From IMG/VR virus record IMGVR_UViG_3300025141_000059: a stretch of DNA of 64,000 nucleotides; one strand, 5' to 3'. This DNA is from an uncultured virus (IMG/VR IMGVR_UViG_3300025141_000059) (lineage: Duplodnaviria > Heunggongvirae > Uroviricota > Caudoviricetes). Below are positions 1 to 64,000 of this stretch, piece by piece; within the stretch, counting starts at the first letter, position 1; the number at the start of each line of letters is the position of its first letter. Made by a program: the position numbers and the translations under genes. The notes under the pieces are model-generated. The model was not told the DNA's origin. It saw only the letters and a list, made by a program, of their open reading frames with translations, and ran no database searches.

Positions 1-271
1 CAACCTCAGCTGATCCATCCTTCGCTATGCAGAGCACACGGACCGTGCCTGCAATGTCGACCTTCCAGGTCACCACTGCATTGGCTGAATCCGCTATCTC
101 CCGTAGATCCGTCCCGTTATCGGCCACGAATATGTAGTTGGTGGGCGTTATGCCCGAAGGTGTGGCCGTCAGAGTGATGACGTCCTTGAAATTCGGTGTA
201 TCATCTGAGGATGACACCGCCACGCCCGACGATATAGCACCTCCCATCCCTATTTTGGACCCGCAGGGCAT
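1..271 (-). CDS. Putative virion structural protein, beta-rich/Ig-like; runs off the left edge of the window
   Basis: Not in the ORF track. ATG at 271-269 overlaps the TAA of the neighbouring gene (TAATG coupling). Reads MPCGSKIGMGGAISSGVAVSSSDDTPNFKDVITLTATPSGITPTNYIFVAD... and is open to position 1. Confidence 0.7.
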   Translation of the reverse strand, partial: MPCGSKIGMGGAISSGVAVSSSDDTPNFKDVITLTATPSGITPTNYIFVADNGTDLREIADSANAVVTWKVDIAGTVRVLCIAKDGSAEV

Positions 272-567
272 TACGTCGCCCTATGATATCCGATCACCGT
301 GGCATCCACTACGATCCTTGTTATCAGAGCTCCTCCAGGTGCCGGGAGATAGGCTCCTGCCACAATGACGTTCCCATTCAACCCCCTTGCTGCGAGTAGG
401 TCAACATTATCCTCCTCCCACATAGTGAAGGTGACATTGGCCGTGGTCTCTATCGCTTCAAGTTCAAGGCCGGCATATCCCCCTGCCGGCAGAATGATGA
501 ATCCTCCATCCCCGGCCACCTTCCTATTGGATCTGGCGGAGACATTAGCTGCTTGGTGTTCATTCAT
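271..567 (-). CDS. Small putative structural protein (98 aa, MNEHQAANV...)
   Basis: 3' part of the 271..801 track ORF. The ATG at 567 lies just downstream of a TAnnTTTG box, and the gene is translationally coupled to the next one. Confidence 0.7.
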   Translation of the reverse strand: MNEHQAANVSARSNRKVAGDGGFIILPAGGYAGLELEAIETTANVTFTMWEEDNVDLLAARGLNGNVIVAGAYLPAPGGALITRIVVDATVIGYHRAT

Positions 568-587
568 GGTTCGAGTATTAGATTCCT

Positions 588-595
588 CAAAAATA
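588..595 (-). promoter_or_regulatory. Bacteroidota-type -7 promoter box (TATTTTTG)
   Basis: CAAAAATA on + matches TAnnTTTG on -, about 20 nt upstream of the ATG at 567. Confidence 0.5.
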
Positions 596-641
596 TACAA
601 AAAAGCATAAGGAGAGGCATTCGACCATTGAAAGTACCATA

Positions 642-938
642 CTGTCCCCTCTCGGATACAGGAACCCCCTAGGCGATCCTGATCCCGCTTCCCCTTTTTC
701 AAGTCGGACTTCGATGCTGACCAGTGCTCTGGGCCAAGGAGGGTCTTCGTCGGGTCAATTCCCGTACACTTACCTCTGTGTTGCATGTTGCAACCCTCCA
801 AGTCAGCTCTTATACCGACTCTTTGTGTCCTGTTGGAGAAAACATCCGCTCTATGTCGTGTTCTGAGCTTCCTAATCCAACGTCTGACCCCTTACTGCCC
901 TCTCGGTCCTGGGGGGTGATCATCTGTCGATGGGACAG
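642..938 (-). ncRNA. Candidate ~300-nt structured non-coding RNA
   Basis: Read on -, the ends pair (CTGTCCC/GGGACAG, ACAG/CTGT, ACCCCC/GGGGGT). Internal stems include GTTGGA/TCCAAC, AGTCGGT/GCTGACT and GGAGGGTT/GACCCTCC. It starts immediately after a TATCTTTG box. Confidence 0.5.
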
Positions 939-940
939 GC

Positions 941-948
941 CAAAGATA
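941..948 (-). promoter_or_regulatory. Bacteroidota-type -7 promoter box (TATCTTTG)
   Basis: CAAAGATA on +, with an A/T-rich upstream tract at 951-990. Confidence 0.55.
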
Positions 949-1087
949 ACTGAAAAAATTCCTGAAAAAAAAATTGGGAAAATTTCTGAATGCGTGGACC
1001 TACTTGTTAATCACCCCGGGTCATAAATGGGTTTTCAAACGCCTCCAGCATTCAAAATCATTTATTAACATAAAACACTTTAACATC

Positions 1088-1312
1088 ATGTTACATTCAG
1101 TAAAAGTTATCCAAAAGAAAGAGTGCTCTAATGGAGCACACTTTATCGGCGTCGCTCTTCGCGTCAAGATCAAAAATGCTCTTGGCGAATCGGAAGCCGA
1201 TGGTAAGGCCTATGGTCTCATCACAGATGATCCCATGACGGCCGAAATTGGGGAAGTTGTCGAACTCAGTCAAGCAGAGCTTGACAAAAATTTCGACCCC
1301 TACCGCGAGTAA
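1088..1312 (+). CDS. Hypothetical early protein (74 aa)
   Basis: ATG follows an A-rich leader (TAAAACACTTTAACATC), and a terminator follows the gene. Confidence 0.75.
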   Translation: MLHSVKVIQKKECSNGAHFIGVALRVKIKNALGESEADGKAYGLITDDPMTAEIGEVVELSQAELDKNFDPYRE

Positions 1313-1335
1313 TTCCTACGGAAGACGAGTAAAAT

Positions 1336-1360
1336 AAGGGGCTTCACCGCCCCTTTTTTT
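1336..1360 (+). terminator. Rho-independent terminator
   Basis: AAGGGGC-ttcacc-GCCCCTT followed by a T tract. Confidence 0.8.
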
Positions 1361-1366
1361 CCTCTC

Positions 1367-1647
1367 CCTTCGGTGTGTGAAAGCACAGTTCAACAGTTGA
1401 TAGCGTTGAACTGATGCATGTACCACTGAAGGCATGGGGAGTTATTGTAAGGACAATTGTTGCCAACAGGAAAATCTACGGAGTTTATACTTCAGGGGGT
1501 TTTCCTGAGACTGCAAGTGATGATTGATCTTGTAGAGTGGGAATGTACGCCCATGAACAATTGTCCTTTTCGATTCCTTCATAAGTAATGGTGTGAGTGT
1601 TCATAGGTGAAACAGGACGCTCACACCATATTTCCCCCTGTTTCACC
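1367..1647 (+). ncRNA. Candidate structured RNA (3-way junction, 4-way junction, pseudoknot)
   Basis: Stems at 1367-1375/1424-1432, 1386-1394/1405-1413, 1449-1461/1556-1568 (13 bp perfect), 1588-1600/1617-1629 and 1606-1616/1637-1647. No credible ORF. Confidence 0.55.
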
Positions 1648-1707
1648 AAAATTACATATCAAGAACTGTTATAAGTAATATAACATAAACCGACTAAAAC
1701 AAAGACA

Positions 1708-1824
1708 ATGAATACTTTAATATTCAAACAAACAGATCATCAACCAGGTTGATGTGAAGATGTATCGGAACCACCTGTAATTGGCCTGATACATCCAAAT
1801 CCTACCATAGCAACAGCATTGTAG
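1708..1824 (+). pseudogene. Short ORF interrupted by an in-frame TGA; paralogous fragment of 2041..2271
   Basis: Reads MNTLIFKQTDHQPG*CEDVSEPPVIGLIHPN... It shares a 25-nt exact repeat in the same frame with the 2041 gene and has the same leader style. Confidence 0.4.
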
Positions 1825-2139
1825 GCCCATCGTAAGGGGAGACCGAGCAAGTCCAGAGCAGGCTGGCAATGACTAGAAAATCCACTCCATTAGTGAGTGG
1901 TGTGATGCCGCGTGAGTGTAGCAACAGCTGTGGTATCATTAATTAAAGTGCTATCAATACTTAAGGGAGTGAAGCTTGGATACGATGATCCTGGAAGGCT
2001 TCACTCCTGTATTGGTATAAACCAACTAAAACAAGAAAACATGAAAAAGAAAGATATAGAGATAGGACCAGAGTGTGAAGAAGACAGAACCTTTCGTGGT
2101 GGTCAATGTCCTGTTGTAATTGGCCTGATACATCCAAAT
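1776..2139 (+). repeat. 25-nt exact direct repeat TGTAATTGGCCTGATACATCCAAAT (1776-1800, 2115-2139)
   Basis: Read directly from the sequence. Confidence 0.9.
1817..2016 (+). ncRNA. Candidate structured RNA / hairpin series
   Basis: Stems at 1817-1822/1866-1871, 1882-1887/1895-1900, 1903-1912/1929-1938, 1953-1960/2009-2016 and 1966-1977/1996-2007. Confidence 0.4.
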
Positions 2140-2271
2140 ATGTGCAACCAATGCTTAGGCTTCGGAGATGAGACAGTATGTACAGCTGATGTCAGTGATG
2201 ACTATGTACCAGGACGTGATGATCCACATGATGATCTGAACACGTACATCACTATTCCGACTGAGAATTGA
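2041..2271 (+). CDS. Small Cys-containing acidic hypothetical protein
   Basis: ATG follows the leader TAAACCAACTAAAACAAGAAAAC; contains CNQC. Confidence 0.65.
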   Translation: MKKKDIEIGPECEEDRTFRGGQCPVVIGLIHPNMCNQCLGFGDETVCTADVSDDYVPGRDDPHDDLNTYITIPTEN

Positions 2272-2307
2272 TATTGTAGTGGTGGCTGTTAATTCAGTCA
2301 CCACTCA

Positions 2308-2361
2308 ACTCGTTTGAGCGAGTATAAATAGGTGTTAGGCTCAAAGCGTCGTAAGGCTCAC
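2308..2361 (+). ncRNA. Pistol self-cleaving ribozyme-like element
   Basis: ACUCG-UUUGAG-CGAGU-AUAAAUAG-GUG-UUAGG-CUCAAA-GCG-UC(GUAA)GG-CU-CAC shows P1, the 6-bp loop pseudoknot, the AUAAA linker, the conserved GCG, P3 and P2 in pistol order. The predicted scissile site is C|U rather than G|U. Confidence 0.8.
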
Positions 2362-2386
2362 ATTAACCGATTAAAAATCAGAACAA

Positions 2387-2623
2387 ATGGAGAGTAAAAC
2401 ATCATTTACAATAGACGAAGAGAACTCTGATCGTCTACTCATCGAGCAGATGAGACATGAAATGGACATGTGTCCAACAGGAGAAGGAATTGAACCAGAA
2501 GCAGTGTATTGTTACGACCTCGGTAGTATGGTAGAGTCCACAAAGCCAGAAGAGATAACATTACCTGAAAGAGCTGCTGGGATGTCAGATTGGGACAGAT
2601 TCCTTCAGATACTTGCATGGTGA
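2387..2623 (+). CDS. Hypothetical acidic protein
   Basis: A-rich leader; lies directly downstream of the pistol element. Confidence 0.7.
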   Translation: MESKTSFTIDEENSDRLLIEQMRHEMDMCPTGEGIEPEAVYCYDLGSMVESTKPEEITLPERAAGMSDWDRFLQILAW

Positions 2624-2703
2624 TGATACTTTAGTCGGTGGCATTCTCCTGCGGGATACGTGATAGTCGTATAATAGGGATTTAACAATTAAACTAAGTG
2701 TGT

Positions 2704-2904
2704 ATGTACGGAACAGAACAGAGACGGAGATATGTGGTAAGGTATCAAATCGCATCTTATTCGGGTGAGGAAGTCGTGTATTGTGATGCAAATGACGATA
2801 GGGAAGTAATAATTGCCAAATGCAAAAGGCAGTTGAGTAGAAATCTTCCCTTGCCTTATGGTAGCGAATCCTTTACTATTATTGAACGTGAAGATGCAGG
2901 ATAG
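2704..2904 (+). CDS. Hypothetical protein
   Basis: ORF on the coding strand with an A-rich leader. Confidence 0.6.
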   Translation: MYGTEQRRRYVVRYQIASYSGEEVVYCDANDDREVIIAKCKRQLSRNLPLPYGSESFTIIEREDAG

Positions 2905-2940
2905 AGAGAGCGTAGAGAGCGAGGAATAAAGGATACTAAT

Positions 2941-3300
2941 CCTAACAAGCATGCAGATGGCGCCCACCGAAGGGTACGCGATCAATACCATGATTCTGTA
3001 GGACTTGTTAGGTGAGAGAACTCTGTAAATAAAGGAGGTTTGGGTAATCCTCGGTATGGAGATTGCTGAATAGACGTTAAACGGCTTGCAGGCAAAGAAG
3101 TACTAAATGATCCATCAGAGTTCTCTCCACTAACTAACGCCTGATGCAACCAACTGAAGAGTTGACAGGTGTGATGATAAGCTTTTGCGTGTCCGACTTA
3201 TTATCATTGGGAAAAAGAGAACCCAAGAAATCTCTTTACAGTAACACGAGTCGTCAACCGGGGAAACGGTCAAGGAAGGGTAATCAAGCCTTCCATTTTT
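2941..3300 (+). ncRNA. Candidate ~360-nt multi-stem structured RNA
   Basis: Stems at 2941-2949/3004-3012, 3014-3025/3116-3127 (12 bp perfect) and 3172-3181/3197-3206. Ends in GGAAGG/CCTTCC plus a T tract. Confidence 0.5.
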
Positions 3301-3337
3301 ATTCTAAACTGACAATTAAAATCATAAACTAAGAACA

Positions 3338-3784
3338 ATGAAAAGGGAAGACATAAAGAACAATGTATCTTATAGAACAGTTGACAGTAATTTCTCTTAC
3401 CCTGATGATCCTGGTACAGGATGGTATAGAGTATGTCAACTTGATGTACGTGATGCTGAAAGAATACTTGCACATCACTTTAAAACAGCAGGAATACGTA
3501 TCAATAACAAATATGTGGTACGTGTGAATGACAATGATGGTCAAGAGATCTTCATATACAACCATGATGGTCGTTATTATCTTGTAAATCAAACTCAGAA
3601 AGCTGTAACGAAAGAAGCTATTGCTCACGCGAACGCGTATGGGGATAAAGAGGAAGAAGAAAGAGAAAGAACAGCGTTCCAGGAAGCAGCTGAGGACTGG
3701 CTCAACTATTGGAAGAAGAAAGAGAAGAAGAAGAAAAAAAAGTTCCTCATTAGCTTCGATCAATTATCCCTTCGAGGTGGATAG
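3338..3784 (+). CDS. Hypothetical protein with a poly-lysine C-terminal tract
   Basis: 148-aa ORF with a leader shared with the 3840 gene. Confidence 0.75.
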   Translation: MKREDIKNNVSYRTVDSNFSYPDDPGTGWYRVCQLDVRDAERILAHHFKTAGIRINNKYVVRVNDNDGQEIFIYNHDGRYYLVNQTQKAVTKEAIAHANAYGDKEEEERERTAFQEAAEDWLNYWKKKEKKKKKKFLISFDQLSLRGG

Positions 3785-4097
3785 TGTGGCTCACGATCCA
3801 AATTTTACTCTAAACTAACAATTAAAATCATAGAGAACAATGAAAAGGAAAGATCGTACAGGTATAATGTTTACAAGGTCACATTCAACATGGAATAAGT
3901 TTGTAGCTATTCTTTCAGATAAAATTTCAAGAAAAGGGTGTGATCATAGTTATGTAGAGACTCGTAAGACACTTTATGTACATATAGAGCCAAAATACGA
4001 TATATCTATAAGTGATACTAAAACTATGGAATATTTTAAGAAATATGGAGGATATTGTGATTGTGAAATTCTTTTTAATGTGGCTCACGATCCAAAT
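3785..4097 (+). repeat. 19-nt exact direct repeat TGTGGCTCACGATCCAAAT (3785-3803, 4079-4097) flanking the 3840 gene
   Basis: Read directly from the sequence. Confidence 0.9.
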
Positions 4098-4103
4098 ATT
4101 TAA
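3840..4103 (+). CDS. DUF2695-like protein
   Basis: C-terminal GGYCDCEILFN motif, recalled as characteristic of DUF2695. More AT-rich than its neighbours. Confidence 0.65.
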   Translation: MKRKDRTGIMFTRSHSTWNKFVAILSDKISRKGCDHSYVETRKTLYVHIEPKYDISISDTKTMEYFKKYGGYCDCEILFNVAHDPNI

Positions 4104-4160
4104 CTAACTTAAGACTGGGAAATAAGATATAATAAGTATTAACAAATAAACATCAATCAA

Positions 4161-4730
4161 ATGGCAAGAGTAGCAGTTAGAAACAAGAGAGCACCGGAAC
4201 TCCTCAGAGTTCTTATGGTAATGAAGGAGTGCCTGGACACAAGGGATGTGGAAACAGGCATAGCACTTTATGAATGTGTGGACAACGGTCTCGTTGACGT
4301 GTCGCCTAAGACCGTGTTCAAGAACAGACATCAGATATTGAGTGTATTGCGTAGAGAGAACTTCATTGTCGAGAACGATAAGGGTAATCTTGTATGGAAC
4401 AAGGAGAAGCAGGACTTCCCCAACATTCATACTGCACGTAAAGTTCTTACAGTCATAGGTACTGATAACCGTGCCCGTGGGAAGCAGAGGTACATAGATA
4501 AGAAGTGGAAAGAACTCACTGAGGTCGATTTTGAAGAGGACAGGGATGGGAGTATGATGCCTGAAAAACAGAAAAGAGAGATTGCTTGTGCAACCGTCTC
4601 ATTCAATGGAGGTCAAATAGCCATGGAGGCTACCATCAGAGAGGGAAATACTCACGTTTTGGATATCAACGGAGTAGCTGTTGGCATCAGAGTGTTCCGT
4701 AAAGAAGAGAAAGTAAAAGTAGGAGAATAA
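4161..4730 (+). CDS. Hypothetical protein (189 aa)
   Basis: Long ORF with an A-rich leader. Confidence 0.8.
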   Translation: MARVAVRNKRAPELLRVLMVMKECLDTRDVETGIALYECVDNGLVDVSPKTVFKNRHQILSVLRRENFIVENDKGNLVWNKEKQDFPNIHTARKVLTVIGTDNRARGKQRYIDKKWKELTEVDFEEDRDGSMMPEKQKREIACATVSFNGGQIAMEATIREGNTHVLDINGVAVGIRVFRKEEKVKVGE

Positions 4731-4748
4731 CCACTGAATTCACACAGA

Positions 4749-5009
4749 ATGGAAATTCTACTACACATACTGATAATAGCAAAATGGGTGTACTGTATCA
4801 CCGTTCCTGCGGGAATGTTGCTTATGATCGTCCTCAAAGATGGCATTGAAGAGCAGCATAGGAACGATGAGATAGGCAGCCAGGGAGGATTGATACTGTG
4901 GTTTGCAATATTCTTCATCCCCATACTGAATACCCTGTTCCTGATGTACGTATTGTATATCCTACTCGGCCCCGAGCCGGAGCAGGAAGAAATAGACCCA
5001 GACACATAG
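4749..5009 (+). CDS. Small membrane protein (2 predicted TM helices)
   Basis: Two hydrophobic stretches and an acidic tail. Confidence 0.7.
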   Translation: MEILLHILIIAKWVYCITVPAGMLLMIVLKDGIEEQHRNDEIGSQGGLILWFAIFFIPILNTLFLMYVLYILLGPEPEQEEIDPDT

Positions 5010-5271
5010 GGAGAGGTAGCACATCATAGGATGTGTGGTTGATATCACACCTCTCCCGACGTGTTATTCTTTAACGCATTGGTTCGATCGGGAAGTTTTG
5101 TGAAGTGTTTTCTTCCAAGGTATGAACGGACCATGGGGACGCGAGTCCCCAGAACATTGGCCACCAAATATCACGACAGTGATGGAAAAGAGTATCTACA
5201 AGCAACTCATTCCACACACATAGGAAGTAGTAATGGCGAATAGGTTGGGAAACCTTAACATCTACAAGAAT
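5009..5271 (+). ncRNA. Candidate structured RNA with three GNRA-capped hairpins
   Basis: Stem 5009-5017/5049-5057; TGGGGAC-GCGA-GTCCCCA (5134-5151); ATCAC-GACA-GTGAT (5170-5183); AGGTT-GGGA-AACCT (5242-5255); stem 5080-5086/5127-5133. Confidence 0.55.
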
Positions 5272-5303
5272 CAATTTTAATCATTTCTAAAATCATAGAA
5301 AAA

Positions 5304-5900
5304 ATGGCAAAGTCAAAAGTGACCGTGCAGTCCGTAAATGCACAGATTGAGAGCCTTCAGAAAGGTGATACCCTTTTAGTACAGGCTATTAAGACCTCTA
5401 ATAAGGACAAAGTTCAGTTGGAGTTCGCAGAGAAAACAGCAAGTGTGAAGGGTAATTCCGGAGCTCTGTTGGGAATTTTGAACAAGAGTGATGATCGTTT
5501 CAACAGTGGAGCTCGTAGGGCTTGGATCACTGCGGAGATATCTGATCTTGCAGAGCAAATGGACCTGAACTGCGATGATGGACAGGATTGGGTGGATCAC
5601 CCGACCATGGCCAAAAAAGAGGTTCTGCCTTTGGGCATCAAGAACCCTGTTCTTGGAGATCTTCGATTGAGAGTTCAGATCGAGGAGACCACAGAGGCTA
5701 CCGAGTTTCAGGCCGATAACATCGACAGCTCTGCAAAGAGGAGAGGTGCGGACGGAGACTTTATCACTCACAACGGTGAGTACATCTTCAGTAATACTGT
5801 TGTTGTACCATTGGCAGCAGGCGATGAGCCTATTCACACTATCCTTAAAGCGGATGCGGTGACTGTTGGAGCCAAAGTGGATGATGAGGTAGGAATGTAA
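5304..5900 (+). CDS. Hypothetical protein, likely highly expressed
   Basis: 198 aa, A-rich leader and its own terminator. Confidence 0.85.
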   Translation: MAKSKVTVQSVNAQIESLQKGDTLLVQAIKTSNKDKVQLEFAEKTASVKGNSGALLGILNKSDDRFNSGARRAWITAEISDLAEQMDLNCDDGQDWVDHPTMAKKEVLPLGIKNPVLGDLRLRVQIEETTEATEFQADNIDSSAKRRGADGDFITHNGEYIFSNTVVVPLAAGDEPIHTILKADAVTVGAKVDDEVGM

Positions 5901-5921
5901 TCCGAACTCAATTTACCAATC

Positions 5922-5955
5922 AAGGGAGGGGTCAGTTGATCGACCTCTCCCTTTA
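5922..5955 (+). terminator. Rho-independent terminator
   Basis: AAGGGAGGGGTC / GACCTCTCCCTT stem with a short T tail. Confidence 0.7.
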
Positions 5956-5972
5956 TAAAGTTTACCCTGCCA

Positions 5973-6116
5973 ATGAACTACGAATTGAGCAAGTACGGAA
6001 ACGAATGGTCGATCTATTGCAAAACAAGCAGATGTCATGTCCTATTCGGTAAGAAGAAGGAATTGAAGAAACGACTAAAGGAATTGAATAGACAACTAAT
6101 AATCATTGACAGATGA
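5973..6116 (+). CDS. Small basic hypothetical protein (47 aa)
   Basis: Not in the track. Reads MNYELSKYGNEWSIYCKTSRCHVLFGKKKE..., with an ATGA overlap with the next gene. Confidence 0.55.
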   Translation: MNYELSKYGNEWSIYCKTSRCHVLFGKKKELKKRLKELNRQLIIIDR

Positions 6117-6463
6117 AAGTAGAGCACGGAAATGTCCACAATATCACAAACCTGAACCGCATCAGGAACGGTATTCCCCATGTGTTAGACAGTAATGAAC
6201 TGATCGCGATCTGCAATATAGGTCGGTTGGAGTTCTGTGAAGAAGGAGTGACGGTGTACTGGATGAGCGAAGAAGAAGTGGGGACGATGAACAGAATTCA
6301 CGTTCAACACGACAGGATAAAAGACAGGTTGAACAAGCTGAAGGGACTGCTTGACCAAAAGTTCCAATCACAATTACATGAGTTAAAACAATTGAAAGAC
6401 CAAGACAATGATCGACGAAATGACGGAATCACAGCAAAAAATGGTAATGGTCAAGTTTGCTGA
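6113..6463 (+). CDS. Hypothetical protein
   Basis: Coupled ORF in the + operon. Confidence 0.65.
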   Translation: MKVEHGNVHNITNLNRIRNGIPHVLDSNELIAICNIGRLEFCEEGVTVYWMSEEEVGTMNRIHVQHDRIKDRLNKLKGLLDQKFQSQLHELKQLKDQDNDRRNDGITAKNGNGQVC

Positions 6464-6608
6464 TTGGATTAAATCCCAGAGTATATGTATCGTTCAAAGT
6501 AAGGACGGTGCAATCTGGGGTTCGTCTTATCGAGGGGGAGGCCAATACACAAGCGAAGAGCTGATGATTTATTTCTACAGGCACTTGGATATCCCTAATA
6601 AGAAATGA
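6408..6608 (+). CDS. Hypothetical protein
   Basis: Overlapping ORF in the + operon. Confidence 0.55.
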   Translation: MIDEMTESQQKMVMVKFADWIKSQSICIVQSKDGAIWGSSYRGGGQYTSEELMIYFYRHLDIPNKK

Positions 6609-6708
6609 AAGTTATATATTGGGATGATCTATTTCCTAACGCTTGGCCTATTGACAATAAACTGCTTTTTATATCTTATATATTTATCACAATAAACTAA
6701 AACAAGCT

Positions 6709-7185
6709 ATGAAACTATACGATGTGTTCGAGATCAGAATGTTGCCTGACAGCAACGCCTTCCAAGAGATCCTGGAAGAAATCTTAGGTGTTAATGTACG
6801 ACCTGAACAGGTCACGCGACACGATGATGGAAACGGTTTTTGCTTCGAGGCGAAGCTGAAGATCAAGCCGACAGACAAGAGCGAGGTTCACATTATGATG
6901 AACCACGACCTCAAGTTCATGATTATTCCGTATAATTCTAAGGGGCAAAAGTTCCCGACAAGATATATGCCATTCAACACGCTTGACAAGGGTACGGAGT
7001 TGGTGGCGTACCTGATACATAAGGGCTATTTGGCTCCAAAGCGTAGGAAGAACATGGAAAATACCGAGCCACCATACATCGAGCAACTGTTAGCAGAGGC
7101 ACAGAAGAAGAGAACCACCATGACAATGATAGCAATTATCGGGTGGATAGCAGCCGCAGTAGCAATAGCAGCACTATTGAGTTAA
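6709..7185 (+). CDS. Hypothetical protein with a C-terminal TM anchor
   Basis: 158 aa with a hydrophobic C-terminus and A-rich leader. Confidence 0.75.
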   Translation: MKLYDVFEIRMLPDSNAFQEILEEILGVNVRPEQVTRHDDGNGFCFEAKLKIKPTDKSEVHIMMNHDLKFMIIPYNSKGQKFPTRYMPFNTLDKGTELVAYLIHKGYLAPKRRKNMENTEPPYIEQLLAEAQKKRTTMTMIAIIGWIAAAVAIAALLS

Positions 7186-7190
7186 AGCGT

Positions 7191-7493
7191 ATGATAGGGT
7201 TTGACGAGTACCTACAGGTCACGGATCCTAAGAGGTTCGTCGATGTCAGATTGAAGAAGAGTGATCTTGTCGATAAGGTCAAGGTCATTGGAGGGTATGA
7301 GGTCACACTCATGATACATGGTGTACCGTACATCTATCTGGTCAGACCAGGAGAGACGCAGTTGCATGTGATAGATACCTATGGTAATCTTCGGAACCTC
7401 TCCTGTTTTCAACTGAATAAACCCCTTGAACCTAAAAGAGAGGTAACAACGCCGCGAACGTGGCTCAAAGACAAGAATGATGACAGGGTATGA
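7191..7493 (+). CDS. Hypothetical protein
   Basis: ATG lies just after the previous stop. Confidence 0.65.
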   Translation: MIGFDEYLQVTDPKRFVDVRLKKSDLVDKVKVIGGYEVTLMIHGVPYIYLVRPGETQLHVIDTYGNLRNLSCFQLNKPLEPKREVTTPRTWLKDKNDDRV

Positions 7494-7728
7494 GGACTGC
7501 GCAGGCAGTGTGCTTAAGAAGTATGATTTTGTGGGGTATGTACAATATGACCGCCTGTACAGAGGGTTCGTACACAGCTTCACACCGAAAAAGGTCAGAG
7601 TGATTCCCGTATACAACATGAGGTCAACATTACCGAAGATCGTCATTGACCGGGCAACAGCAAAGGACTTTGTGACCATCAGGCCGGACCGACTTATAAA
7701 AGCGGTGAAGCCTGGTCATTATCGTTGA
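7477..7728 (+). CDS. Hypothetical protein
   Basis: Overlapping ORF in the + operon. Confidence 0.6.
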   Translation: MMTGYEDCAGSVLKKYDFVGYVQYDRLYRGFVHSFTPKKVRVIPVYNMRSTLPKIVIDRATAKDFVTIRPDRLIKAVKPGHYR

Positions 7729-7800
7729 ATGGTTCATTTCACCGAGGACATACAGGGGGATCGTCAACGAGTCCCCCTGCCTCACCTAAAGAAGATAATT

Positions 7801-7947
7801 ATGGAACAAGAAGAACTTGTAAGAGAGCTGAATGAACGGCTCAAGGAAAGACTGAAGGAGAAATCCGGTTGGGGCAGGATAGAGTTGGGTGTGGTCATCG
7901 ATAAGGTGACCATAGACGTCCTGTCAGAGGCTGTAAGTAAGAAATGA
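7801..7947 (+). CDS. Small hypothetical protein
   Basis: ATGA overlap with the polymerase gene. Confidence 0.5.
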   Translation: MEQEELVRELNERLKERLKEKSGWGRIELGVVIDKVTIDVLSEAVSKK

Positions 7948-9866
7948 TCTATTTCATAGGGCCAGAGCGCCCTCTCAGTACGATACCGACCGCTACCATG
8001 GAGGAGTGTGTGACGTATTGTACTGAGCAGGCCCTGTTGGGGCTTGACACTGAGACGACCGGTCTTGATGTGACCGACAACAAGATCATCATGGTGCAGA
8101 TAGGGACCGCTGCAAAGCAGTTCGTGATAGACACAAGGTTTGTCAGCATCGAGCCATTGCGCGGTATACTTGAGGGTAAGAGGAGCCTCAAGATACTTCA
8201 CAATGCAAAATTCGATTACCAATTCTTCAGAAATATGGGAATTGTACTGGAGAGGGTGTGGGATACCATGCTCATGGATCAGGTCATCCATTGTGGGGAT
8301 GAGAAGATAAGGTATGGATTGGACAAGGTTGTCCTTCGATATCTGAAAATAACGCTCAAGAAGGACGTCCGTGGTCAGTTCATCGGATTGTCCGGTGCCC
8401 CTTACACGGACGCACAGGTGGTATATGGTGCCAAGGATGTTGAATACTTGGAACAGATATATGATCATCAGGTGCCTATTATCAATAGGATACAGTTGAA
8501 AAGCACCGTGGGTCTGGAAAATGCAGTAGTTCTTGCATTTGCAGACATAGAGTACAATGGGTTGGATCTGGACATAGAGAAGTGGAAAGAACTCACTGTC
8601 AATTTTGAACATGACATGCACGAGCTGGAAAAAGGGCTCGACGAAGCAATATTTGCGGACAAACGGTTCGCATCATTGATACCGGAGTATGTACAGACAG
8701 AGCTCTTTGAAACAGAGATACGTAGACTTCACATCAAGTGGAGTTCACCGAAGCAGGTACTCGAAGTAATGCAGAAGATAGTACCGAATTTAGCTGATGT
8801 CAACGGAAAAAATTTGTATCTTCATAGGAAGAAACATCCCATAATTTCTGTTTACATCAAGTACAAGGAACAAGCGAAGATCGTGTCTTCCTACGGGGAA
8901 GCCTTCCTTCAGAATTTAAAGTCTGATGGTAGGATTCACACATCCTTCAGGCAGATTCTGAGCACAGGGAGAGTGAGTTCATCTCATCCGAACATGCAGC
9001 AGATACCTGGCGACAATGCCTTTAGGAATTGCTTCATAGCACCTGAAGGTTGGAAGTTCGTCAGCAGTGACTACAGCTCTCAAGAGCTTAACGTCATTGC
9101 CTATGGTTCTAAGGATCCAGTATGGCTTAAAGCACTTAAAGATGAGCAGGATCTGCATTCAGTATGTGCTGAGCTTGTGTATGGAGATGTGTGGAAGAAA
9201 GCAGCACTACCAGATTGTGCCTTCTATAGAATGGACATCAACTATGTACTTGAAGGCCCTGTTCATATGAAAGAGAAGTGCAATTGTCCTGAACATAAGA
9301 AGCTCAGGACGAATGTGAAGACAGTGAACTTCGGACTTGCCTACGGTATGGGCCCACAGAAGCTTGCTGATACCATTGAGGTGTCCATGGCTGATGCCAA
9401 GAAGTTGATCGAAGAGTATTTCAAGGTGTTCCCATCTATTGGGGATTTCCTTGACAAGCTTGGAAAATTCGGTGTGCGGTACGGCTTTGCCAAGACCTAT
9501 CCACCGTTCAATAGGAGACGCAAGTTTCCACAATGGCATCAGTATCTGGGACAGAGTCCTTCAGATAGTGGAACCATCAGTACCATTGAACGTGCAAGTA
9601 AGAACACTCCCATCCAGGGAACAAGTGCCGACATGACCAAGCTTGCCTTAGTGTATGTCCGTAGGAAGATCAAAAAGTCCTACGGTAACAACAAGGTACG
9701 CTTGGTAATGACCATACATGATCAGATCGATACCATCTGTAGGGAAGATGTTGCTGAACAATGGAAGGAAGACCTTACAAGATGCATGCAGGTGGCGGCA
9801 GACGCTATCATCAGTAATGAACTACTCAAAGCAGAAACAGAGGTAACTGACGCTTGGAGCAAATAA
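7944..9866 (+). CDS. polA: Family A DNA polymerase with 3'-5' exonuclease domain
   Basis: Exo motifs LDTETTG, HNAKFD and YGAKD; TGRVSS..PNMQQIP; motif A DYSSQE; motif B RTNVKTVNFGLAYG; motif C IHDQI. Confidence 0.97.
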   Translation: MIYFIGPERPLSTIPTATMEECVTYCTEQALLGLDTETTGLDVTDNKIIMVQIGTAAKQFVIDTRFVSIEPLRGILEGKRSLKILHNAKFDYQFFRNMGIVLERVWDTMLMDQVIHCGDEKIRYGLDKVVLRYLKITLKKDVRGQFIGLSGAPYTDAQVVYGAKDVEYLEQIYDHQVPIINRIQLKSTVGLENAVVLAFADIEYNGLDLDIEKWKELTVNFEHDMHELEKGLDEAIFADKRFASLIPEYVQTELFETEIRRLHIKWSSPKQVLEVMQKIVPNLADVNGKNLYLHRKKHPIISVYIKYKEQAKIVSSYGEAFLQNLKSDGRIHTSFRQILSTGRVSSSHPNMQQIPGDNAFRNCFIAPEGWKFVSSDYSSQELNVIAYGSKDPVWLKALKDEQDLHSVCAELVYGDVWKKAALPDCAFYRMDINYVLEGPVHMKEKCNCPEHKKLRTNVKTVNFGLAYGMGPQKLADTIEVSMADAKKLIEEYFKVFPSIGDFLDKLGKFGVRYGFAKTYPPFNRRRKFPQWHQYLGQSPSDSGTISTIERASKNTPIQGTSADMTKLALVYVRRKIKKSYGNNKVRLVMTIHDQIDTICREDVAEQWKEDLTRCMQVAADAIISNELLKAETEVTDAWSK

Positions 9867-9877
9867 ATGGAAAAACT

Positions 9878-11092
9878 ATGAAATTAGAAGGAAGATCAAT
9901 TAAGGATATTGAACAGAACATTGCATTTCAGAACTACCTCAGATCAGGGAGTAAGGGTGCTGTGATCGCCGGTACCGGCTTTGGTAAGACCAGGGTCGGT
10001 GTCATCGCGGCAGAGGATGCATTGAACTGCAACCACCATGATGTTCTCATTCTCGTACCATTTGAACACCTCAAGGACAGGTTCCGAGAGGAGTTCAAGA
10101 AGACGGGGAGAGAGGAACTTCTGGAGAAGGTGGAGTTTCATTGCTATGCATCTGCCAAGAAAGTGATAGAGGAGAGGAAGAATTACTCCGCTATCATATG
10201 TGACGAGATACATCTGGGACTGACAGACAAGTGTTTTGAGCTCTACAAGCTCTACATGGACACACGTATGTTGTTTCTCACGGCCACATTGCCGGAGGAT
10301 CCCACTTACAGGATGAGACTACATGTCCTAGTTCCTACGGTGTATACCATCACATTGGATGAATGTGTGGAGAAGGGGCTCGTGGCCCCATACTCCATTG
10401 AATGTCTTGGAGTTGAACTCACGGAACGTGAGGCCAAAGACTACAAGAAGGTCAACTCGAACTTCGGGTACTGGAAGCAGCAACTTGGGTTTGATGCTTT
10501 CAAGCATGCACAGAGGGTGCTTGCGAACAAGAAGAAGTACAGTAAGCTTGTCAAGGCGGCAGTAGGTTTCTACAGAGCCATCAGACAGCGGAAGGAGATA
10601 GTTGACCATGCAAATAATAAGATCTCAGTGGCCTCAAGGCTTACTGAGGAGTATGAGGGGAAGATCCTCGTGTTCGGAGGGGACAATGCATTCACCGATC
10701 TTCTCGCAGAAGGGATCGATGGTAGTGTGGTCTATCATTCTGCGCGTAAAGCGAAGGAGAAGAGAGAAGCACTGCAAAAGTTCAAAGATGGACGGGCATA
10801 TGTCCTCTGTAGTACCAAGGCCTTGAATCAGGGACTTGATGTTCCTGATGCTGGAATAGGTCTGATCTGTGGTCTTACAAGTAAGGCTTTGACCATGATC
10901 CAAAGAGTTGGGAGACTGGTACGTATCGATCCCGAAAACCCTGAAAAATCAGGTAAAGTAGTGGTGGTGTACGTGAAAGACTCCCAAGAAGAGAAGTGGC
11001 TGAGAAGCGCATTGAAAAACATAGATAGATCAAACATATCATGGAAAGATGCAGACGTAACAATAGAAGCCCAGAGCAGCTTGGTCACCTGA
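9878..11092 (+). CDS. Superfamily 2 DExH helicase
   Basis: Motifs GTGFGKT, DEIH, TAT, GLDVP and QRVGR. Confidence 0.93.
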   Translation: MKLEGRSIKDIEQNIAFQNYLRSGSKGAVIAGTGFGKTRVGVIAAEDALNCNHHDVLILVPFEHLKDRFREEFKKTGREELLEKVEFHCYASAKKVIEERKNYSAIICDEIHLGLTDKCFELYKLYMDTRMLFLTATLPEDPTYRMRLHVLVPTVYTITLDECVEKGLVAPYSIECLGVELTEREAKDYKKVNSNFGYWKQQLGFDAFKHAQRVLANKKKYSKLVKAAVGFYRAIRQRKEIVDHANNKISVASRLTEEYEGKILVFGGDNAFTDLLAEGIDGSVVYHSARKAKEKREALQKFKDGRAYVLCSTKALNQGLDVPDAGIGLICGLTSKALTMIQRVGRLVRIDPENPEKSGKVVVVYVKDSQEEKWLRSALKNIDRSNISWKDADVTIEAQSSLVT

Positions 11093-11112
11093 TCGGCAGG
11101 TCCCGGGGTCCT

Positions 11113-11268
11113 ATGACGGACCTCGGTGATCTTGTCGAGACGGCAAAGAGAATGAACCTACAACGTTTCAAGTACCCCGTTGAGTATAGGTTCGAAGAGG
11201 AGAGGCACAATGACACTGCAGGGTACGAGCGGATAATAATTGAAGAGGAAAAAAGAATAGAATTCTAA
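11113..11268 (+). CDS. Small hypothetical protein
   Basis: TAATG coupling to the next gene. Confidence 0.5.
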   Translation: MTDLGDLVETAKRMNLQRFKYPVEYRFEEERHNDTAGYERIIIEEEKRIEF

Positions 11269-11807
11269 TGGATACCGAGATCGCGATAGACCTTAGATGG
11301 CTTGCAGAACTGGAGATAACTCCAGATGATTTCGTGTACCTGTACTGCAGGCATAAAGAGGTCAAGTTGACCAAAAAATTGAAAGTTCGACCCCGTGTGA
11401 CCACGTTACAGTCAAAGGGTCTTTGCAAGATGACACCTGAAGGGGTTGTAGTGCGCCAGAAGTTCAAAGATCTGATAGAAACTGATTTTGATCAGCAATT
11501 CGCAGAGCTATTGAGCACGTATCCGATGAAGGTCGGGTCCCCTGGTAACTACAGGACACTTCATGCTGCGGATCCGAGAGCAAAGGCCAATGATGTTTCC
11601 CGCAGGAGATACAAGAAAGTGTTGGAGAAGGATCCCACTCTTCATAGGAAGATAATGACCCTACTTCAGGTACAGCTGGACATGCAACGTAGCAAGTTAC
11701 AGTTCTTACAGGCACTGGAAGTGTGGATAAATGCGAGAACGTGGGAGCGTTGGGAGGGAATGGACAAGGAAGAAACATCCGATGGCAGAATTACCACCGA
11801 GTTATAA
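11268..11807 (+). CDS. Putative replication initiator / replisome organiser
   Basis: F...YP.K and W.N..TWE patterns resemble phage replisome-organiser C-termini. Lies immediately upstream of the DnaB gene. Confidence 0.5.
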   Translation: MDTEIAIDLRWLAELEITPDDFVYLYCRHKEVKLTKKLKVRPRVTTLQSKGLCKMTPEGVVVRQKFKDLIETDFDQQFAELLSTYPMKVGSPGNYRTLHAADPRAKANDVSRRRYKKVLEKDPTLHRKIMTLLQVQLDMQRSKLQFLQALEVWINARTWERWEGMDKEETSDGRITTEL

Positions 11808-12735
11808 GGAGCTGCTCAAAGAGCTGAATTTTCAGCCTATGAGAACAGCGGTTCGGCAGTCAATAGCTGTCGTTGATGAGGCACGTAGAGGAGAAAGGAA
11901 CATATTGCCAAGTAAGTTCCGTCGCATGAACAGGAACCTCCTTGGGGGTTTCCAACCAGGCAAGCTCTACGTTGTGGCAGGAAGACCCGGCGTTGGTAAG
12001 AGTGCCTTCAGTAATCAGTTGATCTTTGACATATTGGATGTCGCGAAGCTGGAGGGAAGAGACGTTGTCTGTTTCTACTGGTCCTTTGAGATGCCTGGGT
12101 TTCAACAGATACTCAGGAGTGCATCAAAGGATACAGGGAAACAGCTTGCGGAGCTCTACTCCATCGATCGCACATTGAGTCAGGCAGAGTTCAACATGTT
12201 TGAAAAGGCAGTTATCAAGTTTGCCAAATACCCCGTGTTCTTTCAGAACTACGCACGGGATGTAGAATTTATGGAAGAGGCGTGCACGAAGTTCATGCAC
12301 AGTAGACCGAAGACTCTCATTATCAATCTCATAGACCACACCAGACTGGTGCCGGCAAAGGAGACTGAAAAGGAGATGATAGCGTTGAACCGTCTTTCCA
12401 AAGGGTGTATGAGAATGCAATCACGAATGGGATGTATAAACATCCTGCTTTCTCAGTTAAACCGTAATATCGAAAAAGAGGAACGAAGAGATAAGCAGTT
12501 CCAGCCCATGCTATCAGACCTGTTCGGGGGAGATAGCATCGGTCAGGACGCACATGCGGTTATGATGCTGCAACGACCTCACGATCTGTATGGAATAACA
12601 AAACCCTACTGCGGTCACAATCCTATTGGATTGATGGCTGTCCATTTCGAAAAGAACAGAGATGGAATGCTCGGCATGATACCGTTCGAGTTTGATGGAA
12701 GTACATTCACTATAAAAGAACGAAAGAAGACATGA
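11782..12735 (+). CDS. dnaB: DnaB-like replicative helicase (C-terminal RecA domain only)
   Basis: Motifs AGRPGVGKS, SFEM, IDH, LSQLNR, DLFGGDSIGQDA and KNRDG. Confidence 0.95.
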   Translation: MAELPPSYKELLKELNFQPMRTAVRQSIAVVDEARRGERNILPSKFRRMNRNLLGGFQPGKLYVVAGRPGVGKSAFSNQLIFDILDVAKLEGRDVVCFYWSFEMPGFQQILRSASKDTGKQLAELYSIDRTLSQAEFNMFEKAVIKFAKYPVFFQNYARDVEFMEEACTKFMHSRPKTLIINLIDHTRLVPAKETEKEMIALNRLSKGCMRMQSRMGCINILLSQLNRNIEKEERRDKQFQPMLSDLFGGDSIGQDAHAVMMLQRPHDLYGITKPYCGHNPIGLMAVHFEKNRDGMLGMIPFEFDGSTFTIKERKKT

Positions 12736-13508
12736 GTGAATTGATGGAGTTGGTGCTACCTACAGCACCCGTGACCGGGACAACGAAGAGTCCGGAGAAT
12801 CTCATCATCTATTCCAAACCCAAGGTGGGTAAGACTACCATGCTCTCGAAGCTGGAGAATTGCCTGATCATTGACCTTGAAAAGGGCACGAATAAGATAG
12901 ATGCGTTGAAAATACAGGCAAACAGCTTAGTAGAGCTGACAGCATGGATCAAGAAGATCCGTGCATCCGAACACAAGTACAGATACATAGCGGTCGACAC
13001 TATCACCGAGCTTGAGGCATGGTGTGAGTGGGACGGAACGTTGATGTACATGAAGACCCCTATGGGCAAGAAGTTCAACCGCAAGGTTGATGCAAAGGAC
13101 AATCTGATCTTTGACGATCACGGCAAGTCACAGTTACTTCCGAGATCCAAATGGCAGAGCTGTCTGACCCTTCCCAAAGGAGCAGGATACCTTTATTTAA
13201 GGAACAGCTTCAAGAAATGGATGAATCTAATTCTTGACCTGGCCCCGCATGTGATATTCGTAGCGCACGTACGCGATGCGATGGTGGAGAAGAAAGGCAA
13301 AGAAATGGCCACACAGGACCTCGATCTTACAGGAAAATTGAAGACCATCACTGCTCAGAAAGCAGATGCTGTCGGATATGTGTACTGGGAGGATGATCAA
13401 TTGACGATCTCCTTCTCAACACGGAATGGCGCGGAAGCGAATTCCCGATGTGAGCACCTTAAGAACAAGATATTACCATTCGAGTGGGAGAATATCTTTA
13501 TTGATTAA
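12732..13508 (+). CDS. AAA-family ATPase (AAA_24/Sak4-like)
   Basis: Walker A YSKPKVGKTT, plus IDLEKG, VDT and FVAH. Confidence 0.85.
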   Translation: MSELMELVLPTAPVTGTTKSPENLIIYSKPKVGKTTMLSKLENCLIIDLEKGTNKIDALKIQANSLVELTAWIKKIRASEHKYRYIAVDTITELEAWCEWDGTLMYMKTPMGKKFNRKVDAKDNLIFDDHGKSQLLPRSKWQSCLTLPKGAGYLYLRNSFKKWMNLILDLAPHVIFVAHVRDAMVEKKGKEMATQDLDLTGKLKTITAQKADAVGYVYWEDDQLTISFSTRNGAEANSRCEHLKNKILPFEWENIFID

Positions 13509-13530
13509 CATTTTTAAACTGAAAACAACA

Positions 13531-14061
13531 ATGGGAATAGATGCCCGAGTAACAGATAAGAGCACTCCAAAAGAAAGAGATTTGTCGCAGTGCGAAGTAG
13601 TAAGTGAAGTAACAGTGGATATGATCCTGACGGATCTCGCCCTGGGACGTAACAAGGATGCCATTGCGGCACGTTACGCCTTCAGGGATGAAGCCTCTGG
13701 AGAGACCCTCCCCTTAGAAAGATGGATGGTGGACGCCATGTTCAAAGACCCTGCCCTTGTGGGTAGGACCCCGACCAGAGGACGTGTTCTACCCTTCGCC
13801 TTCAAAGGCAGTGAGGATACCCCGGTCAAGGCCATCAATACTGTTAAACCACTTGTCCGTGCAGGTAAAAAAGAGGAAGAAGAAATAGAGGATACTGATA
13901 ATGTGACGCCTCCTCCGACAGAAGAGGGCACGAATGATGTAGATCCTACAAAAGAAAATCTTCCGTGCGCAGAGGACTTCGATATGGAGGATACGACTGA
14001 TGCACCACAGTCTGATGCTGGTGAACAAACAGAAACTGAAGATCCAATAGAGGTCGGATAA
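13531..14061 (+). CDS. Hypothetical protein with an acidic disordered tail
   Basis: A-rich leader before the ATG at 13531. Confidence 0.75.
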   Translation: MGIDARVTDKSTPKERDLSQCEVVSEVTVDMILTDLALGRNKDAIAARYAFRDEASGETLPLERWMVDAMFKDPALVGRTPTRGRVLPFAFKGSEDTPVKAINTVKPLVRAGKKEEEEIEDTDNVTPPPTEEGTNDVDPTKENLPCAEDFDMEDTTDAPQSDAGEQTETEDPIEVG

Positions 14062-14071
14062 AACCGTAAGA

Positions 14072-14896
14072 ATGGGAGTTAGTAAGAATGCCTCTACGGA
14101 GGAAGTAATCAAGAGCAGGAAGCTCTACACAGGTATCGGAGAGTTCAAGGTCTTCGCTATAAATCCTACGATGGATGAACTTCATGAACATGAGGTCATG
14201 GTGCAGTCGGAACCTAAGTACGAAGTTGACTTCGGAGAAGGTCCCCTTACCAAGGTAGTGGCATGGTGTGAGTTCGATGGTGCTAAGATACCATTGGAGA
14301 TATTGCTCACGCCCGGTCCATGGCTAAGCAAGACCGGGAAGTACAAGTGGTACAACCGTACCGGCCAGGAGACATGGGGATTTGAGATCGAGAAGGGTTC
14401 AGGTATCCTTGACTTCGACAGGCTTCACGAGAAGGTGAAGGAGTTCTACAAAGAGCCGGAGACCGCTTACAGGATCCCAAAGGGTGGAGATACTCTTACG
14501 GACTTTGTAAAAGCATGGGCGAATGTGGAGACAGATGGTGAGATCTTCCTGAGCACTATCAATAAGATCGCTGATAGCGGTGACGTGAGAGAACTTCGCG
14601 AGCTGTTGGGTGACCTTAAGGAGAACCAGGTGAGACTTCTGGCCTTTGTCAGAGATGGGAAGTACAATGCCCTGTACACTCGACACTTCGGTCGTATGAA
14701 ACCTAAGCGTGATGACTGGTTCATCTCTGCCATGAGTGAAGAATACGGTGAGGTGAAGGGAGAGTACACCATGAAGTGGCAGGAGTATGATCCTACGGAA
14801 CCACAGGCTGATGCTGTACCTGAAGGCGGAGTTTCCTCTGATGAGGACTACGACATCGATGCGGTGGATGGGGATCCGTTGGAGATTGATGTTTGA
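14072..14896 (+). CDS. Putative single-stranded DNA-binding protein
   Basis: Sits in the replication module, has an aromatic-rich core and strongly acidic C-terminal tail, and is followed by a terminator. Confidence 0.55.
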   Translation: MGVSKNASTEEVIKSRKLYTGIGEFKVFAINPTMDELHEHEVMVQSEPKYEVDFGEGPLTKVVAWCEFDGAKIPLEILLTPGPWLSKTGKYKWYNRTGQETWGFEIEKGSGILDFDRLHEKVKEFYKEPETAYRIPKGGDTLTDFVKAWANVETDGEIFLSTINKIADSGDVRELRELLGDLKENQVRLLAFVRDGKYNALYTRHFGRMKPKRDDWFISAMSEEYGEVKGEYTMKWQEYDPTEPQADAVPEGGVSSDEDYDIDAVDGDPLEIDV

Positions 14897-14915
14897 TCGA
14901 CCAGGTTCAATTGAC

Positions 14916-14948
14916 AAAGGGCGCTAATTAAGTTTAGCGCCCTTTTTT
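14916..14948 (+). terminator. Rho-independent terminator
   Basis: AAAGGGCGCTAA / TTAGCGCCCTTT stem plus T tract. Confidence 0.85.
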
Positions 14949-15011
14949 AACTAAGAATAAAAATGAAAGCAGTATTTTTTCACGGAGAGACAGAAGAAAA
15001 GACCATACGCT

Positions 15012-15263
15012 ATGAGCACAAATTATGATTTTGATGTAGACCAGGCAAAAGAAACTTTAAGAGAGGCCGGCTATCTGGTTGATGTTCTCTGGAGTAAAGA
15101 TGATATACGGGGCCATGCAAAAGGACTCAATATGGAGATCACAGAAGAACAGGTGGATGAAGTGGCTGACCTACTTCAAAGAAAGTTTAATGCTGAATTC
15201 GGTATCAACCGGTTTATCATAGAATTAAGAATTAGAGAAGTAATGTACCGTGGGAGTAGATAA
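15012..15263 (+). CDS. Hypothetical protein
   Basis: ORF overlapping the primase start. Confidence 0.7.
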   Translation: MSTNYDFDVDQAKETLREAGYLVDVLWSKDDIRGHAKGLNMEITEEQVDEVADLLQRKFNAEFGINRFIIELRIREVMYRGSR

Positions 15264-16239
15264 GAGACGAAGCGACGTGGTACTCACGGTTGCAAGTATA
15301 CTGGAGAGAATATCAGATTTTGATATCTTTAAGTATTACTGTACTCCGTTCAGGGTTCCAGGGAACAAGTTCAGTTCAGAGTTGCGTGAGGATCCCATTC
15401 CAAGCGCCATCATTTCTCTTATCAATCGCCGACTACGATATAAGGACTTCGGGTATCCCGAGCATGCCTTTGACAGTTTCGGTTATGTCCAGGCCAAATA
15501 CGATCTCACATTCGTTGAGACCCTGCATATGATCAATAATGACTTCAGACTCGGGTTGAGTTCGAAGAAGCCTGGGGAGTTCACGAACAAGTATCGTGGG
15601 CTGAGTAGAGGGAAGGTGAAATTCAAACAGATAAAGAGCGTGATAAGGTACAGAAGCAGATTACCTAACTGGACAGATGAGCTGTACTGGGAAGAATTTC
15701 TCATACAGAAGACCACCAGGCGAACATTTTTCGTGAAACCGATAGATTACTACTGGATCAACGACAATAGGTTCAAAGCCCCAAAGGTGTGTTACGTGTA
15801 CTACGAGCACTCTCCAAGGTTCAAGGTGTACTCACCGCTTGTTGCTGAAGGGAAGTGGTACGGGAATGTACGGGCCAAGGACATCCAAGGATGGGCTGAC
15901 CTGCCGCCATTCGGAGATCGGATATACATCACATCATCGTTGAAGGACGCCATGGTGCTGTTTGAAGTGAAGGAGAGCGCAATAGCATTGCAGAGTGAAA
16001 GCGGTATGATGCCGAAAAACCTCATGGACCATCTGAAGCATCGGTTCAAGGAGGTGATCATCCTATACGACAATGACTTCGATAAGGATGAGAACCCCGG
16101 TCAAAGAATGGCCAAGAAGATATGTGAAGAGCACGGAGTGAGGAACATATGCATCCCCACGGAATTGGAATGTAAGGATCCAGCACTTGTAATGGCAGCG
16201 CATGGACCAATCACCCTTAAAAGGATAGTACGATCATGA
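15250..16239 (+). CDS. dnaG: DNA primase (Toprim), crAss-like type
   Basis: S.LRED..PS N-terminus, YKDFG, ITSSLKD, Toprim YDND and KDP. Confidence 0.85.
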   Translation: MGVDKRRSDVVLTVASILERISDFDIFKYYCTPFRVPGNKFSSELREDPIPSAIISLINRRLRYKDFGYPEHAFDSFGYVQAKYDLTFVETLHMINNDFRLGLSSKKPGEFTNKYRGLSRGKVKFKQIKSVIRYRSRLPNWTDELYWEEFLIQKTTRRTFFVKPIDYYWINDNRFKAPKVCYVYYEHSPRFKVYSPLVAEGKWYGNVRAKDIQGWADLPPFGDRIYITSSLKDAMVLFEVKESAIALQSESGMMPKNLMDHLKHRFKEVIILYDNDFDKDENPGQRMAKKICEEHGVRNICIPTELECKDPALVMAAHGPITLKRIVRS

Positions 16240-16457
16240 CAAAAGAAGAAGCATTTAAGTATTGGGGCACCATGAACGGTTGGGATGAGGAAACGTCCAA
16301 GCAGTTCAGAATTGCCGAAGCAATACACCAAGATGATGTGCAAGCAAACCCTGAAGAACACCAGTATGCGCCAACGAATTATCAACAATCAAGCAGAGGC
16401 TATAATGAAAGCCGATGTAAGTGCGGATTCGGTTACTACGTAGACAGTTCAGGATAA
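16236..16457 (+). CDS. Hypothetical protein
   Basis: ATGA overlap with the primase gene. Confidence 0.6.
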   Translation: MTKEEAFKYWGTMNGWDEETSKQFRIAEAIHQDDVQANPEEHQYAPTNYQQSSRGYNESRCKCGFGYYVDSSG

Positions 16458-16469
16458 AGACAAGAAACC

Positions 16470-16883
16470 ATGAAAATATCAGATTGTTGCTCAGCAGAGC
16501 CGGTAGGAACAAGCGAGGACATTGGAATATGTCCTTCATGTAAAGAACATTGTGAATATATAGAGCCGGAGGAGTGTGACTACAACTGCGATGAAGAAGG
16601 GCTTTATGAAGCCAATATTGATGGTGCTGATGTGATGTGCGCATGTCCTAACCATTACAACCAGATCAACCAGCCGAAGAAAGAATCAAAGGAGCCGAAT
16701 GATGAGATCTACGTCATCGAAAAGAGGAGTTCCGGAGATGCCACATTCTTTTGGGCATTGAACGGTATGGGATATACTGCGAATATCAAGAATGCCCAGG
16801 AGTTCACCGAAGCGGAAGCAAAGGCGGTAACCTCAAGTCCCTTCTCAGATAAGATCGCTCACAAAAAATCAGATTTCACATGA
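16470..16883 (+). CDS. Cys-rich hypothetical protein (putative Zn-binding)
   Basis: SDCC...CPSCKEHC...C..C...CAC. Confidence 0.7.
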   Translation: MKISDCCSAEPVGTSEDIGICPSCKEHCEYIEPEECDYNCDEEGLYEANIDGADVMCACPNHYNQINQPKKESKEPNDEIYVIEKRSSGDATFFWALNGMGYTANIKNAQEFTEAEAKAVTSSPFSDKIAHKKSDFT

Positions 16884-17044
16884 GCGGAGACGAAGAGGCC
16901 TTCTGTGTCAGATGTGATAATCAATTAGATGATAAAATACTCCTATGCCACATCTGTGCAGGTGACGCAGTGGATGCATTAATGGAAAAAGAAAAGAACG
17001 ATGACCGGATTCAAGAATTCAAAAAAGGGCAGGAAGAAAGGTAA
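16880..17044 (+). CDS. Small zinc-finger protein (54 aa)
   Basis: Not in the track. CVRC...CHIC, with an ATGA overlap. Confidence 0.55.
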   Translation: MSGDEEAFCVRCDNQLDDKILLCHICAGDAVDALMEKEKNDDRIQEFKKGQEER

Positions 17045-17483
17045 GAACCGTAGTTGGGCCCAAAAGAAAACATACGATGGGATTCAGTTCCAGTCATTGC
17101 TCGAGGTGTACTGCTACAGGAAACTGAAGGAGGCAGGTCTCGTGTTCGATTATGAGATGACCAAATTTGTGCTGATGGAGGGCTTTGTCCCTACAGTACC
17201 GGTGTGGAACTCCTACCGTAAGATATTTAAAATGCGGGCAACGCCCGTACGACCGATCACCTATACCCCGGACTTTGTCGCAAAGGCCGGGAACTGGGTG
17301 ATAGAGACCAAAGGATGGAAATCCGAAGGTTTCAAATTCAGATGGAAGCTGTTCCTCAGATACCTGCGTGTGCGTAACCTCGAGATCGAGTGCTTCATGC
17401 CCAGCAATAAGAAAGAGGTGGACAAGGTTGTCAATTATTTAAAGGAGGAATATGGCGAAGAGAGCAACAGATCCAATGGCTGA
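17001..17483 (+). CDS. PD-(D/E)XK endonuclease (T7 endonuclease I / DUF1064-like)
   Basis: Motifs DGIQFQSLLE, YTPDF and IETKG. Confidence 0.85.
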   Translation: MTGFKNSKKGRKKGKNRSWAQKKTYDGIQFQSLLEVYCYRKLKEAGLVFDYEMTKFVLMEGFVPTVPVWNSYRKIFKMRATPVRPITYTPDFVAKAGNWVIETKGWKSEGFKFRWKLFLRYLRVRNLEIECFMPSNKKEVDKVVNYLKEEYGEESNRSNG

Positions 17484-17868
17484 TTGGCAGCGTAGGTTAA
17501 GACCAGGTGACCTGATAGGCATTGCTCAGAACAATGCAGGTATATTTCCTACGGTGATATTCGGGATATTCGATTGGACAAGCCATAGGAATAATTATGT
17601 AGCTCCTCCACCCCATGCGAATGCCTGGAGTGATGTTCATTGGGACCCCAAGGATACCGGAGTAGGAGATGGGCATTGGATCTGTTCTATAAGACATATT
17701 CCATTGTATACACCGTTCAAGTGGGACTATGGAAGGAAGGATATGACCATTGCAGCGCCTATGGCGTTCGGAGACCATGTGTCCAGAAGGATAATACCTT
17801 ACTCAGAGGACCTCCTCACAGAGTTCGAGACAGAAAGATTACACAAAATACGAAAACGACTATTCTAA
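17452..17868 (+). CDS. Hypothetical protein
   Basis: TAATG coupling to rIIA. Confidence 0.7.
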   Translation: MAKRATDPMADWQRRLRPGDLIGIAQNNAGIFPTVIFGIFDWTSHRNNYVAPPPHANAWSDVHWDPKDTGVGDGHWICSIRHIPLYTPFKWDYGRKDMTIAAPMAFGDHVSRRIIPYSEDLLTEFETERLHKIRKRLF

Positions 17869-20588
17869 TGAGTATAAAGCAGATTGATCAGGCAACGGTC
17901 GAAGATGGAAAAGGAGTTGAGAAGAAGATCGATGAGGGTGCACACCGTCTCATATATGATGTTCTCCAATCAACTCAATATTCAACTCCCATTGCCAGTA
18001 CGGTGAGAGAGCTCACCACGAATGCCTGGGACTCCCAGCGCGAAAAAGAAATTGCCCTCGAGATACTCTCAGGAGAAAAGCGGGTGGAAGATTATTACAT
18101 CAAACGGGATGGCGCTCAATATGAGGCCAGCAACTTTGATAAGGACTACTACAACGTGAGCTCTCTGGACACGGAGATGAACCAGGTTGAATTACGATAC
18201 ACCAAGAACCTTGGAACGGGGTTCTGTGATAAGTTCGAAGTGGTGGACTTCGGAGTAGGGCTGGGCGATAGAAGGCTTGAAGGCATTCTATCCCTCGGGT
18301 TCTCAACGAAGAGGAATACCACTGAAGGCTTTGGTGCCTTTGGACTTGGAGCAAAGGTTGCTTTGAGTACCGGAGTACCGTTCTATGAGGTAGAGACGGT
18401 GCACAATGGAAGACGGTTCAGATGTAACTGTTATCCGTACAAGACCAAGTTCACTGTCCCTAAGTTCAATATAGTGGCAGGGGAGGAGAATCCTTCCATC
18501 ACGTTCTCTGATGGGAATGTGGTCCACTATGAGGAGACGGATGAGAAGAACCACACGGTGGTAGCCTTCGGAGTTAAGAAGCACAACCGTACAGCGTTCC
18601 AGGAAGCAATTGAGGAGCAGTTGATCTACATAGACAATGTCATTCTCACCATGATCGACAATGAGGACGAGTTCTTCGATGACCGCTCAGAGGTGACAAG
18701 GGCTGATATCATCTACAACTCAGAGAGTTTGATCCTGAGTGAAGGAACAGTCTTTAACAAGCCTCACATTGTGATAGTCAAGAGCCCCAAGGATCAGGCC
18801 GGTATCAATTATGGTATGGTCGACTTCAAGGAACTCGAGATGCAGGAGATGTACGGTTCCATCGGGTTCAAATGTCCTATCCGACAGTCCTACAGGGATG
18901 ATAACGGTATAGAACACGTGATCCACGAAGGAGTGAGTGTGACTCCAAGTAGAGAGAAGGTGATCTGGAATGATGATACAAAGGAGTATATCCAGAATGT
19001 GATCAAGCAGGCCACCCTGGAGGCAGCTACCATTGTGGAGGAGGACCTTGCAGAAGAGGACAATTTCTTCGAGTGGGTGAAAAAGGTACGTTCCATCTTC
19101 TCGAGGATGAATAATGACACTGTTCTCGGAAGGATGTCAAACATCATTGATACCAAGGATGTGTCACCGAAGTTCCATCTTCACCCGCAGATCAAGTACG
19201 GTTCTATCAGGAACATGTTCCGTGGTGTCACCATTGAGATTGTAAAAGCGAACTACAGAGGGAAGCCACAGAGAGATGTGGTGAACCAATGGAGTGATGT
19301 CCCGAATCTGGACCACATCTACAATAAGGATGGCAGGTACTCTCCTCACAAGGATGTATACCTGTGCCAGACGATGGGATATGGAAGCTTCCTTACTATG
19401 CAGAGGCATGGGTTAACGAGTGATGAGGAGTCAGAGATCTTCAAGAACTCGCCTGATACGGCCGAGGACCTGATAAAGAAGGAGGAGGACTATCGTGAAC
19501 TCATCTGGGAGCTACTCTCAGGAGAAGACGGGCTTCCATTGTACAGTGAGATAGAGGTTCCGTCAGAGATCAAGAAGAAACTCGAGGAGATGGAGGCTGA
19601 GGAAGAGGCTAAACGCCCCGACCACCTGTCTCCAGCTGATAGAAGAAAGCTTGATCAGAAGGAGGTGGGTTTCGGACTGCGGTATGCCTATGATAAGAGA
19701 CGTAGTTACAGTTACAGTAATGGAGATGAGTGGGTTCTGGACAAGGTCGAACCTAAACGTAAGGAGCTTCTGTTCACTGAACAGGAGGTGTACTACACTG
19801 AAAGCACTCAACGTAGGGAGTTGGTGGATTGCGGATTGATGATAGCGCCTCATAGTCCCAATGTAGGGCAGGCATATGGAGGTTCTGGAAGGCACAGTCG
19901 CCGGGATCCAGCGTTGTTCAGACTATGTATATCTCCACACTACAATCGGCATGCTTCTGATGTCAGGGACTTTCCTACGTTTGACACACCACAGTTGGTG
20001 CAATTGCGTCAGGATCTGATAAAGAAGATTCCGGATGACAGTGGACTTCGTCCTATCAATGAGCTCTACTCACGTAGAACCAAAGAGGATGTGCTTACCA
20101 TGCACCCGGATATCATACATTCGTACACTGCCAGGGTGGTGGGTGACAAGTGGGATGAGTTCTCATATATGAGATACTTTCAGAATGTGGACAATGAGAT
20201 CCACAGGAAGTACATGAAAGTTGTTGAGTATATGGCACCCTTCGACTATTACTACTCTGACATCTTCAATGAGGACCTCAAGAACGTGGTCGTTGACCAT
20301 GCTGATCGACTTTGGGACTTCCAGAAGTTCTGCATGTTCGCAGAGACGGAGGAGGAGATAGCTGAAGAGAGCCGTAGAATGTTCATACTCTCTGATGTCA
20401 AAGGCGCTTATGCTGTTAACATGGAAGTAATGGAACTGGTGGAAGAGCTCCGTGATTACAATACGGGGGTCGGTGGTCTTCTCAATCTTTTGGACAATGA
20501 ATGCTTCAAGAGTTCAGAGGGGGCAGCAGAGGTTCGCAGGTACCTAAAAGCCTGTAGCAGAGACAATTGGAGTTGGTCTGCAGAGTAA
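17868..20588 (+). CDS. rIIA: rIIA-like protein with an N-terminal GHKL ATPase
   Basis: Motifs RELTTNAWDS, DFGVG and STKR..GAFGLGAK; followed by an rIIB-like gene. Confidence 0.85.
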   Translation: MSIKQIDQATVEDGKGVEKKIDEGAHRLIYDVLQSTQYSTPIASTVRELTTNAWDSQREKEIALEILSGEKRVEDYYIKRDGAQYEASNFDKDYYNVSSLDTEMNQVELRYTKNLGTGFCDKFEVVDFGVGLGDRRLEGILSLGFSTKRNTTEGFGAFGLGAKVALSTGVPFYEVETVHNGRRFRCNCYPYKTKFTVPKFNIVAGEENPSITFSDGNVVHYEETDEKNHTVVAFGVKKHNRTAFQEAIEEQLIYIDNVILTMIDNEDEFFDDRSEVTRADIIYNSESLILSEGTVFNKPHIVIVKSPKDQAGINYGMVDFKELEMQEMYGSIGFKCPIRQSYRDDNGIEHVIHEGVSVTPSREKVIWNDDTKEYIQNVIKQATLEAATIVEEDLAEEDNFFEWVKKVRSIFSRMNNDTVLGRMSNIIDTKDVSPKFHLHPQIKYGSIRNMFRGVTIEIVKANYRGKPQRDVVNQWSDVPNLDHIYNKDGRYSPHKDVYLCQTMGYGSFLTMQRHGLTSDEESEIFKNSPDTAEDLIKKEEDYRELIWELLSGEDGLPLYSEIEVPSEIKKKLEEMEAEEEAKRPDHLSPADRRKLDQKEVGFGLRYAYDKRRSYSYSNGDEWVLDKVEPKRKELLFTEQEVYYTESTQRRELVDCGLMIAPHSPNVGQAYGGSGRHSRRDPALFRLCISPHYNRHASDVRDFPTFDTPQLVQLRQDLIKKIPDDSGLRPINELYSRRTKEDVLTMHPDIIHSYTARVVGDKWDEFSYMRYFQNVDNEIHRKYMKVVEYMAPFDYYYSDIFNEDLKNVVVDHADRLWDFQKFCMFAETEEEIAEESRRMFILSDVKGAYAVNMEVMELVEELRDYNTGVGGLLNLLDNECFKSSEGAAEVRRYLKACSRDNWSWSAE

Positions 20589-20595
20589 AAAAGCG

Positions 20596-20603
20596 TATAT
20601 TTG
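20596..20603 (+). promoter_or_regulatory. Bacteroidota-type -7 box (TATATTTG)
   Basis: Intergenic, about 36 nt upstream of the rIIB start. Confidence 0.55.
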
Positions 20604-20639
20604 AAACAATAGATAACTAATCCTTAAATCAATTTAATC

Positions 20640-21806
20640 ATGATAACATATTCTGTTATTGACGACAAGATCTCCGGCTCGATCGGAGACACACATTTCT
20701 CAATCGAAAACGACAAAGGTACCCTGAACAAGCTTCAGGGGATCGAGGCGAAGCTCGAAGAGACCATAGTTGTGGAAGAGTACAATGCCCTACTTGACGA
20801 GGCACGCGAGGTTGTAAAGAAGGACCTTGGCACGGTCATCGAGACCGAGTGTGAGTACATCAAGGTGAACAGGAAGACCGGGGAGTTCCATCTCCTGTAC
20901 AATAAGGTGCTTTCAAATGTCCCCATGCCCAAGGCATTGGTGGATCGGATCCTTGAGTCTCAGGACAAAGGGGTTGACTTCCTACCATTGGTGAAGATGT
21001 GGGTGAGGTTCTTGAGAAACCCGAATTTGAACAAGCCTGGAAAAGGTACGAGGTTCGCTAAGAAGTTCTTCAACTTCGTGAATCTGAAGTACATGCATCC
21101 GAAGATGAAAGCAGAATTCATTGAAGATGGGTTCTCTGAAAAGGTCGCTGAAGAGCGTGCTACCATTTACCAGATGCGTATCACCAAGGAAGGGCTATTG
21201 AACGGGTACAAGGTATCAGCTGAGCATACTGTGAAGTATGAAGCAGATGCTGACGGAACGCCTATTCAGAAGCCGCGGTACCTACAGCAGTTCGATGCTG
21301 ACACAGGTGAGATCACAGGTGACGGGCTGCCGGAGACAGTGGAAGACCGGATCTTTATTCCTGCAGTTATGGGTATGACAGGAGATCCTTTCACATGTAC
21401 ACCGGCACAGAAGAAGGCCGGGCACTTCATCCGAGTCGGAAACACGCATGCGTTGGACAGCTGGGATCAGGTGAACTGCAATGATGACCAGAGTTGTGTG
21501 CCAGGACTTCACTTCGGTGGCCTGTACTACATCAACAGCTACAGGGGACATATTCACAATGTATTCGTTGATCCTATGAACGTAGGGGCTGTACCTGATG
21601 ATGAGACGGGAGCTATCCGTTGCAAAGAGTACTTTGTACACAGTTCATTGGCGGGCATCAACGGTTCCATCTACCATAGTTCAACGTACGCGAAAGCTAC
21701 AGATGCGCAATGGGCTGTGATGTTGCAGGAAGCTGTGACCGCTCGATTTGAGAAATTTAAGGCCGAAGCTGAAGCTGAAGCTGAACAGCAAGAGGCATTA
21801 ACGTAA
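20640..21806 (+). CDS. rIIB: rIIB-like protein
   Basis: Motifs FLRNP, GYK, C..GLHFG...Y, VDP.NVGAVP.D and IRCKEY. Confidence 0.85.
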   Translation: MITYSVIDDKISGSIGDTHFSIENDKGTLNKLQGIEAKLEETIVVEEYNALLDEAREVVKKDLGTVIETECEYIKVNRKTGEFHLLYNKVLSNVPMPKALVDRILESQDKGVDFLPLVKMWVRFLRNPNLNKPGKGTRFAKKFFNFVNLKYMHPKMKAEFIEDGFSEKVAEERATIYQMRITKEGLLNGYKVSAEHTVKYEADADGTPIQKPRYLQQFDADTGEITGDGLPETVEDRIFIPAVMGMTGDPFTCTPAQKKAGHFIRVGNTHALDSWDQVNCNDDQSCVPGLHFGGLYYINSYRGHIHNVFVDPMNVGAVPDDETGAIRCKEYFVHSSLAGINGSIYHSSTYAKATDAQWAVMLQEAVTARFEKFKAEAEAEAEQQEALT

Positions 21807-21868
21807 AACGTATCTGGTTGTGAGAGGTATTGAGAGATCGATACTTCGGCGACCTCCACGGAATGCGT

Positions 21869-21906
21869 GGGGAGGGGATTTCCTAACTGATCCTCTCCCC
21901 ATTTTT
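21869..21906 (+). terminator. Rho-independent terminator
   Basis: GGGGAGGGGAT / ATCCTCTCCCC followed by ATTTTT. Confidence 0.7.
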
Positions 21907-21930
21907 ATTAACCAATTAAATATCAGTAGT

Positions 21931-22743
21931 ATGGTAGAAGCTATAAGTTCGGGGCTCCTGGAAAAGGAGATGTTCCCCAAGACAAGCTCTACTATAGCGT
22001 TAATTGACGCAGACAGTCTTCTGTACTACTGTATGGGGGAGTCGACATTCGAAGAGGCCAAGTTGAAACTTGATCTACGGATGTCAGATATCCTTACGGA
22101 ATGCGATACGAGTCTGTATGCTGCATTCCTTACCCCTTATAAGCACTTCAGACGGGAAGTGGCCTATACTCGGCCATATAAGGGAAACAGAAAAGGAAAA
22201 CTGGCGCCACCTGCGCTGTACGGGCTGAAGGCCTATGCAGAACAAGAGTGGAACTTTCGCTATGTAGAGGGGCTGGAAGCAGATGATGTCGTTGCTTTGT
22301 ATAATAGAAGCGACACGATCATATGCAGTCCAGATAAGGATGTGCTGAAACAGATCCCAGGTAGACATTACAATTACGGAGGAAAGGAGAATGAACGATG
22401 GGTCGATACGACCATTGAAGAGGCTTTCTATTTTCTTTGGATTCAGACAATGTCCGGTGACAGCACAGATGGAATACCAGGGATAGCAGGTATAGGTCCT
22501 AAGAAGGCAGAAAAGGCTCTCTTGAACATCAAGAAAGGGCACTGGCCTTTACAAACCCTAAAAATGTACCTGGAATCAGAAGAAGACGTGAAAAAGGCAG
22601 TGGACAAGTTCAAAGAGACATTGGATCTCGTCTACATCAACCGAACAGCTCACGATCGTGATCGTTTAAAGTATTTTCACGATATTCAGGTTCCAAGCAT
22701 GGAAGAGTTTGATGTGCTAGACCTATTTGAAGATGAAACGTAG
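21931..22743 (+). CDS. 5'-3' exonuclease (T5/T7 gp6/FEN-like)
   Basis: Motifs IDADS, YKGNR, LEADD, DKD and GDSTDGIPGIAGIGPKKA. Confidence 0.92.
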   Translation: MVEAISSGLLEKEMFPKTSSTIALIDADSLLYYCMGESTFEEAKLKLDLRMSDILTECDTSLYAAFLTPYKHFRREVAYTRPYKGNRKGKLAPPALYGLKAYAEQEWNFRYVEGLEADDVVALYNRSDTIICSPDKDVLKQIPGRHYNYGGKENERWVDTTIEEAFYFLWIQTMSGDSTDGIPGIAGIGPKKAEKALLNIKKGHWPLQTLKMYLESEEDVKKAVDKFKETLDLVYINRTAHDRDRLKYFHDIQVPSMEEFDVLDLFEDET

Positions 22744-23497
22744 TGCAGTAATATCAATAAAGGATCCACTCACAGTGAGTGTGACCAACACCTTCGAAGT
22801 GACATGTGAGAAAGATGAGCAGGGCAACATTGAAGTTGTACATGTTCCTGATTTTCCACCGCTTGTGAAAGGAAAGAAGTTGGTGATAGGGCATCGAAAG
22901 ATCCCTTACTGCATCAATCATATCAATGTACGGACAGTGAACGGTCTGGATGTGTACGATCTGTGCATAGCCAAAAGAACCAAAGCCTCACTGTTCATCC
23001 TTCCTATGTTCAAAGGAACTAAGAAGAAGTATTTCTACGATGATCAATTGCTCAACTGCTTCCTGGGAGTACCGGGACAGGAAAGGGTGATAGCATTATT
23101 GTACCGGTTCTCAGGTGTCAGATCATTTATGGAACTTGAGAAGGCTTTTGAGGGCATGCCGAACTTTCTATACAGCCAGGACCCTGACAGGTTCTCTGTA
23201 TTGTATGTGTTCGAAGTGCCTGAAAAGCATATGAGGAACTATGAATTGTTCCTGAAAGGAAAGTACTCGCAGATGAGTACAGCTTATAAACACAGGATCC
23301 TACAGTTCCATGGTCTCATGAGGACCAGTTCAATAGGTCAGATCCTCTACAGAAGCAAGAAGCGCAAGCTTCAGCTGGAAGAGAAGATCGTGGACCCTGC
23401 AAAGTACAGCAAGGAGAAACTTGCTGATGACGCAGAGGTGTACAGTGTCCCCAATATTGTTACGGAGACATATGACCCGGAAGTGTATGACCTATGA
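22733..23497 (+). CDS. Hypothetical protein (crAss-like replication-region gene)
   Basis: 254-aa ORF overlapping the exonuclease stop. Confidence 0.8.
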   Translation: MKRSAVISIKDPLTVSVTNTFEVTCEKDEQGNIEVVHVPDFPPLVKGKKLVIGHRKIPYCINHINVRTVNGLDVYDLCIAKRTKASLFILPMFKGTKKKYFYDDQLLNCFLGVPGQERVIALLYRFSGVRSFMELEKAFEGMPNFLYSQDPDRFSVLYVFEVPEKHMRNYELFLKGKYSQMSTAYKHRILQFHGLMRTSSIGQILYRSKKRKLQLEEKIVDPAKYSKEKLADDAEVYSVPNIVTETYDPEVYDL

Positions 23498-23509
23498 TGA
23501 GCCCAACCG

Positions 23510-23569
23510 GGCGTCGTTCGCCAAAGATCTTTCCTCCATTTGAGGTCGGAGGGGGACGGCGCCTTTTTA
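23510..23569 (+). terminator. Terminator-like branched hairpin
   Basis: GGCGTCGTTC / GGACGGCGCC followed by TTTTT. Confidence 0.5.
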
Positions 23570-23578
23570 TATAACGCT

Positions 23579-23818
23579 ATGATGATAAATGTAAAAGACG
23601 ATCGTGGTACAGAATTCACTGTGATAGGAGAGTGGGACGGGCAGAGGTTTTACATCGATGGGCTCAAGCGGAGCAACTTCGATATCAGTTACCTCCTTGA
23701 CCTGTTCCCTGCCAAATCAGATGAACTCTCGGACCTTGCATGCAAAGCGTGTGCTGAGAAGGAAATGTACCACGCAATCCTCATGAGGGACATTATGAAA
23801 GAAGACCCGGACTATTAG
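23579..23818 (+). CDS. Hypothetical protein
   Basis: ATG follows the terminator. Confidence 0.65.
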   Translation: MMINVKDDRGTEFTVIGEWDGQRFYIDGLKRSNFDISYLLDLFPAKSDELSDLACKACAEKEMYHAILMRDIMKEDPDY

Positions 23819-23943
23819 CCTGGGTCTTCCTCATAACATCCTAAAAATCAATCGGGGCCGGCAAGCCTCTTATTAATCACCATAAAGATATGAAAAATGT
23901 GTGTCCAATGGAACAAAAGAAGAACTCTTAGTCTTACAGAGGC

Positions 23944-24165
23944 ATGGAAGTAAAAATTGAAAATGCAACAATCGATGTGGACTATACCATTGACTCTGGT
24001 GAGCCTATGCAGTATCATGATGGAAACGGTCTCGGCCGTCCTGGGGTTCCTGCTTCGGTCGGTATCACGAAAGTGAGCTATGACGGCAATGACGTTACAT
24101 CGCTGATGTTCGCTTTAGGATGGAAGAGTTTCATTCAAGACTACTTAGAAGATAAATTATTATGA
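23944..24165 (+). CDS. Hypothetical protein
   Basis: ORF on the coding strand. Confidence 0.7.
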   Translation: MEVKIENATIDVDYTIDSGEPMQYHDGNGLGRPGVPASVGITKVSYDGNDVTSLMFALGWKSFIQDYLEDKLL

Positions 24166-24186
24166 ACCCTGTTAAAACCAACTACA

Positions 24187-24429
24187 ATGGATAGTGAGTT
24201 AACGAATATGAAAGGTACCTTGGCCGACTCCCTGAGAAGGGGAAACAAGGCAATCAGGACTGAGAGAGCCCTGGCAATTGCTGAGAACACCGAGACGGTG
24301 CACATGTGGATAAGGACATCTAAGGGGATCAGATGGGTTGAGGTTGAGCAGGACAGACAGACCAGGTCCTTTCGACCCAGAAGTGATCAATGTCGAGTTC
24401 AGGAGTGTATTCTTATCCTACGGCCCTAA
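24187..24429 (+). CDS. Hypothetical protein, possibly truncated or chimeric
   Basis: A-rich leader and a helical N-terminal half. Confidence 0.5.
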   Translation: MDSELTNMKGTLADSLRRGNKAIRTERALAIAENTETVHMWIRTSKGIRWVEVEQDRQTRSFRPRSDQCRVQECILILRP

Positions 24430-24488
24430 GGCTGAGGATGTAATTAATCTTTATTCACACGAAACAAACAATCCTAATACCAAAGGCC

Positions 24489-24809
24489 ATGAGTCAGAAA
24501 GAGAAAATTGAAGCGTTGTTAACTGAACAGGTAAAAGCCTGCATTGCAACGATCACAGGAAACAGTAACCCAGCGAGAGGTTACAGAAGAAAAGTTCGAG
24601 CTGCCGAGTTGGTGGCCATCCCCTCATCGTTGACAGCTCCTCCGATATCCCCGAAACCTATCGAGATCGAGAGAGAAGTGATCAAAGAGGTTCCAGGACC
24701 TGAAGTAACAAAAAAGGTGGTTGTAAAGGAAACGAACCTCACTGTTCTTGTAGCAGCTGTAATCATTTCACTTTGCGTTGGAGCGGGTGCTGGTGCTGCA
24801 TTCTTCTAA
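24489..24809 (+). CDS. Protein with a C-terminal TM helix
   Basis: EREVIKEVPGPEV stretch followed by a hydrophobic helix; last + strand gene of the block. Confidence 0.7.
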   Translation: MSQKEKIEALLTEQVKACIATITGNSNPARGYRRKVRAAELVAIPSSLTAPPISPKPIEIEREVIKEVPGPEVTKKVVVKETNLTVLVAAVIISLCVGAGAGAAFF

Positions 24810-27800
24810 TTGACCCGCACCTGTTTGTCCTGGGGATGCATCTCTATGATCTTTCGTAGCTGATTCCACCCCGGGACAAACATCAAGGTGTAGTAGAACA
24901 GCGGTGTCTTGTCCCGAGCATCCTTATCCAGTATTCCGAACAGACGTGCCGTCTCCTGTGCTGTATTTCCAAGTAGACGTGTTACGTCTCCGAGCAATCC
25001 GAGCATAGGTATCATCGACTTGTTGAACTTCAACATCTCCACTGGGTTCATGTAGAACGTGGTCTCAAGAATGATCTTGGCCATGATGTCCATTAGACGT
25101 CTTGAGGCCCAAGCCTTCTTGTAGAATTCCTCATCATCAGGACCAGAGGCTGCACCCATTACCATTGACGCAAGCAGCAGTATCAGCACTGTGCGGACCT
25201 CCGCAAAGGTCCTTGCAACAGAAGCCTCTCTCATAGCGAAGAAGTCCTCTTCGTCCATGGTCTCAAAATACGGGTCAGTCTGATTCTTCTTGAACAGCTT
25301 CATCTCCGCACGCAGAACCTCCCTGTCCTTCAGGTACTTCTCTTCCTCCGGGTCAGACCAGTTATTCTTTTCTTTCAAGCGCTGTCTTTCAGCCTTAGTC
25401 ACCCTGTACCTTCTTATTCTTGCAAATTCCAACATGGAATTCTTCAGCAGATTGAACGATCTCAATGCCAATGTGTGCAGAGCCTTCTCTTCTTGAATGA
25501 GATCCCCACCAACAGCCATTGCTTTTCCAGCACCGATGAACCTACCTTCTTTGAGTTCGTCCAGTATACTATGATACTTTATCCCGCCAAATCGAGCGGT
25601 CAGTGTACCAGGCATCCACCATTTGAATTTACCTATCAGTTGTGCACCCAAATTCATGTGCATCGCTATTACATTCTCCTCTCCCTGATCACCCTTGACC
25701 TCTTTTGCCATAAATTGGATACGTTTCCGTAGATCCAATCTCACATTCGCAGGCAACTCCTTCCCTACCTTTCCATCCTTCACCTTTAAAAGCTCCAAAA
25801 TGTTCTTGCTGTCCTTTGGCAGTTGAGCCAGTCTTTTCAGATTTCCTTTTTCGTCAATACCGTGATTGAGCATCATCGCTATACCAATTCTACGGTCAAT
25901 GGAACGGTCAGTAAGTGTCAACGGCTCAAACAATATTGAACTATCCAACCATTGATCAGCCTTATTTGCTCTTAGCCTACGTTCGTAATGTAATTCCTCT
26001 CCTTCCTGGTGAAGGTTGAAGTACCGGGCTGCAGACATGTAGTTCCTGTAGTCAGTGGACCACATCTTCATTGCTTGAGTCAGGTTCTCAGAACTATACT
26101 GTACTCCTTTGATGGACTCAATCCTCATGAAAATACTTGCCGCAGCTTGAGTGCCCAATGCGATCCTGATAGGCGCAGCTATTTTAAGCACGCCGTATGC
26201 CGTATTCAATGCCTTTGCCACTTTGGTAGCAGTCACTTGTTTTGAACCTATCTTGAACAGATTGATGTCTCCGTGAGACATCGTGTGTCCGTACAGATAG
26301 TAATTCACATACTTGTCAAGAAGAGCAACAGTTTCTTTGGTCGTATCATCTGGCTTAAGGGCTCCACCACGTTTTCTTCCGAGAATATTTCTCTCCCCTA
26401 CAAGCTCTTCCCCTTCGGCAAGCATGTTTCTAAGCAAGAGAACCTCAGATTCTATGTTTGACTTCTCTACGTTATTATAGACAGCCTGTCCGAACTTGTA
26501 CATGATACGTGTCATATCCTTTGATACTATACGAGTGTCGAAGTCGCCATTCTTATTCCGGGCAGTGTTGATCCCAGGCAAAGGAACCTTCTTCGGCGGA
26601 GTTCCTACAGAGTGATCGTCGTCTTCCACCTGAATGACCCACGGTCTCAGCATTACGTCCTCAAGTAGAGACCACGAAGCCTTTCTCTCGAGCATGCCTG
26701 CTCTCACAGAAGGTATCATGTCAAACGATATGTCGTGATTATCCAATATCTCGTCAAAGTCACGCAGTTGTTCCTTCCACGCATTGAAATATTCAAGTAC
26801 CTCTTTGTTCTCCGGTCTCAATATCGTAGCATATTCCTTGCTCCAAAGACCTTCAGATGTTGCAGCACTCGGCTTTACCTCGAGATTGACTCCCCAGCTT
26901 CTTGTTACCCAGGCACTATCTCTGTTCCAGACGTCGTAATTACTCTTATACCAGTCCAAACCATTCTTATATCCGTCATTCTTTGTGCTGCCGTACTCCT
27001 TCAAGAGCTCAGCTTTCTTCTTCTTCAGTCTTTCCAGATATTTCTCTTTAGCTCCTTCTCTATACTGAAACCGTTCTTTCATCCACTTTACGTGTGAAGA
27101 TAGCTTCGTGCCGCTTTTTGTTGTGAGAGCCTCCTCTATTCTCCTATCTCTTTCTTCTCTGAACTTCTCATTGAAGATCGTGATCAGCTTGAATCGTTGA
27201 TCAGGAGTAGTACGTATCAGCATGTCAAAAGCAACGGACTTCTTATTCTTTGTCCTTTTGGCCCAGGATTCAAGATCATCGTCAAGCTTAAGCCATTTCA
27301 CCCTCAATTCCTCTGCCTGTCTTTTCGCTCTATCAGTAGCAAGCATTACTCGGTGATAGATCTCTTTGAAGTACTGGTTGTCAACCTCCGCCATGGGAAC
27401 GAACTCATCCATTATTCCGGTTGTCATTGACACCACTTCCAAAGGAAATTCAGCTGCGTCCGTCAACCTTTTCTCAGACTTGGTCCGTACCATCTTCATT
27501 GCTGATGAAGCATTATCAGAAGCCTTCTTAAGGTTGGCAATTCTTTCTGTCTGTTCGTCTTCTGGAAGAGACTCTATGTAGGAAAGGGTTGCGTCGTGAA
27601 CCATTCCGTACATGCCAAGTACGTCGATCGAATGACGAAGTTCGTCCCATCCCATGTATCCTTCAGCATTGGGATCATCTATCTCAATACGTGTTTCGAT
27701 CTGCTCTATCATCTCGTCTATGTCAGATAGAAGCCTTTTGAAGTTTGCTTTTGTAAGAATGTCCTGAATGGATCTTTTCAAAGTGTTTCCCTCTCTACGT

Positions 27801-29623
27801 GTGAGAGCTGTGTCTTTTTCCTTTTCGATCTCCTCAAGACGCTTGTACATCTTATTCAGAAGCTTGTCGAGATCTTTGTTTCCACTTTCTTCCTGAGCAT
27901 AAGGAATGTGTTGAAGGAACTCGCCTTTCTCGTATCCCATCTTAAAGGTGTTGATCACGCCCGGCTTGTCTCCTTCCCATTCGAAATCCACGTGACCGGG
28001 TATTACCCTGGAACGTCTGATATTGGTAATGCCGTAATTGTCACGCAGTGTTCTTGTGTATGATGATAACTGAAAGTCGTGACTCATTCCTCTTGACCCT
28101 CTGAACGGGTCCACAACTATGCGCTTAAGCATGTAGGATCCTTTGGTGTTCTTTCCGTCAGGACTGATGAATTTGTAGTCATATATACCGGCACTCGCAT
28201 CGGAGAACAGGAACATGATGTCCAGGGTCCCGGCAGTGTCAGAGCTTTCATCATATACACGTACCTCGTTCATGAGATCGAATGTTTCTTCTGAGTTGAT
28301 CTCGTCCTGAACAGCCTGCATTTCTATTAGAAGGGACTCCATTTCTTCTCGGAAATTCCTGAGCATGTTGTCTGCCAGACCTGATTCCTCTTTTATCTGC
28401 GACCATTCAGGGATCTCTATATTCTCGAGATTGATGAGCCTCACTCCCTTCACGTATCCTTCTTTGGCCAAACGCATCAGAATGTGCTGCCCAGTGATAT
28501 GCAATGCGGTACCAGCAAGCCTGGTACGTTCGGTCTTAGGCCTTTTCCAAATGTCTTTTGCTCTCTCCAATCCTCCGACCGACTGTATGAATCTCGCCGT
28601 CGATACATCTGAAGGACGTCTTGAGACCATTACTTTGGTGCCGTCTGGCATGAGACGCTCATAACGCATGATGGTCTCTTCTCCTTTCATGACAAATTCA
28701 AGGTTGGATATCTTCCCTTCCAGCGTTTCTCTGGTGAATTCTCTTTCAAGAATAAGATTGTCGTGCACCTCAACCATTCTTTTACGCACCTCTGTGGCAT
28801 CAGCTGTTGAGTAGAAAGAACGTGTCTCAGTTGTATTGGCTACGGCATTTTTGTGTTCTTCCCGGATCTTTGAGAATGCCTTATATGCTGCCTTGGTCTC
28901 AGGGTCCTTATATACGTTGAACCATGATTGTAGCTTGGCCCAGGTACGTCTCCACCACCGACCTTCTCTGTCCATGAGCTGAGGGTTCTGAAATCTCTTG
29001 GTCACAACCCTACCAATTGCTTCGTGCACGTGGTACTCTTCGTTCTCGTCTGGAAATTCCTTTCGAACATCCTCATACTCCGTGGTAGTATAGATCCTTC
29101 TGCGGATAGAGGCGTGCAACGGATCACCGATATCTTTCAGTGCTGTCATGAAGAAGTGAATTACCTCTTCGTCCATTTCCTCTTCGTGGCCAAGGACAAC
29201 CTCAATGGCCCTGTTGAAGTGGTGAGCAGCTGCCTTTGCGTTTACCGGATTTCCATCTTCGTCTTTGATCGACCCTACAACTTCGTAGCTTAATCCAAGT
29301 TTGTCAGCAAGGATTCTTGTAGCGGTACTCAGTCTCTCCTGTAGCTCAGCCTGGTTCTCTTTAAAGAAGTCTACATCAGGCTCTTTGAGAGCACTCTGTA
29401 CGCGGTCGAACAATGGATCATTGAAGTATACCCGATTGTCTGACACTTGCAGTGGCAATCCCTTCACTCCATATCTGGCGTTCAGTCTATTTCCCAGTCG
29501 CTTTGCTTCCGCAAGGAGCTCAGTTGAAGAAACGGTCTTTACAATGTCCCCCGCTTCATCAAGGGCCACCATATTCTTGGCTTCCAGGTACTCGTGAATC
29601 TGATGTTTTATACTACACGCCAT
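24806..29623 (-). CDS. Large virion cargo/ejection protein with a PD-(D/E)XK nuclease-like domain (1605 aa)
   Basis: Coupled to the RNAP gene (TAATG). Has E..AGTLD...IYDYK...QLSSY, a degenerate zincin-like EEVIH and a hydrophobic C-terminal region. Confidence 0.8.
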   Translation of the reverse strand: MACSIKHQIHEYLEAKNMVALDEAGDIVKTVSSTELLAEAKRLGNRLNARYGVKGLPLQVSDNRVYFNDPLFDRVQSALKEPDVDFFKENQAELQERLSTATRILADKLGLSYEVVGSIKDEDGNPVNAKAAAHHFNRAIEVVLGHEEEMDEEVIHFFMTALKDIGDPLHASIRRRIYTTTEYEDVRKEFPDENEEYHVHEAIGRVVTKRFQNPQLMDREGRWWRRTWAKLQSWFNVYKDPETKAAYKAFSKIREEHKNAVANTTETRSFYSTADATEVRKRMVEVHDNLILEREFTRETLEGKISNLEFVMKGEETIMRYERLMPDGTKVMVSRRPSDVSTARFIQSVGGLERAKDIWKRPKTERTRLAGTALHITGQHILMRLAKEGYVKGVRLINLENIEIPEWSQIKEESGLADNMLRNFREEMESLLIEMQAVQDEINSEETFDLMNEVRVYDESSDTAGTLDIMFLFSDASAGIYDYKFISPDGKNTKGSYMLKRIVVDPFRGSRGMSHDFQLSSYTRTLRDNYGITNIRRSRVIPGHVDFEWEGDKPGVINTFKMGYEKGEFLQHIPYAQEESGNKDLDKLLNKMYKRLEEIEKEKDTALTRREGNTLKRSIQDILTKANFKRLLSDIDEMIEQIETRIEIDDPNAEGYMGWDELRHSIDVLGMYGMVHDATLSYIESLPEDEQTERIANLKKASDNASSAMKMVRTKSEKRLTDAAEFPLEVVSMTTGIMDEFVPMAEVDNQYFKEIYHRVMLATDRAKRQAEELRVKWLKLDDDLESWAKRTKNKKSVAFDMLIRTTPDQRFKLITIFNEKFREERDRRIEEALTTKSGTKLSSHVKWMKERFQYREGAKEKYLERLKKKKAELLKEYGSTKNDGYKNGLDWYKSNYDVWNRDSAWVTRSWGVNLEVKPSAATSEGLWSKEYATILRPENKEVLEYFNAWKEQLRDFDEILDNHDISFDMIPSVRAGMLERKASWSLLEDVMLRPWVIQVEDDDHSVGTPPKKVPLPGINTARNKNGDFDTRIVSKDMTRIMYKFGQAVYNNVEKSNIESEVLLLRNMLAEGEELVGERNILGRKRGGALKPDDTTKETVALLDKYVNYYLYGHTMSHGDINLFKIGSKQVTATKVAKALNTAYGVLKIAAPIRIALGTQAAASIFMRIESIKGVQYSSENLTQAMKMWSTDYRNYMSAARYFNLHQEGEELHYERRLRANKADQWLDSSILFEPLTLTDRSIDRRIGIAMMLNHGIDEKGNLKRLAQLPKDSKNILELLKVKDGKVGKELPANVRLDLRKRIQFMAKEVKGDQGEENVIAMHMNLGAQLIGKFKWWMPGTLTARFGGIKYHSILDELKEGRFIGAGKAMAVGGDLIQEEKALHTLALRSFNLLKNSMLEFARIRRYRVTKAERQRLKEKNNWSDPEEEKYLKDREVLRAEMKLFKKNQTDPYFETMDEEDFFAMREASVARTFAEVRTVLILLLASMVMGAASGPDDEEFYKKAWASRRLMDIMAKIILETTFYMNPVEMLKFNKSMIPMLGLLGDVTRLLGNTAQETARLFGILDKDARDKTPLFYYTLMFVPGWNQLRKIIEMHPQDKQVRVN

Positions 29624-32600
29624 TAACTATTGCATTCAGTAGGGTCATTAGCTTCGTCCTCATTCAATGTAGGCAACCTTCTTTGAATAACTACGCCGTC
29701 CATCATGTTCAAGTGCGTTCTTGATCTCTTTCCGATCATTGCACTTTCCTCCACAACGGTGGATTCTACTGCTGACGGCTTTAAGTTACTCACATCATTG
29801 TCAAGTGAGTAATATACGTTCTTGAACAATACGGTCTCTTTCTTTGGCAAAGCTATGCCTTCTTTCCTTGCCAGCGTACGTGCACTTGCACTTTCTGCTG
29901 TTTGACGTTGGGTATACGGAAACAATAAGCGCTTCTTATCGTTAGGGCCCTTTTTTCTGTTTTTCTTGGAAGCAGTGAAGGTGCTGTTCTCGATAGGAAC
30001 AATACGGATATCGTGAGTATTGTTCTTGAAGAACTCTTCAAAGTAATCTTCTGCAGCAACCTCTATGATCTCTGGATCATTCACGTATTCGTGCAGGATA
30101 TCTTTGGCAACCTCCATAAAAGAGCTACCTGGTATCAGTTCAAGGAAAGACTGTGGTGTCTGCCCTATTCCGGACTGAAGGAACGCAGTAAGAATGATGT
30201 CCCTTGCAAGTAACGGATCGTCTCTTTCTATTTCTCGGAACCCGTCAAACAAAGTTGTCTGTTCCGGATTGTTCATTGTACGGAACAACGGCTCAATGTA
30301 ATCGTTCTGCTCATTCAGTGTCTCTGCCGCAACAACAGGAACAAGTGCCTGGATGAACGGGTTCAACCTGAGCTTCTCATTATCCTCACTGTTGCGGATC
30401 TTGTTCAACCTGATGGCCATGGTGTTGTTACCGTAAAGCAGTCTGGTAGCGTCATTTCCGATCTTAGGTTTTCCGTTCAAAGAAACCCTCTGTATAAGGA
30501 ATGATACAAATCCCTCTTCGTACTGGTTGAGTATACGTACTCGGTCATCTTCTGATAACCATCTTTTACGTGGATCAGTGAAAATGTCGACCATATCTCT
30601 GAAGCCCTCATTGTAAGCTTCTCCTGCCTGTTCAGTAAGGAATACGGAATTCAACACGCCCTGCATGGTCCGGTTGTATCCGGTCATTGACTTAAGGAAA
30701 GTGTCTCCTTCAGTGATCTGCTTAGCATTGGAGAATGTCTTTCCGTTGATCACTCGCTCATAGTTTGCAAGTGCCAATCTAAGACCGTTTCTACTCTTAG
30801 GTGGCTTGGTGTCAAATGACTGAGCTGTTGTCATAGCTGAAAGATCCTCACCCAGGTGTTCGTATAGAAGGAAGTCATTCAGTATCTGCAACTGCGCTTC
30901 TTTCTGAGCCTTACCCATTTCGGTCTTATGCATTCCGACCATGTCGTATAGTCCGACACGCTGATCTTCTGGAAGGTTTTGATCGTCCTTGTCTATGAAG
31001 TAGTAATCGGTCTCACTTCTGTTCTTTACCAAGTATGATCTTCTGATCTTCTTAAGGATCGCTTCTCTATTGCCCTCGACCTCAAGAACTTTCATCATTC
31101 TACTGGTCTTAACTCCGTATTCGTGGAGGTATTCCTTGATGATGGGTTGGTTCAGGAAGTATGTCATTGAGGACATAGGTACTCCTGCTCTGAGAAGAAA
31201 GAGCCCTGTCGGCGCTACATCCGGTCCCATATTGATAAGGTGAAGCAGTGGTTCGTTCACAGCATCCACTGCAGCCTGTACAAGTTGACTGATAGCATCA
31301 CTTATTCTATACGATACAGCTGCCGGATCGTAATGCGGACTGTTCGGGTCAGTATACGCCTGGTTGACATCGTTTATTCTTCCGAGAGATATCTGATCCT
31401 GATCATTATTGAATCTGTTGAACCTGATCTGGTACTTAAGATTTTGCCCGGTAGGAGCTTTAAAGCTGTTCTCCACCATCTCAGATTCTCCGTTGCTCTT
31501 CGTTTTCAGGGTGCGCAGGTTCAATTTAAGACCGGCCATTTGAGACTTCACGTGGTGCGTAGATGCCAAGGCAGTTATACTTACAACCGTTCCTGCTTGC
31601 CAGAATGCTTCTGACACTGCCATAAGGTGCTTGAAAGAATTCGCGTGATAGTAATCAGTAACATCTCCAAGATCAGTAAGATTTCCTTTTTCAAGCATCT
31701 CTTTTCCTAAGGTCTTCCACTGCTCCATGTGTGTAGGCTGCAAGAATGTCTGTTGACGGTTCCTGTTCTCCAACATCTTGACCATCATATCCATGATCCT
31801 GTTCTGGATAGCTCCTTTGGAGTTCACGACATATTCTGTCGCATCAGGGTTCGCTGCTCTCCACTCGCTGTAGTTGTTCTTAAGCGCTTCGAAGTCCTTC
31901 TTTCTCTGCTCGAGTATCTTACGTGCTATTTTCGGACTCTTCTTGATGACAGACGCAATGTGCTCCATGTCGTCATCCTTCTCAAACAATCCCTCTAATT
32001 CCGGATCGTCCCTCAACTTGTCCTCGGGTCCGAACACGCGGTCTACGAATCTCTGTGCTATTTCATTGGCAACAGTATCGTCAAGTTCCTCCACCCCCCT
32101 GCTTCTTCTAAGAATTCCTTCGATCTCCCCAAGAGATTCCTCAGCCTCAGCTTTAGCGATCTTGTACCACGTTTGAAGATCCTTATGGAACCTTTCCTTC
32201 ACAAGCTTCTTGACCCCGTTCTCTTTCACCTCCACCTTATATGAAGGGAAATACAGTACGAGTTTGTCAATATCAAAATCCGAACCTGACTTGGTAAGCA
32301 GCTCTGAAGGAACAACAATGGTAGGACCTTGTGATCTTGGCAGGAATGCCTTGACCCTGATCACTTCAATTGAGTGTGTTCCGTCAGCCGGAATACGGAT
32401 ACCCATAAGCCTAAGCAGGTTCTTGCTTCCTACAGCTTCTTTCTGGCCGTCAATATAGATCGCTCCATCCTTACCTACACGTGCACCTTTACCGATAAGC
32501 TCTTTGAAGTGGTGTGGAAGGTATACTTCCATTTCACCGCCTTCCATGTAGAACTTAAGAGGTTCCATTTGGTTGATCACAGAATCTCCGAATTTTTGCT

Positions 32601-35600
32601 GTACTACCTCGTATCCAAGATTGGACTTCTGCACATACATGTCTCCGTGGAACCGCTGTCTGATCACACGTTTTCCGGCCAGTGACCAGAGAAGGCCTTC
32701 CATCCTTCTCTTGTTCACCAGGAGGTCGAACAGAACCGGTTCTTTAAGATCATTTGACTCCTGAAGTCCGTCCATTCCGTCAAGAAGTGCCTGTGACAGA
32801 TCTCTTCGGATACCTTCTTCTTTCAGGGCGTCTATGAAGCGGGTGTAATCGTTATTCCTTATGTTGTACTGACCATCAACCTCTTCAATATTGAATTCGT
32901 CAAGAAGATCTCCAAAGGCCTTATCTGTAAGCCCGTTCAGTAATGCGTGGTATTCTTTGATGTTCGCACGTAGACTTCCGTGAAGAAGTTTTCCGTCCTC
33001 AAATAGATCAGACAACACCTGTACTCTTGCTTGGGTACTGATAGGAGATGTCCCTTTGAACTTAGGGGCCACTTCTAACTGCTCTCCCATGAAGCGAAGA
33101 TCGAATGTTGTCTTCATCTCTTCTTTAACCAGGGGCTTTGGATCAATGGTTCCGTCAGCATTGAATAGTTCAACTTGAGCATCTTCAGTAGTAAGACCTA
33201 CTTTAAATGCAGTTGGAATAACTATGCCTCCGACATTATTGTCTTTCATGATATCAAACAAAGACTGCAAGCCTGGGTACTCAATTCCCGCCTCAGGGTA
33301 TACCGGTACGACCGACATCTTAAGGAAGCCCATTGGTTGGATCTTTCCTTTGGCCCATTTCTGAGGTCCGAAGTATTGATACTTGGCTGGAGGAAACGCT
33401 CCTAATTTGATCTCTGGCAGAGTAGTACGTTCACCTCTTCTATATGCGAGTATCTGGTGGAATGCCTTGTCCTGTTCTGGCAACCAGCTACCCACACGTA
33501 ATCCGTACTGTCTGTAATCCTCGAGGGTTACAAGCAGGGTTCCGTCAGCCTTATCTATTGCCTTTCTGTACGCAGGCTGTAGTGCAGGCGGATACTTATC
33601 AATAAGCCTTGTAAAATCTATAGGTTCCTTAGCAAGGATCATGTCAATGAACCCGTCTGTTCTCGACATGCCAAGGCTATTTGCTGACAACCAATTGTTG
33701 TACATAGGATCCACGTCCATTAGCTTCTTGGTTCCGTATGTTCCTTTTACACGCTTGAACAATGCCTTGTATAGTGCCGGGTCTCCAAGGATCACCTTAT
33801 AGTACTCGGTATTCTGAATGAACTGGGTCACAGTAAACTCTTCTGCGAACCCTTCGATCTCTTCTTCCAGGACAGTATCAGGAAGAGTGTCCTCAGGCTT
33901 ATTCTTGAAATACTCCCTGTTCAGTCCGAATAGGGCCCTAGAATTCCTTTGGTCCTTCTTTCCGATCAATCCCTGCTCTTCAAAGAACTCAATGTTCTCC
34001 TTCACTGTCGCTTGTAGGTTCTCGGTAATGCTGGACCATATCTCATTCCAATTGTTATCAAGGAATGCATTGATCTTCATACGTCTTCTTGAAGGATCCT
34101 TTCGGATGATCTCATTGTATACCGCAGGATCGTCGATCAGCTCCTTTACGATCTTGGCCTCCATGTCCTTGCCTACAAGAGCGGAGAACTTTCTCAGACC
34201 CTGGGTCTTCTTGTTGAAGTCCTCAAGGAATTGTCCTTCTGTGTTGCCTTTGACCCCGGCAGCTATCTCGTCCTCGAGATAGTCGTACATGAGGTCCTCT
34301 ACATCTTTGATCGTCTTGCCGTGTTCAATGTTGAACTTCACACCAAACTCCGTCTGCTGATCTGCAGCACGTGGCGATATGGAGATTCCGTCCATTATAG
34401 CTTGTACGTGGTTCACGACAATGTCTGACATCTTAAGACCAGGCATCTTGCTTCCCGTCTGTCCAGGAGCATCTACCTGTATTCCGGCCATGTTCACCAC
34501 ACTGAAGCTTTTCCTCTTGTCCCACGACGCAAGCGCAAGAGAGTTCTCCCCGAAAGGATTGTTTGCAGAGTCGTAATATGTTGACAGCTCCTTCTTACTC
34601 ATGTTCTCCAATATAGTGATGTACATGTTCAGAGTAATGCTGTACTCAAGCTTTCCTTCTGCATTCTGGAACTGGAACTCAAACTCCCTGGTTCCCGTGG
34701 CCCGTTCGATCTTCGCAAGTCGATTCATTCTCGTGACACTTTTGGCCACAGACCTATCAAAGAGACTGGCCTTGATCCCGACCCTTGCTCTCGGAATACG
34801 AGAATCTTTCCCTGTGTGGTATACAGTGAATTTCGCTCCTATCTGAGTAAGGTATTCAATGAATTGACTATCTACTCCAGGCATGTCTCCTACAACGAAC
34901 TTTGCACCTTTTGCCATGGCTATGGCGATACGCTCTTTTGTCACTGCTGAGATATCAGTGCCCTTCAACTTATCGTCTCTGGCAAGCATGATGATCTTAT
35001 TTGTAGGCCTCCACGCCTCTACTGTATTCCCGAGGTTTCCACCTGCTCCTGCAGCATTGTTCTTAAGGCCGAATACTCTCCAGGACGTTCCTATTGAAGA
35101 GAACGACTTGTACTTACGCGGTTCTACTCGAGGAGTTCTGTCCATTTCCCCAATGAACCCGTCTGCAACCTTACGCATTGCTTTGTCTTTGCCGTCTCCC
35201 TGAATGGTTTCTTTTCCTTTTGCTTCGTGACCACCGGATACTTCAAAGTTGTTCTTAAGTACGTCATTGATGGCATGCATCAAAGCGTCTCTCAATGAAC
35301 TTGAATATGTCTCATTATCAATGATCTTATTCGCGTTGTCCTTGATCTCTTCTCTGTTGGTGAAGTTGATGCCGAATTTCTCGAGCCCGTCCATTACCAG
35401 GTCCAGGTTCTTGGATCCCGTGACCTTCTTTCGAAGATCGTCAAACGTGATCATGTCGTTCTTCTTTCCTACAGGGAATGCTCCTTCTGCAGCAAATTGA
35501 ATGCTTCCGTTAGGAGTAAAGCTTACGTGTCCTTCATTGACAAGAACAGCCATTCTTCTCAGATTGGAGTTCCACTCATTCTTGATGGAGCGTTGAGCTC

Positions 35601-38600
35601 TTTCCATACTCGGATCCAACGACCCTATACGGCCGTTCTCTGATAGAAGGGTCTGTCTGACCTCCATCATTGTCTGTCCAAACTGACCTCGGAACTGTGT
35701 ACGTAGAAGCATGGTCTCTAATGCCTCTTCTCCAGTGGTAGCGTATGAGCCCAGTCGAGCAGCAACATCTTCCATCCAAGGGAACTCAGGGGCAAGGGCC
35801 TTCATTGTGTTCAGTTGATCAAGGTAGTTCAATTTTCCAGCAAGTTTGTCCTGTAGTGTTTTCAGGGTGTCGCGAAGCTCGTACACACCGTGGAGCCCGG
35901 TAGAATTCCTTACGGTCTTGTTCGGAATTGTGGCCAATAGTATCCTGATACGTCGGGACGCTCTTTCTGTCGGAGACACTTCCAAGCTCTCGCTATCCTC
36001 TTTCCAGTCTTTCGTCCTACGACCATTCTCATCCTTATCGTCTTCAGCCTCTATGGTAAGACCAAGTTGATGCATGTATGCTCTGTGCAATCGAGAAATC
36101 TCATTTCTTCTAGCGACCCCTTCTATTGGTTTGGCACCGTCTTTCTCTGGCCAGATGATCATACTACGTCGTAATAGATCCCCTCTTCCAGCGGCATCAG
36201 CCTCGTTGTAAGCGTTTCTGTAGCCGATCCACATTCTCTGGTAAGCCTCTTTGTATACTTTACCGATACGCTTACCCATGTCTGAAGAAGTGCTTACTGT
36301 GAAGTTGAGCAGTTCCTCAAATGAGATATTCGTGTTCGGATCAGTGATAACGTCAGCCACGTACGCAGACATTGTCGACATAAGGTCCTTTGAGTAGGTA
36401 GCGCTCTCCTCTCCGAGGATCATGCTACGAAGCATCGCAGTTCTCTCTGTCCAGTCTCTTTTAGGATCCGGAAGAGACTCATACATTTCTCCTTTGACGA
36501 TCTTGCTGAACAGATCTTTGATGCCTCCCATTTCTGGGGATATCTCGAGACCCCTGGTCATACCGAAGCGTGCTCTGAACCAGTTCAGTATTGAGTCGAA
36601 GAATTTCTTTAACCTGGAACGGTCGTCTTCTACAGTGTCCTGGCCAAGTTTGTATTCTCCTTCCCACAGAACATATCTTCTGAATTCCTCTGCAAGCCAT
36701 TCCTCCGCTTCCTTGTCGGTAAGCTTGGACATCTTCTTTTCCTTGCCCAAGTAAGTGGTTGTGCTTCCAGGTATTCTACGTACCAGGTTGTACATGTTTC
36801 CGCTTTCATACGGAGAAAGGAAGAACAGCGAAACATTGTGGAAGGTTTCGTGATACAGGGTACCTCCGACAGCCAGTCCCTTGGATATCAATATCCGGCC
36901 GAGACCATCAATGAGCCCGATGGCATCCTTACCCATGAAAGGTATGGTTCCGATGACCTCAACTATCTCCGCAGAACTCATTCCTTGGGCCCTTTTCAGC
37001 TCTTCGGCGTAAGTTTCCTTCATGTAACCCTCTCCCAGCTCCTTACCTACCTCAAGAAGAAGAGGTGCGGGCCCTGAGAACGGGTCAGTGTCTTTTTTGT
37101 CGGCAACGCTGTCCTTACTACTACTTTGCTGTGTTGGTTTATTTAAAAAATAATCTAAAGCTGTTGCATGAGAAGGTCTTCCTAAATCTTTATAGTAATA
37201 AATTGTCTTACCTTTTAGTTCAGGAACTTTAGCCAATAAAGCATTTCTGTAATCTTGCATTACATTTTTATCTCCTTTACCTTCTAACCAATCTAAAAAT
37301 CTAGTAACTGATACAACAGTCTTTTCTTTTATAGCTCCATAAGGACCAAAAGGATTACCTACAGCATTATCTTCAAGAGCATCAATCATATTCTGCTCTG
37401 TCTTACCCTCAGTTCTAAATGCTACTACTGCACCAGCTTGAGGTTTTTTACCTTTAACTGTATCAATAACTACCTTACCTCCTTTAGGAGCTGTTTCAGT
37501 ACCTAAATCAACCTCACTACTTTGTTGTGTTGGTTTAACACTTAACGAAGCTTTAGTATTTTCTGTATCCGGAATATCTTCCCACGGAACATCGTCAGAT
37601 GTATCATCGTCAGATTTCTTCTTCTTTTTCTTTTTGAAAACGTTCTTCAGCCGTTCCTTTTCTTCGTCGGTACGATTTTCTTTACGCTTCTGCATTCTAT
37701 CCATTGCCTCATCAGTGACCTCGTCATCTGATTGAATGGCGTCCTCTGCCCCTCTGGACGGAGCTTTTTTGAAGATGCTGTCTCCATCAGCAGTGCTTCC
37801 TGACGTAGGATCCGCTCCTTTACGAACTCCTCCGAGCCGTGGGCCAGCTCCACCTGGGCCTCCCCTCTTAATTCCCGCAAGAGTAATATGGTCTTCTTTT
37901 GCAAACGTAAAGTAACCTCCCAGGACACGAGGAGCATTCAATTCTCCAAGGTTTGCGATAGGCTTTACACGTGTTCTAAGTGGGGATTGCTTATCTCCTT
38001 TTCTGTCTTTCAGCAGGTACTCATTGTAGTTGTTGTAGAGCACGCTTGTGTCGGAAACAGAAAGATCAGCGTCAAGATGTATTTCTCCCCAAGGGTATTT
38101 TGATTCGCTTGACTTGGTCTTTTTGGTCATGTACCATTTAGGTCGTACATATCCGTTATTGGTAGACTGAGTAACAGAATTCTTTAATGCATCGTGATCT
38201 ACCTGGTGGTATTTAGTAAGAAGGAAAGCTTTCATCGCTTCTATCTTCTTAGTATTCTCCTCGCTTTCAACCGTAAAGGTCTCAAGGTTTATAGATGTTC
38301 CTTCTGCTCCGAATGTAAAGCCTCGCTTATCGTGACTCAATCTATACGCTGGGTCCTTCCGTTTCTTAGACCCGATGTATACCATCTGGTTGAGTGTGTC
38401 CCATACATTGATCTCCGTTCCGTCAACAGGGACCGTGAATCCTTTCTTAATGCTTTCCCAGGCCTTCGCTGTATTCTTGTATACGGCAACATTTGCAGCT
38501 CTCAATGCTTTTTCCTGAAGTAGAAGATGCATCATTCTTACAATATTTTCTGCTTCAGAAGAATCCAGTAACCGGCTATGCATCGGTATCATCATGTGAC

Positions 38601-41600
38601 GCACGTCATCATAGGCAGCGATCATACCTGCTCTCAGCATCATGCCAGGAAGATTGTTGTACGGTATCAAGGATACAGTATCCGCTTCATCCTCTGCCTC
38701 TTCCTCGCTACCCTTGGCAACCATCAAAAGAGTGTCCTTGTAAGCTGAAGAACTGTCAGTCACCCTTCCCAGGTTCTGACTTGGTTGTTCTCCGCCTTCA
38801 AGAAGTATGGTTCCCAGATGTTTTCCGTTCACCTTGAACAGTAACTGGTCCAGTCGTGGAGTTCCGTCTTCGTTTTCAACGATACTCTTTCTAAAGCTTG
38901 CCCACTCTTCTCTGATCAGCTCTTCGTCCACTCCAGGTGGTACAATGAACCTACTGTAAGGGTCTCCTGCTTTGTTCTTTTTCAAGGTAGGAAGCATCAG
39001 TGAGGTATACACGAATGACTTGCCCTTTCCTTCTTCATCCTCAGAGACACGGACAAAATCATTTACCGGAGTGATCTTCTTAACACGTTCCCACTTCCAC
39101 TGACCACGATTACCCTTTACTTTCTCTGAAGTGTAACTTGTGTGGTGCTCTCTGAACAGAAATGCTTTGATATCCTTGTGCTCAGCAGTATCCATGAACA
39201 TGTCTTTAGTGATGCCTTCATCCTTCAATTCCTCAGGAATGTTTCCGCTGTGGATAAGGACAACACGAAGACCGAGTTTGTCTGATGAATTGTCGACATC
39301 AGGATCGTCTTTTTTAGGCTTCACTACAGAACCGAATGGCTCTCCTCCCTGGATCTCTTCAAATTCTTTGGTTCCCTCAAACTTGATCCATTCCTTTCCT
39401 CCCTGCAGGTAAGTGAACCATCTTAATTGGCTCTTAGCATTCTCAAATTCACGAGACTCGTCATCTTTCAGTACGTGCTTAGAGTCCTCCTCAAACAGTT
39501 CTGCGTATCTATTATAGGTTTCAAGGGGCCCTTCAATGTCTTCTCTTTCAGATGCGTGCCACCCAGTGGTCTTATAGAAACCAGGGTTTTGAATATCCGG
39601 AAGCTTGTAATCGTACGGACGCCTTCCTTTCTTTTTCTTACGTTTCGCCTGGTCAGTTATGTGGTCAAGCTCAGCGTCTTCAGTTGCATCCTCAGCAACA
39701 GAGCTCTTTTCAGAAGCGGTTTTCTTTGCTTCCACCTTCTCTTTGTCGTCCAGGGACTGATTGATCACGTGTTCCCACGCCTCGAACGCGACATAGGCCA
39801 CTTTGATGGTGTCAATGTTCTTGAAGTTTGTTCCGGCCTTAACTTTAAGGCCTCTTATCGCCCGGAGACTCCTCTGCAGATCGGCAAGCTGCTTCTCGTT
39901 GATGTCGAGTTCTGACCCCAACCAGTCCGCATCTGTAGCATCGAATGAGGTATCGTCGTTGACGAACGCATTCAATAGCTTCCACAATTGACCTCTGTAA
40001 GTTTTGAGGTTGGAGATACGCCCCTCTACCTCGATCTCTGCTTCTGTCAAGGCCTCCAGCTTCGCACCGAAGATCTCTCTGTGCGTATCAATGTCCCTCA
40101 AACCCTCCATTACGGCCACTTCCGTGTCCATCACACTCTCGAGAGGGGTGCCTTTCAAGGCCTCCATCACGTCTGTGTTGACAATGTCGAGCATGTTATC
40201 GAAGAGCATACCTCTCTCATTGATCATCTCCAGGACAGCAAGTCCCTCCTGAACATTCAATCTGTCAGACCTGAGCAGTTCGGCCTGCTCTTCATAATCT
40301 TCAATGAACTCGGTGAGTTCGTTGATCATCTCTTTAAGCTTGGCCGGAGTAGTATTGGTCAGGATCTTACCGTTCGCATCTCTAAGAATGATACGTCCCT
40401 TAGCATTAGGTTTCGTATTCAGAAGAGGTATGAGTTCAGTTGTAAGTCTTTCGACCTCATCCTGGAACTCTGCGACCTTGGTATCTATGTCGGATATCTG
40501 CTTAAGCTTGGCTTTCTTGGCCTTGGCTACTTTGGCTTTGAGCTCAGCTTCAGCTTCGTCGTTCTCTGCCTTCGTTTTTAGTTGGTCCTTAACGCTTTCG
40601 GTCCTGCTCTCTTCCTCATTCTTTCTGTCAGCCTTGTCTTTTTCGATCTGCGTATCGTAAGCTTCCTTAAGCTTGTTCAACTCTCCTTGACGATACTCTT
40701 CATCCAACAATAACCTGAATGACTCCGCTGCAGCCTGTCTTCTTGTACGGATACGTCTGATATCGTTAAGAAGCTGAACAACTTTCTTTTCTTTCTTTGC
40801 CGCTCCTTCAGGATCCAGTTTCTTCCACTCTTCAAGCTCAAGTGCCGGCTTAAGGATCTTATTGTATTCCTCAGGAGAAAGGCGTGCTTCCGCTCCGTAA
40901 TTGCTTCTTACCCCTTCAAGTTGGGCCAATGTGTTCTTGTAGGTCTTAAGAGTTTCTTCCTGCTCGTCTGAGAGCTCGTCAGAATTCTCCATCATCTCCA
41001 CTGCTTCCGTAAGCTTGACGATATAGTCTTCTACTTTGGCTGTTTCAGTGAATGCTCCTACGTCTACTGTACGTTTCTTTCCGTCCTTGTCGGTATACTC
41101 GATCTGATCCACCTGATCTTTAACCTCTCTGATCACACCATTGGTGTCCTCTGCCATCTCTCCTATCATGGATCTCTCCCTGGCGTCACTATCATCCATT
41201 ACAGAAAGAAGATGCGTGAGCTGTCGCCTCAGGTACCCAGGGGACATGATCCGATCCTCATGAAGTATCTTCTGAGCGGGTGTCATTCTGGTGTAGCCAT
41301 CTACAACCTCCATGGCTTCCTGGATCTTGTCAGCTCTTTCTCTTACAGCCTTGACCACTTGTGCTCTACGCTCCGACACCTGATCGTCTGGAAGCTCTAA
41401 TTCCGTATATCCACCTACTTCTCTAAAAGCCGCGGCATCAAGAGCTGCGATCATCTTCAGGTCATTATCAATATCCTTGAACTGACCAGTGTTGAGCTTG
41501 GCCATGGTGTAGTCAAAGAAGTCGTCAAACTCGAGATCCTTAGCAAGACCAACATCTCCATTCTGAAGAGCCTCGTCCATCAGTTCAGAACGTTTGATCA

Positions 41601-43242
41601 CATTCGAAAAGAATGTGTGATTCTGACGTAGAGAATTCAATAGATTAGGATGCTTTTCGGTAAGGGCATTGATCCTGTCGACCACAGCACGTCGCTGTTT
41701 GACCTCCTTATAAGCACTTACCGCGGTCATATTCGTTCCAGGAAGACCAAGGGCCCCTAGAATGAAACCGACAGCGATCTCCAATTGACCGTCCTTTGAG
41801 AATGCAGACCCGTGTATCCCTTCTCCTATGGACCTTAGGGTCGCTCCGACCATGTCCATGGAATATTCTTCACGTAATCCACTGAGTAGAGCGTAGTCAT
41901 AAGTAGCACGTTGCATTGCTCCTTGACCGCCCTCTTCCACAACTCCTTCGTACAGCCCTGTACCTATTACCCTCTTACCTATTCTTGCCGCATCAGCAAC
42001 CTTTTCTCCGTATCTACCAAATACTTTTGTAGCTCCTTTTTCAAAAAGAGAGTTTGCTGTAGGAAGACCTCTTACCCCGGTGTTTCTTCCAGCCCATTGC
42101 ATTGCTTTTCTTCCTGCGTTACCTGGAAGACTGAGTATGCTATGCTTAATACTTCTTCCATATAGCTTTGGAAGCATCAATATGTTACTGTAACCTACTA
42201 AAGCAAAGTTTCCAGCGAAGATCCAGTTGCTCATCTTGGTGCTTCTGTTCTCTATCTCCTGCCGTTTTTCAGGAGATAGCATGTTGTACTTCTCCTCTGA
42301 TGTCAGTGCTCTTCCAGCCTCCTCCTCTGCAGCTATAAGTTCGTCACCAAGTGCTTGATTGATGAATTCGTCCTTCATTGCGGTATACGCACTTCTGGAT
42401 TCTACACCTGCTTCATATCCTGCTCCTGTAAGGCTCTGACGCAGAACAACAGCGGAATGCTTTAGCATGCTCCCTCTGGTTCCTGCTTTCAATGCCTCTT
42501 TGGCAGCTTTCTTTGTAGATGCTTTTCCCAGTCCAGCAAGAACATGCTTCATGTTCAACCCTTTCAAAAGACGAGATGCGTTAAGAGATGCTCCTAGTGG
42601 GCCCAATGTCGCGGAAGCAAGCACCTCTGAGATCGCAGCTCCAGCAAGAAAGCTCATACCGTTGAGGAATGTGTCTGACCAGAAATTTGCGGTACCCATG
42701 GTATCCCAGAACCCTTTCTCTTTCTCAAGGCGGGTCACATGATGAGGCAGGTTCCTGTCCATACTCTCATTCAAGCTGTCAAGCCAGTGAGAGAAATCGT
42801 TGTTCCAGAAAGCGCTTTCGTCCTTCTGGGCACCCATCTGAATGAGTCCCCAGGCAAGACCAGCAATACTACCTACTACGTTGACACCTGTTTTTCCAGC
42901 AAACTTGATGGCGCCATATTGAAGTTTTTCAGAAAGACCTTGACTCAGCGCCCTGTGTTCTTCCAGGTCGACCATTTGCTCAGGAAGAGTGACCTCCTTA
43001 TCGTATTCAGATGACCCGAAATCGTAAGGCACCATGCTCCCAGCAAAAGCGAGATCAGGCGTTCCAATAACAGGTCCTGCATATCCTTGAAAGGCCAGGT
43101 TATCAGCTGCCTGAGCCTCTTCTTCAGGGGTCATCCACTCAAAACCATCGGTCAAGCCGCCAGTATCTACTACTACGTCTCTTTCTTCAGTTTCTGAGTC
43201 TACACCAAAGCCGGCTTCAAAATCTTTAAGTGGATCTATCAT
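29623..43242 (-). CDS. Giant virion RNA polymerase polyprotein (~4,540 aa), phi14:2 gp66-type two-barrel RNAP with a zincin protease motif
   Basis: RIPADGTHS...SGSDFDIDKL catalytic DxDxD at ~32260-32286; LYHETFH...EEWLAEEF zincin; hydrophobic N-terminal segments. Start placed at ATG 43242 to avoid overlap with the upstream gene. Confidence 0.92.
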   Translation of the reverse strand: MIDPLKDFEAGFGVDSETEERDVVVDTGGLTDGFEWMTPEEEAQAADNLAFQGYAGPVIGTPDLAFAGSMVPYDFGSSEYDKEVTLPEQMVDLEEHRALSQGLSEKLQYGAIKFAGKTGVNVVGSIAGLAWGLIQMGAQKDESAFWNNDFSHWLDSLNESMDRNLPHHVTRLEKEKGFWDTMGTANFWSDTFLNGMSFLAGAAISEVLASATLGPLGASLNASRLLKGLNMKHVLAGLGKASTKKAAKEALKAGTRGSMLKHSAVVLRQSLTGAGYEAGVESRSAYTAMKDEFINQALGDELIAAEEEAGRALTSEEKYNMLSPEKRQEIENRSTKMSNWIFAGNFALVGYSNILMLPKLYGRSIKHSILSLPGNAGRKAMQWAGRNTGVRGLPTANSLFEKGATKVFGRYGEKVADAARIGKRVIGTGLYEGVVEEGGQGAMQRATYDYALLSGLREEYSMDMVGATLRSIGEGIHGSAFSKDGQLEIAVGFILGALGLPGTNMTAVSAYKEVKQRRAVVDRINALTEKHPNLLNSLRQNHTFFSNVIKRSELMDEALQNGDVGLAKDLEFDDFFDYTMAKLNTGQFKDIDNDLKMIAALDAAAFREVGGYTELELPDDQVSERRAQVVKAVRERADKIQEAMEVVDGYTRMTPAQKILHEDRIMSPGYLRRQLTHLLSVMDDSDARERSMIGEMAEDTNGVIREVKDQVDQIEYTDKDGKKRTVDVGAFTETAKVEDYIVKLTEAVEMMENSDELSDEQEETLKTYKNTLAQLEGVRSNYGAEARLSPEEYNKILKPALELEEWKKLDPEGAAKKEKKVVQLLNDIRRIRTRRQAAAESFRLLLDEEYRQGELNKLKEAYDTQIEKDKADRKNEEESRTESVKDQLKTKAENDEAEAELKAKVAKAKKAKLKQISDIDTKVAEFQDEVERLTTELIPLLNTKPNAKGRIILRDANGKILTNTTPAKLKEMINELTEFIEDYEEQAELLRSDRLNVQEGLAVLEMINERGMLFDNMLDIVNTDVMEALKGTPLESVMDTEVAVMEGLRDIDTHREIFGAKLEALTEAEIEVEGRISNLKTYRGQLWKLLNAFVNDDTSFDATDADWLGSELDINEKQLADLQRSLRAIRGLKVKAGTNFKNIDTIKVAYVAFEAWEHVINQSLDDKEKVEAKKTASEKSSVAEDATEDAELDHITDQAKRKKKKGRRPYDYKLPDIQNPGFYKTTGWHASEREDIEGPLETYNRYAELFEEDSKHVLKDDESREFENAKSQLRWFTYLQGGKEWIKFEGTKEFEEIQGGEPFGSVVKPKKDDPDVDNSSDKLGLRVVLIHSGNIPEELKDEGITKDMFMDTAEHKDIKAFLFREHHTSYTSEKVKGNRGQWKWERVKKITPVNDFVRVSEDEEGKGKSFVYTSLMLPTLKKNKAGDPYSRFIVPPGVDEELIREEWASFRKSIVENEDGTPRLDQLLFKVNGKHLGTILLEGGEQPSQNLGRVTDSSSAYKDTLLMVAKGSEEEAEDEADTVSLIPYNNLPGMMLRAGMIAAYDDVRHMMIPMHSRLLDSSEAENIVRMMHLLLQEKALRAANVAVYKNTAKAWESIKKGFTVPVDGTEINVWDTLNQMVYIGSKKRKDPAYRLSHDKRGFTFGAEGTSINLETFTVESEENTKKIEAMKAFLLTKYHQVDHDALKNSVTQSTNNGYVRPKWYMTKKTKSSESKYPWGEIHLDADLSVSDTSVLYNNYNEYLLKDRKGDKQSPLRTRVKPIANLGELNAPRVLGGYFTFAKEDHITLAGIKRGGPGGAGPRLGGVRKGADPTSGSTADGDSIFKKAPSRGAEDAIQSDDEVTDEAMDRMQKRKENRTDEEKERLKNVFKKKKKKKSDDDTSDDVPWEDIPDTENTKASLSVKPTQQSSEVDLGTETAPKGGKVVIDTVKGKKPQAGAVVAFRTEGKTEQNMIDALEDNAVGNPFGPYGAIKEKTVVSVTRFLDWLEGKGDKNVMQDYRNALLAKVPELKGKTIYYYKDLGRPSHATALDYFLNKPTQQSSSKDSVADKKDTDPFSGPAPLLLEVGKELGEGYMKETYAEELKRAQGMSSAEIVEVIGTIPFMGKDAIGLIDGLGRILISKGLAVGGTLYHETFHNVSLFFLSPYESGNMYNLVRRIPGSTTTYLGKEKKMSKLTDKEAEEWLAEEFRRYVLWEGEYKLGQDTVEDDRSRLKKFFDSILNWFRARFGMTRGLEISPEMGGIKDLFSKIVKGEMYESLPDPKRDWTERTAMLRSMILGEESATYSKDLMSTMSAYVADVITDPNTNISFEELLNFTVSTSSDMGKRIGKVYKEAYQRMWIGYRNAYNEADAAGRGDLLRRSMIIWPEKDGAKPIEGVARRNEISRLHRAYMHQLGLTIEAEDDKDENGRRTKDWKEDSESLEVSPTERASRRIRILLATIPNKTVRNSTGLHGVYELRDTLKTLQDKLAGKLNYLDQLNTMKALAPEFPWMEDVAARLGSYATTGEEALETMLLRTQFRGQFGQTMMEVRQTLLSENGRIGSLDPSMERAQRSIKNEWNSNLRRMAVLVNEGHVSFTPNGSIQFAAEGAFPVGKKNDMITFDDLRKKVTGSKNLDLVMDGLEKFGINFTNREEIKDNANKIIDNETYSSSLRDALMHAINDVLKNNFEVSGGHEAKGKETIQGDGKDKAMRKVADGFIGEMDRTPRVEPRKYKSFSSIGTSWRVFGLKNNAAGAGGNLGNTVEAWRPTNKIIMLARDDKLKGTDISAVTKERIAIAMAKGAKFVVGDMPGVDSQFIEYLTQIGAKFTVYHTGKDSRIPRARVGIKASLFDRSVAKSVTRMNRLAKIERATGTREFEFQFQNAEGKLEYSITLNMYITILENMSKKELSTYYDSANNPFGENSLALASWDKRKSFSVVNMAGIQVDAPGQTGSKMPGLKMSDIVVNHVQAIMDGISISPRAADQQTEFGVKFNIEHGKTIKDVEDLMYDYLEDEIAAGVKGNTEGQFLEDFNKKTQGLRKFSALVGKDMEAKIVKELIDDPAVYNEIIRKDPSRRRMKINAFLDNNWNEIWSSITENLQATVKENIEFFEEQGLIGKKDQRNSRALFGLNREYFKNKPEDTLPDTVLEEEIEGFAEEFTVTQFIQNTEYYKVILGDPALYKALFKRVKGTYGTKKLMDVDPMYNNWLSANSLGMSRTDGFIDMILAKEPIDFTRLIDKYPPALQPAYRKAIDKADGTLLVTLEDYRQYGLRVGSWLPEQDKAFHQILAYRRGERTTLPEIKLGAFPPAKYQYFGPQKWAKGKIQPMGFLKMSVVPVYPEAGIEYPGLQSLFDIMKDNNVGGIVIPTAFKVGLTTEDAQVELFNADGTIDPKPLVKEEMKTTFDLRFMGEQLEVAPKFKGTSPISTQARVQVLSDLFEDGKLLHGSLRANIKEYHALLNGLTDKAFGDLLDEFNIEEVDGQYNIRNNDYTRFIDALKEEGIRRDLSQALLDGMDGLQESNDLKEPVLFDLLVNKRRMEGLLWSLAGKRVIRQRFHGDMYVQKSNLGYEVVQQKFGDSVINQMEPLKFYMEGGEMEVYLPHHFKELIGKGARVGKDGAIYIDGQKEAVGSKNLLRLMGIRIPADGTHSIEVIRVKAFLPRSQGPTIVVPSELLTKSGSDFDIDKLVLYFPSYKVEVKENGVKKLVKERFHKDLQTWYKIAKAEAEESLGEIEGILRRSRGVEELDDTVANEIAQRFVDRVFGPEDKLRDDPELEGLFEKDDDMEHIASVIKKSPKIARKILEQRKKDFEALKNNYSEWRAANPDATEYVVNSKGAIQNRIMDMMVKMLENRNRQQTFLQPTHMEQWKTLGKEMLEKGNLTDLGDVTDYYHANSFKHLMAVSEAFWQAGTVVSITALASTHHVKSQMAGLKLNLRTLKTKSNGESEMVENSFKAPTGQNLKYQIRFNRFNNDQDQISLGRINDVNQAYTDPNSPHYDPAAVSYRISDAISQLVQAAVDAVNEPLLHLINMGPDVAPTGLFLLRAGVPMSSMTYFLNQPIIKEYLHEYGVKTSRMMKVLEVEGNREAILKKIRRSYLVKNRSETDYYFIDKDDQNLPEDQRVGLYDMVGMHKTEMGKAQKEAQLQILNDFLLYEHLGEDLSAMTTAQSFDTKPPKSRNGLRLALANYERVINGKTFSNAKQITEGDTFLKSMTGYNRTMQGVLNSVFLTEQAGEAYNEGFRDMVDIFTDPRKRWLSEDDRVRILNQYEEGFVSFLIQRVSLNGKPKIGNDATRLLYGNNTMAIRLNKIRNSEDNEKLRLNPFIQALVPVVAAETLNEQNDYIEPLFRTMNNPEQTTLFDGFREIERDDPLLARDIILTAFLQSGIGQTPQSFLELIPGSSFMEVAKDILHEYVNDPEIIEVAAEDYFEEFFKNNTHDIRIVPIENSTFTASKKNRKKGPNDKKRLLFPYTQRQTAESASARTLARKEGIALPKKETVLFKNVYYSLDNDVSNLKPSAVESTVVEESAMIGKRSRTHLNMMDGVVIQRRLPTLNEDEANDPTECNS
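37120..37537. repeat. 22-nt direct repeat ACTACTTTG(C/T)TGTGTTGGTTTA (37120-37141, 37516-37537) flanking an AT-rich in-frame insert
   Basis: 21/22 identity. The spacing is 396 nt (132 codons), and both copies encode KPTQQSS. Confidence 0.9.
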
Positions 43243-43255
43243 TACTCCCAAACTA

Positions 43256-45499
43256 TCAAAAGTTCCATGCTGTATTTCTGTCCGTGGTCTCTTTGAAGAA
43301 CTTAGCTTCAGTAGCACCAGAAACGAACATGTATCTCAGTGCGTCCCTTGTTATTATGTTGGTGAGCTCCATACCGAGGTTTCTTCCGCCATTTGGTCCT
43401 GATATATATCCTCTGGAGGTCTTTCCATCAATGAACCCACCTGCACCATCAGACATTTGCTCAGTAAAGACCGGAGCAGGAACAATAGTTATAAGTTCGT
43501 TTGTAGCTGCATCTCTTACACTATGAAACAGCATTGTTACTTTATACTGAACAACAGCACTTCCTTTTCCTCTACCAGCAGCATAGTTAGGTACAATAAT
43601 TGACTCTCCTGCTTGACCGTTCTTGACGTGTGCGTGCAGTCTTGCAATTGGATTGAACGCAGCTCTCATCTGATCCGTAAGACCAACCTCTAAGTCGTAC
43701 CTAGTGCTTTTACCGTCAAAATACCTCACTCTGAAGTTTCCAGGGACCTTTCCGTAGACCCTCATTCCTCCCATTTCAAGGGCTGCGTCTCCTACATCAA
43801 GTTTACCTTCTCCTCCTTTATGGATATTAAACATCATACTCCTTACGTCGCCCTCAACATCTGCCTGCGGGTTAAGGTGGTTCATGGTCAGGAATTCAAT
43901 TCCTTCCGTGACAAATCCAAGTTGTCCAAGTATCGGAACGTCTTTCAGAGGATCTTCATCAGAACGTTCTTTTGCTGCAGAGGCCCATGTTTCGAAGTTC
44001 TGTACCTGTGTTGAATGATCTGCATCATACACCAGTGTTGAAAGTAGATACTTGGCCATCCATCCTGCAGCTACCTGACGACCCCAATCAGTAGGAAGGT
44101 ATTCTTTAGATATAAATGCCAAGCTTGCAGAAAACGCTTCGTCCAGTGCTCTGTGGAACTTCTGGTCAGAATCACCAGGTTTTTTAAGATATTCATACTT
44201 ACGATCGTAGTAACTATATTTCGCAGTTGGATTGTGCTTCCAGAAATTTGGGTCGACCTCCATAAGACCACCTGCATCGTCAACGACCTTATCAACGCGC
44301 CTCTCGTTCTCACGTATAGCGTTAAGAATGTTTCGTTGTTGCTGAGACGGACGTGTCCAGTGCTCTGGGTGTGAAGGATCAGCTGTGCTGGCGACTGCAC
44401 TCGATACTGCCCATTTTTCTGCGTTGTACTTAGACTCTCCTGCTTCATTGTATGTTGCAGCAACCGCTTCTGAATCATTCCAGTCAATTCCACCAGGAAG
44501 AGCCCCAGAAGAAGCAATGTCGGTGAGGTAGCTGACCGAAGGAGTTATTGCTTCGGAAGTTGGCGCTGGTCTACTAGAGAGAACTTTCCAATAGAGATTA
44601 TCTCGGTAGGATACTTCTTTTCCGATCTGTGGGCCTGCGACAGAAACAAGATCGTCAAGCATTATCTCTTCAGCTTCGTCTCTGGTAAACAGCTTATTCG
44701 TTTCTCCGTCGATTGTAAGTTCGGTCAATCGCATCATCTTCTGCTTACCCTCCTTTGAGGACAGATATGCGTGCAATACCATTTTGGCCACGTCCCTCAC
44801 CTTGGTCTTATCAACTTCCTTACCTGATACAAGTAGAGCTTCCATCTCTGCAGCTGAAAGACCGGTTGCTGTGGTCACCTTCTGTATCCAGACAGGATCA
44901 GATTTGATGTTGTTCATCAACGTACGTGCACGTTCAATTGCGTTAAGCTCAGGCTCTATCTTAGGTCGGTAAATACCGTCCACTGCGGAATCCCAAGTAC
45001 CGATGGCATCTTCATATATGACGTTATCATCAGCATCACGCTCAGCTTCTCCATTGATATCAAGCTTTGGTCTACGGTGGGTGTCTATCGGACGAGTTCC
45101 CTCTGATTCCATCTTGGTCTTCAGCTTTTCGCCGTCCTTCCAGGCCCCGTACGTATCTATAGCATTCAGAACATTGTGGTCTGTTGCGAAAGCCGTGATG
45201 CTCTCTTGAACAGCTCTGTTGGCCAAATGGTAGTTACCAGAGTTGACCACGTCGTTCATTATATCGTCGACCTTGTTCCTGATATTGGTAATATGCTTCT
45301 GATCCCCAGGAACGGTCCTGATAGCACCGATAGACCTTGAAAGGTCGTCCATATATACACGGTTAGCATCAGCTGTCTGCTGTTGCTGCTGCATTATATC
45401 GGGCAATCTTGACGGTGCCGAAGGTTGATACTGTACAGGAACAAAGCTTCCGTACGGATCTCTACCTCCACCGTCCTGGTATTTCTTTAATTCCTCCAT
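43256..45499 (-). CDS. Putative virion cargo protein (747 aa)
   Basis: Directly upstream of the RNAP gene; begins KKYQDGG; TAATG coupling. Confidence 0.8.
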   Translation of the reverse strand: MEELKKYQDGGGRDPYGSFVPVQYQPSAPSRLPDIMQQQQQTADANRVYMDDLSRSIGAIRTVPGDQKHITNIRNKVDDIMNDVVNSGNYHLANRAVQESITAFATDHNVLNAIDTYGAWKDGEKLKTKMESEGTRPIDTHRRPKLDINGEAERDADDNVIYEDAIGTWDSAVDGIYRPKIEPELNAIERARTLMNNIKSDPVWIQKVTTATGLSAAEMEALLVSGKEVDKTKVRDVAKMVLHAYLSSKEGKQKMMRLTELTIDGETNKLFTRDEAEEIMLDDLVSVAGPQIGKEVSYRDNLYWKVLSSRPAPTSEAITPSVSYLTDIASSGALPGGIDWNDSEAVAATYNEAGESKYNAEKWAVSSAVASTADPSHPEHWTRPSQQQRNILNAIRENERRVDKVVDDAGGLMEVDPNFWKHNPTAKYSYYDRKYEYLKKPGDSDQKFHRALDEAFSASLAFISKEYLPTDWGRQVAAGWMAKYLLSTLVYDADHSTQVQNFETWASAAKERSDEDPLKDVPILGQLGFVTEGIEFLTMNHLNPQADVEGDVRSMMFNIHKGGEGKLDVGDAALEMGGMRVYGKVPGNFRVRYFDGKSTRYDLEVGLTDQMRAAFNPIARLHAHVKNGQAGESIIVPNYAAGRGKGSAVVQYKVTMLFHSVRDAATNELITIVPAPVFTEQMSDGAGGFIDGKTSRGYISGPNGGRNLGMELTNIITRDALRYMFVSGATEAKFFKETTDRNTAWNF

Positions 45500-47571
45500 T
45501 ATTTTCTGGCTTCCAGGATATCAGCCTGTTCCTCATTGATCTTCTTCATGGCCGCATCGTAGGTCTTACCTTCAGCTGTAAGCTCTCTTAGACGTCTTGC
45601 GTAGTTGAACTCTCTGTTCAATCCGGACACTTCGTAGGAGTCGATGAGTTGTCTCTCACCGATCCTGTTTCCGATCTGGTTAGCATACGTGTTCAGTGAA
45701 GAACCGATATTGGCAAGGCGTGCATTTTCAAAGCCTATTCGTCTCAAGGCCTCATCTCTGTTGCTTTGCTGAGCGAGACGTGAACCTACTCTGTTCAGTT
45801 CATCTACTTTCAATTGAGCCTCTCTGTTACCTTCATCAGCTCTCAATTGGTTCATCACATTCAGGTTACCAACCTCTGCAGCAGCCTCTCTGTCCATCTT
45901 ACCTTTTTCAACAAAAGCTCTCTGGCTGGCTGTCAATGTACTGTTTCCGCCGAAGTTTCTGGCCACGTCGATCAATGCTCTGTAATCAGAAGCACGTGTT
46001 TCTCTTGAGGTATCGCGTACCTGACCTGCGTGAACCGGCTGTGTAGACACCTGGGTGTATTTGATAGGAGCAACTCGCTTATTCTTCTGTCCAAGGAGTG
46101 TGGCCAGATTGACACCCATACCTATTGTATCCATAATGGCTCCCTCATTACCGTATATAAGTTTTCCGAACTTGCTTCTTTCCAACGGGGCTTTCGGAGT
46201 TCGCTTCTTTGTGTTCTTTCCTAGCTGATTCATTCCCGGGAGATACGTATTTCCTAACGCATGACCTATTGACAATAAGTACGCACGCTGCTGCGCTGGA
46301 GTGAGTGTTGGTGCTGCACCACCCGGAGTTCCCCCCTGGTACTTTGCAAGTCCGCCACTGGTCTGCTTCTGAGGAGTTCTTCCTGCAGCAGTTTCCTGCA
46401 TATCTCTCAATCTGTCGATGATGTGGTCTGGAGCATTGTGTGCTGACAATCTATCATACATCTCTGCGAACGATATCTGTGTACCTGGTGCATTGGGATC
46501 CTCCATTTTCAGGTGATCTGACCATACGTAATCATTCGGTCCCAGGCGGATATCTGCTCCACCTTTCCTGGACTCGTGAGTACCTGCAGAATCTGGGATC
46601 TTGACGTCCGGTTGGATACCTGGTCTCTCTATCGTCTCCCTTGCCTCAACGTTTGCGTTCGGCCGTGGACCCGAAACAGGTCCAGCAGGCCCTCCTGTCC
46701 TGTATCGTCTTGGTTGTGCGTAAGTATTCCCTCTATCTGCAAAGTCCATATATCCAGGCATTCCTCCGTAAGGACGCCTCATTTCTTTCTGATTTTGGAG
46801 GAGGTAAGAATCTGCCAGGTCTCCGCTTAGGGTCCCCCAGGGACCATTGGAAAGTCTCCCACGGTTCTTCTGCCTCATTCTTTGTACCCCATCAAGGCGG
46901 TTAGCGGCCTGGTCATTACCAAGTTTCACACCACGCCTAGTGTCGCGCATGGCGTCCTTAAGGTCCTTTCCGTACTTACCGTGTTTCACACCTTCGGACA
47001 CTGCGACCATAGTACCTCCTGCTGCCAAAGGTATCCATGCAAGTGGTCCCCATGCAGCTGAGGTTGATGCTAATGTAGATCCAACAGTGGAAGCTATTGT
47101 AGAATCCCGCATCCCTCTCTTGGCCTTCTTTATCCTAGCTTGTTGCTCTGGTGTCGGACCTCCACTCATTTCTGGCATCTCTCCAGTGGCTGCATCTGCT
47201 ATGGGCCCAACCATGTTTGATGCAGCATTGATTGCTGATCCAGCTGCACTACCTGCAGATTTTCCTCCAGGGCTTGGATCAGCATCGTTTCCTACTTCCA
47301 TGTTCACTGTAGGTGCCTGTGGCTGCTGCCCCATTCCAAGTTCACCTGCCCTTGAGGTGTATTGAAATTGGGGTTGACCTTGACCATACAAGTTTGAAAG
47401 TTGATTGTTTCCAATCTGAATGGAGTTACCAGGTTGGGTGTTCCCGTACATGTCTGTCATCCTACCATAATTGGAATTATTGGTCCCGTAGTCAAAACCC
47501 TGTTGCCCGGAAGTACCCAACTGGTACTTAGGCAGCTTTCTGTTTCTGTAACTTCTGAGTCGTGTTTTCAT
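45499..47571 (-). CDS. Putative internal virion protein (690 aa) with K/R-Y-x-x-G(G) motifs
   Basis: Motifs KYQLG, RYRTGG, KYQGG and GTHE..GG; G/Q/N-rich with a hydrophobic segment; follows the muzzle gene. Confidence 0.75.
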   Translation of the reverse strand: MKTRLRSYRNRKLPKYQLGTSGQQGFDYGTNNSNYGRMTDMYGNTQPGNSIQIGNNQLSNLYGQGQPQFQYTSRAGELGMGQQPQAPTVNMEVGNDADPSPGGKSAGSAAGSAINAASNMVGPIADAATGEMPEMSGGPTPEQQARIKKAKRGMRDSTIASTVGSTLASTSAAWGPLAWIPLAAGGTMVAVSEGVKHGKYGKDLKDAMRDTRRGVKLGNDQAANRLDGVQRMRQKNRGRLSNGPWGTLSGDLADSYLLQNQKEMRRPYGGMPGYMDFADRGNTYAQPRRYRTGGPAGPVSGPRPNANVEARETIERPGIQPDVKIPDSAGTHESRKGGADIRLGPNDYVWSDHLKMEDPNAPGTQISFAEMYDRLSAHNAPDHIIDRLRDMQETAAGRTPQKQTSGGLAKYQGGTPGGAAPTLTPAQQRAYLLSIGHALGNTYLPGMNQLGKNTKKRTPKAPLERSKFGKLIYGNEGAIMDTIGMGVNLATLLGQKNKRVAPIKYTQVSTQPVHAGQVRDTSRETRASDYRALIDVARNFGGNSTLTASQRAFVEKGKMDREAAAEVGNLNVMNQLRADEGNREAQLKVDELNRVGSRLAQQSNRDEALRRIGFENARLANIGSSLNTYANQIGNRIGERQLIDSYEVSGLNREFNYARRLRELTAEGKTYDAAMKKINEEQADILEARK

Positions 47572-50500
47572 CGGTGGAACTTTCTTAAGTTAGTTGTGGT
47601 GTTGTACAAATTTATCAAATTGTTGTCAGCATTGTCTGACGTGAGACGGATTGCGAAGAATCTGTCAATGAATTTACCTTGGGTATTCCAAGGCTTTGCA
47701 GGGTCAATGTAGGCCGGGTTGAACGTTTCGTACATACCACTCACATTGAACATATTCTCACTCACATTCGTCACTGTCCCAGTATTCTGGCCACCTACAA
47801 CGTTGGGACCTGGCTGGGTATAATAAGGGGATGCATCCACCTGCTCTGCAGACATATCTCTGAAGCCTTTGATGTGCCACGCAGACTTCATCTTACGTAG
47901 ATTGTTCAGATACTCCAATGGAGTAGGTCCTGAGGCAGCATCACTTGTGAATACGTTGAATGAGGTGAATCCTGCATTCAGTATCTGGCGGGTGTGCTTT
48001 CCTTCACCCGGGCTGTAGGCCAGAACATCAACAAGGATACTGAAGCTGGAGTAGAGCTTATCAATTCCGTTCGCATCATTGTGAACCATCTCAACCTCAA
48101 AGTCGTACTTGTTCCCGTAGAACCTTGACATATCAGCAAAGTTGGTGTGGGACCAGATCTCTCTGCTTCCGTCAGCATATGAAAGAACGTCAACTCCAAA
48201 AGCAGTGTAGTGGTATGGGTGGTAATCATGGAAACCTTCCCAGTGACCCACCCTACCTGACTGTTGAGGCGGAGTAATTGCAAATGATATCGTCCAACTG
48301 TCTCTTTCAAGATATTCTCCTTCTTCCAATGGAAGCGGTACTACTGTAACAACTGGTTCTACGTGAGTAGATACTCCTATCATCAGAACACCGTCCTGAA
48401 TAAATATGGCTCCAGCAGTAATAGAGTGCCCTCCTGCTTCTGTGATGAAATTGTCAATGAACAGCTGGGTCGGTTTAAGATCTCTTTTTGTGAAGATAAC
48501 CCTACTATAGTTCTCGTCCCAGACAGAGACGTAGCCCATGCCTACAATAGGATCATCGATCTTGCCGTTGAATCCGTAGGCCTCGAGTGCGTACGGAAGA
48601 TTTTCTTTCAACCAACGGCTCATTCCGTACTTGTCTGATGACAGGCTCTCAACGCTCTGTCCTATCAGGAACACATTTCTCTTGATGTTGTCGATGCAGA
48701 AATATCCGTGCGGTGTGACAACTCCTGCAAACTGAGACCGGGTACCCATGTATCCAGCATCAGTTTGCCTTAGTTCGTCTGGTGCCTGTTCCAGTATATC
48801 TCCTGCTCCGATGAATGCTTCCCCACCTGAGGATGTCTTCATTCGTTGCTTACCCTTGGTCATGTAGATGCTGTCCTCCATGTGGAACAGGAGGATATTA
48901 TTCATGGCCACTATCTTCCAGAGGTCTCCGCGGTCATTGTTCAGACTCTTGACCTGGTCAGTAACGAACTGTCGGTAGTTATCCACCAGTGATATTGCAG
49001 AGGCCTTATTGGATCTCACGATGTCGACCTTGAAGTTCTCAGACTGCTTGAGTTGCCAAGGTAGGGGTGTTATGAACTTCACGTTATTCACACTCGAGTA
49101 GTCCTCGTTGTACTTCAACTTGCCCCCCTCTTCTCCGGTGGAATTATCATTCAGGTCATTATCTGCCTTTACTTCCAAGACATCGGAGAGAGGTGCTCCA
49201 GGGAAGTATGGGAACTCTTTATCTTCAATATGTCGGAAATTGATATTTTCTGTGCATTCAACTATTGAGAAAATAACAGATTTGTAATCTCGGGCCAGTG
49301 TAAGCTCTCCGTGGTCCTCCTTGTCCCACTCCGCTCTATGCGTAATTCTGTTACCGTAGCGTGCCAGGTAAGTGTCTCCCCCGAAGATGGCAGCTGTATG
49401 GAATTGAGGTTGTGCCACTGCCGGGGTACCGTCTTCCTCTACAACGTAGTTCTCGAAGAATTCCCCGGTCACCTCAAATCCTGTCCACACCAGGTCCTGT
49501 ACATCCACTGGATCGTAGACATCTGTCTTCAGAGCTTTGAGGTTGGCTATGTGGAGCATCAATCCATTTGCCTTATCCTCAAAAGAGTCCGTGTACCCCT
49601 CAAAGGATGATCCGGATTTATCAGAACGAAGCTTTCTCCAGTCCGCCTGTTCATCACATGGCAGGTAAGGAATGAACCTTTCTGTCTTCAAAGCTATGTG
49701 GGTTTCACCACCAATGTTGTAGATATGCCGTTCAAAGCCCTCATCCTTACCCTTGTAAATGGAGTTTCCTGGAATATAGGCCTTTGCCTTATCGTATAAC
49801 TGGAAGTTTCGTCTGTTGAGTTCGTTACCAGCATCATCGTATCCGTAGAATCTGTGGTAATCACCGCCCATGTGAAATGATGTACGAACCTGAGGCTTCC
49901 AACAGCTATATACCGTGTCTCCTTGTGGGTCGAGGCTGTTCTCCTCAGCATCCTTATAATACTTTACCGTACCCTTGAAGTTCAACATTCCCACGGAGTA
50001 CTGCAATTTGACGTGCGTCGCTGGAGAGAGCTCGTGTCTTCTGTTCAACAGATAGAAATCGTGGAAGCCGTGCACTATAGCGGGAAATGGAAACTTGGTT
50101 CTCACAGGTTGTCCTGCAGGAAGCCAATAATCCTCGATTCCTATATGCTCACCACCACCATCACATCCGCTTGGATCAACCTCATCCACATGTGCCATCC
50201 CGTGCAGAGGTGCCTGTCCCAGAACTGTTCTGTTGTGGTGTTCTCTATCTGCTCTGTAAATCCTGAAACCCTGAACCTTATCAGCTATGGATCTTGGTAC
50301 CTTGAGATCGTCCAGGTTAAATCCAAGAGCCCGTACGCTGTGATCTACAGTTGTCTCTCCGAGAAGAGCGCTTTCACATTCCACCCAGCATACCCATCCT
50401 GGACGAGGTTTCAACCAGTTCCAATCAGGTTTGTTCTCAGCACTCGGTTCCCAATCGCCTGAAGCATAAGTGAATTCTATGCTATTTCCATTCACGTCAT

Positions 50501-52643
50501 CCAGGTGGCATGCGAACGCTCTTGAGCAATGCCAGTCCTGAGGATTAAAGTGATGGGCGCTGGGGGCATCCCACCCAACATACATCGGCAATCCGTGAAT
50601 GGGGGGTGGATGAGGATCGTATTCGAATTTTATCTGGTCATAAGAAGTGATCGCACATCCGAAGTGTTCTTGTATAAGTGAGAGGGTTATACGAGTGCTA
50701 TGCACAGGAGTACATGATGTCACGTGCCGGAAAGTACCGTCAGGTGGACCTGCATTTGGATCAATGGAATGCTCAGGGTGGTTGTTCGTGTTGTTTCCAG
50801 AACCACCCATACCATCCACACAGCCCTCGTTTTCCTGGAACGTACGTGCTCCGTCAAAGTCATTTTCTCCTGCCCACTGGCCTATCAATACATGCGGGTT
50901 ATTGCTTGTATTGTCGTAGGTGTTAACCCCTCCCATCCAGTACCAGTGGACTACGGCCGTCTTCTCTGGATTAACGACAACATCCTCGATGTTCGCCTCA
51001 TATATGGAGCTGTAGTCAGGGTTATCATTTGACGGAAATCTGTGGTGACGTACGTTCTCTCCACGAAGTGATGGCAATGGTATTGAACCTGTAGGGTCCT
51101 CAGCATCCACAACATCGAAGTCTTCAGTATCAGGGTAGAACTCATTCAGGTTCTTCCAAAAGTTCATGTTCCTTCCTTCAGCGATACCTGTATTGGAAAA
51201 GTCGTACCAGTGAAAGAAGTATGATAATTCTTCCGTGGTAACGTTGATCAATCCCCAGTCCGGATCAGTGGTCTCCCACATACGTTGGTCCTCATTGATC
51301 GTTGGGTCAGTAACTCCAAGCCTGTCATTGATAGCCCCTACTGGTACATTCTCCAAAGCCGGTCTACCAGGGATGTGGTAAGCGTAACTCATGGATCCGT
51401 CCTTCATGATGAAAGCGATATACAGTGCGTATACCTCTTCACGCATGTACCCCATGTAATCGAAGATGTTATTGGCGTACCTGTACCCGTTGTCGATAGG
51501 AACCTCGACCTCCACTTTCTTTTTCTCCAGGTTGTCTTTGGATACTACGAATGGGTCGAAGTGCTCGAACCGTTTTACCCGCGGCCTCACCGTAATGAAG
51601 TTGGCGTACTTCTGATATCCTATATCGATGTAGTTCTTCATGTTGCCCATGTACAGGGCATTGTCCAATTGAACTATGGTCTTGGCAGATGTGAATCTCA
51701 CATTGTCAATCAGAAGGTCTTCTGCAGACGAACTCATGTAACTCGAGTCTCCAGAGAATACAACAGGGAAACTGTCTCTGTTGCTGATCTCAATATTCTT
51801 TGTGCGGACCCCTACGAACAGGCCTTCACTTCTCTGGATGACAGCAACGGTGAGGAACTTCTTACCTGTGTTGATGTTGGACACATTCCAGGTAAGGGAT
51901 TTACCAGTGATCACATTCCCAGGAGAGCCATCATAACTCTCTATAGGGTTCACATTCTCAACGTCGTCCACTACCGGTACCGGATTCGCTATTGTGACGA
52001 AGTCTGTCTCCACCAGGTCGTCATCCGTATACCCGAGACACAGATAATACATGCCTGTTTTACAGCCTCCGCCCATCACCACTTCCTTGAATTCCACATG
52101 CGGTACAGGTCCTGCGTGAGGAAACAGGTTCAATTCGTCGATGGCTTTCGTGTCCGGGGACTGTGAAAGATGGTTTCCGTATAACTTATTTACAGCGCTT
52201 TCTTTCTGTCTTGTGACATTAAGGGCTCTTGGTGGGTTCAGGTCATCAACCCAATATATCATCAGATCCCCATTGGCCTGAAACTTGAACTCTGCTTCTA
52301 TCGGGTTATGAACATTGAACTTAAGGTCAGTGTCATTTACTGTTGAAAGAGCAGGGTTGAACAGCGCACTGTAATTCCCTCCTTCAAGTATACCTATCTC
52401 AGAACGATCATCACGCTTAAGGAAGTAGATGATGCTTCCGTCCGTAATAGGGAGTGAGCCGATCGCGATGGAATTCGGCGGCAGTTGCTCTATGGACTCT
52501 GTCCCCTGCTCGTTCGTGATGGAATTATCGACCTGATTCGATACAGTGTTTCGGGCATACCGAACCGTACCAGGTGGCTGGTCAAGACGAGATGTATCCT
52601 TGTGCATTCCCAGGATGTAGCGTAAGATCCCTCTCTCAGCCAT
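47568..52643 (-). CDS. Tail stabilisation / muzzle protein (P22 gp10-like, crAss-type)
   Basis: N-terminal GMHKD..QPPGTVRYARN, YWVDDLNPPRALN, IFGGDTY and SWTISF...HDY; position just before the cargo genes. Confidence 0.85.
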   Translation of the reverse strand: MAERGILRYILGMHKDTSRLDQPPGTVRYARNTVSNQVDNSITNEQGTESIEQLPPNSIAIGSLPITDGSIIYFLKRDDRSEIGILEGGNYSALFNPALSTVNDTDLKFNVHNPIEAEFKFQANGDLMIYWVDDLNPPRALNVTRQKESAVNKLYGNHLSQSPDTKAIDELNLFPHAGPVPHVEFKEVVMGGGCKTGMYYLCLGYTDDDLVETDFVTIANPVPVVDDVENVNPIESYDGSPGNVITGKSLTWNVSNINTGKKFLTVAVIQRSEGLFVGVRTKNIEISNRDSFPVVFSGDSSYMSSSAEDLLIDNVRFTSAKTIVQLDNALYMGNMKNYIDIGYQKYANFITVRPRVKRFEHFDPFVVSKDNLEKKKVEVEVPIDNGYRYANNIFDYMGYMREEVYALYIAFIMKDGSMSYAYHIPGRPALENVPVGAINDRLGVTDPTINEDQRMWETTDPDWGLINVTTEELSYFFHWYDFSNTGIAEGRNMNFWKNLNEFYPDTEDFDVVDAEDPTGSIPLPSLRGENVRHHRFPSNDNPDYSSIYEANIEDVVVNPEKTAVVHWYWMGGVNTYDNTSNNPHVLIGQWAGENDFDGARTFQENEGCVDGMGGSGNNTNNHPEHSIDPNAGPPDGTFRHVTSCTPVHSTRITLSLIQEHFGCAITSYDQIKFEYDPHPPPIHGLPMYVGWDAPSAHHFNPQDWHCSRAFACHLDDVNGNSIEFTYASGDWEPSAENKPDWNWLKPRPGWVCWVECESALLGETTVDHSVRALGFNLDDLKVPRSIADKVQGFRIYRADREHHNRTVLGQAPLHGMAHVDEVDPSGCDGGGEHIGIEDYWLPAGQPVRTKFPFPAIVHGFHDFYLLNRRHELSPATHVKLQYSVGMLNFKGTVKYYKDAEENSLDPQGDTVYSCWKPQVRTSFHMGGDYHRFYGYDDAGNELNRRNFQLYDKAKAYIPGNSIYKGKDEGFERHIYNIGGETHIALKTERFIPYLPCDEQADWRKLRSDKSGSSFEGYTDSFEDKANGLMLHIANLKALKTDVYDPVDVQDLVWTGFEVTGEFFENYVVEEDGTPAVAQPQFHTAAIFGGDTYLARYGNRITHRAEWDKEDHGELTLARDYKSVIFSIVECTENINFRHIEDKEFPYFPGAPLSDVLEVKADNDLNDNSTGEEGGKLKYNEDYSSVNNVKFITPLPWQLKQSENFKVDIVRSNKASAISLVDNYRQFVTDQVKSLNNDRGDLWKIVAMNNILLFHMEDSIYMTKGKQRMKTSSGGEAFIGAGDILEQAPDELRQTDAGYMGTRSQFAGVVTPHGYFCIDNIKRNVFLIGQSVESLSSDKYGMSRWLKENLPYALEAYGFNGKIDDPIVGMGYVSVWDENYSRVIFTKRDLKPTQLFIDNFITEAGGHSITAGAIFIQDGVLMIGVSTHVEPVVTVVPLPLEEGEYLERDSWTISFAITPPQQSGRVGHWEGFHDYHPYHYTAFGVDVLSYADGSREIWSHTNFADMSRFYGNKYDFEVEMVHNDANGIDKLYSSFSILVDVLAYSPGEGKHTRQILNAGFTSFNVFTSDAASGPTPLEYLNNLRKMKSAWHIKGFRDMSAEQVDASPYYTQPGPNVVGGQNTGTVTNVSENMFNVSGMYETFNPAYIDPAKPWNTQGKFIDRFFAIRLTSDNADNNLINLYNTTTNLRKFHR

Positions 52644-53611
52644 TAATAATTATCTCTTTGGAACTCTTCTCGAGTATTCAGGTCCTGGTAGAACGTAATG
52701 TCTCTGTTCAAGTTCGGTGTAAGTCTCACCCATTGATCCATAAAGCTTTCTGCACGTGGAAGATCAGGATAATTTGCTGCGTTCCTTGCTTGGGTGCAGT
52801 AGTTCAACCACTGACCATGTGCTGCTTCATAACCAATTGCCGTGTTCTTAAAGACCACTCCCTGTAGGAGCATCTTCTTATATACGTACCAGAACATTGC
52901 CTCTCTGTAAGAGATGTCGTCCGGAATCATTGGCCAACAGTTCTCGTCGAGTGGAAATGCTTTGTATGAAACGCAGATCTGTCCAGAGGCAAATGATGTC
53001 TTGAACACACCGCAATCAACCACATATGTAGCCTTGTAGCTTGAATATTCGTTCACACATTCATCGCAATGCATGCCGTGATTAAAGGTCCCGCTTCCAT
53101 ACTGAAGGTTGACCATGCAAGACCCATCAGAAGGAAAGTACTGGCTCTGAAGGACTGCAAGTTGCGAGTTAATGTCTCTGAGCTGATTCAGGGTTGTAGA
53201 GTGGTAACTGTCGAAGTCCTCGAGATCATCCGGCGTGAGAGATGAATTATAGGTCCCATTTCCAGACAGCGTAACGCTTTCAGTTACTTGGGCATAGTAT
53301 ACAGCAAGGTCATCTTGCAGTGCTTTCTGTTGCCGGAGGATCTCATCCATGGTCTCTGTAGTAGCAGGGGTCACGCACGTGTTCACTGCAACAGAGTCGA
53401 TGTAGTATAGATCACCAGGAAGGCATCCCCTATGATCACTGATGTTGATCACAGCATGCTTGGTGCATAACTGTGAACTGGCCCCAATGTGTTCGAGGGC
53501 TTCCCCGAACCATTCTACTGCGTCATGGATGAAATTGGTAGACGCCGGTTGAAGATCGCGTAATATCTTCCGAATGACCTGTTTGCTGGATACATGTTTA
53601 TAAGTTGCCAT
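52643..53611 (-). CDS. Tail ring / tubular protein
   Basis: SSKQVIRKILRDL..EW.GEALE.IG and DEN..PMIPD; canonical position before the muzzle gene. Confidence 0.75.
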   Translation of the reverse strand: MATYKHVSSKQVIRKILRDLQPASTNFIHDAVEWFGEALEHIGASSQLCTKHAVINISDHRGCLPGDLYYIDSVAVNTCVTPATTETMDEILRQQKALQDDLAVYYAQVTESVTLSGNGTYNSSLTPDDLEDFDSYHSTTLNQLRDINSQLAVLQSQYFPSDGSCMVNLQYGSGTFNHGMHCDECVNEYSSYKATYVVDCGVFKTSFASGQICVSYKAFPLDENCWPMIPDDISYREAMFWYVYKKMLLQGVVFKNTAIGYEAAHGQWLNYCTQARNAANYPDLPRAESFMDQWVRLTPNLNRDITFYQDLNTREEFQRDNY

Positions 53612-54092
53612 CGTATGATCTAAATCTTAGATATGCAAGATCGTCATTTTTTATCAATGCGGTCAAACGCTCTTTCGGACTCTTTCCATTTATCCCCCTT
53701 GCAGGGTCGAATCTGTACACGGATTTGTTCTTAACCATGCACTTGTCCTTGAACCATCTGAACCTGAAATACCTTTCATCAGTAAAGTATACGATCCATT
53801 TCTCTCCTTTCCCTGTCTCCTCATTATAAAGTTCCTTCCCTCCCGCAAGAATTTCCTCCTTCAATTTATTTGACGTTCCCCAATCAGGCATATTAATGGC
53901 CGGGTCCCGCTTTCGCCTCCAGATACTCAGGGTGGAGAGTTTGTTCTTCATCTGAAGAGTTCCTCCTTGAAGCAAGTGTTCCAGTATCTCCCGGTTGAAC
54001 CTTAGGAGAATACTCTTGAACATGTCATATTCTACGGGCTCAACCGTAGTCGTCAAGTAAGTATTATAGATCTTTCTGATTCCACTAACCAC
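53598..54092 (-). CDS. crAss-like IHF-related protein
   Basis: Basic protein with PDWG.SNK...VYFTD..Y.RF.W.K...Y.F.P.R, lying between ring genes. GTG start inferred. Confidence 0.65.
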   Translation of the reverse strand: MVSGIRKIYNTYLTTTVEPVEYDMFKSILLRFNREILEHLLQGGTLQMKNKLSTLSIWRRKRDPAINMPDWGTSNKLKEEILAGGKELYNEETGKGEKWIVYFTDERYFRFRWFKDKCMVKNKSVYRFDPARGINGKSPKERLTALIKNDDLAYLRFRSYDGNL

Positions 54093-54789
54093 CTGCTCCT
54101 GCTTTCTGTCCCGGCTGTGGCATGTGCTGATCCTCGAGGGTGTCATTCTCCGTATCGGAGACCGTACTGCTCACAAGCGCGAGTGTTCCTTTCAAGATCC
54201 CGTCAGTTATGCCCTGGACAAGATCCAGTGGCATCGGAAAGTCGCCATCAGAATCGTAGCAGGACTGTCCGCCGCAATCGAATTTAGCAACCTCCTCAGG
54301 GTCTTCGAAGATACCTCTCACATTCACCACATCCATGCCGTCGGCATTATAGATGTAGAGGTAGTCCTCTATCATATATCCTTTCTTCTCATTCTTGGTG
54401 AACCTGTCATGAGGAAGGAACTGTACCGTATTCGAGGCCACCAGTGGGATGGTGTTGATCCCGGTCACATCAGTGAGACTTGTGATGGCCTCGTTGTAGT
54501 TGAACCTGATCGTTCTCGGTAGTTTCAATTTGGTCCGTGATACTGCACATTCCACTGGGAGGTGACAGCATTGAGACGCGTTCACACGCTCGAGATCAAG
54601 GCATCCCAGGTCCTGCTCCACATGTCGTGTGAATATGCCATTTCTCTGAAAGTCCCGTCTTAGAAGCAGCGCACGGTAATGTTTCACATTGAACATGATC
54701 TGCTTAAGCGGGATATGCTCATTGTTCGTGGAACGCCCACCTCTGTAAGCGTTCAGGATATTGTACGATATTTCTTTCAGTGATGCCAT
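54085..54789 (-). CDS. Tail ring protein
   Basis: YRALL..RD, YLYIYN, VRGIFEDP and FPMP patterns typical of crAss-like ring proteins. Confidence 0.7.
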   Translation of the reverse strand: MASLKEISYNILNAYRGGRSTNNEHIPLKQIMFNVKHYRALLLRRDFQRNGIFTRHVEQDLGCLDLERVNASQCCHLPVECAVSRTKLKLPRTIRFNYNEAITSLTDVTGINTIPLVASNTVQFLPHDRFTKNEKKGYMIEDYLYIYNADGMDVVNVRGIFEDPEEVAKFDCGGQSCYDSDGDFPMPLDLVQGITDGILKGTLALVSSTVSDTENDTLEDQHMPQPGQKAGAGG

Positions 54790-55151
54790 TATGGTAGATC
54801 CCAGAAAGCTACTTCAGCAATACAGGGTGCAGTATCGGCAAGAGCCTCCGTTGTAACTCCGGCATTGGCAAAGAACAACACAAACTCACCCGGTTCAATC
54901 TGTTGGGTCACAATGGGACCGGCTGTTTGGATCTTAATGAAGTTCGTAGTATCAAGGTTCTTGAAATATACAAGACGCCTTGCTGTACCACTGCCAAGGG
55001 TTGTCGGAGTTACCAGATCTACTGTGGCTCTTCCTATCCCTGTCCATGCGCCTCCTGGATCGACTGCGATACTGTGCGATAGGAGCACTGATAGCTTATC
55101 GCTTCCAACGGTCGAGCTGGTGAGTTTGAGTTGTGCTTTTATTGTTGCCAT
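54789..55151 (-). CDS. Small beta-rich structural protein
   Basis: YFKNLDTTNFI...PGEF; TAATG coupling. Confidence 0.7.
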   Translation of the reverse strand: MATIKAQLKLTSSTVGSDKLSVLLSHSIAVDPGGAWTGIGRATVDLVTPTTLGSGTARRLVYFKNLDTTNFIKIQTAGPIVTQQIEPGEFVLFFANAGVTTEALADTAPCIAEVAFWDLP

Positions 55152-55155
55152 TGTC

Positions 55156-55584
55156 TTAGTGGATTATTGATTTGATCGACATATACTGTCGAGCCGTCAT
55201 TGTGTGCGGCAGGATAGCTTTTGGGATCTTCCTCAGTTTAAGTTCACATCTCTCTTTCAGCATCATGTCGACAACGGCAAGAGCTTTATTTCTCTCAGCT
55301 ACTATCTCTGGATGCATTTCTTCAAATTCTTTCTGCTTGATCGGGTCATTCTGTGCAAACTCGTGCATCCTCATGACGAACTCCTCAAGCTCTGGAGTTG
55401 GTTTTATAATCTTGTCCAGAGGGCGTGTGACCTCAGAAATGGTCTCAATGTTCTCAGTTACGATCACTGCAAATTTCAGACCTTGCAGATCCTGTACACT
55501 GTACAATCCCTGTAATAGATTTACCTGGTCCTGTAGGGTTACCTCTTCTGTTACTTCCGGTGGCATTTCAATTGTTTTATTCAT
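55156..55584 (-). CDS. Helical hypothetical protein (possible fibre chaperone)
   Basis: Follows the fibre genes and has its own promoter box. Confidence 0.65.
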   Translation of the reverse strand: MNKTIEMPPEVTEEVTLQDQVNLLQGLYSVQDLQGLKFAVIVTENIETISEVTRPLDKIIKPTPELEEFVMRMHEFAQNDPIKQKEFEEMHPEIVAERNKALAVVDMMLKERCELKLRKIPKAILPHTMTARQYMSIKSIIH

Positions 55585-55608
55585 GATTTTTTATTATAGG
55601 TTAAGGAA

Positions 55609-55616
55609 CAAATATA
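55609..55616 (-). promoter_or_regulatory. Bacteroidota-type -7 box (TATATTTG)
   Basis: CAAATATA on +, about 25 nt upstream of the ATG at 55584. Confidence 0.55.
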
Positions 55617-55620
55617 GCCA

Positions 55621-57111
55621 TTACCTTGCTCCGGAAGAATGCCTGTCTACTACAATACCCCTTGCAGCGATGGTTGCTGTACCAGAATCCATGGACAAAA
55701 AGATCTGTCCGGCGTTGGCCACAAAGGTGTTCAAAGTAAAAAATGATATTGTGATGCTTTCATTGAACGGTGGTGTTTTGGTAATAGATACCACTGCATC
55801 TGCTATAACAGTACTTGGTGCTACTCCACCCCCTATGTCCAATTGAACAAATATAGCTCCCGCACCCCCACCTTTAGCTGTAACCTCAAGATCTATCCGC
55901 ATTGAATAAGAGTCTCCTACGGAGATCGGCGTGATCTCATCGTTTACTGTGTCCCAGAGCTCACCTGTACCCAATATTGAGGCCGGGAGATATCCTGATT
56001 CTGAATTAGCCCCTGCACCATCTATCAATAGTTTGGCCGGAACCGTAGTAAGTGCTTGAGTTGCAGGAGTTGTTTCTCCGTCCTGATAGTATCCCCATCC
56101 TGCAGGTTCGATCCTGTCAGAGACATCTATCCCTGCACATGAAGCATCCACTGCCCATTCCTCATCCAGGTTGGAATATCCGGATGTTACGGAACCCGCA
56201 CCAGAAAAGACACTTGAAGAGATGATTCCTATCATCCCCACGTTTAAGTTTGCACCATTGGCCGCAACTGCCAGTCCGGTTCCTCCTGCGACAGTTACAA
56301 AGCTACATCCCAGTATACGTACGAGATTAAAAGTTGCAACTCCGAGCCCCACACTCGTAGGAGTTCCAGCTGTTTGAGAGAATTCTGTATCTATCAGGAT
56401 CAAGGATCCATTGGACCCTGTAAAGGACAGTCCTGCGGAAAACCCTACAAACAGTCCGATGTTACATTCAAATAGATCGTATTGATCCACCGTTCCGAGC
56501 CCTCCTGCACCAAAGAAGCGAACCCCTGTCATAAGACAGGTCTCAGAACCAGAACCTTGAAGATCAAAAATGACGCCTGCGCTTGCCTGAAACCCTGCTT
56601 CTACGATCCTAAAGTCGGCTGTTGCAGTGATCAAGGCTCCTGCAGTTGTAGAGGTCACGTAATCAAGAGTTGGGGATTTTCCACGGACCGTGGTGTTTAT
56701 CCCCATTACCAGGCGGTCACTTCCTATGCTGATGGCTCCGTGTATTACATATATGGTATTATCTGCTAAGGTTCTTACTCCAGCGACAGCGGCTGGAAAG
56801 TCAGTGGCGCTGTAGACATTTACGATATTTCCTGCCTCATCAACCTCTACTATATACCCGTTCACCTGAGTAACCAGGTCATACAGGGAGGTGGAGGTCG
56901 GAAGTGATATTTGAGAATCCCATCTTGCGTTCACAGCAGACGATTCCTCATCCCCCTCATAGTAAACCCTGATAAAACCTGAGGCCCCTCTTACGAGAAG
57001 TTTTGTTCCATCTGCCCTCACCTTATCGTAATAGGTTACATCCTTATCAAGTTCGGTGGAGATCAATAGTTGTGTAGGCGTATTCTCTATGCTAAATACT
57101 TGATCTGCCAT
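55621..57111 (-). CDS. Tail fibre/spike protein (Gly-rich, beta-helix-like)
   Basis: G/A/S/T-rich repetitive beta pattern, located in the tail module. Confidence 0.7.
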   Translation of the reverse strand: MADQVFSIENTPTQLLISTELDKDVTYYDKVRADGTKLLVRGASGFIRVYYEGDEESSAVNARWDSQISLPTSTSLYDLVTQVNGYIVEVDEAGNIVNVYSATDFPAAVAGVRTLADNTIYVIHGAISIGSDRLVMGINTTVRGKSPTLDYVTSTTAGALITATADFRIVEAGFQASAGVIFDLQGSGSETCLMTGVRFFGAGGLGTVDQYDLFECNIGLFVGFSAGLSFTGSNGSLILIDTEFSQTAGTPTSVGLGVATFNLVRILGCSFVTVAGGTGLAVAANGANLNVGMIGIISSSVFSGAGSVTSGYSNLDEEWAVDASCAGIDVSDRIEPAGWGYYQDGETTPATQALTTVPAKLLIDGAGANSESGYLPASILGTGELWDTVNDEITPISVGDSYSMRIDLEVTAKGGGAGAIFVQLDIGGGVAPSTVIADAVVSITKTPPFNESITISFFTLNTFVANAGQIFLSMDSGTATIAARGIVVDRHSSGAR

Positions 57112-58271
57112 TATCTAAATATTTTAACATTCCATCCTTCAAATGTTATCTCATTTGGATTCCCTACACCATTCTGCGCGGTAAATACAAGTGTATTGGA
57201 CACGTTCCAGGTTATAGGGTGTTTACTTGAGCGTCTTTCTGGAGCGATCCCATCGAAGTCCATACTTCCTTTACACAATGATCCTCCAGGGCCTGTACGT
57301 ACAACCTTCATTTTCATTGCAAATTCAAGGTTATTCGGATTCGTCGTCACGGTATTGTTGATAACAGCTGTACCTCCTATGTAAAGTTTGACATCTTTTG
57401 CATTCGCATTATTGGCTACAAATCCCCAGGCTTCAACTTCAATAGCGTCTCCATCGGCCGCCAGTGTGTCCGCAGGGATCGTATAGGCCGCGAGAGTATT
57501 CTCTGCCGTGTCCGCATTATTGGCTACTTGAGAGTACTTGGAATCAAGCCTGGTAAGAGCCACCAATGTATCTACTGGTACAACTTTACTTCCAGTGATC
57601 TTGGATCCGGCCATGGATGTGATCTGCGCATCAAGGATCGTTCCCGTCAATTTTGTCGTTGCTAAAGAAGTGATCTGCGCATTTGAGATCAACCCAGTGA
57701 TGTTCGGGAACGCCACTACAAAGTCCAGAGAGTTCGGACCTGTTGTTATGGTCACGGATCCGTCAGCTGATGCAGGAACTGCCGCTGCTGGTCCCGCCGC
57801 ACTACCGATAGGTATCTGTCCATTCGTTGTCAAGGCCAAGGAAGCTACAGTATCGAGAGCTGATGTGTACAGCAAGGACCCGGTAGGAATAGTGGCCAGA
57901 TCGGTTCCACCGTTTGCAACTGGGAGAACTGTTGCTCCAACATCTGCTGCAAGGTTGACAGTGCTCAGAAACAGTGAGGCAGCGTTATTACACGCGCTCA
58001 GATCTATACCTGTAGGTAGAACAGTGAATTCCAGGGCCCCACCAATATTTGTCATGATGGTAAGCATGCCTGCAGTTGCTGATGTCAGCGCTTTCAGGTT
58101 GATCTGGTTCTTATTCGTTATCGCAGTGTACGGGGCTTCTCCGACCCCGACTGTTGATATTGCCGGGAATAGGCTCTGCAACTGTATCCTTTTATGTCCG
58201 ACAACAGGAATGTAGTGCGAGGCATCGACATTCAGTTTTGTAAGTATATCCCAAGTTGCTATTTCAGACAT
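57111..58271 (-). CDS. Tail fibre-like protein
   Basis: VLPVANGGT, LTTNGQIPIG and repeated ITS...K.TG fibre motifs. Confidence 0.7.
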   Translation of the reverse strand: MSEIATWDILTKLNVDASHYIPVVGHKRIQLQSLFPAISTVGVGEAPYTAITNKNQINLKALTSATAGMLTIMTNIGGALEFTVLPTGIDLSACNNAASLFLSTVNLAADVGATVLPVANGGTDLATIPTGSLLYTSALDTVASLALTTNGQIPIGSAAGPAAAVPASADGSVTITTGPNSLDFVVAFPNITGLISNAQITSLATTKLTGTILDAQITSMAGSKITGSKVVPVDTLVALTRLDSKYSQVANNADTAENTLAAYTIPADTLAADGDAIEVEAWGFVANNANAKDVKLYIGGTAVINNTVTTNPNNLEFAMKMKVVRTGPGGSLCKGSMDFDGIAPERRSSKHPITWNVSNTLVFTAQNGVGNPNEITFEGWNVKIFR

Positions 58272-58282
58272 CGTTGTTTTCT

Positions 58283-61200
58283 TTAAAATATAAGTTCGTC
58301 TCCATCCATTACAAGCGGATCTCCTTCAGAGGTTGCTGGCCCTTCGCCAGGCTCAATCGGTGCCTCAGGCAGTGTAGGCACTCCTGGAAGTCCGCAATCT
58401 TCACAGTGCTCTTTCAGGTATGCAAGATACACATCCAATCTGTTCGTTGTATCTGATGGGATCACCGGTTCTACACATATAGCCCAATGGTCCTCACTTC
58501 CTAGCTCTTCAGGATCCATTCCTGAGATCGGTTGTCCATTATGAATATATACGTAGAAAAGTTGACTTGGCCCATATTGAACCACGTCGCCCCACTGATA
58601 AGCTGTTCCTACATCCCACACTAACTCACTTCCAGTAGGTCCTCCTTCAGTCCATCTTTCATTACATGATGCTGGATTGTATTCTCCTGTGATACTATCA
58701 GCGCAGTTGTATATGCATTCCAGTCCGTTCTGTGAGAGCAGATAATGGATCAGGTGCACGAGTATGAATGTGCTGGCCTTGCAGTCGGTGAGTCTTCCGG
58801 TCCTGAGAAGGTTGAAATACGTGGTGCCCATGGTACTGAGACACAGTTCTGTGGCATCCATCACCTGCTCCACATCGGATGGTCTGCAGGGCAGTATCTC
58901 AAGTTGATATTCACAGGGTCCTCCTGTTGTGACCGCTCCCTCGGAACCATTCGTTCCTTCCAAAGCTATGTCAACATTGGCGGCCGGTGCGAAATTGGTC
59001 GCATGCGGGTCCATGCATCCATAGATGATGGGTACCAGGCTGAGTATGTAGTTTTCAGAGCAGCCCGCTCCTGTCACTACGGTCACAAGCCAGATGTCCG
59101 TAACATTCACGTCAGAGCCCACAGGGCTGTTCTCGATGGTCTCCTGGGTCTCCAGGGTCAGATTGTACCAGATCACGGAATAATCGAGCGGTACGTTCGC
59201 AAATACGATCGTAGGTGTTAAGCCTACTACATTTATGGTATCTATGATGGGCTCAGTGCACGGATACACGCATTCCTCTCCGGGTATGGTAGCATTCGGA
59301 TCGTAGTTCCCTGCAAGGGGATCCATACATCCTGAAATGGCATAGTAACAGTCCCCAGGCACGTGGTTGGTGACGTTAACATCGTAGTTCGTGGCCGAAG
59401 AATCTCCGCATCCGAAAACCGGATATGCACAGGATCCATCAGGAACGGTCGCAGCAGGGTTGTAGTTCAAGGCCTCTGTCTCCATACATCCAGATATGGA
59501 GGGTGGGGGTGGGGGAGGCGGTCCAATACAGTTCAGGTCTGCAGCTGTCACTGTCTGGATACTTGTGGAGGTCTCACAGACGGAGTCTCTGAAGTTGACT
59601 ATGACCTCCAGTACGTCACCCTCAGCAACATTGATAGGTGGAGATACCGGTAACCCGTTCACCATATATGTCAAGGTGAAAGGTTCCCCGTCAGTTTCCG
59701 CGAAGGCGCTTACCAGACCCGTGCAGGCGTCGATGGCAACATCTATCGCTGCAGTACACGGTAATGGTGCAGGTAGTGGTTCCCCGACAAAGAAATAATA
59801 GATGCTGTTACAATTCGCTCCTTGGAGCTGTGCGTTGACCGCGTACCAACCTGTAGGAAGGCCTGTCCAGGCATAGGCAGGATACGCCACACCGAGCTGG
59901 CTGTTGACCAGAGTTCCCAAGACCTCTCCGTTACCTACAGTGTTGTAGATGAAGAGGTCGAATACTCCCCCGTCAAAGACCAGCGGGTCTATTGCAGGAT
60001 TGGGCTGTGCGTTGAAATTGATCACACCATCAGAGGCTCCTATTGTGAGCGTGTTCTCTATCAGTGTATTCACGTCCAGTATAAGGTTCGGTCCAGGACT
60101 GTCAGCTATCCACAACTGGTTTTGGCTGCAATACACACAGCATGCTGCGCAAGGTTCTCCAGCTGCAGCAAAGAAGTTCAGTGCGGTAGGGTCGTCACAG
60201 TACTGACGCCCACCTCCGCCCGCAGACTTGGAAGCGCTCCGCTCTATGATAACGGCTGTAAGTGTTGCAGTAATACCTGACTGCACATTCTCTGCAGTGA
60301 TGGTGTAGACACCAGGTCCCGGTGCCAGGCCTGTGAATGTGTGAGTATCTGAGTTTACCGGTCCTATGCTCACCTGCGCACCCAGTCCCGGCGGCGGCGT
60401 CATAGTGTAGTTGTATGTGTAAGTGTTCAGTGCTGGGTATACCGGATACTTTTCCGCCTCGTACGCATCCTTATCTGCAAGAGACTCCCTGGCCGGGGAT
60501 CCAGGCACTTCAGTAATGGTGACCTTGATCTCTCCTGTTCCTTGAACTGGTGCATCTGTGATAGATATCTTAGGACCGAAATGTCTGTAATTGGTCACAC
60601 AGTCACATCCCTCTTTGAATATTGAGGGAATTGCCCCTGAGAGGTTCCCGGCCGGAATAGCGACGCCATTACAATCAAGGCCTGTTGTCCTGTAGTAGTC
60701 GGCATGCCCCTCTGCTTTACATACAGAGAACTCCTGTGCCTGTTTGAAATCCTCTTCCGGCAGATCCTTTGACCATATCAAGGTGAACGATGTCTGGAGA
60801 TCTGTTCCAGAGAGTGCGTCCACCCACATTTCCTGTGCTGAGTCATAATCCCCACCTACAGTGGAAACGATGTACATTGCCTGTTCCTCCGGTCTTGGAT
60901 CAACAGTAGGCAGATGTCCGAGACTGGAAACATCAAGTGTTATTCCGTCACTCTTATATACTCCCTCAAATCCGAACTTGCCTGATGGATCCGATTGGGC
61001 CATGAGAGCCTGGTTGGTCCTTCCTGTATATTTTCCTATTGTCCCTTTAGCATGTGTTACGTATGAATATTCCCCATCCCTTCCTGTAAGAGATATTCCT
61101 CCGATAATTCCGAGGTCTGCAATCCCCTGAGATCTGCCTGGGATGAACAGCGTGAAGAACTCCTGTTCTCCGTTTTCGAATATTACAGTATAATTTCGAG

Positions 61201-61402
61201 TACCACCATCATCTTCAAGATCGCTGTAATAAAGCACTTGAATACCGTCCCATCTATAATCGATGTCGGTCGGCTCACTAGTATGATCTATGATCCTGGC
61301 TATCTTAAGACATTCACCCTCCCTCGGAGTGGCGAATGACACGACCACCGATCCAACGTCTGTTGATGTCGCTGTGGCAAGTATGAACTTTGGAGCTCCC
61401 AT
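58283..61402 (-). CDS. Large structural protein with GCxDxxAxNY Cys repeats and a putative small carbohydrate-binding module
   Basis: Five GC(M)D..A.N(Y/F) repeats, a polyproline linker and WDVGTAYQWGDVVQY...W. Confidence 0.75.
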   Translation of the reverse strand: MGAPKFILATATSTDVGSVVVSFATPREGECLKIARIIDHTSEPTDIDYRWDGIQVLYYSDLEDDGGTRNYTVIFENGEQEFFTLFIPGRSQGIADLGIIGGISLTGRDGEYSYVTHAKGTIGKYTGRTNQALMAQSDPSGKFGFEGVYKSDGITLDVSSLGHLPTVDPRPEEQAMYIVSTVGGDYDSAQEMWVDALSGTDLQTSFTLIWSKDLPEEDFKQAQEFSVCKAEGHADYYRTTGLDCNGVAIPAGNLSGAIPSIFKEGCDCVTNYRHFGPKISITDAPVQGTGEIKVTITEVPGSPARESLADKDAYEAEKYPVYPALNTYTYNYTMTPPPGLGAQVSIGPVNSDTHTFTGLAPGPGVYTITAENVQSGITATLTAVIIERSASKSAGGGGRQYCDDPTALNFFAAAGEPCAACCVYCSQNQLWIADSPGPNLILDVNTLIENTLTIGASDGVINFNAQPNPAIDPLVFDGGVFDLFIYNTVGNGEVLGTLVNSQLGVAYPAYAWTGLPTGWYAVNAQLQGANCNSIYYFFVGEPLPAPLPCTAAIDVAIDACTGLVSAFAETDGEPFTLTYMVNGLPVSPPINVAEGDVLEVIVNFRDSVCETSTSIQTVTAADLNCIGPPPPPPPSISGCMETEALNYNPAATVPDGSCAYPVFGCGDSSATNYDVNVTNHVPGDCYYAISGCMDPLAGNYDPNATIPGEECVYPCTEPIIDTINVVGLTPTIVFANVPLDYSVIWYNLTLETQETIENSPVGSDVNVTDIWLVTVVTGAGCSENYILSLVPIIYGCMDPHATNFAPAANVDIALEGTNGSEGAVTTGGPCEYQLEILPCRPSDVEQVMDATELCLSTMGTTYFNLLRTGRLTDCKASTFILVHLIHYLLSQNGLECIYNCADSITGEYNPASCNERWTEGGPTGSELVWDVGTAYQWGDVVQYGPSQLFYVYIHNGQPISGMDPEELGSEDHWAICVEPVIPSDTTNRLDVYLAYLKEHCEDCGLPGVPTLPEAPIEPGEGPATSEGDPLVMDGDELIF

Positions 61403-61899
61403 TAGCAATTACATCCGCAGTCATCAGAGCAAAGTTCCTGTGCTTTTCTATACTTGTTATTGACACTTTCGAAGATACCTGTATTGGCTGCAGGATCCCC
61501 ACCTATCTGGGTGAGGTCTGATTCTATTCCTACGATAAGAAGATGGACCCGTTGAGAGGTGATCAATGCATCGTTGCATTTCACACATCTGCAATCACAT
61601 CCCAGCAGCTTATCTACCTTCTTGGCAATGCAGCAATTCAGATCGCACTTACCGAATGCACCAGCATAGGCCCTCTCCTGAAGTGCGTCTACTCCTTCTA
61701 TCTCAAAGATGCCGTTGTTAGGCAGAGGTGTGCTGTTCAGGTATACTACCTGGTTGTAGACACCATTGCCGATAGGCAAGGTCATATTGACTGTATGCGA
61801 GACCCCATTGTGTATCGTGATCGTAGCGGGCCCTTGAGCCCCTGACACAGATAAACTCAGGTATCGACAGTCTCCACTAATTGTTGCGGTTATATTCAT
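61402..61899 (-). CDS. Cys-rich putative structural protein
   Basis: CC..CDCRC..C...C..CGCNC; TAATG coupling. Confidence 0.75.
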   Translation of the reverse strand: MNITATISGDCRYLSLSVSGAQGPATITIHNGVSHTVNMTLPIGNGVYNQVVYLNSTPLPNNGIFEIEGVDALQERAYAGAFGKCDLNCCIAKKVDKLLGCDCRCVKCNDALITSQRVHLLIVGIESDLTQIGGDPAANTGIFESVNNKYRKAQELCSDDCGCNC

Positions 61900-61919
61900 A
61901 CCAAGTGATCTTAAAGAAC

Positions 61920-61955
61920 GAAGCCAGGGGGAGAAATATATCCCCCTCTGGCTTC
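61920..61955 (-). terminator. Hairpin / terminator after the 61982 gene
   Basis: GAAGCCAGGGGGA...TCCCCCTCTGGCTTC inverted repeat. Confidence 0.55.
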
Positions 61956-61981
61956 CCCTGATTTATAGTCGTAGTGCTCTC

Positions 61982-62953
61982 TTACAGGTTCACTACACCG
62001 AAAGCGCCTGGGCATGATGTCATCCAAGGATTGATGACCGCTTCGAAAGCGGCCTGTCCGGCTCCACCATCTGCATATGCGATACTGATCTCACGAATGT
62101 TATCTACTCCATGAATACTTCCAGGGGTTGAGTTCTGAACACGTACAGTGTACACATCATAGGTACCAGGAGTAGCTACATCGATGTAAGACACCGGAGT
62201 GTTCGGCTGTTGAACACGGTTGTAGAAACTCTTATCGCCTTTCAGCTGATTCTCATACTGAGCAAGAACCTCTGCATCTCCGTAGCCTAAGCTTGGAGCG
62301 GCAACTGCTGTAATGGTGACATCTGCTCCGTTGGTACCATCGATACCTTCAGTAGCTGTTCGGAAAGATCCAAGTTCTGTTCCTAAGGTCAAACTAAAAG
62401 TAGAACCTGTGAATGTCAAAGTTCCAGCACCATCATCCTGAACTACCGCCCAGGTGATTCCTATAATAGGGAAATCTGTTAAAGGGTTGGCTACAATATT
62501 TGCAACTGTTTCTCCTGTCAGCAATGCCATCAAGTTCTGTGCCTGTAATGTTGGGACCAGTCCTGCAACTGCATTGTGAGTTGCACTCTTTCGAGGAAAC
62601 TGTGCCTGTCCTCCATTAGAACTGATCAGTTTCAATGTCAACTCTCCATCAGCAACGACAGGACCACCTACAGTGAAATCCACTGTAGTAGACTGAGCGG
62701 TTTGAGCTACGTAGTTGTTTCCTGCCCATCCGATGACATCCTTACCATTGATCCAAGGCGAGTAGATATTCCCTTCGGCATTGGTTCCCATTACGAATCG
62801 GATGCTTGGCGAATCTGCGATAGTTTGAGGAGCAACCAATGGGGATAGCGCGATCACGCCGTCTGGTTCTCTAATAACTCCCAGGGCTCCTGCCGCTACC
62901 ACGCTGTTCGGAGCCGCGTATGCTGTACCATCACTTACTAATAGTTGTCTCAT
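61982..62953 (-). CDS. Putative auxiliary capsid protein
   Basis: 323 aa and A/G/T/V-rich. Has its own upstream promoter box and downstream hairpin, and follows a ring gene as in crAss-like gene order. Confidence 0.6.
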   Translation of the reverse strand: MRQLLVSDGTAYAAPNSVVAAGALGVIREPDGVIALSPLVAPQTIADSPSIRFVMGTNAEGNIYSPWINGKDVIGWAGNNYVAQTAQSTTVDFTVGGPVVADGELTLKLISSNGGQAQFPRKSATHNAVAGLVPTLQAQNLMALLTGETVANIVANPLTDFPIIGITWAVVQDDGAGTLTFTGSTFSLTLGTELGSFRTATEGIDGTNGADVTITAVAAPSLGYGDAEVLAQYENQLKGDKSFYNRVQQPNTPVSYIDVATPGTYDVYTVRVQNSTPGSIHGVDNIREISIAYADGGAGQAAFEAVINPWMTSCPGAFGVVNL

Positions 62954-62983
62954 GACTTTGATTTATTGTTGAGAGATTTATGG

Positions 62984-64000
62984 TTACTCTCGGTTAAACA
63001 ATTCACCTTGCTGTGTCTTGTAGCGAGGATCTGTGATTTCTTCTAAGATACTGGATGCTGCCATTGCTACTATCTCTTCGTGAGTATGTTCAGGCAGATC
63101 GCAGTCATACCCCAAAGATAGGGAAACAACTTGCGGTCGTCTCAGGTAAGTGATTTTTACCTTCTCTATTATGAATATAGCATTTGTATATACGTCGATG
63201 TAGCCTTCTCTGACCGTTGTAAGGGGTTCTTCGTGTGATGTCGTGTTGAACGGGTCATCCAGGAGTTTGAAGATGTCATCCTGTTGAGAGAACCTGTTAA
63301 GTACCGTGTCCTTCTGAGGATCTGAGATATCCGGGACCCTAGTAATGAGATTGCTCCTGTCCTCGAGCCTCGGAAAGGTGTCGGTGACAGGATCGTTCAA
63401 TGCATCGTATCCTACAAGAGGAGTAAGTGGGTTGCCACTCGAGGCATCCCAGTTGTACCAGGAATGCATCGATGTGTCAACCACTACGATGAATTGGTTA
63501 GGAAAGTTCAAGTTCGCGTAAGATTGCCAATGAATACTGAACCCCGCTTCAGGGTTTTCCGTGATGTCTTCGATCACCTGCTGCGTGTATTGTGGATATC
63601 CAGCAACGGTATACCCTGCAGCAAGCAGTTCTTGACTTGGCGTCCACACAAGCTCGTTAATAGTTGGGGTGGGAACAACACCGTCATGCATTCTCAGTTC
63701 TGACACGAACTCATTGCCGTTGACAACAAGGTCCTCAAATCTGAAAACAAAGTAGGCTATGTTCGATTGTTGGCTCTCGATATACCCGAGGTCTCTGCAA
63801 TTATCCAACCAAATGGAAGATCGCTGATTCACCAGGTACATGTAATTGGAAGGGAAAGCAAACGTATCCACCCAGACTTTACCGGGCCGTAAGATCTCTT
63901 TGAAGAACACCTCATCCTCATACTCTACAAGCAGGGAGCGGAGGTCATCTATACGTTTCTGGCTCTGTTCGAACCCTTCGTTGTAGATGTTGTTCTTTCC
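62984..64000 (-). CDS. Tail ring / head-tail connector protein, N-terminus outside the window
   Basis: Open to 64000. GFEQSQKRIDDLRSL and CDLPEHTHEEIV motifs of a conserved crAss-like structural gene. Confidence 0.8.
   Translation of the reverse strand, partial: GKNNIYNEGFEQSQKRIDDLRSLLVEYEDEVFFKEILRPGKVWVDTFAFPSNYMYLVNQRSSIWLDNCRDLGYIESQQSNIAYFVFRFEDLVVNGNEFVSELRMHDGVVPTPTINELVWTPSQELLAAGYTVAGYPQYTQQVIEDITENPEAGFSIHWQSYANLNFPNQFIVVVDTSMHSWYNWDASSGNPLTPLVGYDALNDPVTDTFPRLEDRSNLITRVPDISDPQKDTVLNRFSQQDDIFKLLDDPFNTTSHEEPLTTVREGYIDVYTNAIFIIEKVKITYLRRPQVVSLSLGYDCDLPEHTHEEIVAMAASSILEEITDPRYKTQQGELFNRE
63113..63120 (-). promoter_or_regulatory. Intragenic -7 box (TATCTTTG) possibly driving the 62953 gene
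   Basis: CAAAGATA on +, 160 nt upstream of the ATG at 62953. Confidence 0.35.

What the first reader, a model, noticed from the sequence alone, without database searches (positions are those of the whole stretch)
600..5300. Early region is an alternating array of structured non-coding RNAs and small ORFs, including a self-cleaving ribozyme-like element
Seen: genes abut or overlap almost everywhere else in the window. Here about six gaps (642-938, 1367-1647, 1817-2016, 2279-2361, 2941-3300, 5009-5271) are instead filled with 9-13 bp stems, multi-way junctions, GNRA loops and pseudoknots. G-U pairs fix a strand for several of them. One matches the pistol ribozyme layout. Known: in the crAss-like phage phi14:2, early genes are transcribed by the virion RNAP. 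Inference: this could be an RNA-based system at the head of the early transcript, in which ribozyme cleavage and protective folds release stable ncRNAs and individual mRNAs. Possible roles include host-takeover, decoy or anti-defence RNAs.
Basis: partly seen in the sequence, partly recalled or inferred. Interest (0 to 1): 0.88.

Follow-up and report, generated by a model that had tools for sequence, protein, structure and literature searches.

The report
Pistol ribozyme in hairpin-rich phage operon
The first genes of an uncultured marine crAss-like phage are separated by unusually long gene-free stretches that hold one genuine self-cutting "pistol" RNA, several very stable RNA hairpins, two terminators and a decayed gene copy, which most likely punctuate the early transcript rather than form a new RNA weapon.

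Summary
About 49% of window 568-5303 is non-coding, against about 2% elsewhere. Rfam places a Pistol ribozyme at 2308-2362 (+) with 52.2 bits against a threshold of 34.5. Its P1 stem and pseudoknot covary with seven pistols of cultured phages. Eight other elements fold better than all, or all but one, of 200 shuffles.

Not everything is structured RNA. Gap 642-938 folds no better than chance. Positions 1685 to about 1900 are a decayed gene copy. Two elements are plain terminators.

None of the orphan folds has a relative in 82 related loci, so covariation could not be tested. No RNA run was listed.

Only three pieces are conserved in the phage family: a 45-nt hairpin block (877-921, found in 41 contigs), the hairpin at 1588-1629, and the motif at 1676.

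My best reading (0.5) is cis-acting transcript punctuation: termination, self-cleavage, 3'-end protection and leader insulation. Trans-acting decoy or anti-defence RNAs are not excluded but nothing supports them.

The pistol has an unusual CU cleavage junction and a minimal P3 stem, so its activity is unproven.

This scan has noted pistols in phage operons and hairpin-rich crAss-like early regions on other DNA.

The parts
877..921 (.). Family-conserved 45-nt control block, CCAACNTCTGACCC-N23-GGGTGATC. It has a 6-bp helix (ACCCNN/NNGGGT) around a mini-hairpin, in the middle of the divergent intergenic region.
   Evidence: An exact-pattern scan found it in 41 viral contigs, giving 31 distinct sequences with the window. 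About 229 of 239 cells pair (95.8%), 31 cells are compensatory, and 0 of 500 shuffles reach the covariation score. It is flanked by divergent ORFs in most loci.
1088..1312 (+). First rightward small ORF (74 aa).
   Evidence: Codon LLR +23.9. No PHROG or Pfam family. A first small ORF at the same relative place occurs in the family.
1336..1362 (+). Intrinsic terminator T1: a 7-bp GC-rich stem followed by U7.
   Evidence: Terminator scan. The same gene-1-then-CCCC-T5+ arrangement is seen in 16 of the related loci listed.
1367..1433 (+). E1, a 27-bp imperfect hairpin.
   Evidence: z -6.9 on + and -5.7 on -, 0 of 200 shuffles. No relative in 82 loci.
1449..1568 (+). E2, a three-way junction closed by a perfect 13-bp helix (1449-1461 with 1556-1568).
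   Evidence: z -5.8 on + and -3.6 on -, 0 of 200 shuffles. Inverted repeat I15. No relative.
1588..1629 (+). E3a, a 15-bp GUGUG/CACAC hairpin. Its loop and 3' arm (1606-1616) are complementary to 1637-1647.
   Evidence: z -6.1, 0 of 200 shuffles. A positional counterpart with GUGUG/CACAC arms and a U-rich tail occurs in 9 of 15 relatives.
1676..1685 (+). Single-copy motif TAATATAACA, 23 nt before the decayed second gene. It may be a promoter or a processing site.
   Evidence: It occurs once in 64 kb. ATATAACA lies at the syntenic place in 20 of 35 loci, against 0.098 expected per 1500 nt.
1685..1900 (+). Decayed paralogue of the leader plus gene 2041-2271. It has an in-frame TGA at 1750-1752 and a 25-nt stretch identical to 2115-2139.
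   Evidence: Codon LLR -7.3. Positions 1825-1950 fold at z -0.4. The 3' limit near 1900 is approximate.
1951..2020 (+). E4, a 26-bp hairpin that abuts the A-rich leader of gene 2041.
   Evidence: z -6.9 on + and -5.8 on -, 0 of 200 shuffles.
2041..2271 (+). Small ORF (76 aa) upstream of the ribozyme.
   Evidence: Codon LLR +11.2. No family.
2277..2306 (+). E6, an 11-bp hairpin starting 7 nt after the stop codon and ending 2 nt before the ribozyme.
   Evidence: z -6.8, 0 of 200 shuffles.
2308..2362 (+). Pistol ribozyme.
- P1: 2308-2312 with 2319-2323
- pseudoknot: 2313-2318 with 2340-2345
- P2: 2332-2334 with 2359-2361, plus G2331.A2362
- P3: 2349-2350 with 2355-2356, with a GUAA loop
- predicted cut between C2357 and U2358, 29 nt before AUG 2387
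   Evidence: Rfam RF02679, 52.2 bits against GA 34.5. The core is 89% identical to Bacillus phage pistols. P1 plus pseudoknot: 87 of 88 cells pair, 5 of 11 pairs are compensatory, and 0 of 500 shuffles reach the score.
2387..2623 (+). Small ORF (78 aa) downstream of the ribozyme.
   Evidence: Codon LLR +18.5.
2704..2904 (+). Small ORF (66 aa) with weak coding signal.
   Evidence: Codon LLR +5.1. The 80-nt spacer before it is unstructured, z +0.6.
3005..3136 (+). E8, a branched module closed by a 12-bp perfect helix.
   Evidence: z -3.4 on + and -4.2 on -, 0 of 200 shuffles. Inverted repeat I4.
3274..3303 (+). Terminator-like hairpin T2 (GGAAGG/CCUUCC, then AUUUUUAUU) that abuts the leader of gene 3338.
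   Evidence: Read from the sequence and the fold. The terminator scan did not call it, because its loop has 9 nt.
3297..4103 (+). Two gene cassettes (3338-3784 and 3840-4103) that share boundary repeats: 3297-3351 with 3803-3853 (85%), and 3782-3806 with 4076-4100 (92%).
   Evidence: Gene 3840 matches Pfam DUF2695 with E 3.7e-10.
4998..5068 (+). E9, a Y-tipped hairpin that overlaps the stop codon of gene 4749-5009.
   Evidence: z -4.8 on + and -5.3 on -, 0 of 200 shuffles.
5078..5152 (+). E10, two hairpins, one a 7-bp GC stem with a GCGA loop.
   Evidence: z -3.6, 1 of 200 shuffles.
5304..5900 (+). First gene of the region that is conserved in relatives (198 aa). It marks the end of the variable region.
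   Evidence: tblastx matches in related loci. Codon LLR +98.

Best explanation
Window 568-5303 is the hypervariable head of the rightward (replication-side, presumably early) gene block of an uncultured marine crAss-like phage. It is half non-coding because its small accessory genes are separated by cis-acting transcript punctuation, not because it encodes a battery of trans-acting RNAs.

Shown:
- A pistol-family ribozyme lies in sense orientation between genes 2041 and 2387.
- There are two intrinsic-terminator-type hairpins.
- At least seven lineage-specific hairpins or helix-closed branched modules are far more stable than shuffled sequence.
- There are A-rich, Shine-Dalgarno-less leaders in front of each uncoupled gene.
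- There are repeated cassette boundaries and one decayed gene duplicate.

Inferred:
- The pistol cuts the transcript between C2357 and U2358.
- This leaves the upstream message ending in a 2',3'-cyclic phosphate, behind hairpin E6 and the compact ribozyme fold.
- It leaves the downstream message starting with a 5'-OH, 29 nt before its AUG, on an unstructured leader.
- The long hairpins that abut other leaders (E3a, E4, T2, E9/E10) terminate transcription, block 3' exonucleases or offer double-strand RNase sites, as in phage T7. They also keep each leader from pairing with upstream sequence.
- The region turns over by cassette shuffling and decay.
For: Pistol:
- Rfam gives 52.2 bits against a threshold of 34.5. 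It is the only gathering-level hit in 64 kb.
- blastn finds the core in 40 phage records.
- All 7 records fetched carry an Rfam pistol at or above threshold, in sense orientation. Each begins between 10 nt inside and 20 nt past the end of the upstream gene or tRNA and lies ahead of the next feature. Gundel_1 has 19 nt from pistol end to the next ATG; here it is 24 nt.
- P1 and the pseudoknot covary: 87 of 88 cells pair, and 0 of 500 shuffles reach the score.
- The positions that the review PMC6154101 names as catalytic (purine 32, G33, G40, C41, G42) are all occupied, by the Rfam alignment.

Stable folds:
- Eight elements were reached by 0 or 1 of 200 shuffles.
- 6 of the 12 150-nt windows starting at 1276-2101 have z below -3, against 8 of 186 in the background.
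- Six of the eight elements have a better z on the + strand.

Orientation and punctuation:
- T1 carries its U7 tail on the + strand.
- The leader motif occurs 7 times, against 1.5 expected. Similar A-rich leaders precede uncoupled genes elsewhere, at 6709, 13531 and 21931.
- Hairpins E4, T2 and the pistol each end directly at a leader.

Turnover:
- Boundary repeats flank genes 3338 and 3840.
- There is a decayed duplicate at 1685 to about 1900.
- Relatives share only the control block, the hairpin-plus-motif module and gene 5304.

In print: processing of polycistronic transcripts by bacterial self-cleaving ribozymes is a suggestion, not a demonstration (review PMC6765202, passages).
Against: - No RNA evidence exists. 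No RNA run was listed, so transcription, ends and cleavage are all unseen.
- The pistol differs from the seven cultured-phage pistols in two ways. Its junction is CU where all seven have GU. Its P3 has only 2-3 bp plus GUAA; the shortest other, GMA2, has 3 bp plus GAGA. It could be a dead copy.
- None of E1, E2, E4, E6, E8, E9 or E10 has any relative in 82 non-self loci, 674 kb. Purifying selection on the folds is therefore untested.
- The nearest relatives have much smaller gaps.
- The pistol core is absent from all 68 related loci searched.
- The strongest RNA (1367-1647) starts 5 nt after terminator T1 and ends before a family-conserved motif that may be a promoter. It may lie in an untranscribed spacer.
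- Hairpins fold on both strands, and E8 and E9 are slightly better on the - strand. DNA-level roles are not excluded.
- No sigma-70-type promoter excess was found: 18 hits against 15.8 expected.
Confidence: 0.5

Rival explanations
1. Some of the folds, above all the 281-nt RNA at 1367-1647 (E1-E3) and perhaps 3005-3136, are stand-alone, stable, abundant early non-coding RNAs. They would resemble the two early intergenic RNAs of phi14:2 and act in trans on the host (takeover, decoy or anti-defence). The pistol and the hairpins would serve to release and protect them.
For: - The phi14:2 preprint reports two long early intergenic regions transcribed above most genes. They do not decline late, and their function is undetermined (passages).
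- 1367-1647 is exceptionally stable: -113 kcal/mol, z -7.4 on + against -3.9 on -.
- It has a multi-branch architecture rather than a simple terminator.
- Relatives also have strongly folded sequence at the head of the block: L019 6150-6580 has z -7.8, and L061 has a run of windows at -3.3 to -5.9.
Against: - There is no similarity to phi14:2 or to any Rfam family.
- There are no homologues in 82 loci, so no covariation test is possible.
- No promoter is evident between T1 and E1.
- The pistol is not adjacent to these RNAs. It sits directly before a protein-gene leader.
- At least one phi14:2 intergenic RNA looks like a tmRNA, and the window has none.
- No defence-related signal of any kind was found.
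Confidence: 0.2
2. The hairpins act mainly at the DNA level. They could be extruded hairpin promoters or pause sites for the virion RNA polymerase (as in phage N4), origin or primosome signals, or recombination hot spots that drive cassette exchange.
For: - The only strongly conserved piece, block 877-921, is a hairpin with far more sequence than structure conservation (24 invariant columns).
- Its mismatches are C.A seven times against U.G once on the + strand. That fits folding of the - strand, which is the template for rightward transcription.
- phi14:2 gp66 was assayed on denatured DNA, and no early promoter motif was found.
- E8 and E9 fold at least as well on the - strand.
- E2's closing helix contains the palindrome ACAATTGT.
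- Boundary repeats suggest recombination.
Against: - Six of eight elements fold better as + strand RNA, with 2-5 G-U pairs each.
- The elements share no sequence with one another, unlike N4 promoters or iterons.
- The pistol is by nature an RNA element.
- Terminators and leaders show that the region is organised for + strand transcripts.
Confidence: 0.15
3. Most of the non-coding sequence is debris. It would be decaying accessory genes and leftover terminators in a fast-evolving region, with a pistol copy that may no longer cut. No system is present.
For: - A decayed gene copy is demonstrable at 1685 to about 1900.
- 642-938, 1825-1950, 3137-3297 and 5153-5270 fold like shuffles.
- Nothing from 1313 to 5303 is conserved by similarity search in 82 loci, and relatives do without it. 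Only the hairpin-plus-motif module at 1588-1685 has positional counterparts.
- The pistol has a CU junction and a minimal P3.
Against: - Decay does not create eight elements with z of -3.4 to -6.9 and perfect 12-15-bp helices.
- A perfect 13-bp inverted repeat within 120 nt is expected about 0.008 times in 4.7 kb (my arithmetic).
- The pistol keeps every conserved core position and a perfect 6-bp pseudoknot.
- The hairpins sit consistently at gene ends and leader starts.
Confidence: 0.15

Closest known systems
Pistol self-cleaving ribozyme class (Rfam RF02679; Harris et al. 2015, PMC4604425, passages read; review PMC6154101, passages read)
   Same: - Rfam score is above threshold.
- It has a 5-bp P1, a 6-bp P1-loop pseudoknot and the AAA linker.
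- All positions named as catalytic are occupied.
- P2 has the same G.A plus three Watson-Crick pairs as the other phage pistols.
- It lies in sense orientation in an intergenic gap next to phage genes.
   Different: - The junction is CU rather than the usual GU. Harris et al. say the identity varies somewhat but the 2-nt length is fixed.
- P3 is reduced to 2-3 bp plus a GUAA loop.
- No pistol in a crAss-like phage turned up in the library search (9 papers, listing only; in the one opened, 'crass' is Neurospora crassa).
Early long intergenic non-coding RNAs of Cellulophaga crAss-like phage phi14:2 (bioRxiv 10.1101/2020.03.07.982082, passages read)
   Same: The host phage is a marine crAss-like phage with a virion RNA polymerase homologue. 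Long gene-free stretches lie among the first rightward genes.
   Different: - There is no sequence similarity.
- The phi14:2 gaps are not strongly folded by z-score, and one holds a tmRNA-like gene.
- Expression here is unknown.
RNase III processing hairpins between the early genes of phage T7 (established knowledge, recalled, not read here)
   Same: Long hairpins (E1, E4, about 26-27 bp) lie between cistrons of one strand. A proposed consequence is separate messages with protective 3' hairpins.
   Different: No evidence of RNase III cutting exists. The elements are heterogeneous. One junction uses a ribozyme rather than a host enzyme. The host is probably a Bacteroidota member.
PeSL cassettes (promoter-early stem-loops) of T4-type phage hyperplastic regions (Arbiol et al. 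2010, PMC2839356, abstract read)
   Same: It is a variable region of small non-essential genes. Stem-loop terminators lie next to gene starts, and repeated boundary sequences flank swappable genes (3297-3351 with 3803-3853; 3782-3806 with 4076-4100).
   Different: There is no sigma-70-like promoter excess. Most stem-loops here are unique rather than copies of one cassette. No mini-circles were tested.
Hairpin promoters of the phage N4 virion RNA polymerase (review PMC4496689 seen in a search listing only; details recalled)
   Same: This applies only to block 877-921. It is a conserved sequence around a short hairpin, upstream of genes presumed to be read by a virion polymerase. The mismatch pattern hints at template-strand folding.
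   Different: The helix encloses 21 nt rather than a 3-nt loop. There is one copy per genome rather than three. There is no functional evidence, and the polymerase family is different.

Membership tests
Pistol ribozyme (RF02679) | Covariance-model score at or above Rfam's gathering threshold | tested here: met
   52.2 bits against 34.5, full model 1-68, E 1.2e-6 on 64 kb.
Pistol ribozyme (RF02679) | P1 hairpin, and a pseudoknot between the P1 loop and the P2-P3 junction | tested here: met
   P1 is ACUCG/CGAGU. The pseudoknot is UUUGAG/CUCAAA, 6 of 6 pairs. On 8 phage pistols, 87 of 88 cells pair, 5 of 11 pairs have compensatory changes, 0 of 500 shuffles reach the score, and slid controls give 16-42%.
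Pistol ribozyme (RF02679) | Conserved core nucleotides: the AAA linker, purine 32, the G33-C41 pair, G40 and G42 | tested here: met
   AUAAAUA, UUAGG and AAGCGU align to the consensus columns. The roles of these positions come from PMC6154101 passages. Mapping of the numbering onto the Rfam columns is my inference.
Pistol ribozyme (RF02679) | P2 helix closing the core | tested here: met
   GGUG/CACA gives G.A plus 3 Watson-Crick pairs. The same G.A-plus-3 pattern, with covarying inner pairs, occurs in Troll, SWEP1, MaeS, Perkons, Gundel_1 and GMA2.
Pistol ribozyme (RF02679) | A 2-nt junction between P3 and P2 that carries the cleavage site, usually GU | tested here: inconclusive
   The length is 2 nt only if P3 is taken as 2 bp. 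The identity is CU, while the 7 cultured-phage pistols all have GU. Harris et al. state that the identity varies but the length is fixed.
Pistol ribozyme (RF02679) | P3 stem | tested here: inconclusive
   Only U-G and C-G pairs plus a GUAA loop are present, or 3 bp if G2348 pairs with C2357. GMA2 has 3 bp plus GAGA, and the others have 7 bp or more.
Pistol ribozyme (RF02679) | Mg2+-dependent self-cleavage | not testable with these tools
   This needs an in vitro transcript of about 2270-2400.
T7-type intercistronic RNase III sites | About 20 bp or more of duplex between cistrons of one transcript, cut by host RNase III | tested here: inconclusive
   E1 (27 bp) and E4 (26 bp) have the size and position. 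Co-transcription and cutting are not testable here.
PeSL cassettes of T4-type phages | A repeated cassette of a strong sigma-70-like promoter plus a terminator stem-loop at many gene boundaries | tested here: not met
   Sigma-70-like sites number 18, against 15.8 (sd 3.3) expected. The hairpins share no sequence. Only two boundary repeats and two terminator-type hairpins were found.
phi14:2 early intergenic lncRNAs | High and persistent transcription of long early intergenic regions | not testable with these tools
   No RNA run was listed. There is no sequence similarity.
Large ornate phage RNAs and other catalogued RNAs (any Rfam family) | Match to a curated covariance model | tested here: not met
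   An E-value scan of 1-8000 up to E 10 gave 8 matches. Only the pistol was above threshold, and the rest scored 15-25 bits against thresholds of 38-45. ARAGORN found no tRNA or tmRNA.

The most novel reading that the evidence does not exclude
The head of this crAss-like phage's early block is an RNA production line. Transcription would start at the family-conserved hairpin block (877-921), read as a template-strand hairpin by the virion RNA polymerase. The pistol ribozyme and helix-closed modules would then carve the transcript into stable, lineage-specific non-coding RNAs (notably 1367-1647 and 3005-3136) that act in trans on the host, alongside individually stabilised small mRNAs.
Probability: 0.12. 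Interest if true: 0.8.

Novelty: new member of a known kind. Interest (0 to 1): 0.45.

Why it matters
The natural job of pistol ribozymes is still unknown. A review treats mRNA processing by bacterial ribozymes as a suggestion only (PMC6765202).

Here a pistol sits in the short gap between two same-strand genes, 29 nt before a start codon. All seven cultured-phage pistols I fetched also sit in sense orientation right after the upstream feature, and six of the seven lie ahead of a gene: Tenacibaculum phage Gundel_1, Bacillus phages Troll and SWEP1, Psychrobacillus phage Perkons, Microcystis phage MaeS and Gordonia phage Austin. In GMA2 the pistol sits between two tRNAs. This gives a concrete, testable setting in phages that can be grown: cistron separation with a 5'-OH leader.

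The window also shows which parts of a crAss-like early region are really conserved. These are a 45-nt hairpin block shared by 41 contigs and a hairpin-plus-motif module. The block matters because no early promoter motif was found for the phi14:2 virion polymerase. The orphan folds themselves remain unproven.

Tried and rejected
Searches for homologues:
- DNA similarity of 1-8000 and 600-5300 to the phage collection gave no match in near or distant mode.
- The own assembly is not held. The nearest record, G001, and loci L005 and L017 are the same phage, with no differences inside 600-5300.
- PolA-anchored relatives numbered 11 viral and 18 metagenome loci. The nearest non-self has 54-55% identity, and they share only gene 5304.
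- Protein 4161-4730 as a query found only self.
- Exact patterns from the pistol and the leader found only self.
- A strict degenerate pistol pattern gave 6 loci, and 0 of 6 are pistols by Rfam.
- An nhmmer pistol-core profile hit 0 of 68 related loci.
- nhmmer with 14 pieces of the region against 82 loci hit only with 568-876 and 922-1087, plus two weak hits (E 0.4 and 0.7) for the decayed copy.

Searches for other RNA families or expression:
- Rfam on 16 related loci gave one tRNA and no ribozyme.
- For RNA runs, none was listed.

Ideas tested and dropped:
- tmRNA or tRNA-like identity for 1367-1647 was rejected: ARAGORN and Rfam found nothing.
- The Bacteroidota promoter pattern TTTG...TAnnTTTG has no full match on either strand.
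- Gene 1088 is not detectably similar to the first ORF of L019.
- RNAalifold on the hairpin-plus-motif alignment A5 predicted no consensus pairs, because the arms are of unequal length. The 9-of-15 statement therefore rests on single-sequence folds.
- A MITE-like origin was rejected, because every hairpin is single-copy.

Full report
**What the window is.**
The window belongs to an uncultured phage. Genes run rightward from about 1 kb to 24.8 kb: family-A DNA polymerase, helicases, primase, a Sak4-like annealing protein, an exonuclease and RIIA/RIIB-like proteins. From 24.8 kb to 64 kb they run leftward.

The 4564-aa leftward ORF matches the virion RNA polymerase gp66 of the crAss-like phage phi14:2. 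The match is to PDB 6VR4 with E 2.1e-23, residues 3095-3707 against 811-1401. That the rightward block is "early" rests on analogy with phi14:2 only.

The own assembly is not held. The records that match (G001, L005, L017) are the same phage and do not differ inside 600-5300.

**Are the gaps real?**
I built a gene map from the ORF lists, start-codon context and a codon-usage likelihood trained on 19 long genes. The small genes are:
- 1088-1312
- 2041-2271
- 2387-2623
- 2704-2904
- 3338-3784
- 3840-4103
- 4161-4730
- 4749-5009
- 5304-5900

Their log-likelihood ratios are +5 to +98. ORFs inside the gaps score -8 to +9. In-frame 70-codon chunks of real genes average 24 (sd 7.7). Non-coding sequence is 2300 of 4736 nt between 568 and 5303. 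After 5304, gaps of 80 nt or more total about 1360 of 58,700 nt.

**Are the gaps folded beyond chance?**
For the six gaps as written, + strand z-scores against 60 dinucleotide shuffles are -2.3, -7.4, -3.3, -4.5, -2.3 and -3.8. The three short spacers score about 0.

As background I folded 186 sense-strand 150-nt windows from 8-64 kb. The mean is -0.56 with sd 1.17, 8 of 186 fall below -3, and 2 of 186 fall below -4. Several of those outliers also sit at gene junctions. In the finding, 6 of the 12 windows starting at 1276-2101 fall below -3.

I then split the gaps into elements and used 200 shuffles on both strands. Eight elements stand out, each reached by 0 or 1 of 200 shuffles:

| Element | Coordinates | Description | z (+ strand) |
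|---|---|---|---|
| E1 | 1367-1433 | hairpin | -6.9 |
| E2 | 1449-1568 | three-way junction closed by a perfect 13-bp helix | -5.8 |
| E3a | 1586-1633 | 15-bp stem | -6.1 |
| E4 | 1951-2020 | hairpin | -6.9 |
| E6 | 2277-2306 | hairpin | -6.8 |
| E8 | 3005-3136 | branched, closed by 12 bp | -3.4 |
| E9 | 4998-5068 | hairpin | -4.8 |
| E10 | 5078-5152 | two hairpins | -3.6 |

The stretches that are not beyond chance are both halves of 642-938 (+0.4 and -0.5), the whole 568-1087 (-0.6, with 27 of 100 shuffles as good), 1825-1950 (-0.4), 3137-3297 (-1.6) and 5153-5270 (-1.6). Six of the eight elements score better on the + strand. E8 and E9 do not.

**The ribozyme.**
Rfam at gathering thresholds gives one hit in 64 kb: Pistol (RF02679) at 2308-2362 on the + strand. 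It scores 52.2 bits against a threshold of 34.5 and matches the full model. A permissive scan of 1-8000 adds nothing credible.

Read against the consensus, the parts are:
- P1: ACUCG/CGAGU
- pseudoknot: the loop UUUGAG is the exact complement of CUCAAA in the P2-P3 junction
- the AUAAAUA linker and the UUAGG...AAGCGU core are present
- P2: G.A plus three Watson-Crick pairs
- P3: only UC/GG around a GUAA loop
- junction: CU

The review PMC6154101 (passages) names a purine at 32, the G33-C41 pair, G40 and G42 as the active-site residues. By the Rfam alignment all of these positions are occupied here. The mapping of that numbering is my inference.

Harris et al. (PMC4604425, passages) say the cut lies in a "modestly conserved GU" whose identity varies, while the 2-nt length is strictly kept.

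**Relatives of the ribozyme.**
blastn of the 61-nt stretch finds the core in 40 phage records, up to 89% identical over 45 nt. These comprise 33 Bacillus, 3 Gordonia, 2 Tenacibaculum, 1 Psychrobacillus and 1 Microcystis records. I fetched 7 distinct ones, and all 7 are Rfam pistols at 44-73 bits.

In all 7 the ribozyme is in sense orientation. It begins between 10 nt inside and 20 nt past the end of the upstream gene, or of a tRNA in GMA2, and lies ahead of the next feature. In Tenacibaculum phage Gundel_1, which has a marine Flavobacteriia host, the next ATG follows 19 nt after the ribozyme. Here it follows after 24 nt.

On the 8 sequences, P1 plus the pseudoknot pair in 87 of 88 cells. Five of 11 pairs show compensatory changes, 0 of 500 shuffles reach the covariation score, and slid controls give 16-42%. 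The G.A-plus-three P2 pattern is shared and covaries.

Two points count against activity. All 7 relatives have GU at the junction. The shortest other P3 (GMA2) is 3 bp plus GAGA. Family membership is therefore secure, but activity is not.

If the ribozyme is active, the cut falls between C2357 and U2358. That leaves a 29-nt A-rich leader with a 5'-OH before AUG 2387. It also leaves hairpin E6 plus the ribozyme body at the 3' end of the upstream message.

**What else lies in the gaps.**
- Terminator T1 (1336-1362): a GC stem followed by U7, directly after gene 1088.
- A decayed paralogue at 1685 to about 1900, comprising the leader and 5' part of gene 2041. It shares 17 of 18 leader bases and a 25-nt stretch of 100% identity (1776-1800 with 2115-2139). 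It has an in-frame TGA at 1750 and a codon LLR of -7.3.
- A terminator-like hairpin with an AUUUUUAUU tail (3274-3303) that abuts the leader of gene 3338.
- Cassette-boundary repeats around genes 3338 and 3840: 55 nt at 85% and 25 nt at 92%.
- An A-rich TAAAC...AAAA leader before each uncoupled start codon. It gives 7 matches against 1.5 expected, and 0 of 100 shuffles reach 7. Similar leaders precede genes at 6709, 13531 and 21931, so it is a general translation leader rather than an early-region signal.

Hairpins E4, T2 and the pistol each end exactly where a leader begins.

**Comparative evidence.**
Polymerase-anchored relatives share only gene 5304 with the region. Aligning the divergent intergenic regions by eye and with MAFFT exposed one conserved block at 877-921. 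Scanning viral contigs for CCAACNTCTGACCC-N20-26-GGGTGATC returned 41 contigs, giving 31 distinct sequences with the window.

Its helix ACCCNN/NNGGGT and a 2-bp inner hairpin pair in 95.8% of 239 cells. Thirty-one cells are compensatory, 0 of 500 shuffles reach the score, and slid controls give 12-54%. RNAalifold finds the same helix.

Mismatches at the two variable pairs are C.A seven times and U.G once on the + strand. This is a weak hint that the - strand is the folded one. The sequences are related, so it is not a probability.

The block lies about 225-260 nt from the first leftward ORF and about 255-285 nt from the first rightward ORF in most loci. It is absent from the cultured-phage collection and from phi14:2 1-12000.

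Downstream, the family shares this order:
1. gene 1
2. an intrinsic terminator
3. a GUGUG/CACAC hairpin with a U-rich tail, seen in 9 of 15 relatives by single-sequence folds (RNAalifold on the alignment predicted no pairs)
4. a single-copy motif, TAATATAACA at window 1676 (ATATAACA occurs in 20 of 35 loci within 1500 nt, against 0.098 expected)
5. a leader
6. gene 2

E3a is thus the local form of a conserved hairpin, while E1 and E2 are lineage-specific additions.

Everything else is orphan. nhmmer with 14 pieces of the region against 82 non-self loci (674 kb) hits only with 568-876 and 922-1087, plus two weak hits (E 0.4 and 0.7) for the decayed copy. The pistol core hits none of 68 related loci.

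Early regions of three relatives are also rich in stable folds. In L061, L059 and L054, 11, 10 and 8 of 68 windows fall below -3. L019 6150-6580 has z -7.8. A folded head of the block therefore recurs, although the sequences are not homologous.

**Reading.**
The best-supported account is transcript punctuation in a fast-turning accessory-gene region. It comprises terminators, one self-cleaving ribozyme, stable hairpins at gene ends and leader starts, shuffled cassettes and debris.

The steps shown are the identities and positions of these elements. The steps inferred are transcription as + strand polycistronic RNA, cleavage, end protection and leader insulation.

The idea that ribozymes process polycistronic messages into parts of different stability is in print only as a suggestion for bacterial hammerhead and twister RNAs (PMC6765202). 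T7's RNase III sites (recalled) and T4-type PeSL cassettes (PMC2839356, abstract) are the nearest working models. The PeSL membership test fails on the promoter feature.

Against my reading:
- There is no RNA evidence.
- No selection test is possible.
- The pistol may be a relic.
- The strongest RNA (1367-1647) lies between a terminator and a possible promoter.

The trans-acting rival keeps weight, because phi14:2 makes abundant, stable early intergenic RNAs of undetermined function.

**Prior notes of this scan.**
Word searches returned 118 notes on pistols in phage DNA and 8 on hairpin-rich crAss-like early regions in other genomes. None concerned this genome or sequence. They gave me the PeSL paper lead and the expectation of a conserved control region. 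I then found that region independently in this family.

**Verdict.**
The finding is a real feature that is only partly what was claimed. It contains a new member of the pistol class in a crAss-like phage, in a recurring intercistronic setting. It also contains a set of unproven orphan RNA folds. I score interest at 0.45.

Noticed in passing
window 877-921 (also L050-L090): A 45-nt block (CCAACNTCTGACCC-N23-GGGTGATC) with a covarying 6-bp helix is shared by 41 uncultured viral contigs. It sits midway in their divergent intergenic region. It could be an early promoter, operator or origin element. C.A mismatches outnumber U.G mismatches 7 to 1, which hints that the template (-) strand folds.
   Followed up: partly
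L035 (phi14:2, NC_021806) 4031-4502 +: The 1.7-kb gene-free stretch between g004 and g006 of phi14:2 was described in the preprint as the source of abundant early non-coding RNA of unknown function. It holds a tmRNA-like gene: Rfam gives 46 bits against a threshold of 47 (E 9e-16), and ARAGORN calls a tmRNA with tag GSSVQKLAMVA.
   Followed up: partly
window 1676-1685; family loci about 660-1100 nt after the block: The single-copy motif TAATATAACA lies 20-35 nt before the second rightward gene. It is conserved at the same place in 20 of 35 related loci and is preceded by a GUGUG/CACAC hairpin. It could be a promoter or a processing signal.
   Followed up: partly
window 1776-1800 and 2115-2139: A 25-nt stretch is 100% identical between the decayed gene copy and the live gene 2041-2271, while the flanks have diverged to about 50%. 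This suggests recent gene conversion or selection on the nucleotide sequence.
   Followed up: no
window 14897-15011, 21807-21930, 23498-23578, 7801-7950: Other gene junctions outside the finding also carry strong hairpins or terminators. Window 14901 has z -5.2, window 21801 has -4.5 and window 7801 has -4.9. One hairpin with a U-tract is followed by an A-rich leader before gene 21931.
   Followed up: no
L047 (Gordonia phage GMA2) 480-891 and 1201-1257: In GMA2 a short-P3 pistol (57 nt) sits 3 nt after tRNA-Trp, inside a tRNA array that also holds a tmRNA (94.6 bits). This is a different setting from the gene-to-gene pistols.
   Followed up: no
L019 6172-6450: The first rightward ORF of a relative lies inside sequence that folds at z -7.8 over 6150-6580. 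Either a structured RNA overlaps the coding sequence or the ORF call is spurious.
   Followed up: no

Follow-up and report, generated by a model that had tools for sequence, protein, structure and literature searches.

Positions 2308–2362 of the window, which is the whole 64,000-nucleotide stretch of DNA analysed here (an uncultured virus, IMG/VR record IMGVR_UViG_3300025141_000059), carry what is almost certainly a true element of the pistol class of self-cleaving ribozymes. The explanation that we favour, and consider probably correct as a whole, is that of a functional, compact pistol with a C|U cleavage site, situated in a region of small open reading frames (ORFs) in a marine crAss-like phage. 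The class itself is known and the novelty is modest, consisting of a compact subtype with C in place of the consensus G on the 5' side of the cut. Pistols are reported in Weinberg 2015 and Harris 2015, and the env25 and A. putredinis forms are said to have been crystallised.

Class assignment and architecture

The entire window was compared on both strands with 4227 Rfam families using cmscan, and Pistol (RF02679) was the sole family to reach its gathering threshold. The match lies at 2308–2362 on the plus strand (55 nt), and its 52.2 bits (E 1.2e-6) exceed the gathering score of 34.5, which bears out the pistol assignment of the original prediction, and the alignment takes in model positions 1–68 of 68, that is, the full length of the model. 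One further Rfam match appeared at E ≤ 1, a sub-threshold match to STnc540, which at 23.9 bits falls short of that family's gathering score of 38. A second covariance model, R1, which was built from eight other viral pistols with the window excluded, gave the window pistol 52.9 bits (E 3e-10 in 295 kb). That the element is short is all that speaks for a chance resemblance within the intergenic spacer, a reading made exceedingly improbable by the E-values over all Rfam families (1.2e-6) and with the independent model (3e-10), and by the identity of 41 nt at its 5' end to pistols of unrelated contigs.

The fold begins with P1 (2308–2323, plus strand as for all elements described here), a 5-bp hairpin of ACUCG (2308–2312) and CGAGU (2319–2323) whose loop UUUGAG (2313–2318) pairs with CUCAAA (2340–2345) to form the pseudoknot, in which six of six pairs are Watson-Crick. 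The linker AUAAAUA (2324–2330) leads into the 5' strand of P2, GGUG (2331–2334), which pairs with CACA (2359–2362) through G·A, G-C, U-A and G-C; P2 is made up of these three Watson-Crick pairs and the outer G·A, a feature common in other pistols. The core UUAGG (2335–2339) is joined to the conserved GCG (2346–2348) by a G2339–C2347 pair. It is followed by a minimal P3 (2349–2356), consisting of U2349·G2356 and C2350–G2355 capped by a GUAA tetraloop of the GNRA type (2351–2354), and by the two-nucleotide P3–P2 junction C2357 U2358 (2357–2358), which the Rfam alignment sets on the consensus GU. In the sequence and in the Rfam alignment alike, P1, the pseudoknot, the linker, UUAGG, GCG, P3 and P2 fall where they had been predicted; the 2-bp P3 with its GUAA loop and the non-canonical C|U site, with C2357 on the consensus G, were likewise seen.

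Judged by this alignment, G2346 would correspond to the general-base guanine G40 of env25, G2348 to its G42, and the G2339–C2347 pair to its G33–C41 pair, and G2348–C2357 could form a third P3 pair. The scissile bond is predicted, by analogy with the family, to lie between C2357 and U2358.

The conserved core is complete, with the AUAAA linker, UUA-purine-GC and GCG all present. The window has 22 of the 22 invariant columns of a 41-sequence alignment (A1), most of which the search had preset. Three positions of A1 that the search left free, T3, G24 and the almost invariant T42, are matched too. The P3–P2 junction is exactly two nucleotides long and reads CU in place of GU, the U being retained and C standing in the position of G. 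Harris 2015 (PMC4604425) describes the scissile GU as modestly conserved and somewhat variable, and the length of the junction as strictly conserved. Given this described variability and the retained two-nucleotide junction, the C|U site leans towards an active variant.

A cut after C is also the mark of a pseudoknot-type hammerhead, which, according to PMC11300833, shares its helices and connectivity with the pistol and has a C-1/U+1 cleavage site. The catalytic loop and general acid of that ribozyme differ from what is seen here: the loop from P2 to the pseudoknot in the window is the short pistol UUAG and not a CUGAUGA core, no hammerhead family was matched at E ≤ 1, and the pistol model was matched over its full length, leaving a hammerhead very improbable.

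Distribution of the C|U junction and the short P3

A scan of IMG/VR with the conserved pistol 5'-half pattern returned at least 124 stretches, 99 of which, together with the window, served as input to the R1 alignment, duplicates and the last 14 loci being left out. The 107 distinct matches that were aligned comprised 68 that were clean at the 3' side and 39, mostly with a long P3, that were dropped. Among the matches listed, the junctions of the 68 clean viral pistols were GU in 63, CU in two, AU in two and GA in one, the two CU pistols being those of the window and L020, and the shortest P3 (8 nt) was shared by the window and L026. The 39 dropped rows contained several A|U forms confirmed by Rfam at 40–69 bits.

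A second scan made use of the P2 common to L020, L026, L094 and the window (GGUG/CACA) and allowed any base before the cut. The stretches of this sub-lineage numbered 13 in viral records, 39 in metagenomes and one in a genome, and as the genome scan yielded one MAG only, it gave no clue to the host. Viral and metagenome matches amounted to 53, with 31 unique sequences, in which the base before the cut was G in 21, C in seven, A in three and U in none, a few of the 31 (e.g. the L141 group) having no P1 and being probably false. U before the cut was equally absent from the clean viral pistols among the matches listed (0 of 68).

Viral and metagenome contigs contained seven distinct C|U pistols, each of which scores higher than the gathering score of Rfam (7/7 loci tested; 50.3–52.6 bits for the six other than the window). 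P3 has at most 3 bp in all seven, and the distance from GCG to the junction is at most 14 nt in 7/7 C|U pistols versus 5/24 other sequences (Fisher p 3e-4, a value that overstates the association because the rows lack phylogenetic independence). One group of related phage contigs, of about 80% nucleotide identity, accounts for the six other C|U forms, so the subtype is represented in only about two independent contexts. By these sequences, pistols that combine a C|U site with a minimal P3 make up a natural subtype that recurs, and no description of a compact C|U pistol subtype was found in the literature covered.

The loci of this group (L128/L180, L136/L181, L138/L182, L144, L160 and L162) have a 3-bp P3 of the form UUC-loop-GAA, with GAAA, GAGA, GGGA or 8-nt loops. 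The first 41 nt of the window pistol are the same as those of L138 and L160, identical at all variable positions too, and the flanks of the other C|U pistols have no detectable protein similarity to those of the window. These sequences suggest that the ribozyme module has moved between unrelated marine phages.

The RNA that follows the pistol differs between the two contexts. The other C|U pistols have a conserved promoter-like motif (TATATATGTAACTTATACC) on their 5' side, and are directly followed by a conserved stretch. Over ~1.7 kb no ORF of at least 80 aa was found there, whether translation used the standard code or let any single stop codon be read through. Across the six sequences, the first ~300 nt after the pistol are folded by RNAalifold into 67 pairs, 19 compensatory, with a long-range closing helix; this stretch has no Rfam match at E ≤ 1, contains no tRNA and has no counterpart in the window by nhmmer. 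It is a candidate new structured RNA, the 5' end of which would be trimmed by the predicted pistol cleavage, and the placement of a pistol before such a candidate RNA in that group supports the general idea of the subtype as a maker of 5' ends.

Other RNAs were seen near pistols of the wider set. In L024, where the features lie at 94–475 (−) and 837–912 (−), an A|U pistol is followed ~360 nt downstream by a GOLLD RNA (197.9 bits). In L035, with features at 132–205, 436–510 and 1498–1557 (+), two type II hammerheads precede a pistol.

Signs of selection on the fold

Covariation was assessed in a model-based alignment of 26 sub-lineage pistols, a set that includes three rows with a misaligned 3' end and one truncated sequence; the pseudoknot is absent from the aligning model, and P2 was preset by the pattern. 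In this alignment standard pairs occupy 90.4% of the cells versus 70.7% in shuffles, and the covariation score is 0.414 versus 0.126 when shuffled, a score attained by 0 of 500 shuffles, with controls in which the 3' partner was slid reaching at most 0.093. Changes on both sides of a pair were found in 5 of 6 pseudoknot pairs, 3 of 4 modelled P1 pairs and 7 of 7 P3 pairs. The C|U forms vary in the pseudoknot by a U-A to C-G swap and by a G-C to G·U change, and otherwise in the Y of AUAAAY and in P3 and its loop, the conserved core being untouched. An intact core together with compensatory changes among the C|U forms is not what is expected of a decaying relic.

The closest record, G001, is a fragment of this virus with an identical sequence, and because the window phage has been seen as identical copies only, selection is not measurable inside its own lineage. 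For this phage, fifteen marine metagenome runs were listed, with no RNA run among them, and the contigs of four were compared; in X4–X6 the contigs of the phage omit 2342–2375, and in X3 a near-identical 2-kb contig crosses the ribozyme site with no differences.

These observations bear on the possibility that the element is a pistol-derived fold with no or very slow cleavage, either a relic or a structural element put to another use, e.g. as a protector of a 3' end together with the hairpin upstream of it. Such a fold would be consistent with a C in place of the consensus G before the cut, with a P3 of only 2 bp, with the rarity of C (2/68 clean viral pistols among the matches listed) and with a very stable hairpin 2 nt upstream, which suits a structural 3'-end module. 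Against it, the core positions are all intact and the core mutations expected of relics are not seen, the Rfam score stands 17.7 bits over the threshold, the seven C|U sequences hold the fold by compensatory changes, and the identity of the cut site is described in PMC4604425 as varying within the family. We consider a non-cleaving fold unlikely and, as far as the sequences can tell, the window pistol is probably an active variant.

The phage and the ribozyme locus

The minus strand encodes very large virion proteins, and a crassvirus muzzle protein domain (PF25731, E 9e-41) and a crAss ring protein 1 domain (PF24228, E 5e-49) on this strand identify the phage as crAss-like. The regions 47568–53611 (−) and 29623–43317 (−) take in the muzzle and ring domains and the adjoining ORFs, one of 4564 aa that matches only a PHROG of unknown function and one of 1605 aa with no match. 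DNA polymerase, helicases, primase, exonuclease and rIIA/B-like proteins are encoded on the plus strand between 7.9 and 24 kb, and the best cultured or named relatives of the DNA polymerase include crAss-like phages, at 26–28% identity. The ribozyme is positioned in a region of small ORFs at the left end of this plus-strand block of replication genes. The genes of the window have no Shine-Dalgarno sequences, as expected for Bacteroidota, which are presumably the hosts. Where the left region gives way to the plus-strand block lies a bidirectional terminator-like hairpin (1336–1355) with T-runs on both strands, and a related IMG/VR record begins at window position 1321, just before this hairpin.

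The public runs listed with this sequence are marine metagenomes. Other contigs in X3, X5 and X6, seven of them in X3, match only 2307–2350, the 5' half of the pistol, at 80–95%; the many pistol 5' halves in the same samples indicate that pistols are common in these marine communities. A literature search joining crAss and pistol gave no relevant match.

The gene predicted to lie just downstream, 25 nt past the ribozyme, is present in the ORF list. It is an ORF of 78 aa (2387–2623, +), and its ATG at 2387 lies 24 nt past the last ribozyme base and 29 nt past the predicted cut. Its codon log-likelihood is +0.174 bits per codon, compared with −0.36 and −0.49 out of frame, and is similar to the 0.15–0.36 bits per codon of the long genes of the phage. 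No PHROG or Pfam match was found for it, and among proteins of 42–137 aa its sole match was itself, making it an ORFan; its standing as a putative gene comes from its codon usage. On the upstream side, an ORF of 119 aa with a GTG start (1912–2271, +) has its stop 37 nt before the ribozyme; its codon score is weak (+0.044), yet best in frame, and it has no family match in PHROG or Pfam. A search of viral contigs with the 78-aa and 119-aa proteins recovered the same record only. The fold z-scores downstream of the cut, −2.15 for 2358–2690 and −1.49 for 2624–3143, are too modest to decide on structure in that RNA.

The upstream ORF shows some variation of its own. Contigs of three other marine runs carry a 21-nt in-frame deletion at 2235 within ORF 1912–2271 and are otherwise near-identical up to 2326. 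There is also an exact 25-nt repeat (1776–1800 and 2115–2139) and an 18-nt, 94%-identical repeat (1685–1702 and 2017–2034), both spaced by ~335 nt; part of ORF 1912–2271 seems to have a second copy in the apparently non-coding region upstream of it.

The layout of the window pistol between ORFs on the same strand is a typical one. A census covered 72 viral pistols flanked on each side by 700 nt or more and scored mechanical same-strand ORFs of at least 60 aa. Of the 71 pistols that have such an ORF, 32 have its start no more than 60 nt downstream, and in 56 a same-strand ORF ends within 60 nt upstream of the pistol; an opposite-strand ORF within 120 nt downstream occurs in only 14.

The spacer on the 5' side contains a hairpin of 11 bp with a 6-nt loop, UUAAUU (2278–2288/2295–2305, +), in the RNA fold of 2270–2400. 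The original prediction was right about its 11 bp and one position late about its start, which is 2278 rather than 2279. It ends 2 nt 5' of P1, has no U-run and was not called by the terminator scan. When the upstream 45-mers of 106 pistol loci are ranked by folding energy, it comes out as the most stable, at −18.8 kcal/mol. It may serve to terminate the upstream message, to protect a 3' end or to assist folding. The further proposal that it insulates the ribozyme is not supported by comparison: the 106 pistols show no enrichment of upstream hairpins, the mean energy of the 45 nt upstream being −7.0 versus −6.7 kcal/mol in controls (Wilcoxon p 0.50, n = 106). Hairpins do occur at individual loci. 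In the C|U loci L138/L164 and L176 one lies between the promoter-like motif and the pistol, and in L026 a terminator-like hairpin with a U-run is directly 5' of P1. A common two-hairpin motif (GGGTAAYCACCGTTACCT ... GCCTAGGACGCTAGGC) is found in the 45 nt upstream of the pistols of L090, L076 and L063, and a loose end like it was seen in a marine run's contig at the window.

Downstream of the ribozyme locus, a repeated intergenic motif (AATTAAAATCATAG...ACAATG; TTTTAYTCTAAACTRACAATTAAAATCATAG..ACAATG) immediately precedes three start codons, the ATGs at 3338, 3840 and 5304. Its places are 3297–3351, 3782–3853, 4076–4112 and 5288–5312, and the leader at 2363–2389 resembles its 3' part. It is a candidate phage promoter or, alternatively, a leader without Shine-Dalgarno sequences that these genes share. 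Scans for sigma-70 promoters and terminators found nothing at the ribozyme site, the sigma-70 model not being one for Bacteroidota or phage polymerases.

If ORF 2387–2623 had a promoter of its own in the 24 nt after the ribozyme, it could be transcribed separately, and an active ribozyme would then mainly cut read-through RNA, the pistol and the hairpin together setting the 3' end of the upstream transcript. The likeness of the sequence between ribozyme and ATG to the motif before the ATGs 3338, 3840 and 5304 fits this arrangement, as does the position of the hairpin directly after the upstream ORF. The motif is equally a possible translation-initiation leader, and the sigma-70 scan, within its scope outside Bacteroidota and phage polymerases, called no promoter, and we regard a role mainly in cutting read-through RNA as rather unlikely.

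Proposed mechanism of cleavage

The preferred reading is that of an active ribozyme that makes the 5' end of the downstream mRNA. In this model, transcription of the plus strand would allow P1, the 6-bp pseudoknot, P2 and the tetraloop-capped P3 to fold co-transcriptionally, G2346 would act as the general base on the 2'-OH of C2357, and the chain would be cut between C2357 and U2358. The 5' product would run from the upstream ORF through the hairpin to the ribozyme and would terminate in a 2',3'-cyclic phosphate. The 3' product would start with a 5'-OH at U2358 and would carry a 29-nt A-rich leader, free of a Shine-Dalgarno sequence, followed by ORF 2387–2623; the two halves of the mRNA may in consequence have separate fates and stabilities.

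How C might serve in place of G can be considered from the chemistry of the bases. C and A carry an exocyclic amine and U has none. The amine being present on G, C and A, this fits the order seen before the cut, in which G is commoner than C or A and U is absent. In PMC6795133, the exocyclic amine of the cut-site G is described as making a bifurcated hydrogen bond to O6 of G42, the removal of this O6 is reported to cost 700-fold in rate, and the U after the cut is described as pairing with U29. The roles of the GCG residues, with G40 as general base, are covered in PMC6154101 and PMC6795133. In the window, C2357 would stand in for G through a Watson-Crick pair with G2348, the residue aligned with G42; this pair would retain the amine-to-O6 hydrogen bond and extend P3 from 2 to 3 bp. 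A Watson-Crick G-C pair could also have the opposite effect, locking C2357 in the helix and hindering the splayed in-line geometry.

No kinetics for mutants at the base before the cut were found in the literature searched, and the 2-bp P3 of the window is far below the P3 of the assayed constructs in the literature covered. In PMC4604425, PMC6154101 and PMC6765202, no biological role is established for pistols as a class.

Relation to known ribozymes

The window pistol shares with its class P1, the 6-bp pseudoknot, the AUAAA linker, the purine-G-C...G-C-G core, the 2-nt junction, P2, the U after the cut and a location near phage genes. It differs in having C for G before the cut and a 2-bp P3 with a GNRA loop, giving a total of 55 nt, and in its occurrence in a marine crAss-like phage instead of in Firmicutes or their phages.

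The minimal-P3 pistols with a G|U site in the same sub-lineage (such as L026/L129 and L146) resemble the window in their P2 (GGUG/CACA) and their length of 55–57 nt, and have a P3 of 2–3 bp with a GAAA loop (L026 scores 55.2 bits with Rfam). Unlike the window, they have the consensus G on the 5' side of the cut, which makes the extra G-C pair impossible there. The C|U pistols of the related phages have the C|U junction, the short P3 and the same P2 in common with the window; they differ in their 3-bp P3 and in being followed by an ORF-free, apparently structured stretch, in contrast to the ORF in the window. A more distant likeness is found in Bacillus phages (Troll, BigBertha and relatives), where window positions 2307–2351 match 20 records at 88.9% over 45 nt. 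This match represents the conserved 5' half, and those pistols combine a G|U junction with a long P3 (L077) and belong to unrelated phages and hosts.

Significance

The role of the base before the cut, in a class that is otherwise well studied, has been inferred mainly from structures bearing G. A natural C|U form is a test of whether the contact from amine to O6 of G42 matters at that position, and a 55-nt pistol offers a minimal scaffold for engineering. Were the window element not to cleave, the finding would amount to an ordinary sequence relic.

A broader proposal, which we put forward tentatively and hold to be doubtful in its full extent, is that C|U pistols with a minimal P3 form a distinct, horizontally mobile subclass of marine phages. 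These would be the smallest natural pistols (55–57 nt), with a Watson-Crick pair between C and G42 replacing the G·G contact and a hammerhead-like site, and would serve as 5'-end makers for varied cargo. If this holds, the cargo would be an ORFan mRNA in the crAss-like phage and a structured RNA of ~300 nt in the other group.

The locus also provides a phage setting in which the consequences of cleavage can be considered: in the window the cut would split two small cistrons, and in the related phages it would trim a long non-coding RNA. With the element described here, the range of the pistol class is extended to marine crAss-like phages.
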